The notes under the pieces are model-generated. The model made no database searches, was not told the origin of the DNA, and saw only the letters and a program-made list of their open reading frames with translations. Below, piece after piece: positions 1 to 64,000 of a DNA stretch of 64,000 nt (positions within the stretch are counted from its first letter, which is position 1; every line of letters begins with the position of its first letter). A program made the position numbers and the translations under genes. The stretch spans positions 1,646 to 65,645 of the forward strand of contig LGFX01000004.1 of the NCBI GenBank assembly GCA_001508335.1, read 5' to 3'. Origin of the DNA: a candidate division TA06 bacterium 32_111. Lineage in GTDB: Bacteria > Hydrothermota > 32-111.

Positions 1-822
1 AATTTTATCTTTATCTATTTCGAATTTTTTATTTAAAAGTTCCTTTATTATATTTCTTTTTAAATCCTTTGTTAAAAAAAGTTGAATACCAGATTTTATC
101 ATAAAATTGTAGATTAATTCATCAACAATTGGCCTATATGGTTCCATAAGATCATCAGCAAGACAAAAAGAATTATATTTATTGTGATGAAAAATTCCAA
201 GTGTCGGATTTAAGCCTGAAGAACAGATTGCTCTTGAAGTCATCGCTCTTAAAATTGTATAACCATAATTTAAAATAGAATTTATACCGGGCAAATTTTT
301 CTCTCTTTTAAATTTATCACCAAAAAGTTTTTTAAAGTAAATTCTTGAAGCATAAGATTCAAGGTTGGAAGCATCACCTGAAAGAACTTTTTCTGCTATA
401 TTATTTAGACCAAAATCAAATTCTCTTATTTTTTTCAACACAGCGCCTTGAGATTTTATCTTTGCAGATATTAACTGTTTCCACAATTGTTTTTTTAATG
501 GCAAAGAAGCATTTATCTGTTTGTTGAATCTCTCTTGCTGAATATAATTCAACTCATAAGGTAAAAATACTCCAACTGGAAGATAAAACTGATCACAAAC
601 AACAATCATTCCTTTGTTCTTTGTAATTAGGGAAATTATATTTGTTGAGATAGAAGCAATAGGAGTTGTTATTAAAAGGACAGAGATCTCATTTATGGGA
701 ATTTTTCCTATTTTTTCATCATTTTTTGTAATAATGAGTTGTTCATACTCTGAATTTAATTTTACTGGACCTTCTGAGATTTCTATTATTTTTTCTAAAC
801 CTTTGTATTCTTTTAAAGTCAT
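1..822 (-). CDS. cas1: Cas1 integrase, type II-associated (N-terminal 274 codons; the C-terminus runs off the window start)
   Basis: Absent from the ORF track because it is open at the window edge. My own minus-strand translation from the ATG at 822 gives MTLKEYKGLEKIIEISEGPVKL...LNYGYTILRAMTSRAICSSGLNPTLGIFHHNKYNSFCLADDLMEPYRPIVD, which is the conserved Cas1 core. It starts 16 nt after the cas9 stop, the cas9-cas1 order typical of type II. Confidence 0.85.
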   Translation of the reverse strand, partial: MTLKEYKGLEKIIEISEGPVKLNSEYEQLIITKNDEKIGKIPINEISVLLITTPIASISTNIISLITKNKGMIVVCDQFYLPVGVFLPYELNYIQQERFNKQINASLPLKKQLWKQLISAKIKSQGAVLKKIREFDFGLNNIAEKVLSGDASNLESYASRIYFKKLFGDKFKREKNLPGINSILNYGYTILRAMTSRAICSSGLNPTLGIFHHNKYNSFCLADDLMEPYRPIVDELIYNFMIKSGIQLFLTKDLKRNIIKELLNKKFEIDKDKI

Positions 823-838
823 TTTGTTTATTTAAATT

Positions 839-3800
839 TTAATCATTTGAATAATGTTTTTCCCCTAAAATATTTATAACAACCTTTTTACAATTTCTTT
901 TTTTGAGTGATGAAGGACAAGCTGTTAATCCTGTTGCTGGAATATCAGTAATTTTTCTTGAATCATTTATTCTTGTGAATTTAATTTGATTGTTACTTGC
1001 TGAAATAATTCTTACAACAAAAAGTTCCCTTTTACCATTTTCAGTATCAAGTTCAATTATTTCACCTTTTGCAAGAGAGAATAAAAATTTTTTTCCTTCC
1101 CCTAAATTTTTATTTACAATTGGAAGTTTTTTCTTTTTTCTTTCATACGCTTCAAGTAACGAAACAACATAACCATCCCATTTTTTTGTTTTTAAATCTT
1201 CAAAAATCTCAATATGATGACTGTCTGAAGATTTAACATATCTTTTTGCTTTTTCGGGTCCAATTTCATTATAAGTTTCAAGTTTAGTTTTTATGGTTAC
1301 TTTATGGATTTGAATTTTTTTGCCATTTTTTTGAATAATATAAGGGTGGTCTTTTGGATCTTTGAATCTTATTTTAGGCTTTTCACCATTTAAAGAATTT
1401 ATTATAATATTTCTAATTTTGCTATCAACTATGTTGTCTATTAATTTTGAACTTTGCTTTTTTTTGTCTTCATCTTTTATAGTTAGTTCTTCCAAATTTA
1501 TTCTTTGGTGGGTATAACTTTTTTCTTCTTCTTTGAAAGGTTTTTTATAAAAAGTTTCATCATGTATTTGACCTGAAACTTTTTTGTTTATTCTTATAGA
1601 AATATTCATTTTTGCAATTATTTCTTCAACCTCTTTTCTAAAATTTTCCCAGGGGGCTTGGAAGTCTTTGAACAAGGAATTAATATTTTTTTCTCTTTTA
1701 GAAGCATCTGAAATCTTTTTTATCATTGAACTATCTGTTAATGCTATTGTAATAGCATCTATTGCATGATGTCTGTGATCCTCTCTTGTTTTTATATTTT
1801 CGTCATTTAAAATCGTATTTAATCCAAGTGCATATCTTAAAGTAGATGTAACTTTTCCAGAACTTGCAAAAATCCTTCTTTTTCTATTTTTATCTATTCC
1901 ATCCTCATTAATAGATCCATAAAGTAATCCTAAATATTTTTTTGCTAATTTTGATGCATATTTTGTATCATTTAAATTTTGAGTTGAAAAATTTTGAATG
2001 TAATTTTCTACATCTTCTTTTGTCATCTGAAATCTTCTCAACTTTTCATTTCTAACATTTGATTTAAATTTCTTTACCCTTTCTATTATTGCTTCCCATT
2101 TTTCAGTTCCATAATAAGCTTCGTAAGGAGTTTTATTGTGTTTAACTTTTCTATTCTCTTCAGAATAACATAAAGTTTTGTTTAAAAATGAGTTATCAAG
2201 TGACCTATCAAAAGGAATAATATGCTCTATATCAAACAAAGGATGTTCTCCGAAAAGAGAGTCCATGCTTATAGATCTCCCGGTATAAGGGCATTTACAA
2301 TCACATTCTTCAGCAAGAAGGTATTTTTGAATTTGAGTTTCAGTTGGTTCAGAAATTTTTAAATCATTTTTTAACTTTTCAATAACCTCCTCTCTTTTTT
2401 TTCTATTTTCTTGATTTTCTTTATGTTTTCTTTCCTTCTGTTTGTTTGATAATTTCAATTCTCTTGCAAGTTCAATTTTTATTGTTTCTGGTTTACCATA
2501 TTTTTTTATTAAAAAGTTTACCAAATATCTTGTTTCAGTTAAGGCTTTTTCTACAATGGGGTTTCTTACTTCAAAATATTTTTTTAATTCTTTTGATTTT
2601 ATTGGAGGTAAAAAGTCAAGTTCTTTTAAATTATCATTTTGCACTGAGTTTTCGGGATAAGCTAATTTGATAGCCTCATATTCCTTTTTACCTTCTTTTA
2701 GATAAGGTAAAAGTTTTTCAACAGCCTTTTTTGAAAAATTCAGATAACCATCTTCAAAAACAACTTTTGAAAATTCCTTCGACTCTTCATCAGATAATCC
2801 TAATTTTTTACCTCTTCTTTCAAGAGTTTCTATTTTTACAACAGTTCTCGCTTCGTTTATAAAGAAATTTTTCTTATCCTCATCGAAGTTATCCCAATCC
2901 TTTATAATGTTTTTCATTTTAACATTAGTTTTATTCCCTATTATGTACTTCTCACTTTTTTCTAAATTAAAGATGTATCTTTTTTCTGAAAGATTTAAAA
3001 TTTTTTTTATTTCTTTAAAAGAGAGTTTTTCACTGTTTTCAAGTTTTTCATACAATTTCTTTTTTTCATCAACAGTTAATTCTCTATTTTCCCCAGTTTC
3101 AGTGTCTATAACATTGAGGTTGTTAACTTTACACATATACCTATATCTTTGAGAAACAAGCAATGCAAGAGGTGCTCTTTTTTTCCCTCTTTCAAGAGAA
3201 CAAAAGCCAACTTTATCTTTTTGACTTTTAAGTTCTCTCTGGTGAAATATTAGTTTGTACAGTTTTTTCTTGAATTCATCAGTAAAAATATTTGGATAAA
3301 ACTCTTTCTGTTTATTGAATATTTTTTGAAATTCTTCTTCATACATTTTTCTATCAGTATGTCTTCCTCTTATCTTTTCACCATTTTCAAACAGTTTTGC
3401 AAAATATTCTCCAAGAGTTCTGCAACTATTTTTTTTTATTTCCTCTTTTAATGTGTTTATTTCAGATTGAATTATGCCATCTTCCTTTTTCTTTTTTTCA
3501 TCTTTATTCATTTCGGCTAATTCTCTTTTTGTACTTTTAAATCCTCTATGTTGTGCTATATGGTAAAAAATTCTTGCTATTTCTTCTAAACTCAATCTGT
3601 TATCAAGTGCTTCCCTTCTCAATATATATGGATTCCTTGACTTTTTATCAAGTTGGTATAAAAATTCAGCCCTTTCAAATGGATCATTTATTAAAACTTT
3701 TTGATTCTGAAAGAAACCTTCTTGAATAAAAAAATTTAATAACTTTTCAAGTCTTTTGGTTTTTCTAAAAAGTTGTCTTCTTCTCAATCTTGCTTCTCTT

Positions 3801-3973
3801 CTTTTAACATTTTTTGTTTTTCCTTTTCCATCTATTTCAATATCTTCTATGGATGGTTCAAAAATATGAACACCAGCATTAAAAAGTTTTATTGGTGAAC
3901 CATTTTCATCATTTTCTAAAATTGCCCAACCTATTGAGTTATAACCAAGATCTAATCCGAGAGTATACTTCAT
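839..3973 (-). CDS. cas9: Cas9 endonuclease, compact (1044 aa), type II-C-like
   Basis: RuvC-I motif LGLDLGYNSIGWAIL. Arg-rich bridge helix KRREARLRRRQLFRKTKR. HNH motif DIEHIIPFDRSLDNSFLNKTLCYSEENRKVKHNKTPYEA. RuvC-III motif DHRHHAIDAITIA. cas1 follows directly and no csn2 or cas4 lies between them. Confidence 0.95.
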   Translation of the reverse strand: MKYTLGLDLGYNSIGWAILENDENGSPIKLFNAGVHIFEPSIEDIEIDGKGKTKNVKRREARLRRRQLFRKTKRLEKLLNFFIQEGFFQNQKVLINDPFERAEFLYQLDKKSRNPYILRREALDNRLSLEEIARIFYHIAQHRGFKSTKRELAEMNKDEKKKKEDGIIQSEINTLKEEIKKNSCRTLGEYFAKLFENGEKIRGRHTDRKMYEEEFQKIFNKQKEFYPNIFTDEFKKKLYKLIFHQRELKSQKDKVGFCSLERGKKRAPLALLVSQRYRYMCKVNNLNVIDTETGENRELTVDEKKKLYEKLENSEKLSFKEIKKILNLSEKRYIFNLEKSEKYIIGNKTNVKMKNIIKDWDNFDEDKKNFFINEARTVVKIETLERRGKKLGLSDEESKEFSKVVFEDGYLNFSKKAVEKLLPYLKEGKKEYEAIKLAYPENSVQNDNLKELDFLPPIKSKELKKYFEVRNPIVEKALTETRYLVNFLIKKYGKPETIKIELARELKLSNKQKERKHKENQENRKKREEVIEKLKNDLKISEPTETQIQKYLLAEECDCKCPYTGRSISMDSLFGEHPLFDIEHIIPFDRSLDNSFLNKTLCYSEENRKVKHNKTPYEAYYGTEKWEAIIERVKKFKSNVRNEKLRRFQMTKEDVENYIQNFSTQNLNDTKYASKLAKKYLGLLYGSINEDGIDKNRKRRIFASSGKVTSTLRYALGLNTILNDENIKTREDHRHHAIDAITIALTDSSMIKKISDASKREKNINSLFKDFQAPWENFRKEVEEIIAKMNISIRINKKVSGQIHDETFYKKPFKEEEKSYTHQRINLEELTIKDEDKKKQSSKLIDNIVDSKIRNIIINSLNGEKPKIRFKDPKDHPYIIQKNGKKIQIHKVTIKTKLETYNEIGPEKAKRYVKSSDSHHIEIFEDLKTKKWDGYVVSLLEAYERKKKKLPIVNKNLGEGKKFLFSLAKGEIIELDTENGKRELFVVRIISASNNQIKFTRINDSRKITDIPATGLTACPSSLKKRNCKKVVINILGEKHYSND

Positions 3974-3982
3974 TTCTCCCCC

Positions 3983-4010
3983 TTGACAAAAATTTTTTTT
4001 TATTTATAAT
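3983..4010 (+). promoter_or_regulatory. Sigma70-type promoter (TTGACA-16 nt-TATAAT), divergent from cas9
   Basis: TTGACA at 3983-3988 and TATAAT at 4005-4010, both perfect hexamers, with a 16-nt spacer. Confidence 0.5.
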
Positions 4011-4016
4011 TAAATC

Positions 4017-4119
4017 TAATTCTACTTAAAACGATTTTGTAGTCAAGTCCCAGTAAGGCGAAAGCCGAACTGTTAGTCCCTAAGGGGACCAGCGGGCAGA
4101 TCCAGTATCTGCCCTTTTT
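4017..4119 (+). ncRNA. Putative tracrRNA (about 100 nt, structured, with an intrinsic terminator)
   Basis: It starts downstream of the consensus promoter. It contains a nexus-like UAAGGC-GAAA-GCC element, a GUCCC-UAAG-GGGAC hairpin, and a terminal GGGCAGAU...AUCUGCCC hairpin (4094-4114) followed by UUUUU. It sits immediately upstream of and divergent from cas9. The boundaries are predicted, not measured. Confidence 0.5.
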
Positions 4120-4230
4120 AATTTGGTTTTATAGAATTGTAATTTTTGTAAATTATTGTATTAGGGAGCGTATTTGGTTTTTGAACACTTAAATTTCTAT
4201 TTCCACATTTTAATATTAAGGAGGTGAAAA

Positions 4231-5451
4231 ATGAAAAAAACAATCATTGTTTGTCCAAATTGTAAAACCGAGATTGATGTTGAAGAAGTCCTTTATTTCC
4301 AAATTGAAAAAAAACTAAAAAATAGTTTAGAAAAAGAGTATAACGAAAAAAAAGAGAATTTAAAAAAAGAAAGAGAGATAATTGAAAGAGAAAAGGAAAA
4401 TATTCAAAAAAGGATTGAAAAAGAGGTTAATGAAAAAATTTCCGAAGAAAAAAAAGAAATGGAAAAGAAACTGAAAAAACAGATAGAAGATTCTTTTCAA
4501 GAACAGATCAAAATTTTGAATGATGAACTTTTAGAAAAAACAAATAAAATTAAGGAGTTAAATAGAACAAAGGCTGAAATTGAAAGGTTGAAAAGAGAAA
4601 AAGATGAATTAAAAGATAAAATAACTCTTGAACTTGAAAAAAAATATACAGAACAAATTAATGAGGAAAAAAGAAAAATAGAAAAAAATGAGCAGGAAAA
4701 AAATTATTTGGTATTGAAAGAAAAAGAAAAAATTATTGAAGATCTAAAAAAACAGTTGGAGGAAGCACAGAGAAAAGCAGAGCAAGGTTCTGTTCAATTA
4801 CAAGGTGAAGTTCAGGAATTGGAGATAGAAAATCTTTTGAAAGAAACTTTTTTTGAAGATAAAATTGAACCAATTAAAAAGGGGGAAAGAGGTGCCGACA
4901 TTTTACAAACTGTTATAGAAAATGGTTTTGAAATTGGAAGAATCTATTATGAAAGTAAAAGAACAAAAAACTTTAAAAAAGAATGGATAAAAAAATTTAA
5001 AGAGGACAATCTTGAAAAGAAAGCGGATATACTTGTTTTAGTTACAGAAGTTTTTCCAGAAGGACAAAAAAGTTTTTTTAATCAAGATGGTGTTTGGATT
5101 TGCAGTTTAAAAGAGTTGAAGGGAGTTGCTTTTGTTTTAAGGTTTATGTTAATTCAGGTCTATTACCAAAAAAAGATACAAACTGGGAAAAAGGAAAAAT
5201 CTGAAATCGTATATGAATATCTAACAAGTGTCGAATTTAAAAATCAATTTGAATCTATTGTGGCAGGTTTTTTAGAACTTCAAAAAGGATACAATGAAGA
5301 AAAAAATAAGATCCAGAAAATTTGGAAGGAAAGAGAAAAACAACTTGAAAAAATACTTAGTAGTACAATAGGAATTTATGGTTCTTTAAAAGGTTATATT
5401 GGAAGTTCTATGAAAGAGATAAAACAACTCGAGTTTGAAGAAAATGATTAA
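4231..5451 (+). CDS. DUF2130-like protein: N-terminal zinc ribbon, long coiled coil, C-terminal PD-(D/E)xK-like domain
   Basis: Strong RBS AAGGAGGTG. CPNCKTE zinc-ribbon start. A K/E-rich coiled coil of about 170 aa. C-terminal GERGADIL...IYYESKRTK, which fits a D...ExK nuclease-like motif. Confidence 0.65.
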   Translation: MKKTIIVCPNCKTEIDVEEVLYFQIEKKLKNSLEKEYNEKKENLKKEREIIEREKENIQKRIEKEVNEKISEEKKEMEKKLKKQIEDSFQEQIKILNDELLEKTNKIKELNRTKAEIERLKREKDELKDKITLELEKKYTEQINEEKRKIEKNEQEKNYLVLKEKEKIIEDLKKQLEEAQRKAEQGSVQLQGEVQELEIENLLKETFFEDKIEPIKKGERGADILQTVIENGFEIGRIYYESKRTKNFKKEWIKKFKEDNLEKKADILVLVTEVFPEGQKSFFNQDGVWICSLKELKGVAFVLRFMLIQVYYQKKIQTGKKEKSEIVYEYLTSVEFKNQFESIVAGFLELQKGYNEEKNKIQKIWKEREKQLEKILSSTIGIYGSLKGYIGSSMKEIKQLEFEEND

Positions 5452-5508
5452 AAAAATAAACCCTCTTTCGGTTGACTAATTCTTTTATTTTTATATAATA
5501 ATTAAATT

Positions 5509-5859
5509 ATGAACAAATTTACTGTTGAAACTGTAAAAAATTTAATCCCATGTAAGGAATGCTATGTGGTTGAACCTGAAAGATGTGTTTCATCTATATG
5601 TGCCTCTGATCTTATGAGTGAAGTTTTGATTATTGCACAAAAAGATGGGATAATCGTCACGAACCTTTTGAATATCCAGACAATTAGAACAGCAGAGATG
5701 GTTGAAGCATCAGCGATAGTTTTTGTAAGGGGTAAAAAACCGACAAAAGAGATGGTTGAACTTGCAAAAAAGAGTGGCATTTCAATATATGTAACAGATA
5801 AAGGAATGTTTGAGACTTGTGGAATGCTTTATGAAAAAGGTTTGAGTATGTTAATATGA
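5509..5859 (+). CDS. DRTGG domain protein (hydrogenase-cluster regulatory partner)
   Basis: A 116-aa ORF with the pattern ...ASDLMSEVL...IVTNLLNIQTIRTAEMVEASAIVFVRGKKP.... This small family accompanies sensory [FeFe]-hydrogenase clusters. A paralog lies at 7554..7880. Confidence 0.6.
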   Translation: MNKFTVETVKNLIPCKECYVVEPERCVSSICASDLMSEVLIIAQKDGIIVTNLLNIQTIRTAEMVEASAIVFVRGKKPTKEMVELAKKSGISIYVTDKGMFETCGMLYEKGLSMLI

Positions 5860-6287
5860 GTGAAATAAAGTTAAGTTTTGATATAAAACATAACGATTTT
5901 GATAGAGCGGGTTCTGCTTCAAGTAGTCTAAAAAATAGTTTAAAACAACTTGGATACCCTCCTGAGGATATAAGAAGGTTAGCTATAGCGAGTTATGAGG
6001 CAGAGATGAATGTTGTTGTTCATGCTTCAGATGGAAAGATGGAGGCAGTTATAACACCTGAAATGGTTGATGTTTGGGTTATCGATGGTGGTCCAGGAAT
6101 TAAAAATGTTGAACTTGCAATGCAGGAAGGTTATTCAACCGCACCGGACAAAATTCGAGAATTGGGTTTTGGTGCTGGTATGGGACTTCCAAATATAAAA
6201 AAGAACTCAGATTTCTTTGAGATCGAAAGTAAAGTTCCAGATGGAACAAAAGTTCATTTTATAATTAGGAGAAAATCTGGGAAGTGA
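5856..6287 (+). CDS. Stand-alone HATPase_c protein (RsbW/anti-sigma-kinase-like ATP-binding protein)
   Basis: Contains EAEMNVVVHA (N-box-like), IDGGPGI (G1-like) and GFGAGMGLPN (G2-like). It overlaps the previous ORF by 4 nt. Confidence 0.65.
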   Translation: MSEIKLSFDIKHNDFDRAGSASSSLKNSLKQLGYPPEDIRRLAIASYEAEMNVVVHASDGKMEAVITPEMVDVWVIDGGPGIKNVELAMQEGYSTAPDKIRELGFGAGMGLPNIKKNSDFFEIESKVPDGTKVHFIIRRKSGK

Positions 6288-6348
6288 AATTAAATACTTT
6301 CATTCTGTAAGGTTAAAAGAGGAAGAGTGCAAAGGTTGCACCCATTGT

Positions 6349-7557
6349 ATGAGAAGGTGTCCAACTGAAGCCATAAGGATAAGGAAAGAGAAGGCGTTTA
6401 TAATTGAAGAGAGGTGTATAGATTGTGGAGAATGCATAAGAATATGTCCAAACCATGCAAAATATGCTGTTTCAGATCCCTTGGAATCTTTGAAAAAATA
6501 CAGTTACAAAATTGCAATACCTGCACCATCAATAACAGGTCAATTTCCAGAAAGACTCGAGTTGGCAGGTATTTTAGGTGGACTTATAGAAATAGGTTTT
6601 GATGATGTTTTCGAGGTAGCAGTTGGTGCAGAGATAATTTCAAATTACACTCAAAAATATATTGAGGAACATAAGGATATAAGACCTTTAATCTCTTCTG
6701 CATGTCCTTCGGTTGTGAGGTTGGTCCAGGTAAAATTTCCATCACTTGTTGGCAACATAATCCCTTTGATAACACCTATGGACATTACAGCAAAGATAGC
6801 AAGGAGAGAGGCTATGAAAAAAACTGGACTTTCCGAAAACAAAATTGGGGTCTTTTTTATAACACCATGCCCTGCAAAGGTTACATCTGTCAAAGAACCT
6901 GTTGGAGAGGAAGTTTCACCTGTTGATGGAGTAATTTCTATAAGTGATATCTACGAAAATTTGATAAACCATTTAGATTCTATAAAAAAAAGAGGGGATC
7001 TTGTAAAGTCTGGGAAAAGGGGTTTAAGATGGGGAAGGGAAGGAGGAGAGAACGATTCTATAAAGGGAAAAATTAGAAAACTTTCAGTTGATGAGATACA
7101 TAATGTTATAAAAGTTCTTGAGAAAGTTGAAGATGGAAAAATGGAGATGTTCGATTACATTGAAGCTCAGGCGTGCCCTGGAGGTTGTGTTGGTGGAATA
7201 TTCAACAAAGAGAATCCTTTTGTTGCAAAAGAAAGGATAGATAGATTAGCAAGTATGATTGAAGAGGAATCGGAAGAATCGAAAGTACTTGTGAACGATG
7301 TAAAAGATAGGGAGTTGGTTCTCTCACAAAGTATAACTCCAAGACCTATAACACTTGATCCTGATATAAACGTTGCACTCGATAAACTTGAAAAGTTGAA
7401 CGAGATAGAGAAAAAGTTACCAGGAATCGATTGCGGCGCATGTGGTTGTCCAACATGTAAAGCTTTTGCTGAGGATATAGTTCAGGGAGTTAAGAGTATA
7501 GATGATTGTATAGTTATTCTCAAAGAGGAGTATAAAAAAGAAAAGGAGAGGTTATGA
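6349..7557 (+). CDS. HydS-like (putative sensory) [FeFe]-hydrogenase-family protein; the true start probably lies upstream of the first ATG
   Basis: H-cluster-type motifs are present: ISSACPSVV (an L1 variant with Ala at the proton-relay Cys position), TPCPAK (L2) and AQACPGGCVGG (L3). There is an N-terminal ferredoxin motif CIDCGECIRICP and a C-terminal CGACGCPTC Fe-S motif. The reading frame stays open back to 6265 and encodes another CKGCTHCMRRCP motif (see findings). Confidence 0.75.
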   Translation: MRRCPTEAIRIRKEKAFIIEERCIDCGECIRICPNHAKYAVSDPLESLKKYSYKIAIPAPSITGQFPERLELAGILGGLIEIGFDDVFEVAVGAEIISNYTQKYIEEHKDIRPLISSACPSVVRLVQVKFPSLVGNIIPLITPMDITAKIARREAMKKTGLSENKIGVFFITPCPAKVTSVKEPVGEEVSPVDGVISISDIYENLINHLDSIKKRGDLVKSGKRGLRWGREGGENDSIKGKIRKLSVDEIHNVIKVLEKVEDGKMEMFDYIEAQACPGGCVGGIFNKENPFVAKERIDRLASMIEEESEESKVLVNDVKDRELVLSQSITPRPITLDPDINVALDKLEKLNEIEKKLPGIDCGACGCPTCKAFAEDIVQGVKSIDDCIVILKEEYKKEKERL

Positions 7558-7880
7558 GAATTTCAGAGATAAAAGAAAAGTTGAATCTTACGGTTGTTAA
7601 TGATGGTGACTTAGAGTTTGAAAATGGGTATGTCTGTGATCTCCTTTCCGTTGTGATGGGAAAGATTCAACCAAAATCAGTCTGGCTTACAGTTCAAACT
7701 CATAAAAATATAGTTGCTGTCGCAAAAATGGCTGAAATATGTGCTATCATAATCTGTGATGGATTCTCACCTGATGAAGATACTGTTGAGGCAGCAAAGA
7801 AAGAGGGCGTCATTATTTTTAAAACCGAAAAGAAATCTTTTGAGGTTGCTGGATTATTGTACAATATGGGAGTTAAATGA
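7554..7880 (+). CDS. DRTGG domain protein (second copy)
   Basis: A 108-aa paralog of 5509..5859 (VCDLLSVVM...IVAVAKMAEICAIIICDGFSP). It has 4-nt overlaps with both neighbours. Confidence 0.6.
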   Translation: MRISEIKEKLNLTVVNDGDLEFENGYVCDLLSVVMGKIQPKSVWLTVQTHKNIVAVAKMAEICAIIICDGFSPDEDTVEAAKKEGVIIFKTEKKSFEVAGLLYNMGVK

Positions 7881-8602
7881 GACACAAGGCGGATCTACAC
7901 ATACACACCTGTTTATCGCCATGTGCTGATTGGTATATGTCTCCAGTTCAAATTTCGAAAATGGCACAGTTTATGAGACTCGATATTATTGCCGTAACAG
8001 ACCATAATGCTATCCATAACATAAAAGGTGTTATGGATGCCGCAGACCTTTTAGATGTTGAGGTTATTCCAGGAATAGAGATACAGACGAGAGAGGAAAC
8101 GCATATCCTTGGATATTTTGAAAATCTTGAAACCTGTGAGAATTTTTACAAAGAATTTGAAAAATCTCTACCAAAGATAAAAAATGACCCTGAAAAGATG
8201 GGGAAAGAGGTTGTTGTGGATATGTACGATGATGTTTTGTATGAGTATGAGTACTTTTTAGGGGTATCTTCCGAGTTGTCTGTTGATGAGGTTGTGAATC
8301 TTATACACGATTTTGGTGGACTCGCTTTTGCTTCACATATAGATAGGCCAAATTTTTCAATAGTATCACAACTTGGTTTTATTCCACCAGATTTGAAAAT
8401 AGATGGAGTTGAAGTTGTAAAAAATGTTGATTTATACAAAGAAAAGTATAAAATAATTTGTTGTTCCGATGCTCATTACATCGATGAGGTAGGAAGAAGG
8501 TATATATCTTTTGAATTTGATGGTAGTATAGAGAATAAAGGTTTTGAAGTTTTTAAAAAAGTTCTTGGAGAGAACATGATCGAATGTCATAAAGGAGGAT
8601 AA
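7877..8602 (+). CDS. PHP-domain (polymerase/histidinol-phosphatase-like) metal-dependent phosphoesterase
   Basis: N-terminal ADLHIHTCLSPCA and AVTDHN motifs, followed by FASHIDRP. Confidence 0.7.
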   Translation: MRHKADLHIHTCLSPCADWYMSPVQISKMAQFMRLDIIAVTDHNAIHNIKGVMDAADLLDVEVIPGIEIQTREETHILGYFENLETCENFYKEFEKSLPKIKNDPEKMGKEVVVDMYDDVLYEYEYFLGVSSELSVDEVVNLIHDFGGLAFASHIDRPNFSIVSQLGFIPPDLKIDGVEVVKNVDLYKEKYKIICCSDAHYIDEVGRRYISFEFDGSIENKGFEVFKKVLGENMIECHKGG

Positions 8603-8605
8603 AAG

Positions 8606-9100
8606 ATGAAACTTAAAAAAGAGGAGTTGCTTGAGCAACTTAAGGAGGAGATAAAAAAACATCCAAAAGGACAAAAGGACCTTATAGAAGTTTTACATAA
8701 AACTCAAGAACTTTTTGGATATATTCCTCAGGAAGCGATAAGTTTAATTTCCAAAGAATTGGGTGTATATAGAAGTGTTATTTATGGAGTTATTACCTTT
8801 TACCACTTTTTTACACTCCAACCACCAAGTAAATACAACGTCAAGGTTTGTCTTGGAACAGCGTGCTATGTTAAAGGAGCTGATAAAATTTTGAACACCT
8901 TGAAGAGGGAATTAAATGTTGAACTTGAACAGACAACTGAGGATGGTCTTTTTAAAATCCAGGGAGCAAGATGCCTTGGAGCATGTGGTTTAGCACCAGT
9001 TATGATGGTCGATGAAGAGGTTTACGGTAAATTGACTGAAGATAAGGTTATCCAGATAATAAACGAGTATAGGGAAAAAGCGAGTGAAGAAGTTAAATGA
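8606..9100 (+). CDS. NuoE-like [2Fe-2S] subunit (HydC-type), copy 1
   Basis: CLGTACYVKGA...CLGACGLAPVMMVDEEVYG, the four-Cys thioredoxin-like 2Fe-2S pattern of NuoE/HydC. Confidence 0.8.
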   Translation: MKLKKEELLEQLKEEIKKHPKGQKDLIEVLHKTQELFGYIPQEAISLISKELGVYRSVIYGVITFYHFFTLQPPSKYNVKVCLGTACYVKGADKILNTLKRELNVELEQTTEDGLFKIQGARCLGACGLAPVMMVDEEVYGKLTEDKVIQIINEYREKASEEVK

Positions 9101-9651
9101 GAGATATCTCACTTCATATATTGGATATTGCGGAAAACAGCATAAGAGCGAAAGCGAAACTTGTACAGATAAAACTTTACGAGGATAAGGACCAGATGAG
9201 ATTCGAGATAATCGATGATGGTGTTGGAATGGACGGTGAACTGTTAAAGATGGTTCTTGACCCTTTCTTTACAACAAAAGATGAGAGAAAGAAAAAGTTC
9301 GGGCTTGGGCTTCCACTTCTAAAACAGAATGTAGAACAGAGCGATGGAAAGTTCAAGATAGAGTCAAAAAAGGGTGAAGGGACAAAAATCTTTTTCTCAA
9401 TAAACAAAAACCATATCGATGCTTTACCTTTGGGTAACCTTGAAGAAACTCTTTGGATTTTGATGACAGTTTATGAGGGAGTTGATATTCTTTTCACCTA
9501 CGAAAAGAATGGAAAGACTTTGAAGATAGATAGCAGGGAATTGAAGGAAGTATTTAAAGGTTTAAACCTGAGTGATGCTCAGGTTACAGGTTATGTTAAA
9601 CAGTTCATTAAAGAAAATCTTAATTCAATAAAAAATCAGGAGGCATTATGA
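9097..9651 (+). CDS. Stand-alone HATPase_c (histidine-kinase-like ATPase) protein
   Basis: Contains HILDIAENSIRA (N box), IDDGVGM (G1) and FGLGLPLL (G2). It has no DHp or sensor domain. Confidence 0.65.
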   Translation: MRDISLHILDIAENSIRAKAKLVQIKLYEDKDQMRFEIIDDGVGMDGELLKMVLDPFFTTKDERKKKFGLGLPLLKQNVEQSDGKFKIESKKGEGTKIFFSINKNHIDALPLGNLEETLWILMTVYEGVDILFTYEKNGKTLKIDSRELKEVFKGLNLSDAQVTGYVKQFIKENLNSIKNQEAL

Positions 9652-10007
9652 AACTTGAAGATCTAAAAAAGATAAGGGAAAAGATGGAAAAAGAAACAAA
9701 TTTAAGAGAAGGAAAAGGAAGAATAAAGGCTGTTGTTGGAATGGGAACATGTGGTATAGCTGCCGGTGCAAGGGAAGTTTTATCAGCTCTTCTTGACGAA
9801 ATATCAAAGAGAAACATTACGGATATAATAATTACACAATCAGGTTGTAGAGGACTCTGTGATAGAGAGCCTATAGTTGACATTTACGAGGAAGGAAAAG
9901 AGATGATTACTTACGGTAACCTTACACCTGAAAAAGCAAGAAGGATTGTGGCGGAACATTTTGTTAATGGAAACATAGTAAAAGATTTGTTAGTATCTTC
10001 AAAATAA
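9648..10007 (+). CDS. Thioredoxin-like [2Fe-2S] ferredoxin
   Basis: GMGTCGIAAGA...QSGCRGLCDREPIV, a four-Cys pattern. Confidence 0.7.
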   Translation: MKLEDLKKIREKMEKETNLREGKGRIKAVVGMGTCGIAAGAREVLSALLDEISKRNITDIIITQSGCRGLCDREPIVDIYEEGKEMITYGNLTPEKARRIVAEHFVNGNIVKDLLVSSK

Positions 10008-10017
10008 TGGAGGAAGG

Positions 10018-11640
10018 ATGGCTAAAATATATAACCTTCTTCTATGTGCTGGAGCATCCTGTATTTCAAGTGGGGGTTATTCTTTCAGAGATAAACTTGT
10101 TGAGGAATTGAAAAAGCATAACATCGAAAACATGGTCAATATAGTTGAAACAGGTTGTGTTGGAATCTGTGAACTTGGACCTGTTGTTATAGTTTATCCT
10201 GATGGAGTTTTCTACAAAAAGTTGAAACCAGAGGATGCGAAAGATATAGTTGAAGAGCATTTATTGAAAGGCAGAGTAGTCGGGAGATTGCTTTATAAAG
10301 AAAAGGATTCTGAAAAGATTGTTCAACAGGCATCCCAGATACCATTTTTCCAGAAACAGTTAAAAATAGTTTTAAGAAACTGTGGAATCATAAACCCTGA
10401 ATCTTTGGAAGAGTACATAGGAAAAGATGGGTATAGTGCACTTGCAAAAGTTTTGACAGAGATGAAACCGGAGGATGTGATAAAAGAGATAAAGGATTCA
10501 GGTTTGAGAGGAAGAGGAGGAGCAGGTTTCCCAACAGGTTTGAAATGGGAACTTGTTAGAAACTCAAAGGGTGGTGAAAAGTATGTTATCTGTAACGCTG
10601 ATGAGGGAGATCCAGGTGCATTTATGGATAGATCTGTCCTTGAGGGAGATCCATTTTCGGTTATAGAAGCGATGACTATCGCAGGTTATGCAGTTGGAGC
10701 CAAACAGGGATATATTTATGTTAGAGCAGAGTATCCACTCGCAATAAAAAGGTTGAGAAGTGCTATAAAAAAAGCATACGAAGAGAATCTACTTGGCAAA
10801 AATATTTTTGGACAGAATTTTGATTTTGATCTTGAAATAAGGGTAGGTGCTGGAGCTTTTGTTTGTGGAGAGGAAACCGCTTTGATGCACTCGGTTGAAG
10901 GACAAAGGGGAACACCATCTCCAAAACCACCATTCCCGGCAGATAGAGGGCTTTTTGGGAAACCAACTCTTATAAACAATGTTGAAACTTACGCTAATGT
11001 TTGTCAGATAATATTAAAGGGAAGCAAATGGTTCTCATCTATAGGAACCGAAAAGAGTAAAGGAACGAAAGTCTTTGCTCTCGCAGGTGCAATTAACAAC
11101 ACTGGTCTTGTTGAAGTCCCTATGGGAACAACCTTAAAAGAGATGGTCTATGAAATTGGTGGTGGACTTCCAAATGACAAAAAGTTCAAGGCTGCCCAAA
11201 TAGGTGGACCTTCTGGAGGTTGTATCCCTGAAGAGTATATAGATACTCCTCTTGATTATGAGAGTGTGAAAAAACTTGGAACGATAATAGGTTCAGGTGG
11301 ACTCATTGTTATGAGTGAAGATACATGTATGGTTGATCTTGCAAAATATTTTCTTGAGTTCACACAGGATGAGTCATGTGGAAAATGCCCTTCATGCAGA
11401 ATAGGAACAAAAAAGATGCTTGAAATACTGAATAGAATTTCTAAAGGAAGAGCAAAGGTTGAAGAACTCGATCTTTTGATACATCTCGGAGAACAGATAT
11501 CTAAAACCGCCCTATGTGGACTTGGGCAGACAGCTCCAAATCCTGTTCTTTCAACTTTAAAGTATTTTAAAGATGAGTATCTTGAACATATAAATGAGAA
11601 AAAATGTAGAGCTGGTGTTTGCTTTAAAAAGAAAAAATAA
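10018..11640 (+). CDS. NuoF-like NAD(P)H/FMN-binding subunit (HydB-type), copy 1, with an N-terminal 2Fe-2S domain
   Basis: Contains GLRGRGGAGFPTGLKW (FMN/NADH site), CNADEGDPGAF and ESCGKCPSCRIGT...ALCGLGQTAP (N3 4Fe-4S). The N-terminal CAGASC...GCVGIC cysteines are present. Confidence 0.85.
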   Translation: MAKIYNLLLCAGASCISSGGYSFRDKLVEELKKHNIENMVNIVETGCVGICELGPVVIVYPDGVFYKKLKPEDAKDIVEEHLLKGRVVGRLLYKEKDSEKIVQQASQIPFFQKQLKIVLRNCGIINPESLEEYIGKDGYSALAKVLTEMKPEDVIKEIKDSGLRGRGGAGFPTGLKWELVRNSKGGEKYVICNADEGDPGAFMDRSVLEGDPFSVIEAMTIAGYAVGAKQGYIYVRAEYPLAIKRLRSAIKKAYEENLLGKNIFGQNFDFDLEIRVGAGAFVCGEETALMHSVEGQRGTPSPKPPFPADRGLFGKPTLINNVETYANVCQIILKGSKWFSSIGTEKSKGTKVFALAGAINNTGLVEVPMGTTLKEMVYEIGGGLPNDKKFKAAQIGGPSGGCIPEEYIDTPLDYESVKKLGTIIGSGGLIVMSEDTCMVDLAKYFLEFTQDESCGKCPSCRIGTKKMLEILNRISKGRAKVEELDLLIHLGEQISKTALCGLGQTAPNPVLSTLKYFKDEYLEHINEKKCRAGVCFKKKK

Positions 11641-11653
11641 ATTTGGAGGATTT

Positions 11654-12118
11654 ATGAACAGGGAAGAGATACTAAAAAAGTATGAACCAACAAGAGAAAA
11701 CCTCCTTTACATACTTCACGACATTCAGGATTCAAAAAATGAGAAATACCTTTCCGAGGAGGATCTTGTTGCAGTTTCAAGATATCTAAAAATAAGTAGA
11801 TCTGAGGTTGTGGGAGTTGCGACTTTTTACACGATGTTTTCAGTTAAAAAACGTGGACAACACATAATCAGGGTTTGCGTTTCGCCACCATGTCAATTGA
11901 TGGGAGGTAATACAATTTTTAATTATCTTAGAAAAACTCTTGGAGTTAAAGAGGGAGAGACTACTTCAGATAATATGTTCACACTCGAAAGTTCCTCCTG
12001 TTTAGGTGTTTGTGCAGTTGCCCCTGCTATGATGATTGATGATCAGATGTTCGGTAACCTGACACCTGAAAAAATTGATGAAATAATAACAAGATACAGG
12101 GAGAAGAAAAATGGCTAA
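11654..12118 (+). CDS. NuoE-like [2Fe-2S] subunit, copy 2
   Basis: Contains VCVSPPCQLMGG...CLGVCAVAPAMMIDDQMFG. I prefer the ATG at 11654 (RBS GGAGGA 4 nt upstream) to the track start at 11594, which overlaps the previous gene. Confidence 0.8.
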   Translation: MNREEILKKYEPTRENLLYILHDIQDSKNEKYLSEEDLVAVSRYLKISRSEVVGVATFYTMFSVKKRGQHIIRVCVSPPCQLMGGNTIFNYLRKTLGVKEGETTSDNMFTLESSSCLGVCAVAPAMMIDDQMFGNLTPEKIDEIITRYREKKNG

Positions 12119-13685
12119 AATATTTAGAAGTCATATTTTGGTTTCGATTGATCCAGAAACTCTCCTTGCAGGTGCTAAAGGTATTTTTGAGAAGTTAAAA
12201 AAGGAGATAGAGAATGCTGGACTTTCAGATGAAATAATGGTTGCTCAAACTGGTAATCTTGGAATCTCTGGAAAGGGAGTTGTTCTTGTTGTTTATCCAG
12301 AAGGTGTTTACTATGTAAATGTGAAAAGTGAGGATGTTGAAAGAATAGTGAAAGAACACCTTTTGAAAGGAAGGATAGTAAAAGACCTCCTTTTCACAGG
12401 TGAAGTGATCAAAGGTGAAACTGTTACACTTGAAAGACCAAAAGAGGAGAGGATCGTTTTAAAAGGGTCAGGGGAAATAGATCCTGAAAATATTGAAGAG
12501 TACATTGGAATAGGTGGATTCGAAGCACTTGGTAAAGTTCTTTTTGAAATGAAACCCGAGGATGTAGTTAAGGAAGTGAAAGATTCAGGTTTGAGAGGAA
12601 GAGGTGGCGCTGGATTTCCAACTGGACTTAAATGGTCTTTCACAGCACCTTTGAAAGGTGAAAAATATATAATCTGTAACGCTGACGAAGGTGAACCTGG
12701 AACATTCAAAGATAGGTTGATAATGGAAGGTGTTCCATACAGATTGATAGAAGGAATGACTATCGCAGGTTATGCCGTTGGTGCTACAAAAGGGTTCATC
12801 TATATAAGAGGTGAGTATGACCTTTCGATAAAAATGGTTGAGAATGCAATAAAGAAATGCAAAGAGTATAACCTTCTTGGGAAAAATATTCTTGAGTCGA
12901 ATTTCTCTTTCGATATAGAGGTTAGAAAAGGTGCAGGTGCCTATGTTTGTGGAGAGGAAACAGCCCTGATCGAATCTATGGAAGGAAAGAGAGGAAATCC
13001 GAGAAACAAACCACCATTCCCGGGAGTAAAAGGTTTCAGACAGAATCCATCTGTTGTTAACAATGTCGAAACATTAACTAATGTTCCAGAGATATGCAGA
13101 AATGGAAGTAAGTGGTATAGAAGTTTTGGAACGGAAAAATGTCCGGGGACGAAAGTTTACACTCTTATGGGTGATATACTTTATCCAGGACTTATAGAGG
13201 TTCCAATGGGAACAACATTGAAGGATATTATTTTTAAATATGGTGGTGGTCTGAAAGAAGGAAAAAAGTTTAAAGCTGCTTTAATAGGTGGTGCCGCTGG
13301 AGCATTCATCTCCGAAGAGGGATTCGATGTTAAGATGGATTTTGATTCACTCGGAGAGTATGCGGCAGTTTTAGGTTCAGGTGCAATACTTGTTCTTTCA
13401 GAGGATAGAAACGCCGTTGAAACTTTGGATTCCATTCTTCAATTCTTCAAACATGAATCCTGTGGAAAATGTTCTCCTTGCAGAATTGGAACAAAGCAGT
13501 TGGCTATGAATTCAAAAAATATTTTGAAGGGAAGAGCAACTATTGAAGATTGGGAAAGGATGAAAGAGTTATCATACATAATGAAGTTGACATCTTTCTG
13601 TCCACTTGGACAATCACCTTATATACCTATTAACAGTTTTTCAAAATATCTTGAAGATGAAGTAAAAAAAATGTTAAATAAATAA
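12111..13685 (+). CDS. NuoF-like subunit, copy 2 (the N-terminal domain lacks the 2Fe-2S cysteines)
   Basis: Contains GLRGRGGAGFPTGLKW, CNADEGEPGTF and ESCGKCSPCRIGT...SFCPLGQSP. The N-terminal 90 aa align with copy 1 but have no Cys. Confidence 0.85.
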   Translation: MAKIFRSHILVSIDPETLLAGAKGIFEKLKKEIENAGLSDEIMVAQTGNLGISGKGVVLVVYPEGVYYVNVKSEDVERIVKEHLLKGRIVKDLLFTGEVIKGETVTLERPKEERIVLKGSGEIDPENIEEYIGIGGFEALGKVLFEMKPEDVVKEVKDSGLRGRGGAGFPTGLKWSFTAPLKGEKYIICNADEGEPGTFKDRLIMEGVPYRLIEGMTIAGYAVGATKGFIYIRGEYDLSIKMVENAIKKCKEYNLLGKNILESNFSFDIEVRKGAGAYVCGEETALIESMEGKRGNPRNKPPFPGVKGFRQNPSVVNNVETLTNVPEICRNGSKWYRSFGTEKCPGTKVYTLMGDILYPGLIEVPMGTTLKDIIFKYGGGLKEGKKFKAALIGGAAGAFISEEGFDVKMDFDSLGEYAAVLGSGAILVLSEDRNAVETLDSILQFFKHESCGKCSPCRIGTKQLAMNSKNILKGRATIEDWERMKELSYIMKLTSFCPLGQSPYIPINSFSKYLEDEVKKMLNK

Positions 13686-13695
13686 GGAGATAACA

Positions 13696-15480
13696 ATGAT
13701 TAAAGAATTAACAGTTTACATTGATGGTATCGAGGTTAAGGTTCCAGAAGGAACAACTATCCTTGATGCTGCAAAAAAGGTCAATGTTGATATCCCAACC
13801 CTTTGCTATTACAAAGATCTAACACCAACCGGAAACTGTGGTATCTGCGTTGTAGAAGTTGAAAATACTCCAACTTTGAAAAGATCTTGTTGCACACCTG
13901 TTGCAGACAAAATGAAGATCAAAACGAACACAAAACAGGTTATAGATGCAAGAAAGACTGTTCTTGAACTTATTCTTTCAAATCATCCGAATGATTGTCT
14001 CGAGTGTTTCAAAAATCAAAATTGTGAACTTCAAGAAATGGCTGAAAAACTCGGTGTTTATGAACTACCATTCAAAAGGTTTGACAGGGATATGCCTATT
14101 GATGACAAAGGGGTAATAATAAGGGATCCAAACAAATGTATACTTTGTGGAAGATGTATTCAGGTTTGTCAGGAGATTCAAACAGTTTTCGCAATAGATT
14201 TTATCAACAGAGGATATGAAACGAAGATGGCTCCATTTATGGATATGCCACTTTCAGATAGCGTTTGCACGAACTGTGGACAGTGCGTTGTTGTTTGTCC
14301 TGTTGGTGCTCTATATGAGAAGAGTAACATTGACGATGTATGGGCTGCTATAAATGATCCGACAAAACATGTTGTTGTTCAAGAGGCGCCAGCTGTAAGA
14401 GTTGCTATTGGTGAAGAGTTTGGCTTCAAAGAGGGTGAAGTTACAGCCGGAAAGATGCATGCTGTTTTAAGGAGAATGGGGTTTGACAGAGTTTTTGATA
14501 CAAACTTTACAGCTGATCTAACTATTATGGAAGAGGGAACAGAGGTTGTTCATAAAATTTTCAAAGCGTTTGAAACTGGAGAATTCGGAAAGAATCTTCC
14601 TGTCATAACATCATGTTCACCTGGATGGATCAAGTTTATGGAAACCTTCTTTGCAGATATTAGAGAACACATTTCTACAGCAAAATCACCACAGCAGATG
14701 TTTGGAGCACTTTCAAAAACCTATTATGCAAAGATGGGAAATATTGATCCAAAGAATATAGTTTCAGTTTCAATAATGCCATGCACAGCGAAAAAATATG
14801 AAGCTGCAAGACCTGAGATGAACGCAAGCGGATATAGAGATGTTGATTATGTTTTGACAACAAGAGAATTTGCAAAGATGATAAGACAATCTGGAATAGA
14901 TTTTAAAAACCTACCAGATGAACCTGCAGATGAATTGATGGGATTCTATACTGGTGCTGGAACTATATTTGGAGCTACAGGTGGAGTTATGGAAGCAGCA
15001 ATAAGAACAGCCTATTTTGTTCTTTCAGGTGAAGAGATGAAAGATTACGATATTAAGATAGTTAGAGGAATGGAAGGAATAAAAGAGGGAGTTCTTGAAG
15101 TTCCAGTGAAAAAACTTGGAAAGAAAGTTGCCCTTAAAGTCGCTGTTGCACATGGTCTTGGAAATGCAAGAAAACTTCTAACAAAAGTTGCACAGCAGTT
15201 GAAAGAAAAGGGTGAATCCGAGTATCATTTCATAGAGATTATGGCTTGTCCTGGTGGATGTGTCGGAGGAGGTGGACAACCATATGCTTGTGAATATGCA
15301 GCGAGAGCAAGAAGAGCGGAAGGACTTTATAAAGAGGATAAAGAGATGCTTCAGTTCAGAGCATCACATCAGAACCCAATGGTTCAAAAAGCCTACAAAG
15401 AGTTTCTCAAAGAGCCATACTCCGAAATATCTCACAAGTTACTACATACAAAATACGTTGATAGATCCGATCTTGTTTGA
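13696..15480 (+). CDS. hydA: [FeFe]-hydrogenase catalytic subunit HydA (multimeric, NuoEF-coupled type)
   Basis: N-terminal 2Fe-2S ferredoxin fold (CYYKDLTPTGNCGICVVEV) and 2x[4Fe-4S] motifs (CILCGRCIQVC, CTNCGQCVVVCP). H-cluster motifs are TSCSPGW, MPCTAKKYE and EIMACPGGCVGGGGQP. Confidence 0.9.
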   Translation: MIKELTVYIDGIEVKVPEGTTILDAAKKVNVDIPTLCYYKDLTPTGNCGICVVEVENTPTLKRSCCTPVADKMKIKTNTKQVIDARKTVLELILSNHPNDCLECFKNQNCELQEMAEKLGVYELPFKRFDRDMPIDDKGVIIRDPNKCILCGRCIQVCQEIQTVFAIDFINRGYETKMAPFMDMPLSDSVCTNCGQCVVVCPVGALYEKSNIDDVWAAINDPTKHVVVQEAPAVRVAIGEEFGFKEGEVTAGKMHAVLRRMGFDRVFDTNFTADLTIMEEGTEVVHKIFKAFETGEFGKNLPVITSCSPGWIKFMETFFADIREHISTAKSPQQMFGALSKTYYAKMGNIDPKNIVSVSIMPCTAKKYEAARPEMNASGYRDVDYVLTTREFAKMIRQSGIDFKNLPDEPADELMGFYTGAGTIFGATGGVMEAAIRTAYFVLSGEEMKDYDIKIVRGMEGIKEGVLEVPVKKLGKKVALKVAVAHGLGNARKLLTKVAQQLKEKGESEYHFIEIMACPGGCVGGGGQPYACEYAARARRAEGLYKEDKEMLQFRASHQNPMVQKAYKEFLKEPYSEISHKLLHTKYVDRSDLV

Positions 15481-15501
15481 TTTGTTTTTTAAAAAATAAA
15501 A

Positions 15502-15530
15502 GGGACGGTTTTAAAACCGTCCCTTTTTTA
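15502..15530 (+). terminator. Intrinsic terminator after hydA
   Basis: GGGACGGTTTTAAAACCGTCCC hairpin followed by TTTTTT. Confidence 0.8.
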
Positions 15531-15611
15531 TTCTTTTATGACATTAAAGTTTTTTGATTAGATTGAAAAATAACTTTTTTGTTTTATAATGTATAAAAAA
15601 GAAGGGCAAAA

Positions 15612-16736
15612 GTGGAAAAACTTTTTATAGGATTCACATCAACCAACATACAATCCATCATAATGATTTTTGTTGGGCTTCTACTTGTATATCTTGCAAT
15701 TAAAAAAGAGTATGAACCACTTTTACTTTTACCGATAGGTTTTGGAACTATACTTGTTAATCTCCCTCTGTCGGTAGTTTTGGATTATGAGGGAACTCCC
15801 GGTTTTTTAAAAATACTCTTTGACGCTGGAATAGCAACAGAACTTTTTCCAATACTCATTTTCATCGCTGTTGGTGCTATGTGTGATTTTACTCCGATGT
15901 TTACTCAACCTTTGATGATGTTTTTTGGTGCCGCTGCCCAATTTGGAATATTCGCTACGATAATTTTTGCTACGATACTTGGTTTTGATTTTAAAGTAGC
16001 TTCCGCTATCGGAATAATAGGTGCTGCTGATGGACCAACCGCGATTTATGTTGCGGCAAAATTCGCAAAAAGTTATCTGGGACCAATATCTGTTGCTGCT
16101 TACTCCTATATGTCTCTTGTTCCTTTGATACAACCTATAGTTATAAAGTCTATGACAACGAAAGAAGAAAGAAGGATAAGGATGAAAAAGGGTGGAAAAA
16201 ATGTCCCAAAATCTTTGAAAATACTATTCCCTATAATGGTAACTCTTATATCTGGATTTATAGCACCAATGAGTGTACCTTTGATAGGTGCCCTTATGCT
16301 TGGAAATCTTTTAAGAGAATCAGGTGTTGTTGAAAAACTTTCAAAGAGTGCCCAAAATGAACTGGCAGCTGTTACAACTTTACTTCTTGGAATAGCCATA
16401 GGTTCAACGATGCAGGCAGAAAAGTTTTTGACATTTGATACAATAAAAATTTTGTTACTTGGACTTTTTGCTTTTGTTTTTGATACAATAGGTGGGATAC
16501 TTTTTGCAAAATTTTTGAATCTTTTTTTGAAGGACAAGATAAACCCGATGGTAGGTGCTGCCGGAATTTCAGCATTCCCTATGAGTGCAAGGGTTGTTCA
16601 TAAACTCGCTCAAGATGATGATCCCAACAATTACATACTTATGGAAGCTGTTAGTGCCAACCTATCAGGTCAGATAGGTTCTGTTATAGCTGGTGGACTG
16701 GTTCTTGCATTTGTCCCAATTTTACTGGGTCTTTAA
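15612..16736 (+). CDS. Na+-translocating decarboxylase beta subunit (OadB/GcdB/MmdB family)
   Basis: A polytopic membrane protein with the family-typical stretches GAADGPTAIY and SYMSLVPLIQP. It has a GTG start. Confidence 0.8.
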   Translation: MEKLFIGFTSTNIQSIIMIFVGLLLVYLAIKKEYEPLLLLPIGFGTILVNLPLSVVLDYEGTPGFLKILFDAGIATELFPILIFIAVGAMCDFTPMFTQPLMMFFGAAAQFGIFATIIFATILGFDFKVASAIGIIGAADGPTAIYVAAKFAKSYLGPISVAAYSYMSLVPLIQPIVIKSMTTKEERRIRMKKGGKNVPKSLKILFPIMVTLISGFIAPMSVPLIGALMLGNLLRESGVVEKLSKSAQNELAAVTTLLLGIAIGSTMQAEKFLTFDTIKILLLGLFAFVFDTIGGILFAKFLNLFLKDKINPMVGAAGISAFPMSARVVHKLAQDDDPNNYILMEAVSANLSGQIGSVIAGGLVLAFVPILLGL

Positions 16737-16747
16737 ATGGAGTTTTT

Positions 16748-16897
16748 ATGGATAATCTTTTGAATTTGATCAAAGAGAGCAACGACATTACAAAAAGTTT
16801 ATTTTTGATGGCTTTATGCATTCCAATAACTTTTTTGATTCAATGTTTGTTCTTTTTTATGATAAAAGTTTGGAAATATTTTAGCAAAGGTTCTTAA
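16748..16897 (+). CDS. Small hydrophobic protein (49 aa), possibly a decarboxylase accessory subunit
   Basis: My own translation gives MDNLLNLIKESNDITKSLFLMALCIPITFLIQCLFFFMIKVWKYFSKGS, with one TM helix. It starts 11 nt after the oadB-like stop. It is below the ORF-track size cutoff. Confidence 0.35.
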   Translation: MDNLLNLIKESNDITKSLFLMALCIPITFLIQCLFFFMIKVWKYFSKGS

Positions 16898-16909
16898 AAG
16901 AAAAATTGT

Positions 16910-17311
16910 TTAAATAATTTGAACGATTATTTTTCTATTTCTTCTTGGACCATCAAATTCACAAAACATAATTGATTGCCATCTTCCTATAACAAGGTTT
17001 CCATCTTTGAGGGGAAGAGTAATACTTGATCCAACTATGCTACTTTTAATATGTGCTGCTCCGTTACCATCAATCCTATCATGTAAATAACCGCCATGTT
17101 TTGGAACAATCTTTTCAAGTGCTTTGAGAAAATCTGTCTTTATGTTTGGATCAGCACTCTCGTTTAAAATTATGCCGGCAGTTGCATGTGGAACATATAT
17201 GTGAACTATACCATCTTTTTTTCCCGCTTTGTTAACTATATCCTCAACTTGGTCGGTTAAATCTATTATCTCTTGTTCATTATGAGTATCAATAAAAAAT
17301 TCAGTGTACAT
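16910..17311 (-). CDS. yjbQ: YjbQ/UPF0047 family protein (secondary thiamine-phosphate synthase-like)
   Basis: A 133-aa protein. It contains VHIYVPHATAGIILNESADPN...GNGAAHIKSSIVGSS, typical of the YjbQ family. Confidence 0.8.
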   Translation of the reverse strand: MYTEFFIDTHNEQEIIDLTDQVEDIVNKAGKKDGIVHIYVPHATAGIILNESADPNIKTDFLKALEKIVPKHGGYLHDRIDGNGAAHIKSSIVGSSITLPLKDGNLVIGRWQSIMFCEFDGPRRNRKIIVQII

Positions 17312-17454
17312 AAAAATATTTTAAAATAGTTTAGTAAAAAAATCAATAGATCAATCTACCAATTTTGCGATTTCATATAAAAAATAATTGGTTAAATGAA
17401 AAAATTACTTTTGAAATTTTTATACTAAGTATCGAATTTAAAACAGTTAAACGG

Positions 17455-19455
17455 CTAAAATGTCACACTGTCAAGCACCGTCCCCAATTTTAAGAGGGGA
17501 TGGGGGAGTTTTTCGGTGCTGAGTTTTATGAAGTATAAACCGGTTTTATGTTGAGAAAGATCAACTGTTGCTGTTTTATCTTTTGAAGTTAGCGAAAGAA
17601 CCCGTCTTCCTGAAATATCAAAAACCTCTACAGTAAAATCCTGATCAGATTTTATCTGGAAAATGTTTCTACATATTTTGGGTATGTTGTTATTAACTTT
17701 GATTTCAAATACATCGAAAGTTTTTAAAAAGAGTGTAATATTCTTATCATCCATCAACTCTACAGTATACCTTCCATTAACCTTATTCAAAGAGAATTCA
17801 AAATCTTTTCCAGAAACAGTTTGATGCAGTAAATCTTTACCATCCAATTTAATTCTTACATGCCCATTAAAATATCTATCTACAAAAATATTCACAACAA
17901 TTCTGTCTTTTTCAATTTTATAGTTACACTCGAAATCGTAATTTTCCGTTGAAGTGTAGAGAGGATCAAAGTTAAGGTCATAGTTGAAAATATCCTGTAA
18001 AGTTATCTTAATTATAGAATCTGTTGGATAACCTGCTTTCAACTGTACATTAGTATTCTGAAAAGGAAAAGTTAAAAATACCGTTTTAAATGAACCGTTA
18101 CTTGTATATGTTCCACAAAGGTGATTCGGCCTTCCAGAAGCGATAAATGCTGTATCTGTTATCACCTGGTCGTATATAGTTATTTCATCTGGTTCATAGT
18201 TTGTTGAAGGTTTTATAACCGTGAAAGAATCGGTTATTGGATTTGTTTCCCAAAAAGATTTTCCATAGATTGTATTTGTCCCAAAAGAGTCAGATACAAG
18301 ATTTATCCCTAAATATTTTCTCAGGAAAAGATTGTTTGAACCGAACTGTTCAGCAACATTCATTGAAGAGAAGAAAAGATTTCCACCGAAATCAAGGTAT
18401 GTGGATATATTTACAGTATCAGTTAAAGTTAGAGGGTAATCAACACTATCCGAATACCAGAAAACTGAATTGTATCTTGCTAATGTAGTGTATGAGGGTC
18501 CAGAAGATGTTCTTGTAAATACTGTATCAAAATCTACAGATCTACTAAAAACTCTATAAACAGAAGTTGCAATTGTATCAGATTTATCATCAACAACAAG
18601 AAGTGTTTGGGCTAAACCAAAAAATCTTAAGATATCCCTTAGATAACTTGTTCTCATTAAAATATTTTTTGTGCTATCAGGCAACTGTCTTGCAAGTCTT
18701 CCATCTCCATTTGAAAAAGCTCCCAAATCAACAGTTTGAACAAAAACTCTTCCTCTAAAATAATAATATTTTCCATCTTTTGACTCTGGAGGAGTATATG
18801 CTGTTGCAGTTGATCTATAGAGTTTATTCCTCTCATCATAATTTAAAACATTGTAATAGTATGGTGCATCTATTGTTGGGTCTTTTGTGTAAAGATAATC
18901 TACTCCAGAATCCGCAACTGTATGTGTTGGATAAGCGAAAATATAATCTCTACAAAATGAAGTGTTAGTTATAAGAGTATCTATAAATCTTGAATATGGT
19001 GTTGAAACTATGGTATCGTTAAAATATTTTCCGTAAAAAACTGGATAATTTATTTTTAAATACTCCATCACATTGTTTCCTTCAAAATAGACACATCCAC
19101 CTGCATCAAGATATCTTGAAAGTGAATCTATCTGCGAAGAAGTAAACATCTGGTTTCTTGCTGCTATAGGATGGTGTCCTGTTACTATAAATATTGCAGC
19201 ATAATCGTTTAACATTGAAAATCTTCGAGGTAGAGTATCTCCATAGAAAAGATTTGTTCCCTGATTGAATCCAAGTTTACTAAAAGATTTTAAAAGATTG
19301 TATTCGTAACCTATCAGTTGTGTAGAGTTATCAGGGTTATAAAATATTGCTCCATAATCATTGTCCCAAACATACACTTTTAAACCATCAAAATTCTGAG
19401 AGATTATAAAAAGAGGTAAAATTAAAATAAAAAAAATGAAGATTTTTTTAATCAT
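17455..19455 (-). CDS. Secreted protein with a probable T9SS (Por) C-terminal sorting domain
   Basis: It has an N-terminal signal peptide (MIKKIFIFFILILPLFIISQ). The C-terminus reads FTVEVFDISGRRVLSLTS...LSQHKTGLYFIKL, which resembles the T9SS type A CTD. Confidence 0.55.
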   Translation of the reverse strand: MIKKIFIFFILILPLFIISQNFDGLKVYVWDNDYGAIFYNPDNSTQLIGYEYNLLKSFSKLGFNQGTNLFYGDTLPRRFSMLNDYAAIFIVTGHHPIAARNQMFTSSQIDSLSRYLDAGGCVYFEGNNVMEYLKINYPVFYGKYFNDTIVSTPYSRFIDTLITNTSFCRDYIFAYPTHTVADSGVDYLYTKDPTIDAPYYYNVLNYDERNKLYRSTATAYTPPESKDGKYYYFRGRVFVQTVDLGAFSNGDGRLARQLPDSTKNILMRTSYLRDILRFFGLAQTLLVVDDKSDTIATSVYRVFSRSVDFDTVFTRTSSGPSYTTLARYNSVFWYSDSVDYPLTLTDTVNISTYLDFGGNLFFSSMNVAEQFGSNNLFLRKYLGINLVSDSFGTNTIYGKSFWETNPITDSFTVIKPSTNYEPDEITIYDQVITDTAFIASGRPNHLCGTYTSNGSFKTVFLTFPFQNTNVQLKAGYPTDSIIKITLQDIFNYDLNFDPLYTSTENYDFECNYKIEKDRIVVNIFVDRYFNGHVRIKLDGKDLLHQTVSGKDFEFSLNKVNGRYTVELMDDKNITLFLKTFDVFEIKVNNNIPKICRNIFQIKSDQDFTVEVFDISGRRVLSLTSKDKTATVDLSQHKTGLYFIKLSTEKLPHPLLKLGTVLDSVTF

Positions 19456-19630
19456 AAACTCTCCCTTTACAATTATATTTAAATATAATTGTTTTGTTTT
19501 GTCAAGATCTAGGAGATTAAAACTATTTAAATTACTAAGTTAAGATCGTTTGAACGGTTTTCTTCTCTGATTTTCATATTGATTTTAGGTTAAATTTATG
19601 ATAAACTAAAAAACTAAAAAATTTAAAGAG

Positions 19631-20344
19631 GTGTTTATGAAAAATGTTAAAGACCTTGTAAAAGATGGGAAGGAGATGCTCGAAAAGGGAGAATACAAGA
19701 AGGCTCTTTTCACATTTCTCAACCTTTTGAAAGAACACCCTGATTGGCCAGATATAAGGAACTATCTTGGTCTTGCTTACAATTTTTTGAATAATCTTGA
19801 AGAAGCTGAAAAGGAATTCAAAGAGGCGATAAAACTTAATCCAAATTATGTTGAGGCGCATCTAAACCTTGCTTTAACATACAACGAGATGGGAAAATAT
19901 GATCAGGCGAGTGAGGAATTTGAAAAAGCCTCAAAACTTGAAAAAAAATTGGGAAACTCGGGATTTGGCAAAAAGGACAAAATCATAAAACTTCTTTTAC
20001 AACTTGGGGATCTCTATCTTGAAACAAAAGATTTTCACAACGCTCTGGAAACGTATAAAAAAGCTGATAGCATGACAAAAAAATATCCAGATATAAAACT
20101 GAAGATTGGAAAAGTTTATTTTGAAATGAAAAAATATTCAAACGCTTTGATATATTTTAAAAAGAGTATTGAACTAAATAAAAATATGGAAGAATCATAC
20201 TTTTTTGCAGGTCTCTCATATTATAACCAAAAAAAATTTGATGACGCTGAGAAGATGTGGGAACAACTTTTAAAAAAGTTTCCCCAAAATAAAAAAGTTT
20301 TACCTTACTTAAAGGTTTTAAAAGATAAAAAGGAGTCAAAATGA
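19631..20344 (+). CDS. Tetratricopeptide-repeat protein
   Basis: Repeated TPR signatures (ALFTFLNLLKEHPDWPDIRNYLGLAY, EAIKLNPNYVEAHLNLALTY and others). The start could be the ATG at 19637. Confidence 0.75.
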   Translation: MFMKNVKDLVKDGKEMLEKGEYKKALFTFLNLLKEHPDWPDIRNYLGLAYNFLNNLEEAEKEFKEAIKLNPNYVEAHLNLALTYNEMGKYDQASEEFEKASKLEKKLGNSGFGKKDKIIKLLLQLGDLYLETKDFHNALETYKKADSMTKKYPDIKLKIGKVYFEMKKYSNALIYFKKSIELNKNMEESYFFAGLSYYNQKKFDDAEKMWEQLLKKFPQNKKVLPYLKVLKDKKESK

Positions 20345-20967
20345 CAGTTCACGAAATAAAACATCCACTTGCACTTGAAAAACTTGCAATTTTGAGAGAT
20401 AAAAAAACAGGTTCGGATATATTTTCAAAAAATCTTGAAGAACTCTCTTTAATCCTTTTCTTAGAAGCGACTAAAAATCTAACGACCAAAAAACTAAAAG
20501 TTGAAACTCCTTTCAAAGAGATAGAAGGAGATTTTATAAAGAAAGAGATTCTACTTGTTCCAATTTTAAGGGCTGGAATAGGAATGATACCACTTATAAG
20601 AAAATTTTATCCTAAAACGCATGTTGGAATGATAGGTTTAAAAAGGGATGAGCATATATTAAAACCGATAACCTACTATGTTAACCTTCCCAAAAATTTA
20701 GAGAATTACTCTGTATTCATACTTGATCCTATGCTTGCAACAGGTGGTTCAATTATAAAGACATTAGAGATACTTGCAGGTTATAATGTTAAACCTGATG
20801 CTGTGATAAGTATAATTTCTGCACCTGAAGGTATAAAATCTGTTATGGAATCTGTGAAGAATATTGATATCTTTACTGTTGCGGTTGATGAGAAACTCAA
20901 CGAAAATGGATACATAGTTCCAGGACTCGGTGATGCAGGTGATAGATTTTTCAATACGGAGGAGTAA
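20341..20967 (+). CDS. upp: Uracil phosphoribosyltransferase
   Basis: A 208-aa protein. It has the PRPP-binding loop ILDPMLATGGS and the C-terminal motif YIVPGLGDAGDRFFNT. Confidence 0.9.
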   Translation: MTVHEIKHPLALEKLAILRDKKTGSDIFSKNLEELSLILFLEATKNLTTKKLKVETPFKEIEGDFIKKEILLVPILRAGIGMIPLIRKFYPKTHVGMIGLKRDEHILKPITYYVNLPKNLENYSVFILDPMLATGGSIIKTLEILAGYNVKPDAVISIISAPEGIKSVMESVKNIDIFTVAVDEKLNENGYIVPGLGDAGDRFFNTEE

Positions 20968-23720
20968 TGGATTACAAGGATAGTTTGAATCTGCCAAAAA
21001 CTGATTTCCCGATGAAAGCAAATCTTCCAGTTTTAGAGGAAGAAATTATAAAATATTGGGACTCTATAGATGTTTACAAAAATCTTTTAAAAGAGAGAGA
21101 AGATAAGGAAGTTTACGTTTTACACGATGGTCCACCTTACGCTAATGGACACATTCATATAGGTACAGCGTTTAACAAGATACTGAAAGATTTTATAATA
21201 AAGTATAAATCGATTAGAGGATATAAAACTCCCTACATTCCAGGTTGGGATTGTCATGGTATGCCTATTGAACACAATGTTACAAAAGAACTTGGACCAA
21301 AACTGAAAGAGACATCAACTTTAGATTTAAGAAAAAAATGTAGAGATTACGCTTCAAAATTTGTGAATGTCCAAAAGGTTGAATTCAAAAGATTGGGAGT
21401 TTTCGGTGATTGGGATAACCCTTACATAACTATGTCGAAAGAGTATGAAGCTGATATAGTAGACAATTTTGGAAAACTTGTTGAAAAGGGTTTCATTTAT
21501 AGAGGTTTGAGGCCTATTCATTGGTGTATGAAATGTCAAACAGCGCTGGCTGGAAATGAGATAGAGTATGAGGATAAAGAATCACCATCCATTTTTGTGA
21601 AGTTCAAAATTGAAAATGAGGATAAATTTTTCCTGATCTGGACAACAACTCCATGGACTCTTCCCGCAAATGTCGCTATAGCATTCCATCCTGATGAAAA
21701 ATATGTTGAGGTTGAAACATCTTATGGAAGACTTGTGATGATGAAAAAACTTTCAGAATCTGTGAAATCTAAATTGAATGATGAAAAATTCAAAATAGTT
21801 GAAGAAACGGATGCGAAAAAATACCTTGATAAAAAGTATATTCATCCAATAGATAAAAGAAAAAGGGGAAAAGTTATAACTGCAGATTTTGTTACAACCG
21901 ATGTTGGAACTGGAATTGTCCATATAGCACCCGGACATGGTTACGATGATTATCAGGCTGGAATAAAGAATGATCTTGAAATTGTTTGTCCTGTAAACAA
22001 GGAAGGGAAATTTTTTGATGAGGTTGAAAAGTATGGTGGGATGAATGTGTTTGAGGCAAACCCAGTTATAATAGATGATCTTAAAAAGGAAGGTTCTTTA
22101 ATTTTTTCAGAAAGTATTATTCACTCTTATCCAGTTTGCTGGAGATGCAAAAGTGAACTTATTTTTAGGGCTACAGAACAATGGTTTTTGGATGTTGAAA
22201 AAAACAACTTGAGAAACAACCTCCTTTTGGAGATAGACAAGACAACATGGATACCTGTATGGTCAAAGGATAGAATTTACAACATGGTTAAAACAAGACC
22301 TGACTGGTGTCTTTCAAGACAGAGAAGTTGGGGTGTTCCAATACCTGTATTCTACTGTAAAAAATGTTCCACACCACATATAAAAAAGGAAACTATAGAT
22401 AAAATAAGGGATGTTATTTCCAATGAAGGTTCAGATGTTTGGTTTGAAAAGGATGTTTCATATTTTGTGAAGGATTTGAAATGTGAAAAATGTGGTTCAA
22501 CAGAATTTGAAAAGGAAACTAACATTTTCGATGTCTGGTTCGATTCTTCTTTAAGTCATTCTGCTGTGGTTAAAAAAAGAGAAGAGTTGCGCTGGCCTTC
22601 AGATCTCTATCTTGAGGCTGTTGATCAGCATAGGGGATGGTTTCAGGTCTCTTTGATAGTTTCAACAGCAACAGATGGAAGAGCACCTTACAAAGAGGTT
22701 CTGACACATGGCTTGATACTTGATAAGAATATGAAAAAGATGTCAAAATCACTTGGAAACGTCTTCTCACCCGAAACTATATGTAAAAAGTATGGTGCCG
22801 AAATAATAAGGTTGTGGTTTTCCTCCGTTGATTACACCTCTGATGCTCCATTCGGAGAAGAACTCCTTTCAAGTTCAAAAGAGACATATTTCAAAATAAG
22901 GAATACAATAAGATTCATGCTTGGAAATCTCGGTAAAAGCCAACCTGAAGATTTCAACCTAACCAAGGAAGAACTACATCCGATAGATAGATATATCCTT
23001 GCTAAGTATGTTAAGATCAGAAGAAGAATAATAAAATACTATGATGATTTTGAGTTCCATAAAGTTTTTAAAGAATTCTATGCTTTTATAGTGACGGACT
23101 TATCATCATTCTATCTCGATATTGTAAAAGACAGGTTGTACACATACCCAAAAAATTCAAAGGAGAGAAAGTCTGGACTTTTTACACTTTACAATCTACT
23201 TGATGATATGCTCAAACTAATAGCACCGATAATACCTTTCACCGTTGAACAGGCATACAAATTTTTCAACAAAAAATCTAAAAAAGAATCCATCCATTTT
23301 GAAATACTTTCAGATGAAATATATAAGTTTGAAGATGAAAATATTCTGAAAGATTTTGAAGTTTTGAATCTTTTAAGGGAAAAAGTTTTATCACAACTTG
23401 AAAACCTGAGAAGCAAAAACATTATTGGAAAATCAATTGAAGCAAACCTTCTAATAAATTGGCTAAACGATGATAGTAAAAAACTTCTTGAAAAGTATAA
23501 GGAAGTTCTGGATCAACTTTTTATAGTTTCTAACGTAAAGTTTCTTGATAACGATGGTGAACTTCTTGAAAATGGAGAAAACAAATTCGTTTTAAAATGT
23601 GAAAAGGCTGAAGAGAAAAAATGTTCGAGATGCTGGTTGCATCTTGAAAGTGTTGGAAACCATTCGGATTATCCAGATCTTTGTGATAAGTGCTATGAAG
23701 CTATTAAAATGGAGGAATAG
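20967..23720 (+). CDS. ileS: Isoleucine--tRNA ligase (type 1)
   Basis: HIGH-type motif PPYANGHIHIGTA, KMSKS motif, CP1 editing region and a C-terminal Cys4 zinc motif (CSRCW...CDKC). Confidence 0.95.
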   Translation: MDYKDSLNLPKTDFPMKANLPVLEEEIIKYWDSIDVYKNLLKEREDKEVYVLHDGPPYANGHIHIGTAFNKILKDFIIKYKSIRGYKTPYIPGWDCHGMPIEHNVTKELGPKLKETSTLDLRKKCRDYASKFVNVQKVEFKRLGVFGDWDNPYITMSKEYEADIVDNFGKLVEKGFIYRGLRPIHWCMKCQTALAGNEIEYEDKESPSIFVKFKIENEDKFFLIWTTTPWTLPANVAIAFHPDEKYVEVETSYGRLVMMKKLSESVKSKLNDEKFKIVEETDAKKYLDKKYIHPIDKRKRGKVITADFVTTDVGTGIVHIAPGHGYDDYQAGIKNDLEIVCPVNKEGKFFDEVEKYGGMNVFEANPVIIDDLKKEGSLIFSESIIHSYPVCWRCKSELIFRATEQWFLDVEKNNLRNNLLLEIDKTTWIPVWSKDRIYNMVKTRPDWCLSRQRSWGVPIPVFYCKKCSTPHIKKETIDKIRDVISNEGSDVWFEKDVSYFVKDLKCEKCGSTEFEKETNIFDVWFDSSLSHSAVVKKREELRWPSDLYLEAVDQHRGWFQVSLIVSTATDGRAPYKEVLTHGLILDKNMKKMSKSLGNVFSPETICKKYGAEIIRLWFSSVDYTSDAPFGEELLSSSKETYFKIRNTIRFMLGNLGKSQPEDFNLTKEELHPIDRYILAKYVKIRRRIIKYYDDFEFHKVFKEFYAFIVTDLSSFYLDIVKDRLYTYPKNSKERKSGLFTLYNLLDDMLKLIAPIIPFTVEQAYKFFNKKSKKESIHFEILSDEIYKFEDENILKDFEVLNLLREKVLSQLENLRSKNIIGKSIEANLLINWLNDDSKKLLEKYKEVLDQLFIVSNVKFLDNDGELLENGENKFVLKCEKAEEKKCSRCWLHLESVGNHSDYPDLCDKCYEAIKMEE

Positions 23721-23721
23721 T

Positions 23722-24081
23722 ATGGATAAAAAGACGAAAAAGAGTATTGAACAGCAACTTATCAAATTGAAACAGGAAAAACAAAAAATATTGAAAGAGT
23801 ATCAGGAAAGGTTGAATTCGAACGATTACATCTCTTCTGAGGCATCAACATATCCTTACCATTCCGCCGACATTGGAACGGATGCAGCTTCTCTTGAAAC
23901 GAATTCGATAAATTTGAATGATCTTTTAAAAGAGATAAGGGAGATAGATGATGCGATTTCGAGATTGGAGAATGGGACTTATGGTATCTGTGAGATATGT
24001 GGAGAAGAGATATCGATGAAAAGGTTGAAAGCGCTTCCATTCACAAAACTCTGTTTAAAATGTTCTGAAAAGGCAAAATGA
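23722..24081 (+). CDS. DksA/TraR-family C4 zinc-finger protein
   Basis: Coiled-coil N-terminus and a CEICGEEIS...CLKC zinc finger. I prefer the ATG at 23722 (RBS GGAGGA upstream). The track ORF start at 23599 lies inside ileS. Confidence 0.75.
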   Translation: MDKKTKKSIEQQLIKLKQEKQKILKEYQERLNSNDYISSEASTYPYHSADIGTDAASLETNSINLNDLLKEIREIDDAISRLENGTYGICEICGEEISMKRLKALPFTKLCLKCSEKAK

Positions 24082-24578
24082 TGGAAAAGTTTGGAATAGT
24101 TGATTTTAAAAGAAAATTAAAGTTAGGTTTACCTGTTATTTTTCTTGTAATGTTTTTGGATAGGTTGACCAAAATACTTGTTGTTAATAACATGGAACTT
24201 GGAGAAACAATTTCGGTATGGGGATGGTTTTTCAAATTGACCTATGTTTTAAATCCTAATGTTGCTTTCTCTATAAGAATAGGCAACTCAACCACAATGC
24301 TTTTACTCAATATTTTAGCGATTTTTATCCTTCTTATATACTTTCTTAAAACAAAATTCAGTTTAGTTAAAATTATAGCACTATCGATGATAGTAGGTGG
24401 TGCATTTGGAAACAACTACGATAGAATCAAATCAGGTGTTGTTATAGATTTTTTGAATTTTGGAACAAGAGGATGGAGATTCGCCATATTCAATATCGCT
24501 GACGCATCTATTTCTGTAGGTATAGTTATTCTTTTAATCTCTATTATCTTTTTTGAAAGGGATGAAAATCAGATTTAA
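24078..24578 (+). CDS. lspA: Lipoprotein signal peptidase (signal peptidase II)
   Basis: It has four TM segments and contains NPNVAFSI, FGNNYDR and FNIADASISVG. The ileS-(dksA-like)-lspA linkage is conserved in many bacteria. Confidence 0.9.
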   Translation: MMEKFGIVDFKRKLKLGLPVIFLVMFLDRLTKILVVNNMELGETISVWGWFFKLTYVLNPNVAFSIRIGNSTTMLLLNILAIFILLIYFLKTKFSLVKIIALSMIVGGAFGNNYDRIKSGVVIDFLNFGTRGWRFAIFNIADASISVGIVILLISIIFFERDENQI

Positions 24579-26580
24579 AATATTTTTACCCTTTCTTTTT
24601 TTCTTTCTATTCGCAAATTCCAAAGAGGAAAAAGTAAACTTTAATGCTGATTGTGTTATATACAACAACCAAAACAAAAGTGTTATCCTGATAAGAAATT
24701 CAATAATAGAAACGGACTCTTTAAAAATTTCTGCAGATTCCTTTCTGGTTTTCCCGGATTCATCAAAACTTTTTGCATTCAAAAATGTAAGTATGGAGTT
24801 TAACGATTTTAAAATTGATGCTGATTCAATAGATTTTAACTATAAAAAAAGGAATGGTTTCGTTTACAAAGGAACAACGCAAATTCAAAAAGTTCAACTT
24901 AAAGGTGATATTATATATGTAAAAAATGAGAACGAATTTGAGATAGAAAGATCTTTATTTACAACTTGTAAAAAAGATGAACCTGACTACTGGTTCTATT
25001 CATACAAAACTTTTCTATACAAAGAAGATAGAGCGATGGTATTTCCAATAGTTCTTTTCGTTAAAGATGTGCCTATAGCAGGGATCCCTTTTTTCGTCAT
25101 TCCGATTGCAACAACAAGAAAAAGCGGATTTTTAATGCCTAAACCTGGTTACACATCACTTGATGGATTCTATGTGAAACAGTTATCATATTTTTGGGCA
25201 ACAAACGATTACTCTGATATGACATTCAATTTGGATTACATCCAAAAGAGAGGTTATCTTTTGGGTTATGAGTTGAGAGTCCTTTTTAATCCAATACTTT
25301 CCTTGAATTTAACCAGCAATCTCATATTAGAAAAAAATTCTAAAAGAAGATGGAACATTTCTGGTGATTACTCTCATAAACTTTTTTATGATATAATCCT
25401 TAAAAGCAAAATTGATTTTGAATCCGACTTTTCAACATACACTGATTATTCTGATACACTTATTTTGGATCTTAAAAGGGAAGCCTACTCTTTTATCTCT
25501 TTACAAAAAAGTTTCAACTTCTACACCTCTTTCGTTAGTTTTGATAGAAGGGAAAATTTTTATACAGGACAGACAAGCATGAACCTTCCAGTTTACAGTG
25601 GTTATTTCAAAAAAGTTAATTTTTTAAAGTTGGGATATGTCATTCCAAATGGAATAAACTATCAGAACTCTCACTCAATAAGTCAGAATATTTTGAGAGA
25701 CACAATTTTTGAAAGAAGGAATTTGAATATAAGGATAAACAACAATTTCGATACTTTCTACAAAATACTTTATTATTTTAACTTTTTACCAAACTATAAA
25801 CTTTCCTTCAATTCTGATTCTTTTCTTGTTCAAAATCTTGTTGAAGGAAAATACTCTTTGAAACTGAACACTCAGATTTATGGAATATCTATGTTTTCAA
25901 TAAAACCATTTGAAAAGTTTAGACACACATTTATTCCAGAAATAAGTCTGAATGGTGGGAATAAAATTTTCTTTAAAGGTAAAGAGTCTCTGGACAGTTT
26001 AACTGATGAAAGAAGTTTATCCTTTTCCTTCTCGAATATCTTTGAAGGGAAAAGTGTGAATGAAAAAATTTTGCTTTTGAGAAACAATGTAAATCTTTTT
26101 TATAACCTTAAAACAGATTCTTTTTCTAACATTAACATTTCGAATATTTTTTTGCCTGAAAAAAGCGTAAATTTGCAAATGAATCACTCCTACGATCTTT
26201 ATGAAAAAAAATTCTCTGAAAATTACATTCTAACTTTTTCACAGGAGATATTTAATCCCTTCAACGATTTTAAGAAAGCGAATATTTTTTTGAGTTATTC
26301 TTTACAAAAGAATGATACAATAATTTCAAACTATTTAAATGGAAGGTTGAACATTGATGTTGGAGAAAATTTGAACGCAGTTTTTTCGACTCTATACGAT
26401 TTTAAAAGTAAAAATTTTGTATCGTTTAGTGCATCCTTGAACCGCTCACTTCACTGTTGGCAAGCGAGATTTACGATTTCTTCGTATGCTAATGTTTTCA
26501 AATACGATTTTCAAATTTCTATAAAGGATATTCCCGAGATATCCATAAATAAAGGAATCTTTGGACCTCTCCTTCCATAA
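24553..26580 (+). CDS. LptD/OstA-like outer-membrane LPS-assembly protein
   Basis: Signal peptide and an OstA-like N-terminal domain. Contains PFFVIPIATTRKSGFLMPKPGYTSLDGFYVKQLSYFWA, typical of the LptD barrel. The start is TTG at 24553 or ATG at 24562. Confidence 0.7.
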   Translation: MKGMKIRFKIFLPFLFFFLFANSKEEKVNFNADCVIYNNQNKSVILIRNSIIETDSLKISADSFLVFPDSSKLFAFKNVSMEFNDFKIDADSIDFNYKKRNGFVYKGTTQIQKVQLKGDIIYVKNENEFEIERSLFTTCKKDEPDYWFYSYKTFLYKEDRAMVFPIVLFVKDVPIAGIPFFVIPIATTRKSGFLMPKPGYTSLDGFYVKQLSYFWATNDYSDMTFNLDYIQKRGYLLGYELRVLFNPILSLNLTSNLILEKNSKRRWNISGDYSHKLFYDIILKSKIDFESDFSTYTDYSDTLILDLKREAYSFISLQKSFNFYTSFVSFDRRENFYTGQTSMNLPVYSGYFKKVNFLKLGYVIPNGINYQNSHSISQNILRDTIFERRNLNIRINNNFDTFYKILYYFNFLPNYKLSFNSDSFLVQNLVEGKYSLKLNTQIYGISMFSIKPFEKFRHTFIPEISLNGGNKIFFKGKESLDSLTDERSLSFSFSNIFEGKSVNEKILLLRNNVNLFYNLKTDSFSNINISNIFLPEKSVNLQMNHSYDLYEKKFSENYILTFSQEIFNPFNDFKKANIFLSYSLQKNDTIISNYLNGRLNIDVGENLNAVFSTLYDFKSKNFVSFSASLNRSLHCWQARFTISSYANVFKYDFQISIKDIPEISINKGIFGPLLP

Positions 26581-26674
26581 CCCTCTATTTAAAAGGTTTT
26601 TTAAAGATTACCCCTTGACAAATGCGATAAAAAGATATAATATAAAGATGTAAACCAAAAAAGGAGGAAAAAGG

Positions 26675-26947
26675 ATGAACAAAAAAGAGATGATTGATGC
26701 AGTAGCAAAGAAAGCTGGAATTTCCAAAAAGGCAGCAAACGAAGCGATCGATGCAATGCTTGAAGGAATCACAACATCTTTGAAGAAGAACAAACCGGTA
26801 ACATTGATCGGATTTGGAACCTTCACAGTTAAAAACAGAAAAGCACGTAAGGGAATCAACCCACAGACAAAAGAAGTAATCAAAATCAAAGCAAAAAAGG
26901 TTCCATATTTTAAAGCGGGTGCAAAACTTAAAAAAGCAGTGAAGTAA
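26675..26947 (+). CDS. hup: HU family DNA-binding protein
   Basis: MNKKEMIDAVAKKAGISKKAANEAIDAM...GFGTFTVKNRKARKGINPQTKE. Confidence 0.95.
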   Translation: MNKKEMIDAVAKKAGISKKAANEAIDAMLEGITTSLKKNKPVTLIGFGTFTVKNRKARKGINPQTKEVIKIKAKKVPYFKAGAKLKKAVK

Positions 26948-26967
26948 AAGGGATTGAACAGAGTTCA

Positions 26968-26995
26968 GGGGGAAGTTCGCTTCCCCCTTTTTTTT
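26968..26995 (+). terminator. Intrinsic terminator after hup
   Basis: GGGGGAAG-TTCG-CTTCCCCC hairpin followed by T8. Confidence 0.85.
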
Positions 26996-27011
26996 ATCTA
27001 TGGAGTAAAAA

Positions 27012-27506
27012 ATGGATAAGGAAAAAGATTTTAGATGTATATCCGATGATGTAAAACTTGGTAAAAATGTTAAGATTTATCAGTTCACAAATCTTTACGG
27101 TTGTACTATTGGTGACAATACAAAGGTTGGGGCTTTTGTTGAAATACAAAAGAATGCTGTAATAGGAAAAAATTGTAAAATATCATCACATTCTTTTATC
27201 TGTGAGGGAGTTGAGATAGAGGATAACGTCTTCATAGGTCATGGTGTTATGTTTATAAATGATAAATATCCCAGGGCAACGAATGCGAAGGGAGAGTTAC
27301 AAACTGAAAGTGATTGGAAGGTTGAAAAGACTCTAATAAAGAAAGGTGCATCTATTGGAACGAACTCAGTTATACTTTCAAATGTAACAGTTGGAGAAAA
27401 CAGTATTATAGGTGCTGGTTCAGTTGTTACAAAGGACATTCCTGCAAATGTAATTGCCGCCGGAAACCCTTGTAGAATTTTAAGAAAAATAGATGAAGAA
27501 AAATAA
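27012..27506 (+). CDS. Left-handed beta-helix (hexapeptide-repeat) sugar N-acetyltransferase
   Basis: Successive hexapeptide repeats (IGDNTKVGAFVEI, IGKNCKISSHSFI, IGENSIIGAGSVV) and a C-terminal AAGNPCRIL motif. Confidence 0.75.
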   Translation: MDKEKDFRCISDDVKLGKNVKIYQFTNLYGCTIGDNTKVGAFVEIQKNAVIGKNCKISSHSFICEGVEIEDNVFIGHGVMFINDKYPRATNAKGELQTESDWKVEKTLIKKGASIGTNSVILSNVTVGENSIIGAGSVVTKDIPANVIAAGNPCRILRKIDEEK

Positions 27507-28089
27507 TATTGAAATAGTCCTTGCTTCGGAATCCAAAAGAAGGATAGAACTTTTAAAATCTCTCGGTGTGCAATTCAAAACCGTTAAACATTCACATTCT
27601 GAAAATCACACTGAAGTTAAAGAACCAACAGATTTTGTTCTTCTCTGCTCTTACGAAAAATCGAAATCGGTTTTAAAGAATGATAACCAACTGATAATAG
27701 GTGCGGATACTATTGTTTATTTAGATGGAAAAATAATCGGCAAACCATCAGATAAAAAGGATGGATGCAGGATGTTGAAGATGCTTTCCGGTAAAAAACA
27801 TTCCGTTTACACTGGGCTAACTCTAATTTATAAGAATAGAATCCTATCCGATTATGCAAAAACCGAAGTATTTTTTAGAAAAATATCGAATAGAGAGTTG
27901 AAATGGTATTTAGATAATGCTTCTTTTCTTGATAAGGCAGGTGGATACGCTGTTCAGGATGAGGCATCGATTTTTATTGAAAAGATTGATGGTGATTTTT
28001 TCAACGTTGTTGGTTTTCCAATTTTTCTTTTCTCAAAGATGTTCAAAAAGATAACAAAAATGGATATCTTTGAATTCATAAGAAAATGA
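27493..28089 (+). CDS. maf: Maf-like nucleoside triphosphate pyrophosphatase
   Basis: LASESKRRIELL, GADTIV, KP and the motif AGGYAVQDEASIFIEKIDGDFFNVVGFP. Confidence 0.9.
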   Translation: MKKNNIEIVLASESKRRIELLKSLGVQFKTVKHSHSENHTEVKEPTDFVLLCSYEKSKSVLKNDNQLIIGADTIVYLDGKIIGKPSDKKDGCRMLKMLSGKKHSVYTGLTLIYKNRILSDYAKTEVFFRKISNRELKWYLDNASFLDKAGGYAVQDEASIFIEKIDGDFFNVVGFPIFLFSKMFKKITKMDIFEFIRK

Positions 28090-29246
28090 AAAAATTTTTT
28101 CTTTTAGTTATATTTTTACCACTTTTTATTTTTTCATTTAAAAAAGATAGCTATATGTTTTCTGGTGATTCCTATGAGAGGTACCCATATTTTCTTGATA
28201 AAAAAAGTATAGCAACTCTTTTCGATTTTGAAAATTTTTATGAAAATAGAGAGGTTCTTTATAAAAAAGATTTTGTTTTAAACAAACCTTTTTACGATTT
28301 TCAAATTACTCACACATATACAAGAAAAGATTTTCCTTTTTTAATATATGAATTCAGAAACCCTTCCCCTTTGAACTATGATGTTAATCTAATTTCGGAT
28401 AAATTCTCAACTCTCATATACTCTTCCCTTTCCAAAAATGATTCATCAAAATTTTTCAAAGGATTTTCAAACTTTCAAATAAATTCGGGAAATCTTTATA
28501 AATACGATAATCAGTTGATTTTTAATTACAGATTTCTAAACACTGAAGTAACCTTAAACGATTTTGAAAAATCTTTTCTTTTGGGGTATCAAACCGCTTT
28601 CCTTTCTTCAAGGATAGGTTATGATCTTTCCAAAATACTCCTTTCAAGAATTTTTCTTTACGGAAAAAATTTTTACCTTTACTCTTGTGAGAAGTTTCAC
28701 ACTTCTGATAAGAGTTTTGAGCACTTTTTGTACACCAAATATTTTGGGAATTTTTTGTTAACAAACTACAATTTAGAATTATTTTATGATTCAACTTTGA
28801 ATATTACAACTGGAGTTTTGCAGAGAATTTTGCCACAATTTTCAGTTTATGGTAATACCGATTTTTCATATCCCCAAAAAGATCTTTTTTTCAACTTTGG
28901 TTTAAGGTTTATTGAAAAGAACCTTTATGTGGATTTCATGCCTTTTTACAGAAACAAACTCAATTATAATTTAAGTTTTCTTTTTGAATCAAAATTTTTA
29001 GATATCCATTCAAAAGTTGAGAAGGATACAACAATAAATTATGATTTTTCTGGAAGGTTGAAGGGTTATTTTTTTAAAAACAATCTTGAATCATCTTTAA
29101 CTGTAAACTATAACAGTTTAGAAGAGGTTGAAACTATAGTTAATTTCAAGATTGTGAACGGTTCCTGTTTTATCGGTTCAAAGTTCTTTCTGGAGGAAAA
29201 GGAGTACCTTATAAAAGGAGGATTCTACTGGAAATTTTTAGATTGA
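28086..29246 (+). CDS. Hypothetical exported protein (possibly an outer-membrane beta-barrel)
   Basis: It has a signal peptide, an aromatic-rich sequence with alternating pattern, and ends in ...GGFYWKFLD. I recognise no family. Confidence 0.5.
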   Translation: MKKFFLLVIFLPLFIFSFKKDSYMFSGDSYERYPYFLDKKSIATLFDFENFYENREVLYKKDFVLNKPFYDFQITHTYTRKDFPFLIYEFRNPSPLNYDVNLISDKFSTLIYSSLSKNDSSKFFKGFSNFQINSGNLYKYDNQLIFNYRFLNTEVTLNDFEKSFLLGYQTAFLSSRIGYDLSKILLSRIFLYGKNFYLYSCEKFHTSDKSFEHFLYTKYFGNFLLTNYNLELFYDSTLNITTGVLQRILPQFSVYGNTDFSYPQKDLFFNFGLRFIEKNLYVDFMPFYRNKLNYNLSFLFESKFLDIHSKVEKDTTINYDFSGRLKGYFFKNNLESSLTVNYNSLEEVETIVNFKIVNGSCFIGSKFFLEEKEYLIKGGFYWKFLD

Positions 29247-29884
29247 TACTTTTATATTCGATCGCTTTTTTTTCAATAAACATTTTTTCATTCGATTTTA
29301 CACCTGTGAGATTGAAATATGATGGAGGGGATTGGTACAACGATCCTGAAAATTTGAAACTTCTATCAAAATTCGTTAACGAGAATACCCCATTAAGGAT
29401 GGACACGAATGAAATTGTTCATGAAATGTCAGACAAAGATATAAAAAAATACCCTTTTCTTTTTATGGTAGGTCATGGAGGTTTAAAGTACGGTAAAGAA
29501 GATCTTCAAAATTTAAGAGATTATATACTTGAAGGTGGGTTTTTGCTTATAGATGACGATTATGGATTCGATAGGGATGTAAGAAAATTTTTGTCGGAAC
29601 TTTTTCCTGATAGGGAACTTGTGAAACTATCTCTCGATAAAAATTGTGAACTTTTGAACACCTTTTTCAAACTGGAAAAGTTTCCAAAGATGCATGAACA
29701 TTATCCCGGTCCACCTGAAGTTTACGCAATATTTGTTAAAGATAAGATAGGTGTTCTTTTCCTATATAACACAAACATATCGGATGGATGGACATACCCT
29801 GAAAAATACAAAGACCCTGAAAATAAAAGAATTGAATCTTTTAAAATTGGTGCTAATATAGTTTTCTACTCCCTGTTCAAGTAG
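29243..29884 (+). CDS. DUF4159 domain protein
   Basis: DGGDWYNDPENL...YPFLFMVGHGGLKYGKEDLQNLRDYILEGGFLLIDDDYG matches the DUF4159 pattern. It has a TTG start that overlaps the previous stop. Confidence 0.65.
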   Translation: MILLYSIAFFSINIFSFDFTPVRLKYDGGDWYNDPENLKLLSKFVNENTPLRMDTNEIVHEMSDKDIKKYPFLFMVGHGGLKYGKEDLQNLRDYILEGGFLLIDDDYGFDRDVRKFLSELFPDRELVKLSLDKNCELLNTFFKLEKFPKMHEHYPGPPEVYAIFVKDKIGVLFLYNTNISDGWTYPEKYKDPENKRIESFKIGANIVFYSLFK

Positions 29885-29892
29885 TTTTCCTA

Positions 29893-29920
29893 TTGACTTT
29901 TTTAATTTTTTGTTTATATT
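29893..29920 (+). promoter_or_regulatory. Putative sigma70-type promoter of the Rrf2-nifS-nifU operon
   Basis: TTGACT (29893-29898), a 16-nt spacer, then TATATT (29915-29920), 19 nt upstream of the ATG. Confidence 0.35.
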
Positions 29921-29938
29921 ATACTAAAAAGGTGTAAT

Positions 29939-30337
29939 ATGAAAATAACAAAAGAACTCGAATGTGTTATCGCAACATTAACAGCACTGGGAAGAAATAA
30001 AGGAAAATATCTCTCTCTAAACGACATAGTAGAGATTACAAATTTTTCAAAACCGTTCACAAGAAAGATAGTTGCAAAAATTTTAAAACTCGGTTATATC
30101 AAAAGCGAAATGGGACCACAGGGAGGGTATGCTCTAAATGATGGAAGCACAAAAATATCCCTGAAAAAACTTGTTGAAGATATTGAAAACAGAAAAAGGT
30201 TTGTTGAATGTTACAATTCAAAATCTTGTATAAGTAAAAAAAAGTGTATAATAAGTAATAGCATGAAAGATCTAAACAGACAACTTGATAGGGTACTTGA
30301 GAGTTTCACTATAGAAAATTTTATAAAAGGAGAATAA
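29939..30337 (+). CDS. Rrf2-family transcriptional regulator (IscR-like)
   Basis: Winged-helix N-terminus (LSLNDIVEITNFSKPFTRKIVAKILKLGYI), a C-terminal Cys cluster (CYNSKSCISKKKC), and a position directly upstream of nifS-nifU. Confidence 0.75.
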   Translation: MKITKELECVIATLTALGRNKGKYLSLNDIVEITNFSKPFTRKIVAKILKLGYIKSEMGPQGGYALNDGSTKISLKKLVEDIENRKRFVECYNSKSCISKKKCIISNSMKDLNRQLDRVLESFTIENFIKGE

Positions 30338-31501
30338 ATGAAAAAGAAATTCATTTATCTTGATAACAATGCTACAACAAAAGTAGATGATAGGGTTGTA
30401 AGCGAGATGCAGAGATATTTTACAGAGGTTTATGGTAATCCTTCCTCTCTTTACGATCTTGGTCAGGAAGCGAGAAAAGCGATAGAAAATGCAAGAGAGA
30501 GGGTGGCAAAAATTTTAAATTGTAACCCTTCAGAAATCTATTTCACAGGCTCTGGAACCGAATCTGACAATTTAGCCATAAAAGGTGTTGCCAGAAGGTA
30601 TCAAAAGAAAGGTAAACATATAATAACTTCAGCAATAGAACATCATGCTGTTTTGCATACGGTTGAATATTTAGGCAAAAAGGAAGGATTCGAATACTCT
30701 CTTGTTAAAGTTAACAATGATGGAATAGTTGATCTTGATCATCTTAAATCGCTTATAAGGGATGATACAACACTTATTTCTATAATGTATGCAAACAATG
30801 AAACTGGTGCAATACAACCTATAGAAGAGATAGGAAAGATAGCGAAAGAAAGGGGAATCTATTTTCATACCGATGCAGTTCAGGCAGCAGGAAAGTTATC
30901 TCTTGATGTGAAAAAGTTGAATGTGGATATGATGTCCCTTTCAGGACACAAATTCCATGCTCCCAAAGGTGTTGGGATTCTTTATAAGAGAAATGGAATA
31001 AATCCTATACCTTTATTCCATGGTGGGCATCATGAGAAAAATCTAAGACCTTCAACCGAAAATGTCCCATATATTATGGGAATAGCGAAAGCACTCGAAA
31101 TCGCTTACGATGAATTCGAAGAGCACAAAGAAAAGATTTATAAACTCAAAATGATGTTAAAGGAAGGCATTGAAAAGAATATAGAAGGGATAGTTTTGAA
31201 CACTCCAGAAAATAGTGTTTTCAACACTCTGAACTATTCTTTCAAGGGAATTGAAGGTGAGTCTATACTTTTTTCTCTGAACGATTTTGGAATAGGAGTA
31301 TCAACAGGTTCAGCATGCACATCTGGTAGTCTTGAACCAAGCCACGTTATTATGGCTATGGGAAGGGACCATGCTATCTGTCATAGTTCCATAAGATTTT
31401 CATTAAGTAAATATAACACGGAAGATGAAATCAGATATACTATAGAAAAACTTAAAGAAGTGATTGATAGGATAAGAAGAATATCACCGTATAAACAGTA
31501 A
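30338..31501 (+). CDS. nifS: Cysteine desulfurase (NifS/IscS type)
   Basis: IYLDNNATT, the PLP lysine motif SLSGHKFHAPKGVG and the active-site loop STGSACTSGSLEPSHV. Confidence 0.9.
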   Translation: MKKKFIYLDNNATTKVDDRVVSEMQRYFTEVYGNPSSLYDLGQEARKAIENARERVAKILNCNPSEIYFTGSGTESDNLAIKGVARRYQKKGKHIITSAIEHHAVLHTVEYLGKKEGFEYSLVKVNNDGIVDLDHLKSLIRDDTTLISIMYANNETGAIQPIEEIGKIAKERGIYFHTDAVQAAGKLSLDVKKLNVDMMSLSGHKFHAPKGVGILYKRNGINPIPLFHGGHHEKNLRPSTENVPYIMGIAKALEIAYDEFEEHKEKIYKLKMMLKEGIEKNIEGIVLNTPENSVFNTLNYSFKGIEGESILFSLNDFGIGVSTGSACTSGSLEPSHVIMAMGRDHAICHSSIRFSLSKYNTEDEIRYTIEKLKEVIDRIRRISPYKQ

Positions 31502-31510
31502 GGAGATTTT

Positions 31511-31894
31511 ATGTACAGTGACAAAGTAATGGAACATTTCAGAAATCCTCACAACTATGGAAAGATGGAAAATCCTGATGGTGTTGGAAGAGTTGGTAAT
31601 CCTCAGTGTGGAGATGAAATGGTAATTTATATTAAAGTTGAGAACGATGTAATAGTTGATGTGAAGTTTGAAACTTTTGGATGTGTTGCTGCAATTGCAT
31701 CTTCATCGATAACCACAGACCTTATAAAAGGAAAAACTATAGATGAAGCGTTGAAGATAACAAACAAGGATGTTGTTAATCAACTTGGAGGGTTGCCGGC
31801 TATAAAAACACACTGTTCTGTTCTTGCTGAGGATGGAATAAAAGCAGCAATTGATGATTACCTTAAAAAGAAGAAAGAGAAAGAGCAGAACTGA
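31511..31894 (+). CDS. nifU: Fe-S cluster scaffold protein (NifU N-terminal/IscU type)
   Basis: GNPQCGDEM, FETFGCVAAIASSS and HCSVLAEDG, the three conserved Cys motifs. Confidence 0.9.
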   Translation: MYSDKVMEHFRNPHNYGKMENPDGVGRVGNPQCGDEMVIYIKVENDVIVDVKFETFGCVAAIASSSITTDLIKGKTIDEALKITNKDVVNQLGGLPAIKTHCSVLAEDGIKAAIDDYLKKKKEKEQN

Positions 31895-32667
31895 TGGAAA
31901 AAGATTTTGAAAAGGTAGTAAGAGTTGTAAAAAAACTTAGAAAAGAATGTCCCTGGGATAAAAAACAGACCCATAAATCTTTAAGAAGATTTGTTGTTGA
32001 AGAATCATATGAACTGGTTAATGCTATAGATAAAAAAGATAAAGATAAAATTGTTGATGAACTTGGAGACATTTTACTTCAGGTTATTTTACATTCAGCA
32101 ATAGGAGAGGAAAAGGGAGAATTTACTTTAAAGGATGTTCTAAAAAACCTTGAAAAAAAATTGAAAAGAAGGCATCCCCATATTTGGGGAGATGTTAAAG
32201 TAAAAAATGAAAAGGATGTTTTAAAAAATTGGGTTGAGATAAAGAGGAATGAAAAAAATCATAAATCTATAATGGATAACATTCCAGTATACCTTCCATC
32301 ACTCATTCTGGCTTACAAAGTTCAGAAAAAGGCTTCAAGTAAAAGGTTTGAATGGGAAAAGGTTGATGATGTTTACGAAAAACTTTATGAAGAGATAAAA
32401 GAGTTAAAAAAAGCAAAAAATGTGAATCAAAGAGAGGATGAAATAGGAGATATTTTTTTTACACTCGTTCACCTTGCAAACAGATTACAAATAGATTCTG
32501 AGTTATCTTTGAGAAAATCTGCGATAAAATTTGCAGAAAGGTTCAAAAGGATGGAAGAAATGGTTATAAAGGATAAAAAAAATTTTGAAAGTTTATCCAT
32601 TGATGAACTTGATAAATACTGGAATAAAGCGAAAAAGAGTTTAAAAACTAACAAATCTGTAGAGTAG
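31894..32667 (+). CDS. mazG: MazG nucleoside triphosphate pyrophosphohydrolase
   Basis: LRKECPWDKKQTHKSLRRFVVEESYELVNAI...ELGDILLQV, plus a second MazG repeat. Confidence 0.9.
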   Translation: MEKDFEKVVRVVKKLRKECPWDKKQTHKSLRRFVVEESYELVNAIDKKDKDKIVDELGDILLQVILHSAIGEEKGEFTLKDVLKNLEKKLKRRHPHIWGDVKVKNEKDVLKNWVEIKRNEKNHKSIMDNIPVYLPSLILAYKVQKKASSKRFEWEKVDDVYEKLYEEIKELKKAKNVNQREDEIGDIFFTLVHLANRLQIDSELSLRKSAIKFAERFKRMEEMVIKDKKNFESLSIDELDKYWNKAKKSLKTNKSVE

Positions 32668-33579
32668 CAAAATTGAAATTGCTATAGAGAAAGGTGAGAG
32701 TAAAAAAGAAAAAAGTATGAGTTGGTTTGAAACTATCTTGTTTCCCCCATTTCTTTCAACTAAAATAGGTAAAGCTGTTATAGGTGGAACGGCAAGTTGT
32801 AGTAAAATAATAATAGAGAGATTTTTCGGAAGTTTTAGAAAATAAAGTATCAAAATTGATGTGAAAGGGAAGACAAAATTTTTAATAAGAACGAATGGTA
32901 TAATAGTTTTTAAATAAAATTTTTTTGAGTTTTTTAAATCTATATAAATATTCCCACCAAGAATCAAAATTAAAAGCGGAATAGACATAGAGCCAACCAT
33001 TCTTGATGCATTTATTACAAAAGATGGAACCAACTTTGAAAATCCCAACAACTTTAAAATTATACCTAACAAAGTTGCTATAAGAACAGGATGGAATGTT
33101 TTTAAAATGTTCAATTTTTCAGTTTTACCATGAAAAAAGAATGAAAATGAGTTAAAAAGGAATGCAGCGTAGAAGATCATAAAAAGAAAAAGATCCGTTT
33201 TTAAAGATAAGAATGATTGTACTGTTGAAAATATAGCGAGTGGAAAGAAAATTCCATTTTGGAAAAGAAGTGAAACAAAAAATTCTTTGCGGTGTTCTTT
33301 AGGGGAGAGAAATTTACCAAGGTAAGAAAGTACAAATATAAAAATCGTTGTTCCAATCCAATAAAGTGGATAAAGGTACCAATCCTTCTGTTGTGAAGGT
33401 TCAAATTTTGTTAAAATATCTGAAAAAATCATCAAAGGTAAAGAGATTTCAAGAGATAGAGTTGAAAGAATGGAAAAAATATTTTCATTTAAAAATTTTC
33501 TGTAAAGTAAGAAAAATCCCAAAAAACCTATTGCGAGTAAACCTAAAACTGCACTGAAGGTTGACCAGAAAATGTCCAT
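32641..33579 (-). CDS. AEC (auxin efflux carrier) family transporter
   Basis: A 312-aa polytopic membrane protein with about 10 TM segments and a typical AEC length and layout. It converges on mazG with a 27-nt overlap. Confidence 0.6.
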   Translation of the reverse strand: MDIFWSTFSAVLGLLAIGFLGFFLLYRKFLNENIFSILSTLSLEISLPLMIFSDILTKFEPSQQKDWYLYPLYWIGTTIFIFVLSYLGKFLSPKEHRKEFFVSLLFQNGIFFPLAIFSTVQSFLSLKTDLFLFMIFYAAFLFNSFSFFFHGKTEKLNILKTFHPVLIATLLGIILKLLGFSKLVPSFVINASRMVGSMSIPLLILILGGNIYIDLKNSKKFYLKTIIPFVLIKNFVFPFTSILILYFLKLPKNLSIIILLQLAVPPITALPILVERNGGNKIVSNQLILFSFLLSPFSIAISILLLYRFVSF

Positions 33580-33768
33580 AAAGAGATTATATTTAAAAAA
33601 AATCTGTATTCAATAACAATTTTTATATGAACACTTAAATTCGAAAAATTTAGAATAAATATATTGACTTTTGGTAAGAAAAATATTATTATAATTATAT
33701 CGAATCAAAATTTAATGAGATTAAAATAAAATTTATCACAAGAAAACAATTGAAGGGAAGGTATTCTT

Positions 33769-35586
33769 ATGACTAAAAATTTCAATTTAAAAAAAGAACT
33801 GAATTTATCAAAAGAGGAACTTATAAAGGTTTTATTTACAGAGGACAAAAAAATAGAAAAAATTTTTAGGGAATCATCCAATTTAAACGAATTGAGAGAA
33901 AAAATATTTGATCATTTGAATAAGTTAGAGAGGAATTTGTTTAATGTTTACAGTAACAAATATTATGACCGAATGCACATCATAGAGAAAAACAATGCTA
34001 AAGAGTGTCTCAGAATTTTTAAAAATATAATCAGGACTGAAAATGAAATTTTTACAAAATTCTCTGCTCTGGATACCTTACAAAAAATATATAAAAATGA
34101 TAAAAAAACTATAGATGAAGTTGACAAAGGTTTTTTGCTGGAAATTCTATATTTGATAAGGGGAATGAATGGAAAATTCCATATTAGCAATTCTTCAATT
34201 CTATCTTTTGAACAGATAAATGCAGAGTTAAGGTGTAAAATCCTTGATGGCTATTCAAAAGAGATGTTTAAACACTTTAAGAAATTTAAAAAGGGAACTG
34301 ATAAAGAGATTGTTGAAAATAGGGAGAAAGTTAAAAATAAAATTCTTGAATATTTTTCCGCAACAGAAGAAGATTGGAAAGATTATAAATGGCATTTGAA
34401 AAATATTATTAAGGATTATAAAACTCTATCAAAACTCGTAAATCTTGAAGAAGATGAAAAAGAGGGAATAAAGGAGGCTGAGAAAAAGGGCATTCCTTTC
34501 CAGATCACTCCATACTATCTCACATTGTTTAACGAGAATGGTAGAATGAAACATGATCGTGTAGTAAGGGCGCAGGTTATTCCAAGTAAAAGATATTGTA
34601 TAAATGTTGATATGAATAGAAAGCACAATATAGATATGGATTTTATGGAAGAAAAATCGACAAGTCCTATAGCGGGGGTTACAAGAAGATATCCGGTGAT
34701 AGTTATTTTAAAACCTTTTAATTCATGTCCTCAGATCTGTGTTTATTGTCAGAGAAACTGGGAGATACAAAATATCGATAATGCTGAATTTTCAAATGAA
34801 AAAATAGATAGTGCTATAGATTGGATAAAACGCAACAAAAATATAAGTGAAGTTCTTGTAACAGGTGGAGATCCTTTTACTTTGAATAATGGTTTTATTG
34901 ATTCTCTGTTAGGAAAATTGAGCAAAATAAAACATTTGGAGAGAATTAGAATTGGAACCAGAATTTTAGTAACTCTTCCGTTCAGAATAGATAGGGAATT
35001 GATAAGAATACTTAAAAAGTATAACAAAATAGGGAAAAGAGAGATTTGTATAGTTACACATATAGAAGATTCCTTAGAGATTACTTCTGATGTTCTTGAT
35101 ATTGTAAAGAAGATAAAAAATTCTGGAATAAACATTTATAATCAGCAGGTATTTACTTATTTCAACAGTTTTAAATACCAGACCTGTTTTTTAAGGAAGA
35201 ATTTAAAACTGTCAGGCATCGAACCATATTATTTGTTTAATACCAAAGGAAAGGAAGAAACTGTTGATTTTAGGGTTCCTATTGCAAGAGTAGAACAGGA
35301 AAGGAATGAGGAGGCTCGACTTCTTCCGGGAATTGTTAGAACAGATGAATCTGTTTTTAATGTTCCCAAGGTTGGAAAATCCCATTTACGTTCATGGCAG
35401 TATCATGAAGTGATAATGATTCTTAAAGACGGCAGTAGAGTTTATAGATTTTATCCATGGGAATCTATGTTGAGATTGATTGATGATTATATTTACACCG
35501 ATGTTCCAATATATTCTTATTTAAAAAGACTTGAAAATGACGGGGAAGATGTAGAGAATTACAAAAGTATATGGTTTTATTTTTAA
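33769..35586 (+). CDS. KamA-family radical SAM protein (lysine 2,3-aminomutase-like) with an N-terminal extension of about 290 aa
   Basis: Radical SAM motif SCPQICVYCQRNW, then EVLVTGGDPFTL and the rest of a KamA-like core. The N-terminal half is helical and I do not recognise it. Confidence 0.75.
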   Translation: MTKNFNLKKELNLSKEELIKVLFTEDKKIEKIFRESSNLNELREKIFDHLNKLERNLFNVYSNKYYDRMHIIEKNNAKECLRIFKNIIRTENEIFTKFSALDTLQKIYKNDKKTIDEVDKGFLLEILYLIRGMNGKFHISNSSILSFEQINAELRCKILDGYSKEMFKHFKKFKKGTDKEIVENREKVKNKILEYFSATEEDWKDYKWHLKNIIKDYKTLSKLVNLEEDEKEGIKEAEKKGIPFQITPYYLTLFNENGRMKHDRVVRAQVIPSKRYCINVDMNRKHNIDMDFMEEKSTSPIAGVTRRYPVIVILKPFNSCPQICVYCQRNWEIQNIDNAEFSNEKIDSAIDWIKRNKNISEVLVTGGDPFTLNNGFIDSLLGKLSKIKHLERIRIGTRILVTLPFRIDRELIRILKKYNKIGKREICIVTHIEDSLEITSDVLDIVKKIKNSGINIYNQQVFTYFNSFKYQTCFLRKNLKLSGIEPYYLFNTKGKEETVDFRVPIARVEQERNEEARLLPGIVRTDESVFNVPKVGKSHLRSWQYHEVIMILKDGSRVYRFYPWESMLRLIDDYIYTDVPIYSYLKRLENDGEDVENYKSIWFYF

Positions 35587-35676
35587 AGTTCCTAAAGGTT
35601 AACTTTTCAGGATTTTAAATATTCTAACTTTTTAAAAAATTTAAAAGGTTTTATCTCAACCAGTATCTACGCAATT

Positions 35677-35775
35677 AAAAACTTTCTGTCTAACCCCCGG
35701 GATTTTTGCTCTACCATAGATAGACAGAAAAATCTTGACTTTTTGCTTAATTAAGTATATATTTTAACTAAATTT
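35677..35775 (+). promoter_or_regulatory. CRISPR leader, conserved 99-nt block (copy 1) with an inverted repeat and promoter
   Basis: Identical to 54940..55038. It contains the 10-bp inverted repeat TTTCTGTCTA (35683-35692) / TAGACAGAAA (35721-35730). It also contains TTGACT (35735-35740), a 17-nt spacer, then TATATT (35758-35763). Confidence 0.75.
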
Positions 35776-35803
35776 ACAATGATAATCTCGTATTCTCCAT
35801 GGC

Positions 35804-37626
35804 GTCTTAATCGCACCATTTGTGGTATGGAAACAGATTTCCACCTGTCTCTTTCGCTATAAATTTGATTACCGTCTTAATCGCACCATTTGTGGTATGG
35901 AAACTTATTGAGATGGAGTGGATCTCGTAATAGAGATCCCTCTGTCTTAATCGCACCATTTGTGGTATGGAAACAGCTCGAGAATTTGATTTTTTCAATA
36001 ACATGTTTACCCGTCTTAATCGCACCATTTGTGGTATGGAAACCCTTGTTGCTTCTGCAACTAAACGGGAAACTATATATACAGTCCGTCTTAATCGCAC
36101 CATTTGTGGTATGGAAACTCATCTGGGTATGATTTCTCGATATTGCCTTCTGTCTCTTTTGCGTCTTAATCGCACCATTTGTGGTATGGAAACTTTCTGA
36201 CTGCTGGACCAGGAATGAGTAAGTCATCTCGTCTTAATCGCACCATTTGTGGTATGGAAACATCTCTGGTAAACTTATTAAATATTTGTCATTATAAGAA
36301 TTAGCGTCTTAATCGCACCATTTGTGGTATGGAAACGAGTCGATTGCTTCGATGTCATCACTTATCTCTGTGAAGTCTTAATCGCACCATTTGTGGTATG
36401 GAAACCCGACAGCTTTAATAACTTCTTTTACAGGCTCACCAGTTGAGTCTTAATCGCACCATTTGTGGTATGGAAACCCACCATTTATATTCAATCTTGT
36501 CTTGATTTCTACATAACGTCTTAATCGCACCATTTGTGGTATGGAAACAAGAACGCCGTTCTTGATTTAGTTTTAGACTACAGAGGTCTTAATCGCACCA
36601 TTTGTGGTATGGAAACCCACGTTTACCAGCATCACAGTATATCTCTGTGATTTTCTGTCTTAATCGCACCATTTGTGGTATGGAAACATTCCATCTATGG
36701 ACCCAATAGTCACCACTTGCTGGGTACACCTGGGTCTTAATCGCACCATTTGTGGTATGGAAACATCACATAGTTCTTCGCTTTCCCATGTTGTGCTACA
36801 TATTTCGGTCTTAATCGCACCATTTGTGGTATGGAAACGCGAGAGCGGCTGCTCGTCTTCTCTCTTTCTCTTCGGCCCAGTCTTAATCGCACCATTTGTG
36901 GTATGGAAACTTATCCCCTCTCAAATAATATAATCCATCTTTCAATCTTACGTCTTAATCGCACCATTTGTGGTATGGAAACTGGATTTTAGGGGTTATT
37001 ATTTGAAGAAATATAAGTCTAAAGTCTTAATCGCACCATTTGTGGTATGGAAACGAGAGTTTTCTCTCCAACCTCCTTCTTTTATCGGAGAGAGCCCAGG
37101 TCTTAATCGCACCATTTGTGGTATGGAAACTCATATTCATTTTGTGAGTATAATCTAATAGTGTAGCCGTCTTAATCGCACCATTTGTGGTATGGAAACA
37201 TTGATATCATTTTGTAAGCATCTCTTCTTATTTTAGAAGTCTTAATCGCACCATTTGTGGTATGGAAACTCTATTTGCTCTCATAAAAAATGCGGGGAAA
37301 TCCCGCATAGTCTTAATCGCACCATTTGTGGTATGGAAACCTATCGATATCCAGTGGTCCACAGAGAAGATGAGTGGGAACCCCCGTCTTAATCGCCCCA
37401 TTTGTGGTATGGAAATGCCAACTCATGTGCTACTGACCATCCAACTTTGTCTCTTAGTCTTAATCGCACCATTTGTGGTATGGAAACTATGGCCACCAAG
37501 AATTTCACAAACGGACGCTATGATTTGTCTTAATCGCACCATTTGTGGTATGGAAACATCCTCAATGTTGCCGTTAATAATAAATTTTACAAAGTGTCTT
37601 AATCGCACCATTTGTGGTATGGATAA
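35804..37626 (+). CRISPR. CRISPR array 1: 26 repeats of 31 nt and 25 spacers (37-46 nt)
   Basis: The repeat is GTCTTAATCGCACCATTTGTGGTATGGAAAC. Repeat starts: 35804, 35874, 35944, 36013, 36088, 36163, 36231, 36306, 36375, 36447, 36518, 36586, 36657, 36734, 36808, 36880, 36952, 37024, 37100, 37169, 37239, 37310, 37386, 37457, 37527, 37596. The repeat at 37386 carries 2 substitutions, and the last repeat is degenerate at its 3' end (…GGATAA). Orientation is + because the leader/promoter is upstream, the degenerate repeat is distal, and the 3' ATGGAAAC is a Cas6-type 8-nt handle. Confidence 0.97.
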
Positions 37627-37768
37627 ATTTTTTAATTAAACTTTTGAATAAAAATTGTTACAATATTGGGAATATTGCACTTTCAATAGGATCTTTGTTT
37701 AAGAGATAAATTGATAAGAAGATTGATTTTTATAGAACTTGTTTTCATAAAATTTAAAATAAAAATTC

Positions 37769-37796
37769 TTGACAAAATATATTTTATTGGTATTAT
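37769..37796 (+). promoter_or_regulatory. Putative sigma70-type promoter of the accessory/csm operon
   Basis: TTGACA (37769-37774), a 16-nt spacer, then TATTAT (37791-37796), about 45 nt upstream of the GTG at 37840. Confidence 0.4.
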
Positions 37797-37839
37797 TTTA
37801 TATGTTTTATTTTTAAGTAAACATTAAAAAAGGATATTT

Positions 37840-38832
37840 GTGTTTAAATCCTTTTGTTTATACATCAATTCCAAAAATAAGAAAGAGAGGGATAAAAATT
37901 TAAACGATTTAATTTCAAATATTAGGAACTATTTTTTTAAAGTTATAAAAAATAACGATCAATTTTTGGAAATCCTTGATATACTGGAAGATGATGATAT
38001 TATTTCAGAAATTGATAATTTCATCTGTAAAGTATTTTTGGAAAAAATTGAATATTTTAAAACAAAAGCGAATGATGAAAAATCCTTTAAAAATATTTTG
38101 GTCACAATTTTTAAAAATTATATTTTTACATTAAATAAGAAGAGTGAAAAAAACAGAATTTTTCGTCTTGCAAAAACCATTTTTATTGAAAATTATAATG
38201 CTCCAAGAGATATAAAGGGATTTGATATTATAGAGATCGACGAAATAAAAAATGAACCTGAAAAAATAGTTCCTAAATTTAGAGGTAACAAGCAAATCTG
38301 CTCTAAAAAGGATATGAAAAAATTTATAGAATATCTTTTTTGGGTAAAAAAAGGAAAGTTAAGTATAAATGATGTTGTTAGGGAGATTGACAACTCTCCT
38401 ATAATAGTTTCTTATGATGAGATTACAAACAAATTCAAAGTAAATTCCAATGAAGATCAGGAAAAAGAATCTGAAACAAACGAATCTTTTTCTAAAATCG
38501 ATGAATCAGAAGACTTAGAAGATAAAATATTTAAAGAGGAAATATTAAATGATAATATATTGGACGTTAATTTGGTTAATGAATTCAACAAACTTTTCAA
38601 AAATAAAAAAGAAAGGATAATACTGTTTTATCACTTTTTAAATGAAAGTAAGATAAATGAGATTTCCCAAAATTTTGATATAACTCCTCAAAATATTATA
38701 TATTACAAAAATGTTATCTCGAATAAGATCAAAAAATTCGTTGAAAAAAATCAACTTTCAAAAGAGCAGATTATAGAAATTTTGAATAGTTTCAAAAAAA
38801 ATTTTGAATTTTATGAAGAAAATGACATTTGA
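37840..38832 (+). CDS. Sigma-70/ECF-like protein with a long acidic insert (CRISPR-associated candidate transcription factor)
   Basis: The C-terminus KERIILFYHFLNESKINEISQNFDITPQNIIYYKNVISNKIKKF looks like a sigma region 4 HTH. SFKNILVTIFKNYIFTLNKK resembles region 2. About 170 aa lie between them, including the acidic run NEDQEKESETNESFSKIDESEDLEDK. It has a GTG start. Confidence 0.45.
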   Translation: MFKSFCLYINSKNKKERDKNLNDLISNIRNYFFKVIKNNDQFLEILDILEDDDIISEIDNFICKVFLEKIEYFKTKANDEKSFKNILVTIFKNYIFTLNKKSEKNRIFRLAKTIFIENYNAPRDIKGFDIIEIDEIKNEPEKIVPKFRGNKQICSKKDMKKFIEYLFWVKKGKLSINDVVREIDNSPIIVSYDEITNKFKVNSNEDQEKESETNESFSKIDESEDLEDKIFKEEILNDNILDVNLVNEFNKLFKNKKERIILFYHFLNESKINEISQNFDITPQNIIYYKNVISNKIKKFVEKNQLSKEQIIEILNSFKKNFEFYEENDI

Positions 38833-38850
38833 TATAGATAGAGGTGAAAA

Positions 38851-39690
38851 ATGACTATGTTTGTTGAAATAACTGATTTTGAAAAATATATACTAAGCAA
38901 ATCTGGATACTCTTTTAAATTTGATAAAAATAAAAGTGAAATTTATGAAAAAAAGATGATAAATATCCTAAAAAAATATTATACAGGTAATGTAAAAGTG
39001 AAAGAAAATAGCCTCTATTCAATTTACAACCCACTTTTAGAATCGAAACCAGCCCATCTTATCTTTGTAAGAGAAATTTTAAATGATAAGGTTTTAATAC
39101 ATCCAGAAAGTGAGATCAAACAAGGAATTTCCGTATATTCAAAAAAATTAAAAATGAATTTAATTTTGGATTCAAATTTTATAGAATTACCATTAATCGC
39201 TTTAAAAAATGCTATATTTATTGAAACTTTAAAAATTCCGAGATTTAATACTGCGGTTCTAATTTGTGATATATTCAAAAAAGTTGACGATGATAATTTT
39301 TCTTTAATTTCTCCTTTTCTACATTTAAAAGAGATAGCAGAGAACTTAACACAACATAAAGAGTTTTTATGGGAAATACCTTATTTTATAACAAGACCAA
39401 TCTTTACTGCTAAATTAAAAAGAACAAGTAAAAACCTTATTTTAAGTAAATTATCGGAACTTCAAAATTTTAAAGAGATAAAATTTAATGATGGAAGTAT
39501 TATATTGCTTAGTCATGAAGATGAAAAAGTAAAATATGAGATTATTAAAGGGAAATTCAAAATAAACGGAAAGGAATCAAAGCAAAAAGGCGAGATATTT
39601 GCTTTGCATGATAAAAGTTCAAAAATTATCAGAATCGAATCCGTAAAAAGTGGAGAGAATATAGATGTTAAAATTAGAGTTGGCGAATGA
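38851..39690 (+). CDS. Hypothetical 279-aa soluble protein (candidate anti-sigma or protease substrate)
   Basis: The ORF has RBS GAGGTG upstream. I recognise no motifs and no TM segments. It lies 18 nt after the sigma-like gene and overlaps the Lon-like/TPR gene by 26 nt. Confidence 0.4.
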   Translation: MTMFVEITDFEKYILSKSGYSFKFDKNKSEIYEKKMINILKKYYTGNVKVKENSLYSIYNPLLESKPAHLIFVREILNDKVLIHPESEIKQGISVYSKKLKMNLILDSNFIELPLIALKNAIFIETLKIPRFNTAVLICDIFKKVDDDNFSLISPFLHLKEIAENLTQHKEFLWEIPYFITRPIFTAKLKRTSKNLILSKLSELQNFKEIKFNDGSIILLSHEDEKVKYEIIKGKFKINGKESKQKGEIFALHDKSSKIIRIESVKSGENIDVKIRVGE

Positions 39691-41410
39691 AGAATATTTA
39701 CACTATCTTATAAATTATAATAACTTTAATCATGCTCAATCTGTTATTAAAAAACTTATATTGAATTCAAAAACAGATAAAGTAATAAATAAACTTAAAG
39801 AGATTGAAGAAATACTTAAAAAATCAAAAGAGATTACAACAAAAATATTTGCACCTATAGTTGTAAGTAATAATGGAAATGAATATCCATTTCTTTTCCC
39901 GATAGAATTATATTATAAGAACAATGAAACAGTTTTGTATGGCAAGGATATATCACAGATTATAAAAAAGGCTGTTATTGTTGTTGAAAATTATTTTGCA
40001 GAAAAGGGAATAATTGTTGATTTAAACCCAAACAAATTTTATTTAAACAACTTAGAAGAGATTGAAAATATTTTCGTTCTGGATTGTAACTCTATGGAAT
40101 TATCTGTTGCTGTTGCTCTTTATTTTTTAATTTTAAACAAAAATCCAGAGAAAATATTGTGTTTAACTGGTGGACTTGATTTCAACGGAAATATTTTAAA
40201 TGTTGATAACATAGAGCAAAAAAAATTCGCAGTAAAAAGCGAATTTAAAGATGGTTTTTTGTTTTCAAGTAATGAAAATATTAATATTAAAACTTTTTCA
40301 AATTTCGTAAAAAATGTTCTTAAACCAAAAGATGAAATTGTTGACAGCAAATTTTTGGGAAACAGTAATAGAATGATGACCATTGCAGATATGTATTTTT
40401 TAAAAGGTGATTTTGAAAATTATCTTCCAATTTATAAGAATTTAGAATTGTATCTTACAAACAAAAAAGATGTTAAATCAAAAAATATTTTGTTCATAAC
40501 TCTAATGAGATTAGGTTGGCATTATAGTCATTCTGGTGATTTAAAAAAGGCTGGAATTTACTATGAAAAGGCAAACAAGTTAAAAATGAATTTGAAAAAT
40601 GAAAATATATTTGAATATAACAGTGATTCTATAGAATTTAACAATGTCTATGCTGTTTATTTAAAAGATGTATATGAGTATCAAAAAGGTTTAAAAATAC
40701 TTAAAGAGAATTTGAGAGAAAAAAATAACTCAGGCAGACATATTTTGATATCAACAAGAGGCACTCTTGCTCAATACTATATTCATAGTAAAAATTATAA
40801 AAATGCAAAACAATATTTACAAAATAATTTATTGGAATGTAAAAAATATATGTTATCAGATGTATCAAGAACTTATTGTTATCTTGCAAAACTTTCAACT
40901 TTAACAAGAGATTTTAAAAACTCGAAAAAATATATTATTTTAGCAAAAAAGTACACAAAGTATACAAATGAAAAGATACAAAAAATATTTATAGATTTTG
41001 AAGAATTAAGATTGTACTCTTATATGGAAAATACAAAAAAATGTAAAGAACTACTAAATAAATTAAAAAAAGATTCTGAATATACACCATTTGTTTACAT
41101 GTATTTTCTTGGAATAGAACTTTTAGCTAATTCCTATTTAATGAAAGATAAAGAGAAATCAAAAAACTTGATGCTAAAGTTCTTTTTATCTATGAAAGCA
41201 CAAAAAAAAGAAGATTATTTATTATTTGGAATAAGAGGTTTGATTAATTATTACTTAACTTACAAAGATTTTGATGTTTATTCAATAATCGAAGAAAATT
41301 TAAAAAATTTAAAGATGTTTAAACAATATTTTCAAAAGTATCTTGTTTTAGACTTAAAAAATAACATAAAATCTTTAAAAGAAATGATGGAGAGTATAAA
41401 CTTAATATGA
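39665..41410 (+). CDS. Lon-like (S16-type Ser-Lys) protease domain fused to a C-terminal TPR array, CRISPR-associated
   Basis: Residues ~135-200 read VLDCNSMELSVAVALYFLILNKNPEKILCLTGGLDFNGNILNVDNIEQKKFAVKSEFKDGFLFSSNE. This parallels the Lon proteolytic core (DGPSAG...MTGEITLRG.VL.IGGLKEKLLAA). Residues ~240-581 carry repeated TPR-like signatures (GDLKKAGIYYEKANKL, KNYKNAKQYLQNNL, RDFKNSKKYIILAKKY). An ATGA overlap joins it to cas6. Confidence 0.55.
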   Translation: MLKLELANEEYLHYLINYNNFNHAQSVIKKLILNSKTDKVINKLKEIEEILKKSKEITTKIFAPIVVSNNGNEYPFLFPIELYYKNNETVLYGKDISQIIKKAVIVVENYFAEKGIIVDLNPNKFYLNNLEEIENIFVLDCNSMELSVAVALYFLILNKNPEKILCLTGGLDFNGNILNVDNIEQKKFAVKSEFKDGFLFSSNENINIKTFSNFVKNVLKPKDEIVDSKFLGNSNRMMTIADMYFLKGDFENYLPIYKNLELYLTNKKDVKSKNILFITLMRLGWHYSHSGDLKKAGIYYEKANKLKMNLKNENIFEYNSDSIEFNNVYAVYLKDVYEYQKGLKILKENLREKNNSGRHILISTRGTLAQYYIHSKNYKNAKQYLQNNLLECKKYMLSDVSRTYCYLAKLSTLTRDFKNSKKYIILAKKYTKYTNEKIQKIFIDFEELRLYSYMENTKKCKELLNKLKKDSEYTPFVYMYFLGIELLANSYLMKDKEKSKNLMLKFFLSMKAQKKEDYLLFGIRGLINYYLTYKDFDVYSIIEENLKNLKMFKQYFQKYLVLDLKNNIKSLKEMMESINLI

Positions 41411-42135
41411 GATTGGAAGTAGTTTTAATAAACGAGGGGATTAAATCCATACCTTTGAATTACCAGTATTATTTGACTTCTGCTATTTATAAAGCATTGG
41501 GAGAGAGTGATAAAGAAATTGCAGAAAAAATTCATGATGAAGGTTTTGGAGATAAAAAAGGGTTCAAATTTTTTACCTATTCTTTTTTGAAAGGTGATAT
41601 TTTTAAAGTAAAAGATAATGATCTTTATATGGAAGAAGGTATTTTTAAATGGTTTATTTCATCTCCAATACATTCTTTAATTAAAATGATATATGAAAGT
41701 TTTTCAAAAGATGGATTTGTTGAAATAAAGCATGAAAAATTTAAAATTGAAAGGCTATCATTTAAAGGTAATCCTTCTTTTAGAAAAGAGGAAGAATTCA
41801 TCTGTAATTCACCAGTAGTTGTTACAAAACAGTATGAAAATGGCAGAGTGGAGTACCTTTTTAGAGTTGATGATGAATTCAATATTAGAATCAATAATAA
41901 TTTAGCAAGAAAATATGAGATTCTTTTTGGTGAAAAATATGAAGGTGATGGAATAAAAGTTATTTCTAAAAAACAATATCCTATGACCAAACTTGTAAAA
42001 TATAAAAATATAAAAATAAAAGGAATTTATGACAATTTAATGATTGTTGGGGATACCGATTTGATACACTTAGCCTATGATACTGGTTTAGGAGAAAAAA
42101 ATTCTATGGGTTTTGGAATGATTGAAAAAAAATAA
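41407..42135 (+). CDS. cas6: Cas6 CRISPR repeat endoribonuclease
   Basis: A 242-aa RAMP protein with the C-terminal glycine-rich loop GLGEKNSMGFGMIE. Its position upstream of cas10 is typical. Confidence 0.85.
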   Translation: MRLEVVLINEGIKSIPLNYQYYLTSAIYKALGESDKEIAEKIHDEGFGDKKGFKFFTYSFLKGDIFKVKDNDLYMEEGIFKWFISSPIHSLIKMIYESFSKDGFVEIKHEKFKIERLSFKGNPSFRKEEEFICNSPVVVTKQYENGRVEYLFRVDDEFNIRINNNLARKYEILFGEKYEGDGIKVISKKQYPMTKLVKYKNIKIKGIYDNLMIVGDTDLIHLAYDTGLGEKNSMGFGMIEKK

Positions 42136-42151
42136 TTTTATAGGAGTAAAT

Positions 42152-44560
42152 ATGAATAAAAAAGTTATTTATATTAGCTCATTGCTTCATGACTTAGGTA
42201 AGTTTTTGGAAAGAAGTAAACAGTACGTAAATAATTATATCAAAAATAAGTATTCTGATATTAGGTATTCTCATCCACGTTACTCCAAATTTTTTGTTGA
42301 ACAACTTTCCAAAAAAATAGATTGGTTATCAATAGAAGAATGGGAAAATATCTCTAAAATTGTTGGTTACCATCATCAACCTAATGATTTTGATACAAAA
42401 ATTATCCAATTAGCAGATTGGTTAGCTTCAGCAGAAAGAGAAGAACAAGAATTAGAAGAATTTAATTATATTAATGATAAATTAGAATCGATTTTTTCTA
42501 ATATGTCTGATTACAATGAACAATATGAATACGATATATCTGTTTTAAATTTTGATAATATGATGCCAATGTTTGAATTTAATTGCGAAATTAATAGATA
42601 TATTGATATTTTATCAAAATTTTTAGAAGATATTGGAAAAGTTAGGGATGAAGAAGAAGTTTTGTTTATCCTTGAAAAATATTGTTCTTATATACCAGCT
42701 CAAACTCGGCAATACAGATCAGATATTTCATTATATGATCATAGTAAGTTAACAGCTGCTATCGCAATATGCTTGTTTAATGAAAATAAAAATGGTTTTA
42801 TCGATAATGCTAAAATAGATAAAATTATTCAAGAATTACAAAAAATGATGGAATTTAAGAAATTTAATAAGGATCAAGATAATTCTGATTTTAAAGAAAA
42901 TCTTTTAACATATTTAGAGGATAAACTACTAGATGAACATTTTATTTTGATTAAAGGTGATATTTCCGGAATACAAAAATTTATTTTTAATGTCCCATCC
43001 AAAAAGGCTGCAAAAAGTTTAAAAGGTAGATCGATATATATTATGCTTCTTACTCAATTAATAGCACAATATATTATTGATCAACTTAATTTAACGAAAA
43101 GTAATATTTTATATTGTGGTGGAGGTAATTTTTATATACTTTCACATAAAAGTGCAGAAAATAAATTAAAAGAAATAGAAAAAAGAATTATGCAGTTACT
43201 TTTTAAACACCATGAAGAAAAGTTGTCTTGTAATATCGGTTATGTTTCAATGAAAATAGGGGATTTTTTGTTGTCTGAAAAAATTTGGAAGGAAAGTTCA
43301 AATGAAGTAAATAGAAAAAAATTGACAAAATTTAATTACATTTTAAAAGAAGATTTTAATAAATTATTTTTACCAACTGATATATCAAAATCTATTCAAA
43401 CTTGTGATATTTGTAAAATGGAAATAAAAGAAAAATCAACAGAAAAAGAAAGTGATTCATTAGAAATTGTTCTTTGTGATATGTGCAATTCTTTTATTTC
43501 TTTAGCTGATGAATCAAAGAATGCAAAAAGTATAATTATTTCAAAAAAGACAAATTCTGAAGATAACAAGAATACTTATAAGAGTATTTTTAATGAACTT
43601 GGATATGATATAAAATTTTCAAATGATTCTCATTCATCTTCTAATCTAATTAACGTCTATAAAATAAATGATTTTGATTCTAACAAATGGATTTTAGGTT
43701 CTTTTTATTTACCTAATAAAACTTTTGATGATCTTGCGGATAAAAATAAAATCGCATATTTAAAGCTCGATGTTGATAATTTGGGTACTATTTTTGGAAA
43801 AGTTAAAAATCCTTCACTTTCAAGAATCTCGACCCTAAGCAGACAATTAAATCTATTTTTTGAGTACTATTTAATAAAACTTGTAGAAAAAGAAAACCTA
43901 CAAGAAGATTTATATATAGTGTTTTCCGGTGGTGATGATGTGTTGGTAATAGGTCGATTAAAAAAATTGTTTGATTTTTCCTTAAAACTCAGAGAAAAAT
44001 TTAAAATTTTCACGGCTGAAAACCCAAATTTAACTTTTTCTGCTGCATTAGGAGTATTTGATGTTGACTTTCCAGTAATAAATGCAATTTACGAGATGGA
44101 ACATTTATTGAAAAAATCAAAATCCATTATTTACTATGATGAAAAGGATACAATCAAAATTCCACGAAAGAATAAAATTACTATTTTTAATCAGCCATTT
44201 TCATGGAAAGAACTTGAATATATTAAAGAATTGTATGATAAATTGTACAATTTTATTGATCAAAATAAAGAAAATAAAAGAAGTATCCTTAGAAAAATAC
44301 TATTAGCCTCAGAGAAATACAATCCTCTAATAGATGGTCCAAAAGGAAATGAAATCAACAATCAGAAAATATGGAAAATGAGATATTATCTTCGTAATAT
44401 AAAAGACAAAAAAAACCTAAAGCAGAAAGAAGAAATTATTGATATATATGAAAAAATGTGGTTGAAAAATTATTATTTTTCAGATGAAAAACCAATAAAA
44501 AATCATCAAATTTTAAATGTTGCAGCTAAAATACTTGACCTTGAAATAAGAAAAAAATAA
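42152..44560 (+). CDS. cas10: Cas10/Csm1, type III-A large subunit (HD and GGDD motifs intact)
   Basis: HD domain SSLLHDLGKF...YHH. Zinc-finger cysteines CDICK...CDMCNSF. Palm/cyclase motif YIVFSGGDDVLVIG. I prefer the ATG at 42152 (RBS TAGGAG) to the TTG at 42122, which lies inside cas6. Confidence 0.92.
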   Translation: MNKKVIYISSLLHDLGKFLERSKQYVNNYIKNKYSDIRYSHPRYSKFFVEQLSKKIDWLSIEEWENISKIVGYHHQPNDFDTKIIQLADWLASAEREEQELEEFNYINDKLESIFSNMSDYNEQYEYDISVLNFDNMMPMFEFNCEINRYIDILSKFLEDIGKVRDEEEVLFILEKYCSYIPAQTRQYRSDISLYDHSKLTAAIAICLFNENKNGFIDNAKIDKIIQELQKMMEFKKFNKDQDNSDFKENLLTYLEDKLLDEHFILIKGDISGIQKFIFNVPSKKAAKSLKGRSIYIMLLTQLIAQYIIDQLNLTKSNILYCGGGNFYILSHKSAENKLKEIEKRIMQLLFKHHEEKLSCNIGYVSMKIGDFLLSEKIWKESSNEVNRKKLTKFNYILKEDFNKLFLPTDISKSIQTCDICKMEIKEKSTEKESDSLEIVLCDMCNSFISLADESKNAKSIIISKKTNSEDNKNTYKSIFNELGYDIKFSNDSHSSSNLINVYKINDFDSNKWILGSFYLPNKTFDDLADKNKIAYLKLDVDNLGTIFGKVKNPSLSRISTLSRQLNLFFEYYLIKLVEKENLQEDLYIVFSGGDDVLVIGRLKKLFDFSLKLREKFKIFTAENPNLTFSAALGVFDVDFPVINAIYEMEHLLKKSKSIIYYDEKDTIKIPRKNKITIFNQPFSWKELEYIKELYDKLYNFIDQNKENKRSILRKILLASEKYNPLIDGPKGNEINNQKIWKMRYYLRNIKDKKNLKQKEEIIDIYEKMWLKNYYFSDEKPIKNHQILNVAAKILDLEIRKK

Positions 44561-44570
44561 GGAGGAAAAA

Positions 44571-45122
44571 ATGTTAAAAGGAGTAGTAAAAACTATCAAA
44601 GATACAGGTTATGCTATTGTAACAAGTGAAAATGCAGATTATTTTTGCCGTGCTTATTTAGTTAGATCTAATAATTTGAGTGAAGGTGACCAAATAGAAT
44701 TTGAATTTCAAGAGAATAACAAACCAGGGGAAAAACCATCAATTACTAATTTAAGAATTATTTCTAAAGCTCCACGAAAAGAAAATGTTTATGATTATGC
44801 ACTAATAATTGATAAATTATCAGCAGAACAATATGATAAATTTTGTAACCTAATGAGAAGGTATGTTAAAAGTGATGATTTTAGAAAAATAACAACAAGT
44901 AAATTAAGGAATATATACAATTTGGTTAAAAAGGTGACAGATAAAAAAGGATGCAAAATGATTAGACCTAAAATAGCTTACTTAAAGGGAAGAGAACCTG
45001 ATACAAAGAAATTTATGGAAGATTTAGATAATCTTATTTCTAAAATTGATTCAAAAGAAGAAGTAAAAAGTTTTAAGGAATTTTTTGAAGCTCTTATTTG
45101 TTATGCAAAAGAAATAGAATAA
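44571..45122 (+). CDS. csm2: Csm2 (Cas11 small subunit) with an N-terminal cold-shock/OB-like extension
   Basis: The C-terminal ~115 aa are Csm2-like (ITTSKLRNIYNLVKKV...IRPKIAYLKGREP...FKEFFEALICYAKE). The N-terminal ~65 aa follow a CSD pattern (GVVKTIKDTGYAIVTSENADYFCRAYLV...LSEGDQIEFEF...ITNL). Confidence 0.75.
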   Translation: MLKGVVKTIKDTGYAIVTSENADYFCRAYLVRSNNLSEGDQIEFEFQENNKPGEKPSITNLRIISKAPRKENVYDYALIIDKLSAEQYDKFCNLMRRYVKSDDFRKITTSKLRNIYNLVKKVTDKKGCKMIRPKIAYLKGREPDTKKFMEDLDNLISKIDSKEEVKSFKEFFEALICYAKEIE

Positions 45123-45133
45123 GGAGGTAATAA

Positions 45134-45880
45134 ATGAAATTAATTAAAAAAGTTTTCATTGAAGGTAAAATTCAACTTTTAACAGGATTACATATTGGAG
45201 GTTCGTCAACTGCTTTCGATATAGGTGGAATAGATTCGAATGTTATAAAAACTTCGAATGGGATTCCTTATATACCAGGTTCATCAATAAAAGGAAAAAT
45301 GAGATCTTTAATGGAAATGAAAATGTCTAAATTTACACAAGAAACAGGAAAAGTTGATAGTAATAATAAGGAAAATTCATCAAAAGAAATCCAGAATATA
45401 TTTGGTTCAATGGCTGGTGGAAATACTATCACTAGATTAATTGTAAGAGATTCATTTTTAGATAAAGAAACTTTAGAAGCAATGATAGAAAAAGAGGGAG
45501 AGTTTAATCAATTAGAATTAGAATATACAGAAGTTAAATGGGAAAATACTATAGACAGATTGACTGCAAAAGCAAATCCAAGACAGTTAGAAAGAATTCC
45601 AGCTGGAGCGAAATTTGATTTTTCATTTGTATTTACAATGTATGATGAAAATGATAAATCTCTTCTAAAATATCTCTTTGAAGCTATGATGTTACTTGAA
45701 GATGATTATTTGGGTGGTTCAGGAACAAGGGGGTATGGTAGAATTTGCTTTAAAGACATAAAAGTTTCAGAGAAAACTGCTAAAGATTACGAAGAAATAA
45801 AGCCTGAAAAATTGTTAAAATATGAAGCACCAACATTAAAGGAATTAGTTAAATTGGTGGTCAATTATGAAGATAAATAA
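45134..45880 (+). CDS. csm3: Csm3 (Cas7 backbone RAMP, target-RNA cleaving subunit)
   Basis: GLHIGGSSTAFDIGGIDSNVIKTSNGIPYIPGSSIKGKMRSL and the C-terminal motif GGSGTRGYGRI. Confidence 0.92.
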   Translation: MKLIKKVFIEGKIQLLTGLHIGGSSTAFDIGGIDSNVIKTSNGIPYIPGSSIKGKMRSLMEMKMSKFTQETGKVDSNNKENSSKEIQNIFGSMAGGNTITRLIVRDSFLDKETLEAMIEKEGEFNQLELEYTEVKWENTIDRLTAKANPRQLERIPAGAKFDFSFVFTMYDENDKSLLKYLFEAMMLLEDDYLGGSGTRGYGRICFKDIKVSEKTAKDYEEIKPEKLLKYEAPTLKELVKLVVNYEDK

Positions 45881-46901
45881 ATTAATTGTTCCATTAAATA
45901 ATTCTTACTATGTTAATGAATTACCTATTCACTCTACAACTTTATTTGGAGCTTTAGCAAATTGCTATGTTAAATTGTATGGAGAAAATAGCTTTAATGA
46001 TTTTCTTGCGATTTTTGAGGGCAATGATGCAAAAATATCGTCAGTTTTTCCATTTATTAGAACAAAAGAAAAGGATTTACTGTTTTTTCCAAGACCCTTA
46101 ATCCCTTACAGATCAAAAGATCGAGAGAACACCAATATAAACAGAAAAAAACTGGATTCTATAAAATGGGTTTCTATGGGTGTTTTAACTAAATTATCAG
46201 AAAAAATAATAAAAATCAATGGTCAATTATATCATGAATTTGATTATCTAAATGAATGTGATTCTTTAAGTGATAATTTTCTAATTTTACAAGATGAACT
46301 CTCAAAAAATGATAAAGAGGAAATTAATAATAATTTGAAAATTGAAGAAAATGTTAAAACAAATGTATTAACAAATAGAATTGGCTTAGAAAATAATATG
46401 CCTTTTAAAATTAAATGCTATAGATTTGTAAATAGCAATGAACTTTCAAAAAAATATTCAATCAATATGTTTTTTTTAGAAGAATGGATTGAAGAAGATA
46501 AAAAATGGATCGCATCAAAAAACTTACTTATAGATGAAGGTCTTGGAGGAAAAAAATATATTGGAGGGGGACATTTTATAGATATTACGACAACAGAATT
46601 TGCAATTGAAAAAGATGAAAATAATGAATATGGAATATTATGCTCTGCTTTTATTCCAAGTGATGTTTTATGTTTAGATAAAATCGTATACTATGATTTA
46701 GGATACGACAGTGGATATATTACATATTTTTTACCAACTAAAATGAAGAAAAGCAAACTTTATTATTTCAAGGAGGGATCAGTAGTTAAAAATGGTATAA
46801 AAGGTAGTTTGATAAAACAAAATTATTATAATAAAAAAATTGTTAGATATGGAAAAGAATATATATTACCTTTAGGAGGTAAAATCAATGAAAAAGTATA
46901 A
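45867..46901 (+). CDS. csm4: Csm4 (Cas5-family RAMP)
   Basis: N-terminal STTLFGALANCY and the glycine-rich loop DEGLGGKKYIGGGHF. The gene order supports the call. Confidence 0.85.
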   Translation: MKINKLIVPLNNSYYVNELPIHSTTLFGALANCYVKLYGENSFNDFLAIFEGNDAKISSVFPFIRTKEKDLLFFPRPLIPYRSKDRENTNINRKKLDSIKWVSMGVLTKLSEKIIKINGQLYHEFDYLNECDSLSDNFLILQDELSKNDKEEINNNLKIEENVKTNVLTNRIGLENNMPFKIKCYRFVNSNELSKKYSINMFFLEEWIEEDKKWIASKNLLIDEGLGGKKYIGGGHFIDITTTEFAIEKDENNEYGILCSAFIPSDVLCLDKIVYYDLGYDSGYITYFLPTKMKKSKLYYFKEGSVVKNGIKGSLIKQNYYNKKIVRYGKEYILPLGGKINEKV

Positions 46902-47946
46902 AATAACTACTTTAACACCTATATTTATACAAGGAGATAATTCAAAAAATCTTTCAATATTTACAGATTTTATTTTATCAGACAATTTTATAAATATAAT
47001 TGATAAAAGGGATTTAGAGAATATTTTTACTGAGAATGAACATCTATTAAATATATACATGAAAGAAGTTGAAAAAGGGACAAATCTTCAGGATTTTTTT
47101 AAAAAAAACAAAATAGATATAGAAAAAATCAGAATAATAAAATCTATCCCCTATGATAAAGAACATTTTTCTGGTAACGAAATTTTAACTTTTGTTTCAG
47201 TAAATGGTAAACCTTATATACCTGGATCTTCTCTTAAGGGAGCAATAAGAACAACATTTTTTAAATTTTTAGAAGATACTCTTAATACAACAGTTAGCGA
47301 AATTACTTATGAAAGAAGAGTTAATTTTAATAATATTGAGAAAAGACTTTTTCCTAAAATTGAAAAAAAGGATTTATTTAGTTTTTTAAGCATTTCAGAT
47401 AGTAATCCATTTAAAAGTACAGATTTATTTATAAAAAGTGTTAAATCGGTAAATATTTTTAATCAAAGACATGAAGAGGGAATTCCTATAAACATTGAAT
47501 GTATTAAAGAGAATTCAACAACAGAATTCTCTATAGATATTAAAAGAGTATCTAATATGAAAAATAATAAAATATTATTAAATGCAGAAACGTTATATGA
47601 AGCGATAAATCATTTTTCTAAAATTCAAATTGTTAAGGAACTTGAAAAATTACCCAAGGAAAATCTTTTTTTAGAAACAAGAAATTTTTATGAATCTATT
47701 TTAAAAGAAATTGAAAATAATGAAAATAAGAAAATTTTTATTAGAATTGGAAAGTATACTGGTATTTTATCTAAAACAATCTTAAACCTATTAGATCAAA
47801 ATGTTAGAATTAATTTTATCAAAAATAATTTTAAAAATTTTAAAGAAAATAATGAAAAATTTTTTCCAAAATCAAGGTTGAAATACTATATAGGAGAAAA
47901 AGAAAGGTTTGACTTTGGTTGGATTGTTATGGAGGAGATAAAATGA
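46888..47946 (+). CDS. csm5: Csm5 (Cas7-family RAMP)
   Basis: GKPYIPGSSLKGAIRT and a C-terminal GKYTG...FGW motif. The gene order supports the call. Confidence 0.85.
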   Translation: MKKYKITTLTPIFIQGDNSKNLSIFTDFILSDNFINIIDKRDLENIFTENEHLLNIYMKEVEKGTNLQDFFKKNKIDIEKIRIIKSIPYDKEHFSGNEILTFVSVNGKPYIPGSSLKGAIRTTFFKFLEDTLNTTVSEITYERRVNFNNIEKRLFPKIEKKDLFSFLSISDSNPFKSTDLFIKSVKSVNIFNQRHEEGIPINIECIKENSTTEFSIDIKRVSNMKNNKILLNAETLYEAINHFSKIQIVKELEKLPKENLFLETRNFYESILKEIENNENKKIFIRIGKYTGILSKTILNLLDQNVRINFIKNNFKNFKENNEKFFPKSRLKYYIGEKERFDFGWIVMEEIK

Positions 47947-49301
47947 ACAAGGCAAAGCTTATATTTGTTACTCTTGGCCGCAGAGATTTAAGTATCGATG
48001 ATAATAATGAAGATAAACCACCGAGAGAAAAAGGCAGATATATTTTAGATAATTATAATACACTTAAACATAAATTATCATTAAATATTTTAGAAAAATT
48101 TCTTTCAAACGAATTGTCAAAAGAAAGTGAACAAAAAAGGTTATTTATTTTTGCTACAAATCAGAAAGACCCTAATTTTAATAAAGATGATACTATTTTT
48201 TATGCTAAAGTAATAGAAAAACTACTCTACGAAAAATATAACAAGAATAAAAATTTAATTATAGAAATTATTGAAATAAAAGAAAATTTGGAACATTTAG
48301 ATTTTCTCTATGATTTTTTAAAAAAAACACTTAATAATAAAATTTCGATAATAGAAAAAAAATATGAAATAGAAAATGTAGCTTGTGCCTTGAAGGGCGG
48401 AATTCCAGATGTAAATTATTCAATCTTACTTTATTTGATTTTTAAGTTTAAAACCAAGTTGAAACACTTTAACATTATGGAAGAAAAAAATAGAAAAAAA
48501 TCTTACAATTTTTATCTTTTAAATTTTAGTAACGAAATTTGGAGAGATATTGAGAGAGAAAAAGTTTTAGAATACATTGAAAGTTTTAATTATCTTGAAA
48601 TAAAAAAGAATTCTTCCAATTTTTATGTTCAAAATTTAGCAGAAACAGCTTTCAATCTTTTTTCATTTAATTTAGATGAAGCAAAGAGAATTAGAGAATA
48701 TGAAATTAAAGATATTGAAAGAGATTTTGTTTGTGAGATTCTAAAATATTTAGAACAAATAGAAGAGGATGAAAAAAATATTTTAAGAGAATTGTATTTT
48801 ACAATATGGATTTTAATTCAAAAGAAACATTTCGCCGATGCCTTATCAAGATTATATAATTTTACTGAAAGAATTTTCTTGTTTGAGTTATCAAAAATTA
48901 CAAAGGAAGAAAAAAAATTTAATGACATTGTTAGAAAATGGGACTCTATAATTGAAGAATTAATAAAAAAATATCCCGAAATAGCTGAAAAAAAAGATAA
49001 TATTGATGTTAAAAAATATAGTATACCAACTTTATCGAAAATTTTAAGTATAATAAAAAAAGATGAAAGTGAATTTTTAGAAATTTTAAAACAACTCGAA
49101 AAAATATGTAAAATTAGAAATAATTCAATTGTTGCACATGGAACAACTGGAATTTCAGAAGAGAAATTAAAGGAACAACTTGAAAATACAAATATTATAG
49201 AAATCTTAAAAAATATTGAAAAATATTATGATTTTAATTTTGAAAATTCATTATATACAAAAATTAATAACAAAATTAAATTTTTATACGAAATAAAATA
49301 A
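47943..49301 (+). CDS. csm6: Csm6-family CARF-HEPN ribonuclease
   Basis: The N-terminus is Rossmann-like, CARF-type (KLIFVTLGRRD...FATNQKD...ALKGGIPDVN). The C-terminal HEPN motif is CKIRNNSIVAHGTTG (Rx6H). The ATG at 47943 overlaps the csm5 stop (ATGA) and follows RBS GGAGGAG. Confidence 0.75.
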   Translation: MNKAKLIFVTLGRRDLSIDDNNEDKPPREKGRYILDNYNTLKHKLSLNILEKFLSNELSKESEQKRLFIFATNQKDPNFNKDDTIFYAKVIEKLLYEKYNKNKNLIIEIIEIKENLEHLDFLYDFLKKTLNNKISIIEKKYEIENVACALKGGIPDVNYSILLYLIFKFKTKLKHFNIMEEKNRKKSYNFYLLNFSNEIWRDIEREKVLEYIESFNYLEIKKNSSNFYVQNLAETAFNLFSFNLDEAKRIREYEIKDIERDFVCEILKYLEQIEEDEKNILRELYFTIWILIQKKHFADALSRLYNFTERIFLFELSKITKEEKKFNDIVRKWDSIIEELIKKYPEIAEKKDNIDVKKYSIPTLSKILSIIKKDESEFLEILKQLEKICKIRNNSIVAHGTTGISEEKLKEQLENTNIIEILKNIEKYYDFNFENSLYTKINNKIKFLYEIK

Positions 49302-49377
49302 TAAGATAAACTTTATATACATTTTTGATTCATTAGATATGCGACTTAAGTTTTATAAAATTACATAGGAGGATTTT

Positions 49378-51405
49378 ATGGATTATTATTTCTTCATTGA
49401 TGAAACTGGAAGTTTTAACCATTTTAGTACTAGAGAAAAAAGAAGAATTTCAAGAGTTGGAGGATATGTATGTAATAATGATAATAAAAAAAAAATATAT
49501 GAAAATTTAATTAGACTAAGAAATGAGAAAAACTTAGAAACGCTCCATTTTAGAGAACTAATATTTGATAAAAAAGAAGTAATTGAAGAAGCAATACAAG
49601 AAAATAAGAATAATATAATATTTTCTTTTATTTCTGTTGGGGTTCCTTTAATAATTATTCATCCACAGCAATATTATATAGAATGCCTTCTTGCAGTTTT
49701 AATTGAAAGTATAGAAAAATTGTTAAAAAATGTAAATGATGTGGATTCAATAAATATAGAAATAGCTTATAGAAGACATATTCTTGAAGAAATTGATGGG
49801 AATCGATTAATTGATAATGGAACAGTGATTGAATTATATAGAAGTTACGATAAGATAATTGAATACGAAATAAAGAAAATCTTAAGCAAAAAAATAAAAA
49901 AAATCAATTTAAATGTTTCTTTATTGAATGCTAATAGAAACGAAAATATTCAATTTGCAGATATTATTATCGGTTGTTTAAATAATGCAGAACTAAAAAC
50001 AAATTTTGATAGAGATTTATCATTACGAGTTGATGTTGTAAAAGCTTATGAAAGATATTTTTCAGATAATATTAAAACTTTAATGAAATCATTAGTCAAA
50101 GAAGGTATGTTTAATGATGCCATAAAATATGCATTTGTTTATAAAAATGATAAAAAATTACAAAAATTATCTGAAGAGATTTTAAACAAACATCTTATAG
50201 AAAAACTTGAACAAGGAACATTTAGTGAACAAGACTTTTTATCTATCGAATATTTTTTACAAGAACTTAGCGATAATGATAATTTGATGTACTCAGAGAA
50301 TATTAGTAAATTAAAAGATATTTCTAATAACATCTTAGAAACCTTTAATAATAAAGACAATAAAAATTATTTAAGAATAAAAGAAAAATGTTTGTATATT
50401 TTAATGAATTGGGAAACACATACAGGAAATACATGCGAAAATTATAAAAATACTTATGCCTTTGAATATGAAAACTTTTTAATTAACGAAGGATCTAACA
50501 TTTTCAAAAATATACCAGAAAAAATTATAACTCAATATGAAACAATTTTAAGAACTATTCAAACATACTATTTTAATTCATTCAAATTTGAGGAAGCTAT
50601 AGAAAAGTTGGAAGGATACATTGATAAATATGAAACTTTTATTGATGCATTTAAAAATAAACAAAATGAAGAACAGATAAAAGACGATATTATGGCCAGA
50701 CTTTATGGAACGATTGGACAATCATATGCATTTTTGGGAAGTTTAAATAATGACATATATAAATTAAAGGAAGCTAAGGAATATTTATTATTAGATTTAA
50801 ATAATATTTGTAAGAGTAATAAATATTATGCACAAGGATTAAGTTTTTTAATAACACTTTTATGGGAATTGGAAGAAATTCAAGAAATAGAAGAAAATTT
50901 ATCTTCTTATTATGGTATTAAAAAAAACGAAAATGATATAAAAAATTTCTTAATTCAAAATAAAGAAAAATTGAGTAATTTTCAAGTTTTAGATTTTATT
51001 AGATACATTAATCTTTTTGAAAAGAAAAAAGGAAAATTGTTAAGTGATTTAGAAATTGATGAATTAAAAAATTATTTTTTTCGAAAAGAAAATTACTACC
51101 CTGTGAATTTGATTTTAAAATGGATTTCAATTTTTTATTTGGATAGAAACAACCAAAAAGTTGCGATTGAATTGCTTAATAAAAAAGTTAAAAGTTTTGA
51201 AATTATACAAGAAAATTTTTTTAATACTCTATTTGAAACTAATCGCTTGTTATTGTTAAATTATTTAGACCAAAACGTTATAAATAAATTAATATCAAAA
51301 ATTGATAAAATAGAAATTGAATTACTAAAAAATAAGGCTTTAAAACTTATGAAAGAAAAAGATTATAGAAAAATTGCAAAATTTTTACCATACTATTATG
51401 GATAA
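49378..51405 (+). CDS. DUF3800-like N-terminal domain fused to a long helical/TPR-like region, embedded in the cas locus
   Basis: It has RBS AGGAGG. The N-terminus YYFFIDETGSF...ETLHFRELI...NIQFADIIIGCL matches the DESG / H / QxAD signature of DUF3800. The C-terminal ~440 aa are helical repeats (for example DIMARLYGTIGQSYAFLGSLNNDIYKLKEAKEYL). Confidence 0.55.
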   Translation: MDYYFFIDETGSFNHFSTREKRRISRVGGYVCNNDNKKKIYENLIRLRNEKNLETLHFRELIFDKKEVIEEAIQENKNNIIFSFISVGVPLIIIHPQQYYIECLLAVLIESIEKLLKNVNDVDSINIEIAYRRHILEEIDGNRLIDNGTVIELYRSYDKIIEYEIKKILSKKIKKINLNVSLLNANRNENIQFADIIIGCLNNAELKTNFDRDLSLRVDVVKAYERYFSDNIKTLMKSLVKEGMFNDAIKYAFVYKNDKKLQKLSEEILNKHLIEKLEQGTFSEQDFLSIEYFLQELSDNDNLMYSENISKLKDISNNILETFNNKDNKNYLRIKEKCLYILMNWETHTGNTCENYKNTYAFEYENFLINEGSNIFKNIPEKIITQYETILRTIQTYYFNSFKFEEAIEKLEGYIDKYETFIDAFKNKQNEEQIKDDIMARLYGTIGQSYAFLGSLNNDIYKLKEAKEYLLLDLNNICKSNKYYAQGLSFLITLLWELEEIQEIEENLSSYYGIKKNENDIKNFLIQNKEKLSNFQVLDFIRYINLFEKKKGKLLSDLEIDELKNYFFRKENYYPVNLILKWISIFYLDRNNQKVAIELLNKKVKSFEIIQENFFNTLFETNRLLLLNYLDQNVINKLISKIDKIEIELLKNKALKLMKEKDYRKIAKFLPYYYG

Positions 51406-51962
51406 AAGAGTTAAAGATTTATTTCCTTGTCCTAAAAATTCTACTAGCAAAATGCTATAATATTTTTTAACACTTAATTTAGCATTTTTTTGTAATAAGA
51501 AAGAAAAATCTTATTTAATCTCATTCAACATAAAATTTATTAAATTAAATGTTGAGTTTTTTTGTTTTACTACAATATTATCACAACCATAATTATTATT
51601 AAAAAGTTATTATCTATAAGCAATTTTTTATTTAATTGTCTAATTTAGAATTTTAAATAATAAAATATAGTTCTAATAAATTACCATTTATTAATTATAT
51701 AAAAACTAAAGTAAAATTAAGGTGTTAGTTGTTGTAGAAAATAATTAACTTTATCATAAAATTATAATTTTCGATAATAATAGAAATTCTATTTTTAATA
51801 TAAATGTCAAATGAATCTTTAAAAAATTTTTTTGAAAGTTTTTTAAAGAATAATAAATTAATCTAAAAATTCATAACTTGAATTAATTTTTATTAAATCT
51901 TCAAGAATTCATTCTTTTAAAATTTCCAAATATTTACATTTATTATTATAAAAGGAGTTGAT

Positions 51963-52454
51963 GTGGAAATAATATATACTGGTAGTTTGGTTGGCGATTT
52001 CATGTTTTGTAAAAGGAAATTTTGGCTTATTTCAAGGGGGATAATGAGTGATAATAAAAATGAAGATCTTATTATAGGAAAGATGATAAATGAGCAGAGT
52101 TATCCGAGAGAAGAGAGAGAAATTCTTTTAGGTAAAAATCTTATAGATTTTATAGGTGATGATGGGAAAATTCATGAAATAAAGAAATCTTCTTCATTTA
52201 TTGAGACACACACTATGCAGTTAAAATTTTATTTATACATATATAAAAAAGTTTTTGGAAAGAAAATTGGTGGAGTTCTTAATTTTCCTGAAGAGAAAAA
52301 AGTTGTTGAAGTAAATTTAACTGATGAGGATGAAAAAAATATTGATAATTTACTTTTAGAAATGAAAAAAATTGAAGACGATGGAAAAGCACCAGAACTT
52401 TCAGAGATGTATAAATGTAAAAAATGTTCTCTTTTGGCTATATGTAGGGGGTAG
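51963..52454 (+). CDS. cas4: Cas4 (RecB-like nuclease with a 4-Cys Fe-S cluster)
   Basis: N-terminal FMFCKRKFWL Cys, the core motif IDFIGDDGKIHEIKKS (D..ExK) and C-terminal CKKCSLLAIC. It has a GTG start with RBS AAGGAG. Confidence 0.85.
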   Translation: MEIIYTGSLVGDFMFCKRKFWLISRGIMSDNKNEDLIIGKMINEQSYPREEREILLGKNLIDFIGDDGKIHEIKKSSSFIETHTMQLKFYLYIYKKVFGKKIGGVLNFPEEKKVVEVNLTDEDEKNIDNLLLEMKKIEDDGKAPELSEMYKCKKCSLLAICRG

Positions 52455-52457
52455 TAT

Positions 52458-53447
52458 ATGGATAAAAATTATTACATTTTATCGAATGGTAGATTAAAAA
52501 GAAAAAATAATACTATTTATTTTGAAAGTCAAAATGGAGAGGAATCGATTCCAGTAGAAAAAATAGAGAATCTTTATTTGTTTGGTAATATAGATTTGAA
52601 TACACAATTAATAAATATAGCCGCTGGGTATCAAGTTCCAATACATTTTTTTAGTTATTATGGTTATTACACTGGAACTTTTTTCCCTATGGATAGAACA
52701 GTCTCTGGTAAACTACTTTTATGTCAAATTGAACATCATAAAAACAAAGAACAAAGATTATTTATTGCCAGTTCAATAGTAAAAGGAAGTGCAAACAACA
52801 TTCTTAATGTTTTACAATATTATCAAAGAAGAAATGTTGATTTGAAAATAGAAATTGAAAATATTAAGTATCTTGTAAATGACCTTGAAAACAAAAATGA
52901 AATCAATGAGATTATGGCAAATGAAGCGAATATAAGAAAGATTTATTACAGTTGTTGGAATAAATGGCTTGATAAAGATTTTGAATTTTATAAAAGGAGT
53001 AAAAGACCACCAGAAGATAAGTTAAATACACTGATTTCTTTTTTGAATTCGGTTTTTTATTCAACAGTTCTTTCTGAAATTTATGTAACTCAACTCGACC
53101 CGACTATAAGTTTTTTACATGAGCCAGGTGAAAGGAGATATTCTTTATCTCTTGATATTGCAGATATTTTTAAACCAATAATAGTTGATAGATTAATTTT
53201 TTATCTTGTTAACAAACAAATGGTAGATGATTCTTGTTTCGAAGAAGAGGAAAATATATGTTTTATTAATACAAAAGGTAAAAAAATAGTTTTAAAAGAG
53301 TATGATGCTAAATTGGGAAGTACTTTTTATTATAAGAAGATGGAAAAATATATATCATACAGAATGTTGATCAGAGTCGAATGTTATAAGTTGATAAAAC
53401 ATATATTGGGAGTTGAGATTTACAATCCATTCAGAATGGAGTGGTAA
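52458..53447 (+). CDS. cas1: Cas1 integrase (adaptation module of the type III locus)
   Basis: NEANIRKIYY...NTLISFLNSVFYSTVLSEIYVTQLDPTISFLHEPGERRYSLSLDIADIFKPIIVDRLIF, the Cas1 catalytic core. Confidence 0.92.
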   Translation: MDKNYYILSNGRLKRKNNTIYFESQNGEESIPVEKIENLYLFGNIDLNTQLINIAAGYQVPIHFFSYYGYYTGTFFPMDRTVSGKLLLCQIEHHKNKEQRLFIASSIVKGSANNILNVLQYYQRRNVDLKIEIENIKYLVNDLENKNEINEIMANEANIRKIYYSCWNKWLDKDFEFYKRSKRPPEDKLNTLISFLNSVFYSTVLSEIYVTQLDPTISFLHEPGERRYSLSLDIADIFKPIIVDRLIFYLVNKQMVDDSCFEEEENICFINTKGKKIVLKEYDAKLGSTFYYKKMEKYISYRMLIRVECYKLIKHILGVEIYNPFRMEW

Positions 53448-53449
53448 AA

Positions 53450-53719
53450 ATGTATGTGATTGTTGTTTATGATATAAATGAAAAAAGAGTTGCAAAATTT
53501 CATAAGTTCTTAAAAAGATATCTGATTTGGGTTCAAAGATCAGTTTTTGAGGGAGAATTGACAGAATCAGAGTTAAGAAGTATAAAAAATTTTTTTAATT
53601 CAAATTGTAAATTATCAGAAGATAGTATGATAATTTATTTTATTAGAGATAAAAAATGGATTTACAGAGAACTCCATGGCATCGGACTAAAACCTGAAGA
53701 TATGGATAATTTTTTATAA
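53450..53719 (+). CDS. cas2: Cas2
   Basis: MYVIVVYDINEKRVAKFHKFLKRYLIWVQRSVFEGEL. The track start is the GTG at 53441. I prefer the ATG at 53450, which follows RBS GGAG. Confidence 0.9.
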   Translation: MYVIVVYDINEKRVAKFHKFLKRYLIWVQRSVFEGELTESELRSIKNFFNSNCKLSEDSMIIYFIRDKKWIYRELHGIGLKPEDMDNFL

Positions 53720-54892
53720 GATTTCCTTTATAATATTATCGTAATCATCCTGTGCCTGCCTTACCTCTTTTTTAAGTTCATTTAGAATTTTTTCACTTAC
53801 AAGTTTTTTTGTCTTTCTTATTTTTCTCAATATTAGAAAAAAAGTAACTGAAAAGATAATTAGTAAAAGGCCGATTATAAATCTTTCTGAATTAAAGAGA
53901 AAGAAAAAACTTGCTATTAAAAAGGAAAGAGATAAAATTACAAAAAAAGTTGTAATTTTAAAAATTTCAGATCCAATTTTTTCTTCAAATTCAGTGTATT
54001 TATTTTGAGCATTTCTAAGTTTTTTAAGAAAGGAATTTTGTTCATTAACTTTATTTTCTATTTTTATTCTATCGATGTATTTATATGCGAAATTTTGAAA
54101 GGTTGCTTTTTCATAGGATGATCCAGATCTTTTTATCTCTACTATGTAGTCTGTGATTATTTGGAATAAAGGGTCATTTTCATAAAAACATTCTATTCTT
54201 TTAATAGATTTTGGAACAATTATATCTTGACTTTCACCTACTAAGGTATTTTTCTTGTTAAGAAATATACTTAAAAAAGAGTTCTCTTGTAAATTTTGTG
54301 GAACCCAGTTTATAAGTATAACCTCTGAATAAGCCAATTTTGTATAATCATCTGTATTTTCTATAAAAGTTAATAATTTTTGGGATAATTCGCCTTTTAT
54401 CTGGTTCAACTCATCATTTTGAATTAAGTTACCTACTACTCGACCTCCAATATTCCCAACTATACCACCAATAATAGCGCCAATTGCAGCTCCCAAAAAA
54501 CCACCTGTATCATACCCTATAGAAGCACCAATCGAAGCTCCAGTTCCTGTGCCAGTGAAAGTTACCTTTCCCTTAAGGTGTCTTAGATATTTCATAGATG
54601 CGATAATTTCAGAAAGAGCCTGAATTGAACATACTGTGTTTATAAACTGGTTATATAAGTCAGTATTTTTTTTACCTTGTTCTAAAATAATATCATACTC
54701 TTGTCTTAACTTAGCATTATATAGAACATTATATGCTTCAAGAATTTCCTGAAATTTCTCTTTTGCTGATTCAACATCATCAGGATTTAGATCTGGATGA
54801 TATTTTTTTGCAAGAGTAATATATGCCTTTCTTATTTCCTGTTTAGTTGCATTAGGACTAATTTCCAAAATTGAATAATAATTTTTTAACAT
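53714..54892 (-). CDS. Membrane-anchored J-domain (DnaJ-like) protein with a glycine-zipper segment
   Basis: N-terminal J domain with HPD (NYYSILEISPNATKQEIRKAYITLAKKYHPDLNPDD...FQEILEAYNVL). Gly-rich hydrophobic stretch GTGTGASIGASIGYDTGGFLGAAIGAIIGGIVGNIGG. Two C-terminal TM helices. It lacks the DnaJ Zn-finger and C-terminal domains. Confidence 0.75.
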   Translation of the reverse strand: MLKNYYSILEISPNATKQEIRKAYITLAKKYHPDLNPDDVESAKEKFQEILEAYNVLYNAKLRQEYDIILEQGKKNTDLYNQFINTVCSIQALSEIIASMKYLRHLKGKVTFTGTGTGASIGASIGYDTGGFLGAAIGAIIGGIVGNIGGRVVGNLIQNDELNQIKGELSQKLLTFIENTDDYTKLAYSEVILINWVPQNLQENSFLSIFLNKKNTLVGESQDIIVPKSIKRIECFYENDPLFQIITDYIVEIKRSGSSYEKATFQNFAYKYIDRIKIENKVNEQNSFLKKLRNAQNKYTEFEEKIGSEIFKITTFFVILSLSFLIASFFFLFNSERFIIGLLLIIFSVTFFLILRKIRKTKKLVSEKILNELKKEVRQAQDDYDNIIKEIL

Positions 54893-54939
54893 TGCTCCTC
54901 CTTCCTTTTTAATATAAATGGTATTTTTTTTTAAATTTC

Positions 54940-55038
54940 AAAAACTTTCTGTCTAACCCCCGGGATTTTTGCTCTACCATAGATAGACAGAAAAATCTTG
55001 ACTTTTTGCTTAATTAAGTATATATTTTAACTAAATTT
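54940..55038 (+). promoter_or_regulatory. CRISPR leader, conserved 99-nt block (copy 2)
   Basis: Identical to 35677..35775, with TTGACT at 54998-55003 and TATATT at 55021-55026. It begins 48 nt from the divergent J-domain gene start. Confidence 0.75.
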
Positions 55039-55084
55039 GAAACACATGGATTCCATCAGATGAAGATATGTTATTATGGACAAA

Positions 55085-56325
55085 GTCTTAATCGCACCAT
55101 TTGTGGTATGGAAACTCGTTCAAAATGGCATTATAATAGATAGATCTTCTAGGAGGTCTTAATCGCACCATTTGTGGTATGGAAACTCTATGAAGGTCGA
55201 TGAGATATTGGATACATCGAGATATAAAGGTCTTAATCGCACCATTTGTGGTATGGAAACCCTGTACTACTTTTACTAGAGCTAAGATTACGTTGTCTAA
55301 TGTCTTAATCGCACCATTTGTGGTATGGAAACCTTTATTAATAATATATTTTGAGATGTCTTTTGTTTGCGCCGTCTTAATCGCACCATTTGTGGTATGG
55401 AAACTTTCGATTGTCTCTACATTGTATTGGAGAATAAATTCAGTCTTAATCGCACCATTTGTGGTATGGAAACTTCTCGTACCTATTTGTTGTATTGTTT
55501 TTCCTACTTTCTGTCTTAATCGCACCATTTGTGGTATGGAAACGAAACCTATTAAAGACAAGCTTAGCAGCATCTGATTCCGTCTTAATCGCACCATTTG
55601 TGGTATGGAAACCTGTTTAGTTTGTATGACAATAGAGTTTTTCTATTGTCAGTCTTAATCGCACCATTTGTGGTATGGAAACAAGATGTCATTGCCATTT
55701 TGATCAGTCACTCTGATCCTTGTGTCTTAATCGCACCATTTGTGGTATGGAAACCATAATCTACATTGAATGCAATGCAAATTTCTTCGCTATTCCAGTC
55801 TTAATCGCACCATTTGTGGTATGGAAACCACGGCACACCATACACAGCAGCAGATGTATTAGATAGGTCTTAATCGCACCATTTGTGGTATGGAAACAAG
55901 GTCAGATAAATTTTGAACTTTTGATTTTCTTTCTTTCATGTCTTAATCGCACCATTTGTGGTATGGAAACCTTTCTTCAAAGGGAATAAGATTTAAATCT
56001 TTATATGATAAGTCTTAATCGCACCATTTGTGGTATGGAAACCATGGGACACCAGCCAGGTGTACCCAGAAAATTGAAGTCTTAATCGCACCATTTGTGG
56101 TATGGAAACCAATCGGCGTACAGAGCAGGTATTATGCTCTGCCCTGTATGTCTTAATCGCACCATTTGTGGTATGGAAACATTATTTTATCGCACCAATA
56201 TTCATAATCAAACCATTCTTCAGTCTTAATCGCACCATTTGTGGTATGGAAACTGGAGTATTTCTGATATAATGCTATGATTTCATTCTCTGCTGTCTTA
56301 ATCGCACCATTTGTGGTATGGGAAA
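55085..56325 (+). CRISPR. CRISPR array 2: 18 repeats (the same 31-nt repeat) and 17 spacers (36-43 nt)
   Basis: Repeat starts: 55085, 55156, 55230, 55302, 55374, 55443, 55513, 55582, 55652, 55724, 55798, 55867, 55940, 56012, 56079, 56150, 56223, 56295. The last repeat is degenerate (…GGTATGGGAAA). Confidence 0.97.
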
Positions 56326-56548
56326 TTACTTTTTGTAATATTATTCAGATTAATTTTATAAAAATTATATTAATACTATAAAAACCTTAATGATTCCCTT
56401 TAATCAATATTCTAATAATAATTTCAAAAAAGTTTTTATTTTTACAAAAAAAATGAGTTTATTTCTTTTGTAACTTTAACGCAGGAATTTATATTTTAAT
56501 AAAAAATGAAAATCTGCAAATTAACTTTTTACTTAAGATGTTATTTTA

Positions 56549-56576
56549 TTGACAAATAATAAATAAAAAATATAAT
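56549..56576 (+). promoter_or_regulatory. Sigma70-type promoter placed for a (near-)leaderless transcript of the downstream operon
   Basis: TTGACA (56549-56554), a 16-nt spacer, then TATAAT (56571-56576). The ATG at 56585 is 8 nt after the -10 element, and no Shine-Dalgarno sequence lies between. Confidence 0.45.
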
Positions 56577-56584
56577 AATTTAAA

Positions 56585-57658
56585 ATGAATATTTTATTTG
56601 ATATTTTTAAGATTAAAAAATATAAACAAGATATCGAAAACCTTAAAAAAGATAAGGAAAATTTTATTAAATTACTTAAAGGTGATATTAATTCTTTCTA
56701 TAATCTTGATAATAAGTCTTTAAAAAAGATAATCGAATCCGAAGTTGGTATAAAATTTAATCAACTGAAAGATTTAGAAGAAAAATATTTGGAAAATCAT
56801 AAAAGAAATGAAGATTTGAAAGAATATATTGAAGAAAATAATAATCGTTTGAACAAATTAAAAAATGAAATAGAAGAAAAAGAAATTTTGTTTGAAAAGA
56901 TAAAAAAATTAGAAGAAGATGAAGTAAGTTATGAAGAAAAAAGAAAACAGCTTGAAGAAAAAAAAGAAAAACTCTATTATGATAATTTAAAATATAAAGA
57001 AGAAAAAACAAAATTGAAAGAAAAGAAAAAAATTTTAGAAAGAGAAAAAGAAAAATTTAATAAAGATAGTGATCTGTTAAATAAAAGTAGAGAAAAACTT
57101 ATAAATGAAAACAAAGATTTAATAGATAAGAAAGAAAAACTTGAAAAATCAATTGAAAATTTAAAAAAAGAAAACGAAATAAAATTGCTACAAATACAAG
57201 AAATTGATAGAAATTTAGAAAGAAAAAAACAAGAAATAGAGGAATTTAACATAAAAATAAAAGAATTGACTGATAACAAAAACTCTTTAGAAAAACAAAA
57301 TAAAAGATTTAAAGAATTGTCTAAAGATAATTTAATATTGGTATTAATGGAAATTGACGTAGCAAATGGTTTCGCTTATGAATTTGCACCTCAAATTTTC
57401 AAAAGACTTTATAAAATAGATAAAGAGAGATCTATAAAGTGGATTACAGAAGTTTTAGCAAGGGATAAAAATGAACAGATTAAAATAACTGAAGAAATTT
57501 GTGCTTTGATAAATGAAGGTTTAACTTCGATTGATCAAAAAAGTAACAAGGTAGAAGAATTGTTTGCTAAAAAAATAGCATTCAAGTTTAATAAAAATTA
57601 TGAAGAACTATTGGGAGATTATATAAAAGCATGGGAGAATTATATAAATGAACAATAA
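56585..57658 (+). CDS. Long coiled-coil protein with a C-terminal globular domain (hypothetical)
   Basis: Of 357 aa, about 200 are heptad-rich K/E/L sequence. The C-terminal ~110 aa (VLMEIDVANGFAYEFAPQIFKRLYKID...) are not coiled coil. Confidence 0.6.
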   Translation: MNILFDIFKIKKYKQDIENLKKDKENFIKLLKGDINSFYNLDNKSLKKIIESEVGIKFNQLKDLEEKYLENHKRNEDLKEYIEENNNRLNKLKNEIEEKEILFEKIKKLEEDEVSYEEKRKQLEEKKEKLYYDNLKYKEEKTKLKEKKKILEREKEKFNKDSDLLNKSREKLINENKDLIDKKEKLEKSIENLKKENEIKLLQIQEIDRNLERKKQEIEEFNIKIKELTDNKNSLEKQNKRFKELSKDNLILVLMEIDVANGFAYEFAPQIFKRLYKIDKERSIKWITEVLARDKNEQIKITEEICALINEGLTSIDQKSNKVEELFAKKIAFKFNKNYEELLGDYIKAWENYINEQ

Positions 57659-58916
57659 AAATATTGGTTTGTTATATTTTCAAGATTTACAAAAAAATAT
57701 ATTTAAAAAGGTCATCAATAGTAATGATGACTTAACTTATATAAGGCGAATAGCTTCAGAATCTATTTTAGATTGGTTAAATATTATTGATTATAGACAC
57801 AATAACAAAATTAATGGTTATAAACCTTTTATTCATTTAAGGGATTCAGTAGCATATGTAAAATACCTTAATAAGATTATACTTTTTGATGCTATTAAGA
57901 ATCTAAATCTTGATCATTTTAGAGAGGGAGAAATTTTGGCAGTATTGATAACGCATGCTCATAACGATCATATTGATAAACTCCCAGCTGTTCTGGAAAA
58001 TTATCCGAACGCAAAAATAGTTATGAGTGAAATTACATTTAAGATAATTTATGAAGTGTGGAGTAGCAAAGATATGTATAGAGAAATTGAAATGTTAAAT
58101 AGAAATAAAATTTTGGTTTCTAATAATGATGAAATTGAAATAGATTATTACACTATACTATCTTATTCATCTGGACATTGTATGGGTGGTTTATCATATT
58201 TTGTTTTTAATGACGATTGGGCTGGAGGTATAGGATTTATAGGAGAGTTTACCGCTAGGGCTGTTGGAGGATTTTCTCATTCTATTCCTAAGCTTAAAAA
58301 TATAATTTCTTTGATTTTAGATGGAAAAAGTTTTAATGACGATAATCTTCTACCACAAGGTATAGCAGAATTCAACTGGGATTCTATATATAAATGTTTG
58401 TCGAGAGATTATCTAAAATGTAGAATTCCTATATTTCAAGCTTATTCTTTAGGAGCATTGCAGGAACTCTTTTTTATCTGCGCCAATGCTCTCGCTAATG
58501 GAGTAAATGATAACTTAAAAGAAATTATAAATATTGGCACAGAGAGAAAAACAATAATAACAGAAATGAAAAAATTAAAAAGTTTTGAATATGAAGTTGG
58601 ATTTTCAGAACAGAAAAGGGTTAAAGAAAATACAATTAATATTTTTACAGGAAATAACTTTAATGGTTTGTTTTATGAAATATACAATAAATATAAGGAC
58701 AGAGAGGAATTAAAATGGTTTGTTCCACAAGAAAGCAATATAATTAATTCTGATATGGAAACTTATGAAATATATACTCATCCTAGTAAGAGTGAAGTTA
58801 TAGAAATGATTTTTTCGCTCGATCCTGAGAATGTTTACTTAATAAATTCATATAATATATCTTTCAAATATAAAAATATTTTAGAAAATCTAAAATTTAA
58901 GGTGTTTTATGATTAA
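57648..58916 (+). CDS. Metallo-beta-lactamase-fold hydrolase, beta-CASP-like (candidate nuclease)
   Basis: Contains KIILFDA (motif 1), VLITHAHNDHID (HxHxDH) and SSGHCMGG (motif 3). The C-terminal YEIYTHPSKSEVIEMIFSLDPENVYLIN resembles the beta-CASP motif C region. Confidence 0.6.
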   Translation: MNNKNIGLLYFQDLQKNIFKKVINSNDDLTYIRRIASESILDWLNIIDYRHNNKINGYKPFIHLRDSVAYVKYLNKIILFDAIKNLNLDHFREGEILAVLITHAHNDHIDKLPAVLENYPNAKIVMSEITFKIIYEVWSSKDMYREIEMLNRNKILVSNNDEIEIDYYTILSYSSGHCMGGLSYFVFNDDWAGGIGFIGEFTARAVGGFSHSIPKLKNIISLILDGKSFNDDNLLPQGIAEFNWDSIYKCLSRDYLKCRIPIFQAYSLGALQELFFICANALANGVNDNLKEIINIGTERKTIITEMKKLKSFEYEVGFSEQKRVKENTINIFTGNNFNGLFYEIYNKYKDREELKWFVPQESNIINSDMETYEIYTHPSKSEVIEMIFSLDPENVYLINSYNISFKYKNILENLKFKVFYD

Positions 58917-59382
58917 TAAAATAGACATTGAATTATTGAAAAAACTAATAATTGTAATTGAAGAATATCAAAAAAAAATAGAAAAAGAGATTAGTAAATT
59001 AAAACACAAAATAGAATTTTATGAATCTTCCAAGACAGAAATAAACAAAGTTAATGTTGAAAAATTGAAGGAAACTATTGAAGAATTGAATGAAAAAATA
59101 AAAAACATAGTATATGAACATTGTAAAATTTATTCTGAAAATGGAGATGATCCGATAAAATTTTATTCTAAAATATTAAATGATGAGGTATGGAAATATC
59201 CTGACGAAGAAATTATCATTTTAAACAGAGATAAAGACCCTGTTTCTGAATATGAATATGATGGAGGTTATTCTCCATTTACTAAAGAATTTCCTGAGTT
59301 TAAATTTAAGGTTAAAAAGTTTGGTTATAAAACAAAAACAAAAATAATAATAAAAGCGCTTTTGATTCCTTTAGATAATTAA
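58909..59382 (+). CDS. Hypothetical protein, N-terminal coiled coil plus a small C-terminal domain
   Basis: A 157-aa ORF that overlaps the previous gene by 8 nt. I recognise no family. Confidence 0.5.
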   Translation: MINKIDIELLKKLIIVIEEYQKKIEKEISKLKHKIEFYESSKTEINKVNVEKLKETIEELNEKIKNIVYEHCKIYSENGDDPIKFYSKILNDEVWKYPDEEIIILNRDKDPVSEYEYDGGYSPFTKEFPEFKFKVKKFGYKTKTKIIIKALLIPLDN

Positions 59383-59400
59383 AAAAAGTAAGGGGCCAAA

Positions 59401-60180
59401 ATGGATGAAATTAAAATTGATGATGTAAAATTTCAAGAAAAAAAAGAAGAACTAGCAGATTTGTTGAAAAGACTAAAAGAAAAGATAGAAATTGCTGAAA
59501 AACATAACGTTGAAAATTTTGATTTAGAAAAAGAATATAATAAATATAATGATTTAATTCAAAGAATTTCTCAAAAAATTAAGGACATTTTAGAAATAGA
59601 AAAAATTAACAAAAGATTATTGAAAAAAGTGAATGAAGATACTCTTAGTCAAACAGAAATAAAAATGAAAGAATTGATGGAGTTTCAAATAGACTCACTT
59701 AAGAGTGACATTAAAAAGCTTTATAAAACAATTGAGGAAACTAAAGAAGAAAATAATAGATTAATTAATAACTTGGAGAAAAAAATAAATGATTCTGAAA
59801 ATAATATTTCTGAAAATTTCAAAAATTTTAAGTTAGAAATAAATCAAAAGACAGATGAAGGGTTTAAGAAGATAGCAAAAGAAATTGAAAATTTAAATCA
59901 GAAAATATCAATAATTAAAGATAACGAAGTTAAAATGGAAAATAAAACTAAAAATTTGGACAACAAAATATCAGCGATTAAAGATAATGAATTTAAACAG
60001 TTCAAAAATAAAAGTGAAAATCTGGAAAAAGAAATAATTAACTTAAAGAAAGAAAAAGAAGAAATTCAGAAAGATTTGTCTAAAATCAGTAAATATGTAG
60101 AATCAATTTTAAATTATAAAATTCTTAAATTTATAAAACCTTTTGAAAAAATATATGGAAAAGATAAAAGAAGTAATTGA
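59401..60180 (+). CDS. Hypothetical coiled-coil protein
   Basis: A 259-aa heptad-rich protein with internal repeats (NLNQKISIIKDNEVKMENKTKNL / DNKISAIKDNEFKQFKNKSENL). RBS AAGGGG lies upstream. Confidence 0.55.
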   Translation: MDEIKIDDVKFQEKKEELADLLKRLKEKIEIAEKHNVENFDLEKEYNKYNDLIQRISQKIKDILEIEKINKRLLKKVNEDTLSQTEIKMKELMEFQIDSLKSDIKKLYKTIEETKEENNRLINNLEKKINDSENNISENFKNFKLEINQKTDEGFKKIAKEIENLNQKISIIKDNEVKMENKTKNLDNKISAIKDNEFKQFKNKSENLEKEIINLKKEKEEIQKDLSKISKYVESILNYKILKFIKPFEKIYGKDKRSN

Positions 60181-60301
60181 AGAGAAAAAAAAAGAAATTG
60201 AAGAGAAAAAAAAAGAAAAGAAATTATTAGAAAAGAATTTAAAAAAATTAGAGGAGAAGTTTTTTAAAAAATGGAAACCAATAAAAATTATAACCAAATA
60301 A
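60155..60301 (+). CDS. Possible 48-aa coiled-coil micro-ORF bridging two genes (uncertain)
   Basis: My own translation gives MEKIKEVIEEKKKEIEEKKKEKKLLEKNLKKLEEKFFKKWKPIKIITK. It overlaps the 3' end of 59401..60180 and the 5' end of 60271..61047 in another frame, and it contains the 21-bp tandem duplication. Confidence 0.25.
   Translation: MEKIKEVIEEKKKEIEEKKKEKKLLEKNLKKLEEKFFKKWKPIKIITK
60176..60217 (+). repeat. Perfect tandem duplication, 2 x 21 bp, each unit with an A9 run
   Basis: ATTGAAGAGAAAAAAAAAGAA occurs at 60176-60196 and again at 60197-60217. Confidence 0.9.
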
Positions 60302-61047
60302 TAATTTTTTTTGAGGAAAACTCATTTTCTGTTTATAAAAGGAAGAACGAAAAAGAACAACAAATCTATATAAATATAAACGATAACATATCAAAAAGAT
60401 CGCAAATAGAACCAATAGATGTAAAGTATATATTTTTCAAAAATGAATCAGGATTTTTGAATATTGCAAGTACTGAAAAAATAGGAAAGAAAACAACTTT
60501 TTCAGAAATTATAAGTAATTATGATGATTTTGGAAAAGATTCAATAGAAACTATACTTTATGAGATTAAAAGACATATTGAATATTCTGAATCTTATAAA
60601 ATAATAATTGTTTGTGAAAAAGAGGAAGATTTTACAATTGTTAAACAAAGTTTTTCTGAAATGAATAACATAGAAAGTATTAAATTCCAACCTTTAAGTG
60701 AAAAGGATTTAGAAATATCTAAAATATATCCAATTTTAAGGAGAGAAAACAAGATCTATGAAAATAGAATCGTCCAGTTTAGAGAACCAATTAGAGTTTC
60801 TAAGGAAAAATTTTCTTATGAATTGATATCAGAAAACGAAAATATAAAACTAATTATTAAGTCGGATAGTGATTCGATTAAACGTTTTTATACTAATATA
60901 TTTATTGATTTTATTCTTAACAGGGAATATTTTTTTAAAGTTTATGAAAATGAAAATAGAAGAATAAAAGAAGAAATAGATAAAATTAAAGATTTAAATT
61001 TGAGAATAGAAAATTTATTAAAAAGACTTGATTTACTTTTTAATTAA
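60271..61047 (+). CDS. Hypothetical protein (258 aa)
   Basis: The ORF is in operon context and ends in a short coiled coil (RRIKEEIDKIKDLNLRIENLLKRL). I recognise no motifs. Confidence 0.5.
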   Translation: METNKNYNQIIIFFEENSFSVYKRKNEKEQQIYININDNISKRSQIEPIDVKYIFFKNESGFLNIASTEKIGKKTTFSEIISNYDDFGKDSIETILYEIKRHIEYSESYKIIIVCEKEEDFTIVKQSFSEMNNIESIKFQPLSEKDLEISKIYPILRRENKIYENRIVQFREPIRVSKEKFSYELISENENIKLIIKSDSDSIKRFYTNIFIDFILNREYFFKVYENENRRIKEEIDKIKDLNLRIENLLKRLDLLFN

Positions 61048-61059
61048 GGAGGGTATTTA

Positions 61060-62682
61060 ATGCCTGAAAATTTTTTTGGTATCGATTTGGGGACAACAAC
61101 TACTCTTATATCTAAAGCTAATTTGGGGCAGAATAACAAAAACTATTATTCAAATATTTTATACATCCCTCAAAAAAATGCTTCAGGGGAATTTATAGAA
61201 AGAAGAAATAAACTTGAGTCGTTTTTTTATTATTCAAATAATGGCCCTATTGTCGGGCTTGAAGCGTTTGAAAGAGGTCCAATAGAAAAAATAGAAAATT
61301 GCCTATCAAATGTCAAAAGAAAAATAGGTAAAGATGTAGTTCCTTGGGAATTTGATGGTAAAATTTTCACCCCTTCTGATGTTTCGGCACTTTATATAGA
61401 TTATTTGATTAAATATTCAATATTAAATCATGGAAAAATTGATGGCTTAACAGTTACGGTTCCAGCTTCCTTTAATATAAAACAAAAAGAACACACAATA
61501 AAAGCAATTGAAAAAGCTTTAAATATGAACTCAATTGTATTAGGTGAAGATATAAAAAATATTATACTTAGTGAACCTATCTCTGCTCTTCTTGGATATC
61601 TATCCAAGCAGATTGAAGAGGATAGAGATGATATTGCTCTTAATAAAAACCCTCTTGTTTTAGTATATGATATAGGTGGTGGAACACTTGATCTTACTAT
61701 TGTAGAGGTAAAAACAGAAAAAAATATAGTTGATAGTATAAGAGATGTAGATTTTAAAATAAAAAAAGTTAATAGATTTACAGATATTGCTGGTAGCGAT
61801 TTTGATGAAAAAATAGCAAGATATCTTCTCGAAAGATTTATTGATAATTATAAAGAACTAAATGATGTTGAATTGTCAATTCTCGATAAAAAAAGAATTA
61901 GAGCAAAATTAATAAATTTAGCTACAGATTTTAAAGAAAATGCAAATAATGCTTTTATAAGAGGAAAATCAAAATATCTAACTAATTTAGAACTTGATAT
62001 AAATAATAAAACTTATGGATTAAAAATAGAAATAGAAAAAGAAGAATTTGCTGAGATCTTAGATGATTTTATAAACAACCATGAAAGTCCTTCTAATGTT
62101 TTTAAACCTATTGAAATTTTATTAGAAAAAACGGATATAAACAAAGAAGATATAAATTATGTTTTAATGGTTGGTGGAATGTCAGAAATGCAATTGATTC
62201 AAGAAAAAATGAAAAGAGATTTCGGAGAAGATAAAGTTGTAATACCTGTAAATGAGACACAAAATATTGTTGCGTTAGGAGCAAGTATATATAGTGCTCT
62301 AAGAATTTTGGATGAGAAATTTATTTCTGAACCACCATCTGATGCATATTATTTAAAACTCAGGAATGGTTTTAAAAAAGTGTTGGGAACAAAAAATTTA
62401 TCAAAGGGCATTACTAATAAATTCAAGACAGCAAGTAGAGCAAGTAAACTTTTAATACAATTATATGCTGGTGAAGATACAAATAATGATGAACAAATAG
62501 ATGAAAATATAATAAGTACTTTTATGCCATTAAGAAGGGATTATATTGATTTAGGTAGAGAATACGAACAAGGTACGGAAGTTTCATTTATTTGTAGATA
62601 TGAAAAAGGCGAAAGAGATAGGGTTCCTCAGTATGAAATAATCATAAATAATCAAACAGTTAAAGTTCAATTAATGGAGTAA
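61060..62682 (+). CDS. Non-canonical Hsp70-like ATPase (complete actin-fold nucleotide-binding domain, short divergent C-terminus)
   Basis: Contains FGIDLGTTTTLIS (phosphate-1), LTVTVPASFNIKQKEHTIKA, ILSEPISALLGY, VLVYDIGGGTLDLTIVEV (phosphate-2), IAGSDFDEKIARYL, VLMVGGMSEMQLIQEKMKRDFG (adenosine) and IVALGASIYSA. Only about 150 aa follow the NBD. Confidence 0.8.
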   Translation: MPENFFGIDLGTTTTLISKANLGQNNKNYYSNILYIPQKNASGEFIERRNKLESFFYYSNNGPIVGLEAFERGPIEKIENCLSNVKRKIGKDVVPWEFDGKIFTPSDVSALYIDYLIKYSILNHGKIDGLTVTVPASFNIKQKEHTIKAIEKALNMNSIVLGEDIKNIILSEPISALLGYLSKQIEEDRDDIALNKNPLVLVYDIGGGTLDLTIVEVKTEKNIVDSIRDVDFKIKKVNRFTDIAGSDFDEKIARYLLERFIDNYKELNDVELSILDKKRIRAKLINLATDFKENANNAFIRGKSKYLTNLELDINNKTYGLKIEIEKEEFAEILDDFINNHESPSNVFKPIEILLEKTDINKEDINYVLMVGGMSEMQLIQEKMKRDFGEDKVVIPVNETQNIVALGASIYSALRILDEKFISEPPSDAYYLKLRNGFKKVLGTKNLSKGITNKFKTASRASKLLIQLYAGEDTNNDEQIDENIISTFMPLRRDYIDLGREYEQGTEVSFICRYEKGERDRVPQYEIIINNQTVKVQLME

Positions 62683-62684
62683 AA

Positions 62685-63899
62685 ATGAAAAATTTATTTA
62701 GTGATGATGAAACAAAAATAGATGATATGCAAGGGGATTTTAAGAATTCAAGGGCTGTTTGTGAAGAAGTATATAAATTATACACAATTCAAAATAGATA
62801 TGCTCAAGAAAAATCAAAAAAAATTATTCTTAATATGGGGCAGGATGCAGCACCGGGTTTATTACATTCAACGATAACGCAGTTAAATTTTATAAAACAA
62901 AATAAAAGAAGCCAAAAAATATTCAAAGGTATAATTAATGAACTTATTATAAACAACAATTCTGTAAAAAAATTCTTTTTAAAATATGGAATTGCAGAAA
63001 GCTACACCGAAGAAAGTAGAAAATATTTTAAGGAAATATTTTTAGATCTTAAACTAAAAAAAGAAATCGATTTTGATTATGATGATAAAAAGATATTAAG
63101 AAATCTTTTAGAAAAGCAAGATTCTTCTGAGGAGGACAAACTATTATATTATGAATTTATTAATGAATATGGTCCTCAAGAATATGAAATATTAAAGAGT
63201 CTTATTGGAAGTTTAATAGAAAAAAAGGATTATGAATCTTTTGAAAAAGCTTTGCAAATTCTTTGTAAAATTGTTGAACAAAGTGATGAGGAAATCGTTG
63301 AAAATTTTATTAAGTACTTTTTTAAATCACTTAAAACTAATCATAGAGGTTATGATAAAAAATATAAAGAAATATTAAAAAAGAATCCATTTAAAATTAA
63401 TTTAAATAACTATAAAAAAATCATATCATCATTAGAAGAATCTCATACACCAGAAAACACAACTAGGTTTGGTAAAAATAGATATATAAAAGAGATATTC
63501 TGTGCATCTATTGCTAGAATAAATGAGCAAAAGGAAAGATTTGATCTTCTGATTCAAATCAATGATTTTATTGAAGAAACAGGATATTTGCTTAAGTATT
63601 GGTTTGAAGCTATAAATAAAGACCTTGAATCAAAAAATCCTTTAGTTGAACATCTAATAGAAAGAGATATTGATGATGATGATTATATTTTTGCTTTATT
63701 TTTGCATTATTATTTAACAAAAAAATGGAGGAAAAAAATTTATATAGATCTTGAAAGAGAAATTGATGAAATGATCAAAGAACCAAGATATAGAGAATTG
63801 AACTATAAAGCTGAAACAACTGCAGATGAAGTAACCAGTCCTAAAGATTCAGAATATATATCAAATGAAACACACGAAAATTATACAGAACTTGAATAA
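62685..63899 (+). CDS. Hypothetical helical protein (404 aa)
   Basis: The ORF starts 2 nt after the Hsp70-like stop, which suggests coupling. It is all-helical in character with an acidic C-terminus. I recognise no family. Confidence 0.5.
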   Translation: MKNLFSDDETKIDDMQGDFKNSRAVCEEVYKLYTIQNRYAQEKSKKIILNMGQDAAPGLLHSTITQLNFIKQNKRSQKIFKGIINELIINNNSVKKFFLKYGIAESYTEESRKYFKEIFLDLKLKKEIDFDYDDKKILRNLLEKQDSSEEDKLLYYEFINEYGPQEYEILKSLIGSLIEKKDYESFEKALQILCKIVEQSDEEIVENFIKYFFKSLKTNHRGYDKKYKEILKKNPFKINLNNYKKIISSLEESHTPENTTRFGKNRYIKEIFCASIARINEQKERFDLLIQINDFIEETGYLLKYWFEAINKDLESKNPLVEHLIERDIDDDDYIFALFLHYYLTKKWRKKIYIDLEREIDEMIKEPRYRELNYKAETTADEVTSPKDSEYISNETHENYTELE

Positions 63900-63911
63900 T
63901 AGGAGTTAAAA

Positions 63912-64000
63912 ATGTTAAAAACCTTACTAACCTTACTTATGAATTATGGTTTTTATTTAGTAATGTTTATTTATAGTTTTCTTCTTTTATGGGAAATTTT
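63912..64000 (+). CDS. Hypothetical membrane protein, 5' fragment (runs off the window end)
   Basis: RBS AGGAG at 63901-63905, ATG at 63912, and MLKTLLTLLMNYGFYLVMFIYSFLLLWEI (a TM helix). The operon continues beyond the window. Confidence 0.4.
   Translation, partial: MLKTLLTLLMNYGFYLVMFIYSFLLLWEI

Follow-up and report, generated by a model that had tools for sequence, protein, structure and literature searches.

Three co-directional genes lie between a CRISPR array and cas6 at the front of a type III-A locus in candidate division TA06 bacterium 32_111, which raises the question of whether they act as an output arm of the CRISPR system and which signal such an arm would read. The locus was analysed within a stretch of 64,000 nucleotides (GCA_001508335.1 LGFX01000004.1:1646-65645), here called the window. 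A preliminary description had proposed a protease-to-transcription signalling arm on the logic of CalpL, CalpT and CalpS and of Craspase, and this proposal is supported in part. We lean towards the reading that the trio is a type III CRISPR output arm of the CalpL/CalpT/CalpS type with a different C-terminal domain on its protease, this TPR domain being best read as an effector-independent sensor or docking domain.

Organization of the locus

All features described here are on the + strand. CRISPR array 1 (35804-37626) comprises 26 repeats of GTCTTAATCGCACCATTTGTGGTATGGAAAC, the terminal one on the trio side being degenerate in the repeat scan, and is transcribed towards the trio, which is tightly packed between this array and cas6. 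ORF1 (37840-38832) starts with GTG and encodes a sigma-70-family-like protein of 330 aa and 39.7 kDa, ORF2 (38851-39690) a candidate CalpT-like adaptor or anti-sigma factor of 279 aa and 32.5 kDa, and ORF3 (39665-41410) a protein of 581 aa with a Lon/S16 domain and TPR. They are followed by cas6 (41407-42135; TIGR01877 at 6e-32) and by the type III-A effector and signalling genes (42122-49301), namely cas10/csm1 (42122-44560; HD and a GGDD cyclase motif, the latter at Cas10 aa 603), csm2, csm3, csm4, csm5 and csm6/csx1 (CARF-HEPN). The junctions, read directly, are exactly those of the preliminary description: an 18-nt gap separates ORF1 from ORF2, with a GAGGTG ribosome-binding site before the latter, ORF2 and ORF3 overlap by 26 nt with GGAGAG upstream, and ORF3 shares an ATGA overlap with cas6, through which cas6 is predicted to be translationally coupled to ORF3. 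The lengths of the trio ORFs are not due to chance, because stop codons are frequent at the genome GC of 29%, and all three products are soluble as judged from their sequences.

ORF3, a predicted Lon-type protease fused to a TPR superhelix

In the AF2 model of ORF3 (pLDDT 88.9), a bundle of helices is followed first by a Lon domain and then by TPR. The N-terminal part (39665-40360; aa 1-232) comprises a three-helix bundle (aa 3-53) and the Lon/S16 proteolytic domain, for which the window protein alone scores weakly (TIGR00764 at 6e-4, 1xhk at 0.02). On the other hand, the family profile gave 49 PDB matches, nearly all of them Lon proteases, including the LonB protease domains 1xhk (2.4e-8) and 1z0e (3e-6), and Pfam Lon_C was found in 5/9 family members (best 2.7e-6). 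The candidate catalytic residues Ser143 (40091-40093) and Lys186 (40220-40222) are invariant in all nine members and line up with the catalytic Ser and Lys of MjLon and AfLon; a T167-G-G motif is also present. Their spacing of 43 residues equals that of the E. coli Lon dyad, S679/K722. Profiles, invariant dyad and model thus agree on the Lon core and TPR that had been proposed for ORF3, which is predicted to be a Ser-Lys protease of the Lon family that lacks the ATPase.

By sequence, aa 89-236 are most closely related to archaeal LonB proteolytic domains (1xhk, 1z0e), from which ORF3 differs in having neither an AAA+ module nor a membrane anchor and in being fused to the helical bundle and TPR. 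No CalpL chain appeared at E<=10 when the N-terminal family profile was compared with all PDB chains, and its sequence places the Lon domain nearer to the LonB domains of archaea than to CalpL. No sequence link to CalpL is detectable in this domain. The likeness between the two proteins could be a case of convergent assembly rather than common descent.

The remainder of ORF3 (40361-41410; aa 233-581) is an all-helical TPR superhelix of about 350 aa and about eight repeats in the model. TPR_12 (Pfam) was matched in 9/9 family members and TPR_MalT in 6/9, the window protein also matches ComR_TPR (4e-6), and Foldseek retrieved LGN/Pins, NprR, Rap, MalT domain III and IFIT5. Both the fold and the Pfam matches therefore resemble the TPR sensors of STAND/MalT and RRNPP regulators (MalT domain III, NprR, Rap, ComR), in which a ligand bound in the groove drives oligomerisation or a switch, although ORF3 lacks the NTPase or HTH domain attached in those regulators. 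The invariant polar residues of the ORF3 TPR (N274, R282, E324, N326, N327, D335, T364, T367, Q370, D399, R402, E446, R449 and R524) are mostly on A helices, taking helix boundaries from the AF2 model, and would line the groove as a candidate ligand- or partner-binding surface. As had been noted before, ORF3 has no SAVED or CARF match in Pfam, NCBIfam or PADLOC, and domain searches found no recognised cyclic-nucleotide sensor of either kind in any of the three proteins. To our knowledge, there is no precedent for a TPR domain that binds cOA.

ORF2 and ORF1, the putative adaptor and its sigma-like partner

ORF2, described earlier as soluble and unassignable, indeed has no Pfam or PDB sequence match, and it is the model that provides a fold. 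This model is of moderate confidence (pLDDT 64.6 overall, 75-88 for aa 4-130) and consists of an N-terminal MazF/Kid-like domain (38851-39240; aa 1-130), a low-confidence linker (39241-39447; aa 131-199) and a predicted small C-terminal beta domain (39448-39687; aa 200-279). The 16 best Foldseek PDB matches are all MazF or Kid, with a probability of 0.98-1.00, a TM to target of 0.53-0.62 and E-values of 0.025-0.12 that fall under Foldseek's usual significance. Invariant positions in the N-terminal domain are F10, E11, S18, Y56, N60, P61, V73, E75, E86 and E88, with no invariant Arg, His or Lys. The low-confidence linker holds the most conserved residues of the protein, among them P155, L159 and the motif RP-x-x-x-A187-K/S, W174 and I176 being invariant.

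ORF1 had been described as sigma-like on account of a C-terminal region-4-like HTH and a region-2-like segment, of which the former stands with moderate strength and the latter is weakly supported. The HTH of sigma-4/LuxR type (38572-38769; about aa 245-310) is supported by Pfam matches to Sigma70_r4_2 (2e-4) and, in 3/5 members, GerE, and by PDB profile matches at about 1e-3 to the HTH domains of EvgA, FixJ, GerE and YlxM over aa 243-293. Sigma70-ECF superfamily matches were obtained for 4/5 members; with TIGR02937, the window protein scored E=6e-5, and a 64%-identical homologue reached the best value, 1.6e-10 or 40.9 bits, just under the curated cutoff of 42.9. The sigma-2-like segment (37996-38157; about aa 53-106) is weakly indicated, since N-terminal halves searched alone gave E=1e-3 for L006, 0.068 for the window and no match for six further proteins, and Pfam Sigma70_r2 matched no ORF1 member. 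An insert of about 130 aa with an acidic linker lies between this segment and the HTH. ORF1 may therefore be called sigma-70-family-like, and a true sigma factor only as a candidate. Among the folds that the preliminary description had expected, Lon S16 and TPR were thus recovered in ORF3 and a sigma-4-type HTH in ORF1, while sigma70 region 2 stayed weak.

A proposed CalpL/CalpT/CalpS-type signalling path

[quoted passage not shown] The trio is likewise a three-gene set of soluble proteins adjoining type III cas genes. ORF3 parallels CalpL as a predicted Lon-type Ser-Lys protease that has no ATPase and in which helical bundle, Lon and C-terminal domain follow one another; the C-terminal domain, of about 350 aa, is a TPR superhelix where CalpL has the cA4-binding SAVED. 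In the model, ORF2 has the layout and size of CalpT: in a protein of about 33 kDa, a conserved linker joins a putative MazF-like domain at the N-terminus to a small beta domain of about 10 kDa. DUF2080, however, was matched in none of the 10 family members, even at E<=10. ORF1 corresponds to CalpS as a sigma-70-family-like third protein, although it has 330 aa with the large insert where CalpS is a compact ECF sigma. The trio also differs in its order (sigma, adaptor, protease), in standing first in its operon and in its predicted translational coupling to cas6.

A signal passing from protease to adaptor to transcription factor would fit this comparison. At rest, the two-domain adaptor ORF2 would hold ORF1; activated ORF3 would cut ORF2 in the conserved linker, at a site guessed to be near A187, giving fragments of about 22 and 10.6 kDa. 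Such cleavage would free or prime ORF1 as a DNA-binding protein and so redirect transcription. The trigger may be a product of Cas10 that diffuses, or some other ligand that does not depend on the effector. Either the TPR groove or the ORF2/ORF3 complex would sense it, and oligomerisation would probably follow, as it does when CalpL binds cA4; alternatively, the TPR may serve for substrate docking.

Expression of the operon and a possible upstream regulatory role

The trio could instead lie upstream of CRISPR immunity, converting a stress or phage cue sensed by the TPR into control of the array, the cas genes or other defence genes, in the manner of DdvS/DdvA and not downstream of Cas10. In keeping with such a role, the trio opens the operon and adjoins the array, the MalT/STAND-like and RRNPP-like TPR matches suggest a ligand sensor, and in a related locus (L011) the protease is coupled to a STAND NTPase gene where cas6 would stand. 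A type III-B locus is reported to be under the control of an ECF sigma/anti-sigma pair (PMC6061681, PMC11506125). The Myxococcus pair DdvS/DdvA is also tied genetically to a type III CRISPR locus (III-B there), but DdvA is a transmembrane anti-sigma factor that works without a dedicated Lon protease and acts upstream of cas expression, whereas the trio proteins are all soluble and their operon has a sigma-70 promoter. This promoter (37769-37796; TTGACA-16-TATTAT with an extended-10 TG) is near-consensus, matches at 11/12 positions and has the top score within 35500-52500. It is common to the trio and the cas genes, the ATGA overlap leaving no space for a further promoter ahead of cas6; no terminator-like site was found on the + strand from array 1 to csm3. 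A TTGAC(A/T) hexamer also stands shortly 5' of ORF1 in 8 loci with a contig reaching upstream of ORF1. The array leader likewise has a sigma-70-type, promoter-like site (35735-35763), and a non-systematic look found no alternative-sigma promoter motif. We therefore regard an upstream regulatory role as unlikely.

Related loci and the choice between docking and sensing

The trio family is very rare, with 6 or 7 clusters among 1.84 billion representative proteins. Homologues of all three proteins share 22-48% identity in a conserved order, and ORF1-ORF2-ORF3-cas6 is kept in 11/12 related loci, the cas6 directly 3' of the Lon-TPR gene being 52-90% identical; L011 is the exception. Type III cas genes are linked to the trio in all related loci but one. 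The link that had been drawn to a classical Csm locus holds in part: the modules behind cas6 differ between loci, being III-A, III-B or III-D-like, and the constant partner of the trio is cas6, not the III-A csm operon. Full-text searches of the literature yielded no description of a Lon and TPR trio without SAVED or CARF in a type III context, in line with the earlier view that the arrangement had not been described.

These loci bear directly on the earlier suggestion that the TPR docks the protease on the Csm complex, where target RNA would switch it on with no second messenger, as in Craspase. This suggestion draws on the absence of a CARF or SAVED domain from the protease, on the protein or peptide ligands of the TPRs matched by Foldseek, and on the precedent of an effector-bound TPR-protease fusion, Csx29 on Cas7-11 (PMC10028731, PMC9729208). 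Type III-E Craspase (Cas7-11, TPR-CHAT Csx29, Csx30 and RpoE) indeed shares with the trio a TPR-protease fusion and sigma release as the expected output, but its protease is of the CHAT/caspase type rather than Lon, and trio loci lack Cas7-11 and have multi-subunit effectors. Moreover, III-A, III-B and III-D-like modules are all preceded by the same trio-cas6 block, and L006 (III-A), L001 (III-B) and L007 (III-D-like) have DNA that is 98-100% identical along the 3' half of ORF3 and through most of cas6. For the ORF3 halves, this identity holds over 40634-41234 in window coordinates, a span in which the window is 8-20% different. One TPR sequence would thus have to fit three unrelated complexes, and since near-identical ORF3 3' halves adjoin different effector modules, docking on Csm is quite improbable. 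Cas6 is the one Cas partner that stays constant, and docking of the TPR there is conceivable.

It is very improbable that ORF3 cleavage frees ORF2 as a MazF-fold endoribonuclease or other toxin for abortive infection, with ORF1 as antitoxin or repressor: MazF, Kid and CcdB are the best fold matches of the ORF2 N-terminal domain and an HTH protein is encoded upstream in a toxin-antitoxin-like layout, but catalysis in MazF/Kid depends on basic and polar residues, this domain has no invariant basic residue, and ORF1 matches sigma profiles and is well beyond the size of an antitoxin.

For an output arm of the CalpL/CalpT/CalpS type, the trigger is most likely one common to III-A, III-B and III-D-like modules, because one trio-cas6 block serves all three and all have a cyclase-competent Cas10, GGDD being present in every Cas10 checked (one per effector subtype). 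It may tentatively be proposed that the TPR superhelix, by itself or together with ORF2, acts as a receptor of a new kind, neither CARF nor SAVED, for a Cas10-made nucleotide or for a Cas10-independent phage or host protein ligand, whose binding would lead to oligomerisation and trans-cleavage. If so, the trio would represent a new sensor class in type III signalling, or else a second sensor of infection, hard-wired into the locus at its cas6 end.

Two CARF effector genes usually accompany the trio-cas6 block. A Csm6-like CARF-HEPN gene, then an MBL/beta-CASP-CARF gene, usually come after cas6, and CARF effector genes were found in loci extending far enough.

A predicted Lon-type protease fused to TPR repeats

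When searched alone, the third protein of the trio, ORF3 (39665-41410, + strand, 581 aa), gave weak Lon signals (TIGR00764 at 6e-4, ChlI at 0.13 and PDB entry 1xhk at 0.02) together with clear TPR matches. Word-indexed homologue searches returned only copies 86-100% identical, and its family surfaced only in an exhaustive phmmer search in which the N-terminal 240 residues were compared with 1.84 billion representative proteins. This recovered seven clusters, six of them with proteins of 572-589 aa and 27-41% identity; the seventh, P0015 (752 aa, E=3e-5), was dropped as doubtful owing to its poor alignment, and no relatives were found in viral contigs. In a nine-sequence alignment of this family S143, K186, G169 and G175 are invariant, and the Ser and Lys columns align with the catalytic Ser and Lys of LonB enzymes. 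Searched against the PDB, the family profile matched the archaeal LonB proteolytic domain 1xhk at 5e-7 (2.4e-8 with the N-terminal profile) and LonB 1z0e at about 1e-5 to 3e-6; almost all of its 49 matches (E<=10) belong to Lon proteases or to the Lon-like domain of RadA, and no CalpL chain is among them. Pfam Lon_C matches five of the nine members and TPR_12 all nine. In a confident AlphaFold2 model (pLDDT 88.9, pTM 0.80), residues 3-53 form a three-helix bundle, residues 61-219 an alpha/beta Lon domain and residues 234-580 about 16 TPR helices. The LonB profile matches, the invariant S143/K186 pair and the TPR_12 repeats bear out the Lon core and TPR part that a preliminary description had read in ORF3; from sequence and model, the protein is predicted to be a Ser-Lys protease of the Lon type with a fused TPR domain.

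ORF3 lacks an AAA+ module as well as the SAVED and CARF domains already reported as missing, and no known nucleotide-sensor fold is present in the trio. Foldseek searches with the full model against PDB and BFVD were dominated by TPR proteins, so that no Lon-domain ranking was obtained; the ranked matches (LGN/Pins, NprR, Rap, MalT domain III, IFIT5) are TPRs whose binding partners are small ligands, peptides or proteins. In the family alignment and model, most of the invariant polar residues map to the A helices of TPR 2-6, which suggests a conserved groove ligand; this could equally be the linker of ORF2, in which case the TPR would be a substrate-docking domain.

The partners of the protease

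Sequence methods applied to ORF2 (38851-39690, + strand, 279 aa, 32.5 kDa) gave no matches, and a pattern search for its relatives offered no stretch conserved enough to serve as a pattern. A structure modelled from a ten-sequence alignment of neighbours of Lon-TPR homologues has an N-terminal domain (aa 4-130, pLDDT 75-88) and, after a low-confidence stretch (aa 130-192), a small C-terminal domain rich in beta structure (aa 200-279). MazF and Kid account for all of the best 16 Foldseek matches in the PDB, and CcdB ranks lower; the 16 have a probability of 0.98-1.00 and a TM to target of 0.53-0.62, but E values of only 0.025-0.12. CalpT, the 33 kDa anti-sigma of the CalpL/CalpT/CalpS (CalpLTS) system, is described as a MazF-like domain plus DUF2080, and its cleavage in the linker between the two yields fragments of about 23-24 and 10-11 kDa (bioRxiv 10.1101/2024.05.08.593097; PMC11417357). 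The most conserved residues of ORF2 lie in its linker (P155, L159, W174, I176 and an RP-x-x-x-A187-K/S motif), and we infer a putative cleavage site near A187; a cut at A187 would give computed fragments of 22.0 and 10.6 kDa. By analogy, the modelled ORF2 appears to have the layout of CalpT.

ORF1 (37840-38832, + strand, GTG start, 330 aa) belongs to a family in which four of five members match TIGR02937 (sigma70-ECF), the best at 1.6e-10 and 40.9 bits, just below the cutoff of 42.9 bits, and ORF1 itself at 6e-5. At the C-terminus of ORF1 is an HTH of the sigma-4/LuxR/GerE/YlxM type; about 130 residues, an acidic linker among them, lie between it and the sigma-2-like part. When N-terminal halves were searched alone, the sigma-2 part of TIGR02937 was matched in 2/8 proteins (1e-3 and 0.068), and Pfam Sigma70_r2 had no match in the family. 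The region-4-like HTH of the preliminary description is moderately supported and its region-2-like segment weakly, and ORF1 is regarded as sigma-like, short of proof as a true sigma. An hhalign comparison of the ORF1 family with an approximate E. coli RpoE sequence, given no weight here, aligned the sigma-4 helix-turn-helix alone, with a probability of 9.8%. The homologue in locus L007 (8183-9019) has 278 aa versus 328 aa in the near-identical L006 and may be truncated.

Gene arrangement and transcription

The window has a GC content of 29%, and because of this composition the lengths of the three ORFs exceed chance. Their coordinates proved to be those originally assigned, and inspection of the junctions revealed the reported 18-nt spacer between ORF1 and ORF2, bearing a GAGGTG ribosome-binding site, the 26-nt overlap between ORF2 and ORF3 and the ATGA overlap of ORF3 with cas6 (41407-42135, + strand), which follows directly and precedes cas10/csm1, csm2-5 and a CARF-HEPN csm6. 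CRISPR array 1 (35804-37626, 26 repeats, strand of the trio) turns its degenerate last repeat towards the trio. Within the 17 kb covered by the scan, the top sigma-70-like site, TTGACA-16-TATTAT with an extended-10 TG (37769-37796, + strand), lies about 45 nt 5' of ORF1, no + strand terminator-like site occurs from there until csm3, and a TTGAC(A/T) hexamer occupies the equivalent position in all eight related loci whose contig reaches upstream of ORF1; therefore the trio and the cas genes very probably form one sigma-70-driven operon, in agreement with the co-transcription first proposed. That ORF1 drives the cas operon through an ECF-type promoter was rejected, since a near-consensus sigma-70 site is present in every locus reaching upstream of ORF1.

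Between the last CRISPR repeat and this promoter lies a perfect 7-3-7 palindrome, CAATATTGGGAATATTG (37661-37677), which may be an operator; TTACAATAT is also present in L006 and L007. No Rfam element was found in the window, and ORFs predicted within the two CRISPR arrays (35807-37639 and 55088-55597) are repeat artefacts.

Related loci and their effector modules

Twelve related loci were recovered; besides those on metagenome contigs, they come from two WOR-3 MAGs, an unclassified MAG and one labelled Gammaproteobacteria. ORF2 precedes ORF3 in all twelve, and the expectation that ORF3 homologues would accompany type III cas genes and a sigma-like gene held, with cas6 directly downstream in 11/12 and ORF1 before ORF2 in every contig long enough to include it. 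In the exception, metagenome contig L011, a STAND/NPHP3-type NTPase gene (2723-3496) replaces cas6 after a 185-nt gap.

Behind cas6, the window and L006 carry csm genes (III-A); L001 and L004 a Csm6-like CARF-HEPN gene, an MBL/beta-CASP-CARF gene and then RAMP-Cmr2-Cmr3 (III-B); and L003, L007 and L012 the same two CARF genes followed by a short Cas10 of ~500 aa and large RAMP fusions (III-D-like). One Cas10 of each subtype was checked, and all three keep GGDD. A sliding comparison found 98-100% identity among L006 (III-A), L001 (III-B) and L007 (III-D-like) in the 3' half of ORF3 and through most of cas6, and therefore one TPR sequence serves different effector complexes.

The cassettes of the three types are swapped behind near-identical cas6 genes while the trio-cas6 block stays constant (L001 12479-20994; L003 12492-21280; L004; L007; L012 12484-21469; window 42122-49301), and the L006/L007 breakpoint falls at the cas6 3' end. 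The fusion of a metallo-beta-lactamase/beta-CASP nuclease to CARF (Cas_APE2256; ~790 aa; L001 13894-16275, L003 13964-16339, L012 13839-16196) accompanies the trio, cas6 and the Csm6-like gene in most relatives and is absent from the window. The short Cas10 (about 490-500 aa; L003 16349-17860, L007 about 16294-17814, L012 16206-17669), paired with RAMP fusions of ~700 aa, contrasts with the 812-aa, HD-domain Cas10 of the window, and GGDD is kept in that of L003, the only short one checked.

The housekeeping genes flanking the trio and cas genes are 65-88% identical to those of a WOR-3 MAG, in conserved order, and the probable host is a relative of WOR-3; the trio, at only 29-48% identity, is diverging much faster than these flanking genes.

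Function and trigger

Apart from the sensor domain, the parts of the trio correspond one-to-one to CalpL, CalpT and CalpS, and by this analogy the trio would most likely add to type III immunity a transcriptional response gated by the protease. Alternatively, it may be an upstream regulator of CRISPR expression or release a toxin by proteolysis, or ORF3 may dock on Cas6. Docking of the TPR on Csm, proposed earlier after Craspase, is disfavoured because effector subtypes swap behind the trio: near-identical ORF3 3' halves stand beside III-A, III-B and III-D-like modules. A trigger common to all related loci is more likely, and the cyclase-competent Cas10 and CARF effector genes point to a Cas10 messenger, although the trio has no known sensor fold.

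To our knowledge, all characterised type III accessory proteases are either switched by CARF/SAVED (CalpL, SAVED-CHAT) or seated on the effector (Csx29). The predicted ORF3 protease has CalpL-type partners, yet apparently neither such a sensor nor such a seat. Full-text literature searches, with subscription journals outside their coverage, found CalpLTS, Craspase and SAVED-CHAT and no Lon-TPR type III protease, in keeping with the initial view that the arrangement is undescribed; the 'Lon protease' accessory cluster of Fervidobacterium (Shah et al., PMC6546367) belongs to CalpL (CalpL alignment in the PMC11417357 supplement). Once found, the trigger of ORF3 would reveal either a novel fold among receptors of Cas10 messengers or a new CRISPR-to-transcription coupling. 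The trio is small, its three proteins are soluble and a cleavage site is predicted, so that it is amenable to in vitro work; it could also be a source of a new programmable protease switch.

Other genes of the window

The interval between csm6 and cas4 encodes a 675-aa protein (49378-51405) whose N-terminal domain is DUF3800 and whose C-terminal part is long and helical; it is 95% conserved in L006. Directly 5' of array 1, a 605-aa radical SAM protein (33769-35586) is 99.5% identical in L001 and missing from this site in L003, a WOR-3 MAG locus. Between cas2 and array 2 the - strand encodes a DnaJ-domain protein with a glycine zipper (53714-54892), and past array 2 lies a co-directional group of unassigned ORFs, accompanied by an MBL-fold protein and an Hsp70-like protein (56585-63899).

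Follow-up and report, generated by a model that had tools for sequence, protein, structure and literature searches.

In a 64,000-nt stretch of a contig from the candidate division TA06 bacterium 32_111 (hereafter, the window), we observe a rare protease that joins a Lon proteolytic fold to a TPR superhelix and that probably represents a new form of the protease-based switches by which genes are activated during virus attack. By analogy with CalpL/CalpT/CalpS, we put at about even the chance that it supplies the proteolytic part of a transcription switch that is linked to CRISPR, consists of three proteins and has the TPR domain instead of SAVED as its sensor. Two type III protease systems that liberate a sigma factor by cleaving its inhibitor have been characterised: CalpL (PMC11417357), which combines Lon with a SAVED sensor and is triggered by cA4, and Craspase, or Csx29/Csx30/CASP-sigma (PMC10028731), which combines CHAT with TPR and is triggered by target RNA on Cas7-11. 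The Lon-TPR family joins the protease of the former to the sensor class of the latter, in ordinary Cas10-containing type III-A or III-D-like loci.

As modelled, the protease begins with three helices, continues with a Lon proteolytic fold whose boundaries are approximate, and ends in an all-helical TPR superhelix (Table 1). The TPR superhelix is its best conserved region: mean identity within the family is 39% there, but only 31% in the Lon domain and 27% in the N-terminal helices; between the window copy and the WOR-3 copy, TPR identity reaches 53%.

Table 1. Positions of the protease, its predicted domains and the surrounding CRISPR features in the window.
Feature	Position	Strand	Basis or remark
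CRISPR array 1, 26 repeats of GTCTTAATCGCACCATTTGTGGTATGGAAAC	35804..37626	+	Degenerate last repeat; directly upstream of module
Sigma-70-type promoter-like site before module	37769..37800	+	TTGACA / ~17 spacer / TATTAT, read from sequence
330-aa divergent ECF-like sigma factor, candidate switch output	37840..38832	+	NCBIfam, HTH matches, synteny
279-aa (33 kDa) orphan protein, candidate inhibitor/substrate, CalpT analogue	38851..39690	+	Synteny
Linker, residues 183-190 of 279-aa protein, candidate cleavage site	39397..39420	+	Family alignment; analogy with CalpT
Protease ORF, 581 aa	39665..41410	+	ATG start
Protease residues 1-55, N-terminal three-helix domain	39665..39829	+	Invariant Y11, L15, N20; helices span 3-53
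Protease residues 56-225, Lon proteolytic-domain fold	39830..40339	+	Profile vs PDB; Foldseek
S143 codon, predicted catalytic serine	40091..40093	+	Alignment to Lon catalytic Ser; invariant 10/10
K186 codon, predicted catalytic lysine	40220..40222	+	Alignment to Lon catalytic Lys; invariant 10/10
Protease residues 234-577, 16-helix TPR superhelix	40364..41395	+	Pfam, model helices, fold matches, conservation
cas6	41407..42135	+	Start overlaps protease stop codon (ATGA)
cas10/csm1, HD motif and GGDD cyclase motif	42122..44560	+	TIGR02578 E 1.6e-156
csm2, csm3, csm4, csm5, type III-A effector subunits	44571..47946	+	Pfam for csm2 and csm5 only; csm3 and csm4 named by position, ORF translations and conservation in locus L004
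Csx1-type CARF-HEPN effector	47919..49301	+	PADLOC Csx1 E 4.3e-41; Pfam Csm6 HEPN
CRISPR array 2, 18 repeats	55085..56325	+	Repeat and leader same as array 1

An earlier note on this DNA had recognised a Lon-like core in a 53-residue segment that starts at residue 138 of the protease, and this reading is borne out by profile and fold comparisons. The window protease taken singly reaches none of the curated Lon thresholds in Pfam or NCBIfam: the alignment to Pfam Lon_C that the note had proposed gives no match, ChlI is matched weakly (E 0.13), and NCBIfam LonB (TIGR00764) is matched at E 6e-4, scoring 18.5 bits where the cut-off is 516.6. Searched against the PDB, the same sequence matches 1xhk at E 0.02, and one relative (P0005) bears a weak precomputed Lon_C match. 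The ten-member family profile, on the other hand, matches LonB protease domains in the PDB, namely the Lon protease domain of M. jannaschii (1xhk, E 2.3e-7) and the LonB of A. fulgidus (1z0e, E 7.7e-6). Judged by sequence, the resemblance to Lon exceeds chance, but at the family level only. Residues 1-236, when modelled with AlphaFold2 (pLDDT 86.9), likewise show a Lon fold: the best 50 Foldseek matches of this model are all Lon, RadA Lon-like or CalpL structures, with 1xhk at the top (E 2.5e-5) and CalpL 7qda among them (E 6.2e-4, 17% identity over 256 columns).

The predicted catalytic serine lies in the motif CNSME, which begins at residue 141 and thus places it at position 143; with the KK pair at 186/187, the distance from S143 to K186 is 43 residues, as had been counted before. 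The profile alignment pairs S143 with the serine of IDGDS/VEGDS and K186 with the lysine of NEK/TQK, which form the catalytic dyad in solved Lon structures. Neither S143 nor K186 varies among the ten members of the family (K186 is also present in a doubtful relative, P0010). The proposed Ser/Lys pair is therefore upheld for these two residues, while K187, which had been offered as the other candidate lysine, is variable. The GPSAG motif is indeed degenerate, the family consensus at the same place being LDCxSxEL. The alignments and fold matches together show a Lon proteolytic fold with Ser143 and Lys186 at the catalytic positions, and hydrolysis is predicted. Lon-like domains without activity exist, such as those of the RadA type, and inactive RadA-type domains are among the close fold matches here. 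Together with the loss of the canonical GPSAG and the failure to reach the curated Lon models, this would suit a dead Lon-like domain in a protein that serves as a TPR adaptor and sequesters or releases the sigma factor without proteolysis, for example as a partner-switching factor or as a regulator of cas operon expression. TPR/RRNPP regulators such as Rap and NprR also work by binding rather than cleavage. We nevertheless regard a dead Lon domain, in either of these roles, as quite improbable, since S143 and K186 are invariant in a domain that is otherwise only 22-44% identical among family members, since they align with the catalytic pair of active Lon proteases, and since E145, G169 and G175 around the predicted active site are likewise invariant.

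Downstream of the Lon domain, the earlier count of at least six TPR-like hairpins proves to be an understatement, as the helices of the superhelix make up about eight. Nothing resembling SAVED or CARF had been seen there, and we agree: the C-terminal half is all-helical and has no such match in Pfam, NCBIfam or PADLOC. A cryptic SAVED/CARF domain is ruled out by the all-helical region and by sequence and fold matches that are to TPR only. In Pfam, this region matches ComR_TPR (27.0 bits against a cut-off of 26.5), TPR_2 and TPR_12, while the Foldseek neighbours of the full-length model include LGN/Pins, APPBP2, MalT domain III, Rap and NprR, Rap 4gyo and NprR 4gpk having E values between 1.6e-4 and 4e-4. 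Among viral structures in BFVD, the only analogues are generic TPR proteins of giant viruses. The invariant polar residues span at least five hairpins (residues 259-449) and lie mainly on alternate helices; from helix 397 onward, invariant residues occupy every other helix, which is the pattern expected of a ligand groove. Because it is the best conserved region, carries invariant residues on alternate helices and has peptide-binding TPR proteins (LGN, APPBP2, Rap and NprR) as neighbours, we propose the TPR domain as the receiver of the signal.

The protease gene forms a module with two genes upstream of it. An orthologue of the 279-aa protein is encoded directly upstream in all ten loci (E 1e-17 to 1e-139), with a frame overlap of 17-26 nt across loci (in the window, the last 26 nt of the 279-aa gene), and the sigma-like gene lies upstream of this in 8/8 loci where the contig reaches. 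Both genes are strictly co-inherited with the protease gene, which strengthens the CalpL analogy well beyond a single protein, and this synteny suggests that the protease acts together with the 279-aa protein and the sigma factor. The 330-aa protein has a sigma-2-like N-terminal part, an insert of ~100 residues and a C-terminal sigma-4/LuxR-type HTH. Its match to sigma70-ECF (TIGR02937, E 6e-5) is below the cut-off; the same model is matched by 6/8 orthologues (best E 1.6e-10), and these matches speak for sigma family membership alone, not for homology to CalpS. The C-terminal HTH matches GerE and Sigma70_r4_2, LuxR/GerE regulators fit equally well, and the sigma-like profile yields only weak LuxR/GerE-type HTH matches in the PDB.

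The 279-aa protein has no match in Pfam, NCBIfam, PADLOC or the PDB, including profile searches of the latter, and it has no detectable similarity to any anti-sigma factor. By sequence, neither it nor the sigma-like protein matches the CalpT10 chain of 8B0U in the PDB, and a search of the 279-aa profile against 5.8 billion proteins retrieves its own family only. None of the three module proteins is matched by the PADLOC defence models. Between the conserved W174-x-I176 and the C-terminal beta-rich part of the 279-aa protein, we observe a linker with a recurring [F/V/A/T]-[A/G]-[K/S/A] motif. CalpT is cleaved after Ala in LAAA (bioRxiv 10.1101/2024.05.08.593097), and by analogy the conserved small-residue linker is a candidate cleavage site.

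In the proposed switch, the 279-aa protein would keep the sigma factor inactive and would in turn be held by the protease. A signal would enter via the TPR domain, upon which the Lon site would cut the 279-aa protein, possibly at the small-residue linker near residue 187, with expected fragments of ~22 and 11 kDa. The freed sigma factor, perhaps after further degradation of the inhibitor, would then alter transcription during infection. The least certain step is the trigger, for which we rank four options. An extended peptide or protein segment in the TPR groove comes first, at a little under an even chance; it could belong to a partner protein or, by the example of Rap/NprR/ComR-type receptors, be a peptide of the host or of a phage. 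Binding of a nucleotide made by Cas10 to the TPR domain follows and is rather unlikely. Craspase-like docking on the effector complex once this has bound its target, and the absence of any regulated trigger, are equally improbable. We also consider a bolder reading, less likely than not, in which the Lon-TPR protease is activated without a cyclic nucleotide, its TPR groove directly reading either an infection-linked peptide or protein or the target-RNA-bound Csm/III-D complex.

The surroundings of the module bear on these options. The layout of an array followed by the module is also found, with the same repeat (0-2 mismatches), in loci L001, L002, L004 and L005, and a similar TTGACAAAATA promoter-like element can be read from the sequence of L004/L005. 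A special sigma-dependent promoter before the module or the arrays was rejected as a candidate, the hexamers being of the ordinary sigma-70-like kind only. In 9/10 loci, the gene next after the protease is cas6; the exception is L009, where a STAND-like NTPase lies downstream instead, and thus the CRISPR link may not be obligatory. A partnership specific to Cas6, which is adjacent and better conserved (52-61%), is weakened by the same locus. The module precedes a type III-A cassette in the window and III-D-like cassettes in L001, L002 and L010; the window Cas10 is 812 aa long with an HD motif, whereas those of the latter three loci are 490-500 aa long, lack HD and are accompanied by III-D-like RAMPs. 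GGDD is present in the Cas10 of the window and of L001, and the Csx1-type effector is the canonical cyclic-oligoadenylate receiver in the window locus.

Cas10 and a CARF effector (Csx1 or TIGR02710) lie near the module in every sufficiently long locus, as would be expected if the TPR domain were a non-canonical receptor of a Cas10-made nucleotide (cA3, cA4, cA6 or SAM-AMP). The same switch would then be a functionally ordinary CalpL with its sensor swapped: like CalpL, the protein would self-associate on binding the nucleotide and would cleave in trans. CalpL too is usually found with other cA4 effectors, and type III messenger sensors beyond CARF/SAVED are known (PMC11229360 for both); furthermore, retention of the TPR across III-A and III-D-like cassettes fits an invariant small ligand. 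Such a receptor is nonetheless unlikely in our view, as invariant polar residues over so many hairpins exceed what a ligand of ~1.3 kDa should need, and a simple search for the GGDD pattern in the L010 Cas10 gives no match. To our knowledge, no TPR domain binds a cyclic oligonucleotide. Known type III cOA sensors are almost exclusively CARF or SAVED (PMC12669027).

The protease gene heads the effector operon and is coupled in translation to cas6, a position that instead accords with a Craspase-like arrangement, in which the TPR domain would dock the protease on the Csm/III-D complex and target RNA would activate the Lon site allosterically, without a diffusible messenger; the activating element would perhaps be the unpaired 3' flank of the target RNA. 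In Craspase, the TPR domain of Csx29 rests on Cas7-11, and the target RNA passes through it with its 3' end, which activates cleavage of Csx30, the sigma inhibitor (PMC10028731); the CRISPR-linked loci checked here all have nearly identical repeats and therefore the same crRNA tag. However, the module occurs with two very different effector cassettes, and a subtype-specific docking surface is hard to reconcile with a TPR that is the most conserved region despite both cassette types. Csx29 is also absent from the best 50 Foldseek neighbours of the full-length model, and the loci, unlike III-E, retain a predicted active cyclase and CARF effectors. We consider docking of this kind quite improbable, and a peptide or protein segment in the groove remains our preferred trigger.

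The family is small, with six clear relatives of the protease, plus one doubtful, among 1.84 billion cluster representatives. None bears a functional name, and the NCBI copy is annotated as a hypothetical protein. P0010, a protein of 752 aa that matches the N-terminal domain at E 2.8e-5, was rejected as a family member, since it aligns poorly and lacks both S143 and Pfam domains. In the literature, we found no paper on a Lon-TPR architecture or a TPR-containing CalpL-like protein; papers that pair CalpL or Lon protease with TPR mention the latter solely as the TPR-CHAT of Csx29, and the architecture is not described in the consulted sections of two surveys, one of accessory genes (2018) and one of effectors (2024), or of the classification from 2025.

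If the Lon-TPR protease is active, protease-to-sigma signalling in CRISPR immunity would have arisen on at least three occasions by combining exchangeable modules, which raises the question of what a TPR domain senses where cyclic oligoadenylates are already made. Should activation be independent of a messenger, the family would be the Lon-type equivalent of Craspase among type III systems that have Cas10 and several subunits, and would add a second signalling branch beside the cOA/Csx1 branch in one locus. A protease that cuts a defined substrate on a peptide, protein or RNA cue would, like Craspase, be of interest to tool builders.

[quoted passage not shown] YO3AOP1 and Ca. Cloacimonas acidaminovorans. 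Like CalpL, the window protease has a short N-terminal helical domain followed by an ATPase-less Lon protease domain, and it lies in a type III CRISPR locus near CARF effectors. Its predicted dyad is at almost equal distance from the N-terminus as those of CalpL (S152-K193 and S154-K195; bioRxiv 10.1101/2024.05.08.593097). An ECF-like sigma gene belongs to the module as CalpS does to CalpL systems, although the window factor differs from CalpS in its insert. The 279-aa protein is of the same size as CalpT (33 kDa; PMC11417357) and carries its conserved linker motif ahead of a C-terminal domain. Unlike in CalpL, a 350-residue TPR superhelix replaces the C-terminal SAVED domain, so that cA4 binding, filaments and ring nuclease activity have no counterpart, and by sequence the Lon domain comes closest to archaeal LonB domains rather than to CalpL. 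SAVED being the defining domain of the CalpL family, its absence means that the window protease is not a member. Nothing matches residues 88-235 better in sequence or in fold than archaeal LonB (1xhk, 1z0e), with the catalytic Ser/Lys aligned; identity to 1xhk in the Foldseek alignment is only 19-20%, however, and the window protease lacks the AAA+ ATPase module and membrane anchor of LonB and has CxSxE in place of the GDSA motif.

With the RRNPP receptors (Rap, NprR, ComR) and MalT domain III, the protease shares the shape of the TPR superhelix (Foldseek E 2e-5 to 6e-4) and conserved polar residues along the TPR array. It differs from RRNPP receptors in having a Lon protease as output rather than an HTH or phosphatase domain, and in a CRISPR context rather than one of quorum sensing; no small propeptide gene is apparent beside it, and its neighbours leave no room for a small ORF since the junctions are 18 nt or overlapping. 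Finally, as in Craspase (Csx29, Cas7-11, Csx30, Csx31 and CASP-sigma), the type III locus encodes a protease joined to a TPR domain in one protein, with a sigma factor and a candidate inhibitor encoded beside it. The window protease has a Ser-Lys Lon fold rather than the Cys-His, caspase-like CHAT of Csx29, the order of the domains is reversed (protease first, TPR second), and it is found in multi-subunit III-A or III-D-like loci that contain Cas10 rather than in type III-E loci with Cas7-11. In Craspase, the TPR domain is the signal-receiving part, and it is this role that we propose for the TPR domain of the window protease.

The gene under study is a single ORF with an ATG start, the third gene of a forward-strand operon that begins just past a CRISPR array, and it encodes a 581-aa protein that we call TPR-Lon (the protease). 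An earlier note, made from the sequence alone, read this product as a Lon-like core followed by an array of TPR hairpins. The segment quoted there starts at protease residue 138, and recounting confirms the numbering given there: the serine within CNSME is residue 143, the lysines are residues 186 and 187, and S143 and K186 lie 43 residues apart. K, N, I and Y are abundant in the protein, and the whole region is likewise low in GC (~24%). As a single sequence, the protease resembles Lon models only weakly: it reaches E 6e-4 against NCBIfam LonB (TIGR00764), far under the cut-off, E 0.13 against Pfam ChlI, a Lon-like family, and E 0.02 against the M. jannaschii Lon protease domain (PDB 1xhk), with no match to Pfam Lon_C. 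Compared with the PDB, a family profile built from ten clear members matches the protease domain of M. jannaschii Lon (E 2.3e-7) and that of A. fulgidus LonB (E 7.7e-6). In both profile alignments, S143 is paired with the serine of IDGDS/VEGDS and K186 with the lysine of NEK/TQK, the two catalytic residues of these enzymes in the published accounts of their structures. All ten family sequences share S143, E145, G169, G175 and K186, while K187 varies; the dyad is thus retained despite an identity of just 22-44% between distant members in the Lon region.

Structure prediction agrees with this assignment. A separate model of residues 1-236 (pLDDT 86.9) retrieves exclusively Lon protease domains, RadA Lon-like domains or CalpL, the known SAVED-Lon protease, among its top 50 Foldseek matches, and CalpL itself (7qda) aligns over 256 columns at 17% identity (E 6.2e-4). 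The proposed Lon-like core is therefore real, the family profile and the fold search concurring where the single sequence is weak, and the Ser/Lys pair lies in the predicted fold and aligns with the catalytic dyad of solved Lon domains. By predicted fold and aligned dyad, the protease is a member of the Lon-fold superfamily that stays under the threshold of every curated Lon model. The full-length AlphaFold2 model, computed from the ten-sequence alignment (pLDDT 89.3, pTM 0.84), begins with three helices (residues 3-53), continues with an alpha/beta domain (61-220) and ends in sixteen helices (234-577), and its top 50 Foldseek matches are TPR proteins only (LGN/Pins, APPBP2, MalT domain III, Rap and NprR). 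The TPR array was thus read correctly: Pfam, NCBIfam, PADLOC and Foldseek of the full-length model reveal no SAVED or CARF domain in the protease, cryptic or otherwise.

The family is small. A word-indexed search yields three near relatives at 86-98% identity. When 1.84 billion cluster representatives are searched exhaustively with residues 1-240 (HMMER), just seven proteins emerge; six of them have lengths of 572-589 aa and identities of 27-41%. The remaining one (P0010, 752 aa) is doubtful: it matches the N-terminal Lon-like region weakly (E 2.8e-5), apparently carries two copies of that region, has a hydrophobic N-terminal segment, keeps the Lys equivalent to K186 and lacks the Ser, and contains no Pfam domain. 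The NCBI copy of the protease is annotated as a hypothetical protein. The terms "TPR-Lon", "Lon-TPR" and "CalpL-like", or CalpL together with "tetratricopeptide", are absent from the searchable literature, which excludes subscription-only papers in which a prior description is possible. Likewise, the consulted passages of a 2018 accessory-gene survey, a 2024 effector survey and a 2025 classification, and the papers found by broader searches on CalpL or Lon protease together with TPR, describe no Lon-TPR architecture.

The surrounding locus is an intact type III-A system with its own canonical cyclic-oligoadenylate receiver. Its operon extends from the sigma-like gene to cas4, cas1 and cas2. 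Genes are tightly packed around the protease, whose start is overlapped by the 279-aa gene over 26 nt and whose stop shares ATGA with the start of cas6.

Features of the CRISPR locus and its surroundings in the window
Feature	Position	Strand	Remarks
Radical SAM protein	33769-35586	+	605 aa
Leader of array 1	35678-35790
CRISPR array 1	35804-37626		26 repeats
Sigma-like protein	37840-38832	+	330 aa
Orphan protein	38851-39690	+	279 aa
Protease (TPR-Lon)	39665-41410	+	581 aa
Cas6	41407-42135	+
Cas10/Csm1	42122-44560	+	TIGR02578 E 1.6e-156; HD and GGDD motifs
Csm2-Csm5	44571-47946	+	ORF translations; Pfam for Csm2 and Csm5 only
Csm2	44571-45122	+	183 aa
Csx1-type CARF-HEPN effector	47919-49301	+	PADLOC E 4.3e-41
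DUF3800 protein	49378-51405	+	675 aa; N-terminal DUF3800 E 6.9e-5
Cas4, Cas1, Cas2	51963-about 53720		names from ORF translations
DnaJ J-domain protein	53714-54892	-	392 aa
Leader of array 2	54941-55050
CRISPR array 2	55085-56325		18 repeats; repeat and ~100 bp leader same as array 1

Several other features of the locus merit description. The two leaders have in common a near-identical stretch of ~100 bp that holds a palindromic CCCCCGGG core and a promoter-like TTGACT-N17-TATATT. Pfam Csm2 spans only residues 97-180 of the Csm2 protein, and the first ~90 residues form an unassigned extension that appears beta-rich by eye. The DUF3800 protein between csx1 and cas4 has a long helical C-terminal part and no PADLOC match; it is 95% identical to its copy in a related metagenome contig (L004), compared with 72-87% for Csm2-Csm5 of these two loci. 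The region between cas2 and array 2 encodes, on the opposite strand, a protein that combines a DnaJ J-domain with a glycine zipper and with membrane segments at its C-terminus, and directly upstream of the array 1 leader lies a radical SAM protein with no equivalent there in L001.

We compared the window with ten related loci: L001 and L002 from two WOR-3 MAGs, L003 from a MAG labelled Gammaproteobacteria, L004 and L005 on metagenome contigs (88-89% identity) and L006-L010 on five contigs with distant members. By HMM, an orthologue of the 279-aa protein is encoded directly upstream of the protease in all ten, and the sigma-like protein precedes it in each of the eight loci whose contig reaches that far; these findings include the five loci left out of HMM building (E 1e-11 to 1e-47). 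The cas6 gene follows the protease in 9/10 loci (52-61% identity), the exception being L009, in which a STAND-like NTPase (2723-3496; NPHP3_N, nSTAND3 and NB-ARC matches) takes its place after a 185-nt gap and the contig ends there. In L001, L002 and L010, the genes past cas6 are not csm genes but a III-D-like cassette, which in L001 comprises a short Cas10, Csx10 and Csx7. Also in the III-D-like loci, a gene product adjoining a Cas02710 CARF-HEPN protein (L001 13964-16339; L010 13839-16196) partially matches the type VII Cas14 model at E 1.5e-57, under the cut-off.

We compared the window with L001 in more detail (window 27012-47946 versus L001 1-21740). The upstream flank (27012-33579) is collinear with L001, its proteins being 64-94% identical, which indicates that the window derives from a relative of WOR-3 and that both genomes carry the CRISPR locus at one chromosomal site. 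At this site, the array, the sigma gene, the 279-aa gene, the protease gene and cas6 are kept, whereas the effectors are III-A in the window and III-D-like in L001, an apparent swap of the effector cassette behind a constant cas6 and repeat. The three module proteins (sigma-like protein, 279-aa protein and protease) are far more diverged than the flanks, with identities of 29-31%, 35-38% and 47-48%.

The two conserved neighbors differ in how readily they can be classified. Judged by its sequence, the 330-aa protein is, with moderate confidence, a divergent ECF-like sigma factor: the window copy matches NCBIfam sigma70-ECF TIGR02937 at only E 6e-5, six of eight orthologues match it (best E 1.6e-10), matches of the C-terminal HTH include Sigma70_r4_2, GerE and LuxR-type HTHs, and in the alignment an insert of ~100 residues separates the sigma-2-like and sigma-4-like parts. 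The 279-aa protein has no match in Pfam, NCBIfam, PADLOC or the PDB, whether its single sequence or a profile is compared, and its profile finds only its own family among 5.8 billion proteins. At 33 kDa, it has the reported size of CalpT, the anti-sigma factor of the CalpL system (PMC11417357). W174 and I176 are invariant in the alignment and are followed by a short linker in which a small residue, [A/G], precedes [K/S/A] at 187-188; a helix comes next, and the C-terminal ~75 residues are rich in beta structure. CalpT is cleaved after an Ala of LAAA into a 24 kDa N-terminal and an 11 kDa C-terminal fragment (bioRxiv 10.1101/2024.05.08.593097), and, by analogy, a putative cleavage of the 279-aa protein near residue 187 would give fragments of similar size.

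In the protease itself, conservation is greatest in the TPR domain. Between distant family pairs, mean identity is 38.9% in the TPR region, 30.8% in the Lon region and 27.3% in the N-terminal helices, and 42 of the 62 invariant positions lie within residues 240-524. Many of these are polar, namely N259, N274, R282, K307, E317, N319, E324, N326, N327 and D335, followed by E352, K353, T364, T367, Q370, D399, R402, E446, R449 and R524. From helix 397 on, invariants occur on helices 397-413, 436-453, 478-491 and 516-533, while helices 417-429, 457-471, 496-512 and 536-547 have none, the pattern expected of a groove lined by one helix per hairpin. We infer that the TPR domain is the regulatory part of the protease and has a conserved ligand.

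Three candidate triggers can be weighed. In type III-E, the TPR-CHAT protease Csx29 is bound to Cas7-11 and is activated by the 3' end of target RNA crossing its TPR (PMC10028731). Comparable docking of TPR-Lon on the effector complex is disfavored because the TPR domain is highly conserved across loci with very different effector cassettes. A nucleotide made by Cas10 is a possible trigger, as the module is found together with CARF effectors and a cyclase-competent Cas10; however, nearly all cOA sensors of type III systems are CARF or SAVED domains (PMC12669027), and the conserved TPR surface covers more repeats than a small ligand needs. We tentatively rank first an extended segment of peptide or protein, whether supplied by the partner proteins, the host or a phage; such a segment best fits the conservation pattern and the structural neighbors: LGN/Pins, APPBP2, Rap and NprR have a groove for extended peptides, while MalT domain III binds a small ligand. 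The protease also scores slightly over the gathering threshold of Pfam ComR_TPR.

Our functional statements draw on eleven loci, mostly metagenomic, through their sequences and gene order and through predicted structure. In the CalpL system, cA4 on the SAVED domain leads to self-association, CalpT is cut in trans, and the ECF-like sigma factor CalpS is released (PMC11417357; bioRxiv 10.1101/2024.05.08.593097). By analogy, the best-supported reading makes the module a switch of this kind, built from protease, inhibitor and sigma factor, in which a catalytically active TPR-Lon would receive its signal through the TPR domain and the 279-aa protein would be both protease substrate and sigma inhibitor. 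In type III-E, activated Csx29 similarly cuts Csx30, the inhibitor of CASP-sigma (PMC10028731). TPR-Lon nevertheless belongs to neither family: the SAVED domain that defines the CalpL family was looked for and is absent, and TPR-Lon is no homologue of Csx29, from which it differs in the class of its protease, in the order of its domains and in its effector context. In the logic of its protease, inhibitor and sigma factor, TPR-Lon probably resembles CalpL, and the TPR-Lon family combines the CalpL system's class of protease and set of partners with the sensor class of the type III-E system.

Follow-up and report, generated by a model that had tools for sequence, protein, structure and literature searches.

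A candidate bacterial defence cassette combining a lidless Hsp70-type ATPase with a beta-CASP nuclease in candidate division TA06 bacterium 32_111

Layout of the operon

The window analysed here, a 64,000-nt stretch of contig LGFX01000004.1, ends within a 12-gene operon whose first nine genes are co-directional and occupy positions 56585-64000 (Table 1). A sequence-only reading of this DNA had described eight co-directional ORFs joined by overlaps or by gaps of 18 nt or less. Their common direction stands, but the count does not, as a 48-aa gene (g4b) was overlooked; it fills what would otherwise be a 90-nt gap between g4 and g5, overlapping the end of one and the start of the other. Following the contig further, as that reading had advised, carries the operon past the window edge through g8 (527 aa), g9 (240 aa), and g10 (234 aa), which are preceded by gaps of 12, 3, and 2 nt. 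The membrane protein seen to begin at the edge is g8, which is ZorA-like and has three transmembrane (TM) segments. The sequence of g8-g10 was taken from L001, a locus identical to the window over 56585-64000. A simple scan detected no internal terminator in the operon.

Table 1. Features of the operon and its upstream flank, in window coordinates
Feature	Position	Strand	Size	Assignment or remark
J-domain / glycine-zipper / C-terminal TM protein	53714-54892	-	392 aa	Pfam DnaJ 2e-22
Promoter-like TTGACA-16-TATAAT	56549..56576	+		sole 12/12 match in region
g1	56585-57658	+	357 aa	cassette protein A
g2	57648-58916	+	422 aa	beta-CASP metallo-beta-lactamase-fold nuclease (predicted)
g3	58909-59382	+	157 aa	cassette protein C
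g4	59401-60180	+	259 aa	coiled-coil, cassette position D
g4b	60155-60301	+	48 aa	small conserved gene
g5	60271-61047	+	258 aa	cassette position E
g6	61060-62682	+	540 aa	lidless Hsp70-type ATPase (modelled)
g7	62685-63899	+	404 aa	cassette protein G
g8 start	63912-64000	+	527 aa in full; cut by window end	ZorA-like membrane protein

The consensus promoter noted earlier is a perfect match, although TTGACA-TATAAT-type matches as a whole are as frequent as shuffling predicts for DNA this rich in AT. It lies 8 nt from the ATG of g1, and no Shine-Dalgarno sequence is present; because of these two features, translation of g1 may start on a leaderless mRNA. The operon has a GC content of 0.19-0.26 vs 0.32-0.39 in the downstream fumarase/POR genes, in agreement with the AT-rich composition, unlike that of the chromosome core, described at first.

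Every gene of the operon is uninterrupted in a strain that diverges by roughly 5-10% at the nucleotide level. Against this strain, pN/pS is 0.17-0.32 for g3, g4b, g6, and g9, and about 0.9 for g1, g5, and g7. The higher values are as expected if the three genes encode specificity determinants, but such near-neutral ratios could alternatively reflect relaxed constraint.

Contrary to the initial view that no dnaJ context is present, a gene 1.7 kb upstream of the operon, between cas2 and the CRISPR array, encodes a J-domain protein with an HPD motif and TM segments. This protein is possibly a membrane-anchored co-chaperone of g6. L088 has no such gene next to its cassette, and the Pfam gene lists of the other loci do not include one; judged by this gene content, the J-domain gene does not belong to the conserved cassette.

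Predicted proteins of the cassette

The match of g6 to Pfam Hsp70 (1e-25) is confined to the nucleotide-binding domain, covering profile positions 85-373 of 599. Its AF2 model (pLDDT 90.6) consists of a nucleotide-binding domain (residues 1-418) and an all-beta domain (429-538), lacks a lid, and superposes on ATP-state DnaK with a TM score of 0.73. Residues D9, K86, E172, D204, and G206-T209 (GGGT) are invariant, which bears out the description of an Hsp70-like protein with all nucleotide-binding motifs and a reduced C-terminal part. As modelled, g6 is a lidless Hsp70-type ATPase with a beta substrate-binding domain and intact catalytic residues. The gene found always directly 3′ of it, here g7, encodes cassette protein G, an all-helical ARM/HEAT-like solenoid (pN/pS 0.94).

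In g2, the metal motifs are intact (D81, H103xH105xD107H108, H177, E200, and H378), and D81, H103, H105, D107, H108, H177, and H378 are invariant in the family. While g2 alone matches Pfam Lactamase_B at 3e-6, its family profile matches aCPSF1/FttA, CPSF73, and INTS11 at 1e-22 to 1e-17, beta-CASP insert included, and the type VII protein Cas14 at 8e-12. The earlier assignment, a metallo-beta-lactamase-fold enzyme with an HxHxDH motif and a beta-CASP-like C-terminus, thus holds. The enzyme is the predicted effector of the cassette; its substrate and activity are uncertain because beta-CASP motif C is not conserved (His in three of nine sequences, Asn in g2).

Three or four long coiled-coil proteins had also been noted, and heptad-like coiled coil indeed makes up 35% of g1, 48% of g3, and 90% of g4. 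The coiled coil of g1 is N-terminal and is joined to a conserved helical C-terminal domain with invariant E289, A292, R293, and W350 that matches no Pfam family. In L092, protein A and the beta-CASP enzyme are fused in one 707-aa protein, and we infer that g1 is a partner or scaffold of the nuclease. Similarly, g3 combines an N-terminal coiled coil (heptads at 4-78) with a conserved C-terminal domain, has a pN/pS of 0.22, and falls in one BLAST cluster with proteins of L004, L090, and L091. A 63-nt tandem repeat is found in g4, the length of which differs among strains. The small protein g4b (pN/pS 0.17) ends in a motif, F..KW.P.(L/I)KI, common to ORFs of 61-87 aa at the equivalent position in nine other cassettes, and is annotated as a gene in L002 and L088. 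An alpha/beta region followed by a C-terminal heptad helix constitutes g5 (pN/pS 0.92), which has no match in Pfam, PADLOC, NCBIfam, or PDB.

Recurrence and genomic company of the cassette

At least 11 further lineages share the gene order A / beta-CASP / C / D / small / E / Hsp70 / G (/ H), among them Pelobacter propionicus, an Aggregatilineales genome, and Anaerolineae/Chloroflexota MAGs. The core comprises 8-9 genes, among them a helical small protein of about 50-70 aa; the H gene accompanies some copies only and is not in this window. BLAST clusters connect g1, g2, g3, g6, and g7 to these loci, while the equivalence of g4 to D and of g5 to E is positional only. The same order is retrieved when the G family replaces the Hsp70 family as the starting point (L097). 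PADLOC v2.0.0 and NCBIfam r20 contain no family model for the cassette proteins, and no paper describing the gene set was found.

At several loci the cassette stands in or beside known defence genes. In L009 it lies inside BREX, between BrxC and PglX/PglZ. In L093 the order is CBASS, HmaB, cassette, HmaC, OloA, OloB, so that Hma is split by the cassette and Olokun adjoins it. HsdS and HsdR of a type I R-M system precede it in L091, and in L090 it is flanked by PDC-M72B and by LeoA/LeoBC. These Eleos-like dynamins occupy the position that the ZorAB-like genes hold in the genome studied here. In the lineage of the window, the neighbours are type III-A CRISPR-Cas or a giant mCpol protein. Experimental work backs embedding within defence loci as a predictor of defence function (bioRxiv 10.1101/2024.01.29.577857). 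The original proposal of a conflict system of undescribed composition is thereby strengthened, as unrelated bacteria carry these genes in a constant order, in or beside BREX, Hma, R-M, and Eleos-like loci.

A non-immune role in stress or maintenance, such as chaperone-assisted RNA processing or decay, or membrane or cytoskeleton remodelling by a module that lands in variable regions, is an unlikely explanation. Housekeeping is the classical role of Hsp70 and beta-CASP enzymes (DnaK, RNase J, CPSF73), and coiled-coil proteins and dynamins function also in membrane remodelling. Moreover, L006, L004, and L092 have no clear defence neighbour (only a PIN/RHH pair is near in L092), and the insertion between brxC and pglX in L009 also holds an FGGY sugar kinase and a 4Fe-4S protein. 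However, the family is very scarce and scattered, with only 48 clusters of the G family, from distant phyla, among 1.84 billion representative proteins; its base composition is atypical of the host, its neighbours vary between close strains, and it is repeatedly placed between BREX and Hma genes. In addition, g6 scores 96 bits, far under the DnaK/HscA equivalog cut-offs (822). The cassette is rare and horizontally mobile.

Patchiness and AT-richness would suit a module of mobile elements, serving either anti-defence or exclusion, or partition or replication through an actin-like (ASKHA) apparatus with coiled-coil adaptors. Hsp70 and ParM-type segregation ATPases share the ASKHA fold, and in L091 and L090 the neighbourhood of the cassette includes a Bro-N protein and a Y-family polymerase (IMS). 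We regard this role as improbable, since the family-specific Hsp70 C-terminal motif has no match in IMG/VR, the Hsp70-like and beta-CASP proteins have no tblastn match in the 72,556 plasmids of PLSDB, and the g6 model resembles DnaK with a docked substrate-binding domain rather than a filament-forming actin-like protein. Neither integrase or relaxase genes nor phage structural genes occur among the genes listed for the examined loci, which also speaks against the prophage structural module considered at the outset.

Location next to array 2 of a type III-A locus (Cas10, Csm2-5, Csx1) had suggested a CRISPR accessory. Type III systems recruit diverse ancillary nucleases, and the operon might accordingly encode an effector of this locus, or of Cas10/mCpol-type signalling, triggered by cyclic oligoadenylate (cOA). 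A giant mCpol (Cas10-palm-like) protein is indeed encoded beside the cassette in L088, a 93%-identical strain, but there it replaces the CRISPR-Cas locus, and in L089, from another strain, the cas genes lie on the opposite side of the cassette. No linkage to CRISPR is seen in the other 11 lineages, and Pfam, PADLOC, and NCBIfam scans of the operon proteins detected neither CARF nor SAVED nor any other cOA-sensor domain. The linkage of cassette and CRISPR is not conserved, and such a role is very improbable.

ZorAB-like genes and a possible mechanism

The last three genes of the operon recall Zorya. With its three TM segments, GILGT129 in TM2, S190/S191 in TM3, and a coiled-coil tail of ~310 aa, g8 resembles ZorA in topology, in the Thr of TM2 and the Ser of TM3, and in its tail (ZorA/ZorB features after PMC11946911). 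Its PADLOC matches are limited to ZorA models, though weak (best E 6e-5) and against the tail, and it has no ZorA match in NCBIfam or PDB. ZorB/MotB-like g9 carries Asp12 in a TM segment together with an OmpA domain, with a PADLOC ZorB1 match at 7e-8 and a Pfam OmpA score of 31 bits vs a gathering score of 27.2. For g10, the scans gave neither a recognisable enzymatic domain nor a match to ZorC/D/E/F/G.

As this trio is absent from the cassette loci of all other lineages examined, g8-g10 may be a separate neighbouring system. The operon would then join two independent, co-transcribed systems, the g1-g7 cassette and an uncoupled, minimal Zorya-like system with g10 as its own effector or adaptor. 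Defence systems commonly stand head to tail in islands, and the complete Eleos-like pair of L090 follows the cassette in similar fashion. The gene order is also the reverse of canonical Zorya, in which zorA and zorB precede the effectors (PMC11890865). This arrangement is tentatively worth keeping in view, but it sits less well with the 12-nt g7-g8 gap and the lack of a terminator, with the retention of cassette and g8-g10 together in three strain contexts (L001, L088, and L089), and with the lack of a recognisable enzymatic domain in g10. To our knowledge, ZorAB has a nuclease-like partner in each of the three known types of Zorya, and here the upstream cassette supplies one.

With somewhat more confidence than doubt, we favour a defence cassette of a new kind, with a scaffolded nuclease under the control of an Hsp70-type ATPase and, in this genome, coupling to a Zorya-like motor. 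The beta-CASP effector would be kept latent on a coiled-coil scaffold of A, C, and D, while the ATPase and its fast-evolving partners E and G would serve as sensor or switch. The ATPase may bind a ligand that arises from infection, using its open beta substrate-binding domain together with the G solenoid, although no recognisable sensor domain is present, which counts against this reading. ATP hydrolysis by g6 would then remodel the complex, releasing or activating the nuclease against nucleic acid (RNA or DNA). In Zorya, ZorAB recruits a nuclease complex. By likeness to ZorAB, the putative co-transcribed, peptidoglycan-anchored, ion-driven motor of g8 and g9 may relay a signal of cell-envelope breach through its long cytoplasmic coiled-coil tail. 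More speculatively, the upstream J-domain protein might stimulate the g6 ATPase at the membrane.

The Hsp70 family of the cassette could act on proteins or on RNA, the latter reportedly having been proposed as the target of the Hsp70 of CoCoNuT, CnuD. Gene context suggests an anti-phage or anti-plasmid function and, on the sequence evidence, makes the cassette a strong candidate for a new bacterial immune system.

Operon layout and selection on its genes

The genes beginning at 56585 form a co-directional array, as the sequence-only reading had it, although nine rather than eight lie within the window and the gaps are not all small. Junctions from g1 to g8, the small ORF g4b aside, measure -11, -8, +18, +90, +12, +2 and +12 nt. 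The 90-nt g4-g5 gap is filled by g4b, which overlaps g4 as well as g5. ORFs of 61-87 aa at exactly the same position in nine other cassettes share its C-terminal motif, F..KW.P.(L/I)KI, and g4b is therefore considered a real gene. The stretch 56585-64000 is identical in three public assemblies (L001-L003), which extend the contig. There the operon runs on into g8-g10, a ZorAB-like module with spacings of 3 nt (g8/g9) and 2 nt (g9/g10), followed by an intergenic gap and unrelated genes.

Features of the operon and of related loci (window coordinates unless a locus is named)
Feature	Description	Position	Strand	Size or content
g1	cassette protein A	56585-57658	+	357 aa
g2	beta-CASP nuclease	57648-58916	+	422 aa
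g3	cassette protein C	58909-59382	+	157 aa
g4	coiled-coil protein, position D	59401-60180	+	259 aa
g4b	small ORF overlapping g4 and g5	60155-60301	+	48 aa
g5	position E	60271-61047	+	258 aa
g6	lidless Hsp70-type ATPase	61060-62682	+	540 aa
g7	cassette protein G	62685-63899	+	404 aa
g8	ZorA-like	from 63912, cut by window end	+	527 aa in full
g9	seen in L001-L003	outside window, after g8		240 aa
g10	seen in L001-L003	outside window, after g8		234 aa
Promoter match	TTGACA-16-TATAAT	56549-56576
Tandem repeat	inside g4	59902-60036		63-nt unit
CRISPR array 1	repeat GTCTTAATCGCACCATTTGTGGTATGGAAAC	35804-37557		24 exact copies
CRISPR array 2	same repeat	55085-56327		17 exact copies; additional degenerate last repeat at 56297
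cas locus	type III-A	37840-53719		Cas6, Cas10, Csm2-5, Csx1 (CARF-HEPN), Cas4-like ORF, cas1, cas2
Pre-cas6 ORFs	three ORFs	37840-41410		330, 279, 581 aa
J-domain protein	HPD present, Pfam DnaJ 2e-22	53714-54892	-	392 aa
Giant protein, close strain L088	mCpol, AAA_19/UvrD-like and TPR regions	L088 1-5208	-	>2,200 aa
Giant protein, close strain L089	as in L088	L089 1-5076	-	>2,200 aa
g4 counterpart	close strain	L088 8420-9136		238 aa
g4 counterpart	close strain	L089 8288-9136		282 aa
Genes after the operon	175-aa ORF, DUF4236 protein, SAM methyltransferase, DUF1848 protein	L001 14892-17771
Tubulin_2-domain protein	adjoins a cassette, opposite strand	L094 9492-12626	-	1,044 aa
Hsp70-like paralogues	four	L095 3948-14594		676, 497, 554, 486 aa
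Hsp70-like protein	different family, in BREX operon	L096 9886-15162		786 aa

The perfect promoter match, the consensus promoter first proposed, ends 8 nt before the g1 ATG; as a class, such matches are no commoner here than in shuffled sequence. No Shine-Dalgarno sequence precedes g1, which may therefore be leaderless. An Rfam scan of the window returned no match at gathering thresholds. Operon GC content is 0.19-0.26, compared with 0.32-0.39 in the downstream fumarase/POR genes and 0.35-0.38 at window 6-16 kb, in line with the AT-rich composition, unlike that of the core, noted earlier.

All twelve operon genes are intact in L088, a strain with a 93% identical Hsp70. Comparison of 56585-64000 with L088 5604-15965 yields pN/pS of 0.17-0.32 for g3, g4b, g6 (0.32) and g9, which are therefore real, selected genes, and ~0.9 for g1, g5 and g7. 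Change is thus fast in the scaffold and partner proteins, in contrast to a conserved ATPase and ZorB-like protein.

After the operon, L001 carries a SAM methyltransferase that weakly matches MADS mad2 (2e-7), along with a DUF1848 protein matching PADLOC RTasDUF1848 (6e-43) and Pfam (7e-96); the two may form a further pair related to defence. Beyond them come genes of core metabolism (ferredoxin, fumarase, POR).

Distribution and genomic context of the cassette

g6 falls in a distinct clade of ~85 clusters of 520-570-aa proteins, and around the members whose surrounding DNA was read the genes share one order: A, beta-CASP nuclease, C, D, small ORF, E, Hsp70, G and usually H (~150 aa). This order is found in Pelobacter propionicus (L004) and an Aggregatilineales genome (L006), and the cassette also occurs in Chloroflexota and Anaerolineae MAGs (L008, L009, L092, L093), a deltaproteobacterial MAG (L010) and several metagenomic contigs (L090, L091, L094). 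A search started from the G family instead added a further instance with the same order (L097). The gene set is thus conserved across lineages, as the initial proposal of a distinct system called for. C and D are sometimes apparently fused, and in L092 A is fused to the nuclease. The window fills all eight cassette positions, g1, g2, g3, g4b, g6 and g7 by sequence similarity and g4 and g5 by position. BLAST clusters tie g1, g2, g3, g6 and g7 to other loci; for g4 and g5, position alone equates them with D and E.

Although rare, the cassette is scattered across the phylogeny. An exhaustive G profile search recovered 48 clusters (E < 1e-3), almost all of 380-415 aa, from 1.84 billion representative proteins, where word-indexed searches with g7, as a single sequence or a profile, returned only 5 proteins. 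Scanning a genome collection with the full Hsp70-like alignment was less selective, since the patterns GIDLGTTTT and VYDxGGGTL also occur in ordinary DnaK; 77 of the 80 loci were irrelevant, and family members were confined to L008-L010. Being so rare, the cassette has probably been missed by abundance-filtered screens. Its current annotation reads only "Hsp70 family protein", "MBL fold hydrolase" and hypothetical proteins.

In several lineages the cassette is embedded in defence loci. In L009, it is flanked by BrxC on one side and a split PglX plus PglZ on the other, reading in the same direction as they do, and the insertion further includes an FGGY kinase, a 4Fe-4S protein and a HEPN-like ORF. 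The L093 locus reads helicase, CBASS cyclase with a 4TM effector, HmaB (2e-120), cassette, HmaC (6e-69), OloA and OloB, while in L091 HsdS and HsdR precede the cassette. In L090 a PDC-M72B protein comes before it, and after a 1-nt gap two dynamin-like proteins matching Eleos LeoA/LeoBC follow. No obvious defence neighbours were seen at L004, L006 or L092. Nesting in Hma, BREX and type I R-M systems has been used to predict defence function by guilt-by-embedding, with seven systems validated; the same study (Payne et al., bioRxiv 10.1101/2024.01.29.577857) points out that some rare embedded cassettes still await description. The suggestion of a novel conflict system is therefore supported by comparative genomics, through both the conserved cassette and its embedding in defence loci.

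Further Hsp70-like proteins are encoded at two other loci. The 786-aa protein of L096, from a different family, is flanked by PglX and PglZ within a BREX operon and accompanied by a UvrD-like protein and a 590-aa protein; together with the cassette, it indicates that Hsp70-like ATPases nested in BREX appear more than once. The four paralogues of L095 are interleaved with proteins of no assigned family; one has a PIN_4 match within its Hsp70 region, and a Phage_base_V/VgrG-like gene is nearby. The Tubulin_2-domain protein adjoining the L094 cassette, which has unassigned genes beside it, is reminiscent of GTPase/tubulin/HSP70 conflict systems (Kaur et al. 2020, PMC7159879), though no GTPase was seen there.

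A prophage structural module is rejected, as no locus's gene list contains phage structural genes; integrases and relaxases are missing from these lists too. A scan of IMG/VR viral contigs and a PLSDB tblastn search gave no hit, which argues weakly against the cassette having come from a phage or a plasmid.

The operon had also been tied to CRISPR. It adjoins array 2 of a type III-A locus, whose cas operon encodes a Csx1 detected at 4e-41. None of g1-g10 matches CARF or SAVED, however, and a CRISPR accessory or type III ancillary effector is rejected; the linkage is absent in other lineages and variable among strains. The left neighbour is type III-A CRISPR-Cas in the window and a giant mCpol/AAA/TPR protein in L088; in L089 the giant protein is upstream and cas genes lie to the right of the cassette. 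DNA upstream of the operon, including array 2, differs even among assemblies identical across the operon, which points to array turnover in the population. The CRISPR link is incidental. The giant protein, which combines a minimal CRISPR polymerase (mCpol) with the other regions tabulated, takes the position of the CRISPR-Cas locus in the sister strain. The three ORFs before cas6 have no PADLOC match, accompany cas6 in L089 and may be type III ancillary genes.

Components and their relatives among known systems

g6 matches Pfam HSP70 at 1e-25, and its D9, K86, E172, D204 and G206-T209 (GGGT) are invariant across 29 family members. Its AF2 model (pLDDT 90.6, pTM 0.89) predicts a nucleotide-binding domain at 1-418 and an eight-stranded beta domain at 429-538, after which the chain stops; no lid helices are modelled. 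The model matches DnaK at 1e-30 and superposes best on ATP-state, domain-docked DnaK (4b9q, TM 0.73). These results bear out an Hsp70-like protein with intact nucleotide-binding motifs and a short substrate-binding part. Like DnaK, g6 has a full nucleotide-binding domain with catalytic Asp, Lys and Glu, and in the model a beta-sandwich substrate-binding domain that follows an interdomain linker and is docked as in ATP-bound DnaK.

A J-domain protein is also encoded near g6 in this genome. Assignment to the DnaK/HscA chaperones nevertheless fails on score, absent lid and operon context. g6 reaches 95.9 bits on TIGR02350 (DnaK) against a cut-off of 822.6, and 84 against 709 for HscA. Unlike DnaK and short-lid paralogues such as HscC, it lacks an alpha-helical lid, with ~20% identity to DnaK, and genes of its type are always encoded with a beta-CASP enzyme and a G solenoid. 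The absence of grpE and hrcA from its context, already remarked on, holds, in agreement with the view that this is no housekeeping dnaK operon. The accompanying claim that dnaJ is missing does not: a single J-domain gene, facing the other way, stands 1.7 kb from the operon between cas2 and array 2, on the leader side of the array. Its product carries a J-domain at the N-terminus, then a glycine zipper and a pair of TM helices at the C-terminus, and may be a membrane-anchored co-chaperone for g6. The gene is missing beside the cassette in L088 and thus is not a fixed component.

A nine-member profile of the g2 family matches aCPSF1 (PH1404), FttA, CPSF73 and INTS11 at 1e-22 to 1e-17, type VII CRISPR Cas14 at 8e-12 and SNM1/Artemis at ~1e-8, with an alignment that passes through the beta-CASP insert of aCPSF1 and CPSF73 (query 92-307). 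The HxHxDH ligands H103, H105, D107 and H108 are invariant in the family, upholding the call of an MBL enzyme with a beta-CASP region. For MBL motifs 1-4 as a whole, D81, H103-H108 and H177 are invariant, and the GDF/GEF position is D or E (E200 in the window protein). Motif A of the beta-CASP region is E in homologues and D in the window protein, and H378, the motif B His, is invariant. With aCPSF1/FttA, CPSF73, INTS11, RNase J, SNM1/Artemis and Cas14, the g2 protein therefore has in common all four MBL motifs as well as motifs A and B of the beta-CASP region. Its closest relatives cut RNA. Motif C is His in RNA-acting beta-CASP clades and Val in the SNM1/Artemis clade; in the g2 family the position, after a conserved LY, is H in three of nine members, A or S in five and N in the window protein, which fits neither the RNA nor the DNA clade cleanly. 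In contrast to known beta-CASP nucleases, the g2 family does not conserve motif C, and its members are stand-alone proteins of ~420-450 aa without KH or other RNA-binding domains, with partners (A, C, D) unique to the cassette. Cas14 shows that a beta-CASP enzyme can serve as an immune effector (PMC13069675); g2, unlike Cas14, is accompanied by no crRNA-guided complex.

Among the remaining cassette proteins, g1, g3 (N-terminal half) and g4 are rich in heptads, in agreement with the several long coiled-coil proteins first described, and g1 has an additional conserved C-terminal helical domain. g4 contains a tandem repeat, and indels of 21 and 44 aa distinguish the versions of its product in the window, L088 and L089, so coiled-coil length varies among close strains. 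g7 is predicted to be all-helical (pLDDT 61 overall, 80-90 in the N-terminal half), and its model matches only ARM/HEAT solenoids (importin-alpha, CAND1, Vac8) at E ~8e-3 and TM ~0.3. No significant Pfam match was found for g1, g5, g7 or their counterparts in other loci, and g5 has no relative outside the cassette detected in Pfam, PADLOC, NCBIfam or PDB. PDB sequence searches with A, G, E and g8 yielded only coiled-coil or designed-repeat noise. Strands resembling hhhDhG in the E alignment raised the possibility of a degenerate actin/Hsp70-like domain, but hhalign against the Hsp70-like family returned 0.4% probability and the PDB profile search was empty. Hsp70-like proteins of 750-915 aa, considered as Hsp70-G fusions, contain nothing that the G profile finds, their C-terminal extensions included.

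Another parallel is CoCoNuT, whose CnuD combines Hsp70-like domains with HEAT-like repeats (PMC11090510). Both type III CoCoNuT and the cassette join an Hsp70-like unit and a helical-repeat module to extensive coiled coils, both share superoperons with systems such as BREX, type I R-M and Hma (PMC11090510), and both have a nuclease as effector, for the cassette a predicted one. Membership is nonetheless rejected, as Pfam and PADLOC gave no match to an McrB-like NxD GTPase (CnuB) or to McrC/DUF2357 (CnuC), either among the operon's own genes or among those listed for 12 related loci. Moreover, the cassette encodes its Hsp70 unit and solenoid as separate genes, has intact ATPase motifs where those of CnuD are reported to be degenerate (PMC11090510), and carries a beta-CASP nuclease rather than HEPN or PD-(D/E)xK.

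The cassette also resembles the HEC/PDC candidates of Payne et al. in being nested between Hma and BREX genes and beside type I R-M, with PDC-M72B adjoining it in L090. The PADLOC v2.0.0 models from that study miss it, however; the sole trace is a partial match of g6 residues 195-259 to PDC-M61B (1e-4), which falls short of full length, and PADLOC finds no other PDC-M61 component in the operon. Payne et al. do not mention Hsp70/DnaK, chaperones or MBL enzymes (bioRxiv 10.1101/2024.01.29.577857). The cassette proteins fall outside every family model of PADLOC v2.0.0 and NCBIfam r20 (June 2026), and full-text literature searching found no description of the gene set, consistent with the impression that no described system has this composition.

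g8, whose start had been read as that of a membrane protein, has three TM segments. TM1 (5-31) precedes a cytoplasmic segment, TM2 (112-141) contains GILGT129 and TM3 (180-214) contains S190/S191; heptads span 228-503 in a coiled-coil tail of ~310 aa. Its only sequence matches are weak ones to PADLOC ZorA models (6e-5 to 0.016), with none to Pfam MotA_ExbB, NCBIfam ZorA or PDB ZorA, and no curated ZorA model was reached. g9 has a TM segment (6-33) with Asp12 and matches Pfam OmpA (31.0 bits, cut-off 27.2), PADLOC ZorB1 (7e-8) and PDB MotB (6ysl, 3e-3). It thus has the features of ZorB, in which a TM helix bearing the essential Asp forms the N-terminus and a peptidoglycan-binding OmpA-like domain the C-terminus.

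Zorya motors have a 5:2 ZorA:ZorB stoichiometry and rotate in a proton-motive-force-dependent manner. Three TM segments in a MotA/ExbB-like arrangement and a long C-terminal coiled-coil tail define ZorA, and a TM Asp with an OmpA-type domain defines ZorB (PMC11946911); all three known Zorya types join ZorAB to a nuclease-like partner (PMC11946911, PMC11890865). In predicted topology, g8 and g9 appear to share this architecture (Thr in TM2, Ser in TM3 and a cytoplasmic coiled-coil tail; TM Asp and OmpA), and a membrane motor with a cytoplasmic nuclease complex is the overall logic of both. The operon is still not a Zorya member: none of g1-g10 has a PADLOC match to ZorC, D, E, F or G, and g8 has only its weak ZorA matches. 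Its motor genes come last (3′) rather than first (5′), the g8 tail is shorter than that of E. coli ZorA (~500 aa), and in all other lineages the nuclease-bearing cassette stands alone.

Proposed mechanism and significance

The proposed mechanism starts from established folds, intact active sites, a fixed gene order and genomic context. The beta-CASP enzyme would be the effector, tethered to a coiled-coil scaffold of A, C and D; the fusion in L092 argues for direct contact between A and the nuclease. The Hsp70-type ATPase, G and E would form a regulatory or sensing unit. The partner proteins evolve fast, g1, g5 and g7 more so than g6. Without a lid, the beta substrate-binding domain of g6 would be permanently accessible, with ATPase activity predicted intact, and ATP-driven remodelling could release or activate the nuclease. 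The membrane protein with the J-domain, encoded upstream, could plausibly assist it locally as a co-chaperone.

The ZorAB-like motor is presumably co-transcribed with the cassette here, and by analogy with Zorya its tail could pass envelope damage to the cytoplasmic complex. Eleos-like dynamins at the same position in L090 would fit interchangeable membrane-associated modules. Alternatively, the ZorAB-like genes and the dynamins may simply be independent systems adjoining the cassette.

By analogy, the operon may work like parts of Zorya (sensor plus nuclease), CoCoNuT (Hsp70 plus HEAT unit) and type VII CRISPR (beta-CASP effector). We lean modestly towards the cassette being a defence system that works broadly as described. 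The wider proposal is more doubtful: a previously unrecognised class of immune machine, in which the cycle of a lidless Hsp70 with an ARM/HEAT partner acts as sensor or switch to license a scaffolded beta-CASP nuclease and can be plugged into membrane-damage sensors, a ZorAB-like motor here and Eleos-like dynamins elsewhere.

CPSF73 and INTS11 also operate on HEAT-repeat scaffolds, and a beta-CASP nuclease combined with a HEAT-like solenoid brings to mind the cleavage modules of CPSF and Integrator in eukaryotes. Should the cassette prove protective against phages, it would rank, among the systems found, as the first immune system built on a catalytically intact Hsp70-type ATPase, and would add another beta-CASP immune effector beyond type VII CRISPR Cas14. 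The ZorAB-like coupling, if true, would represent a fourth Zorya-type architecture. One cassette paired with either a Zorya-like motor or Eleos-like dynamins would offer a natural experiment on interchangeable envelope-damage sensors for cytoplasmic effectors, and would make the hand-over of signals from Zorya and Eleos to their effectors directly testable.
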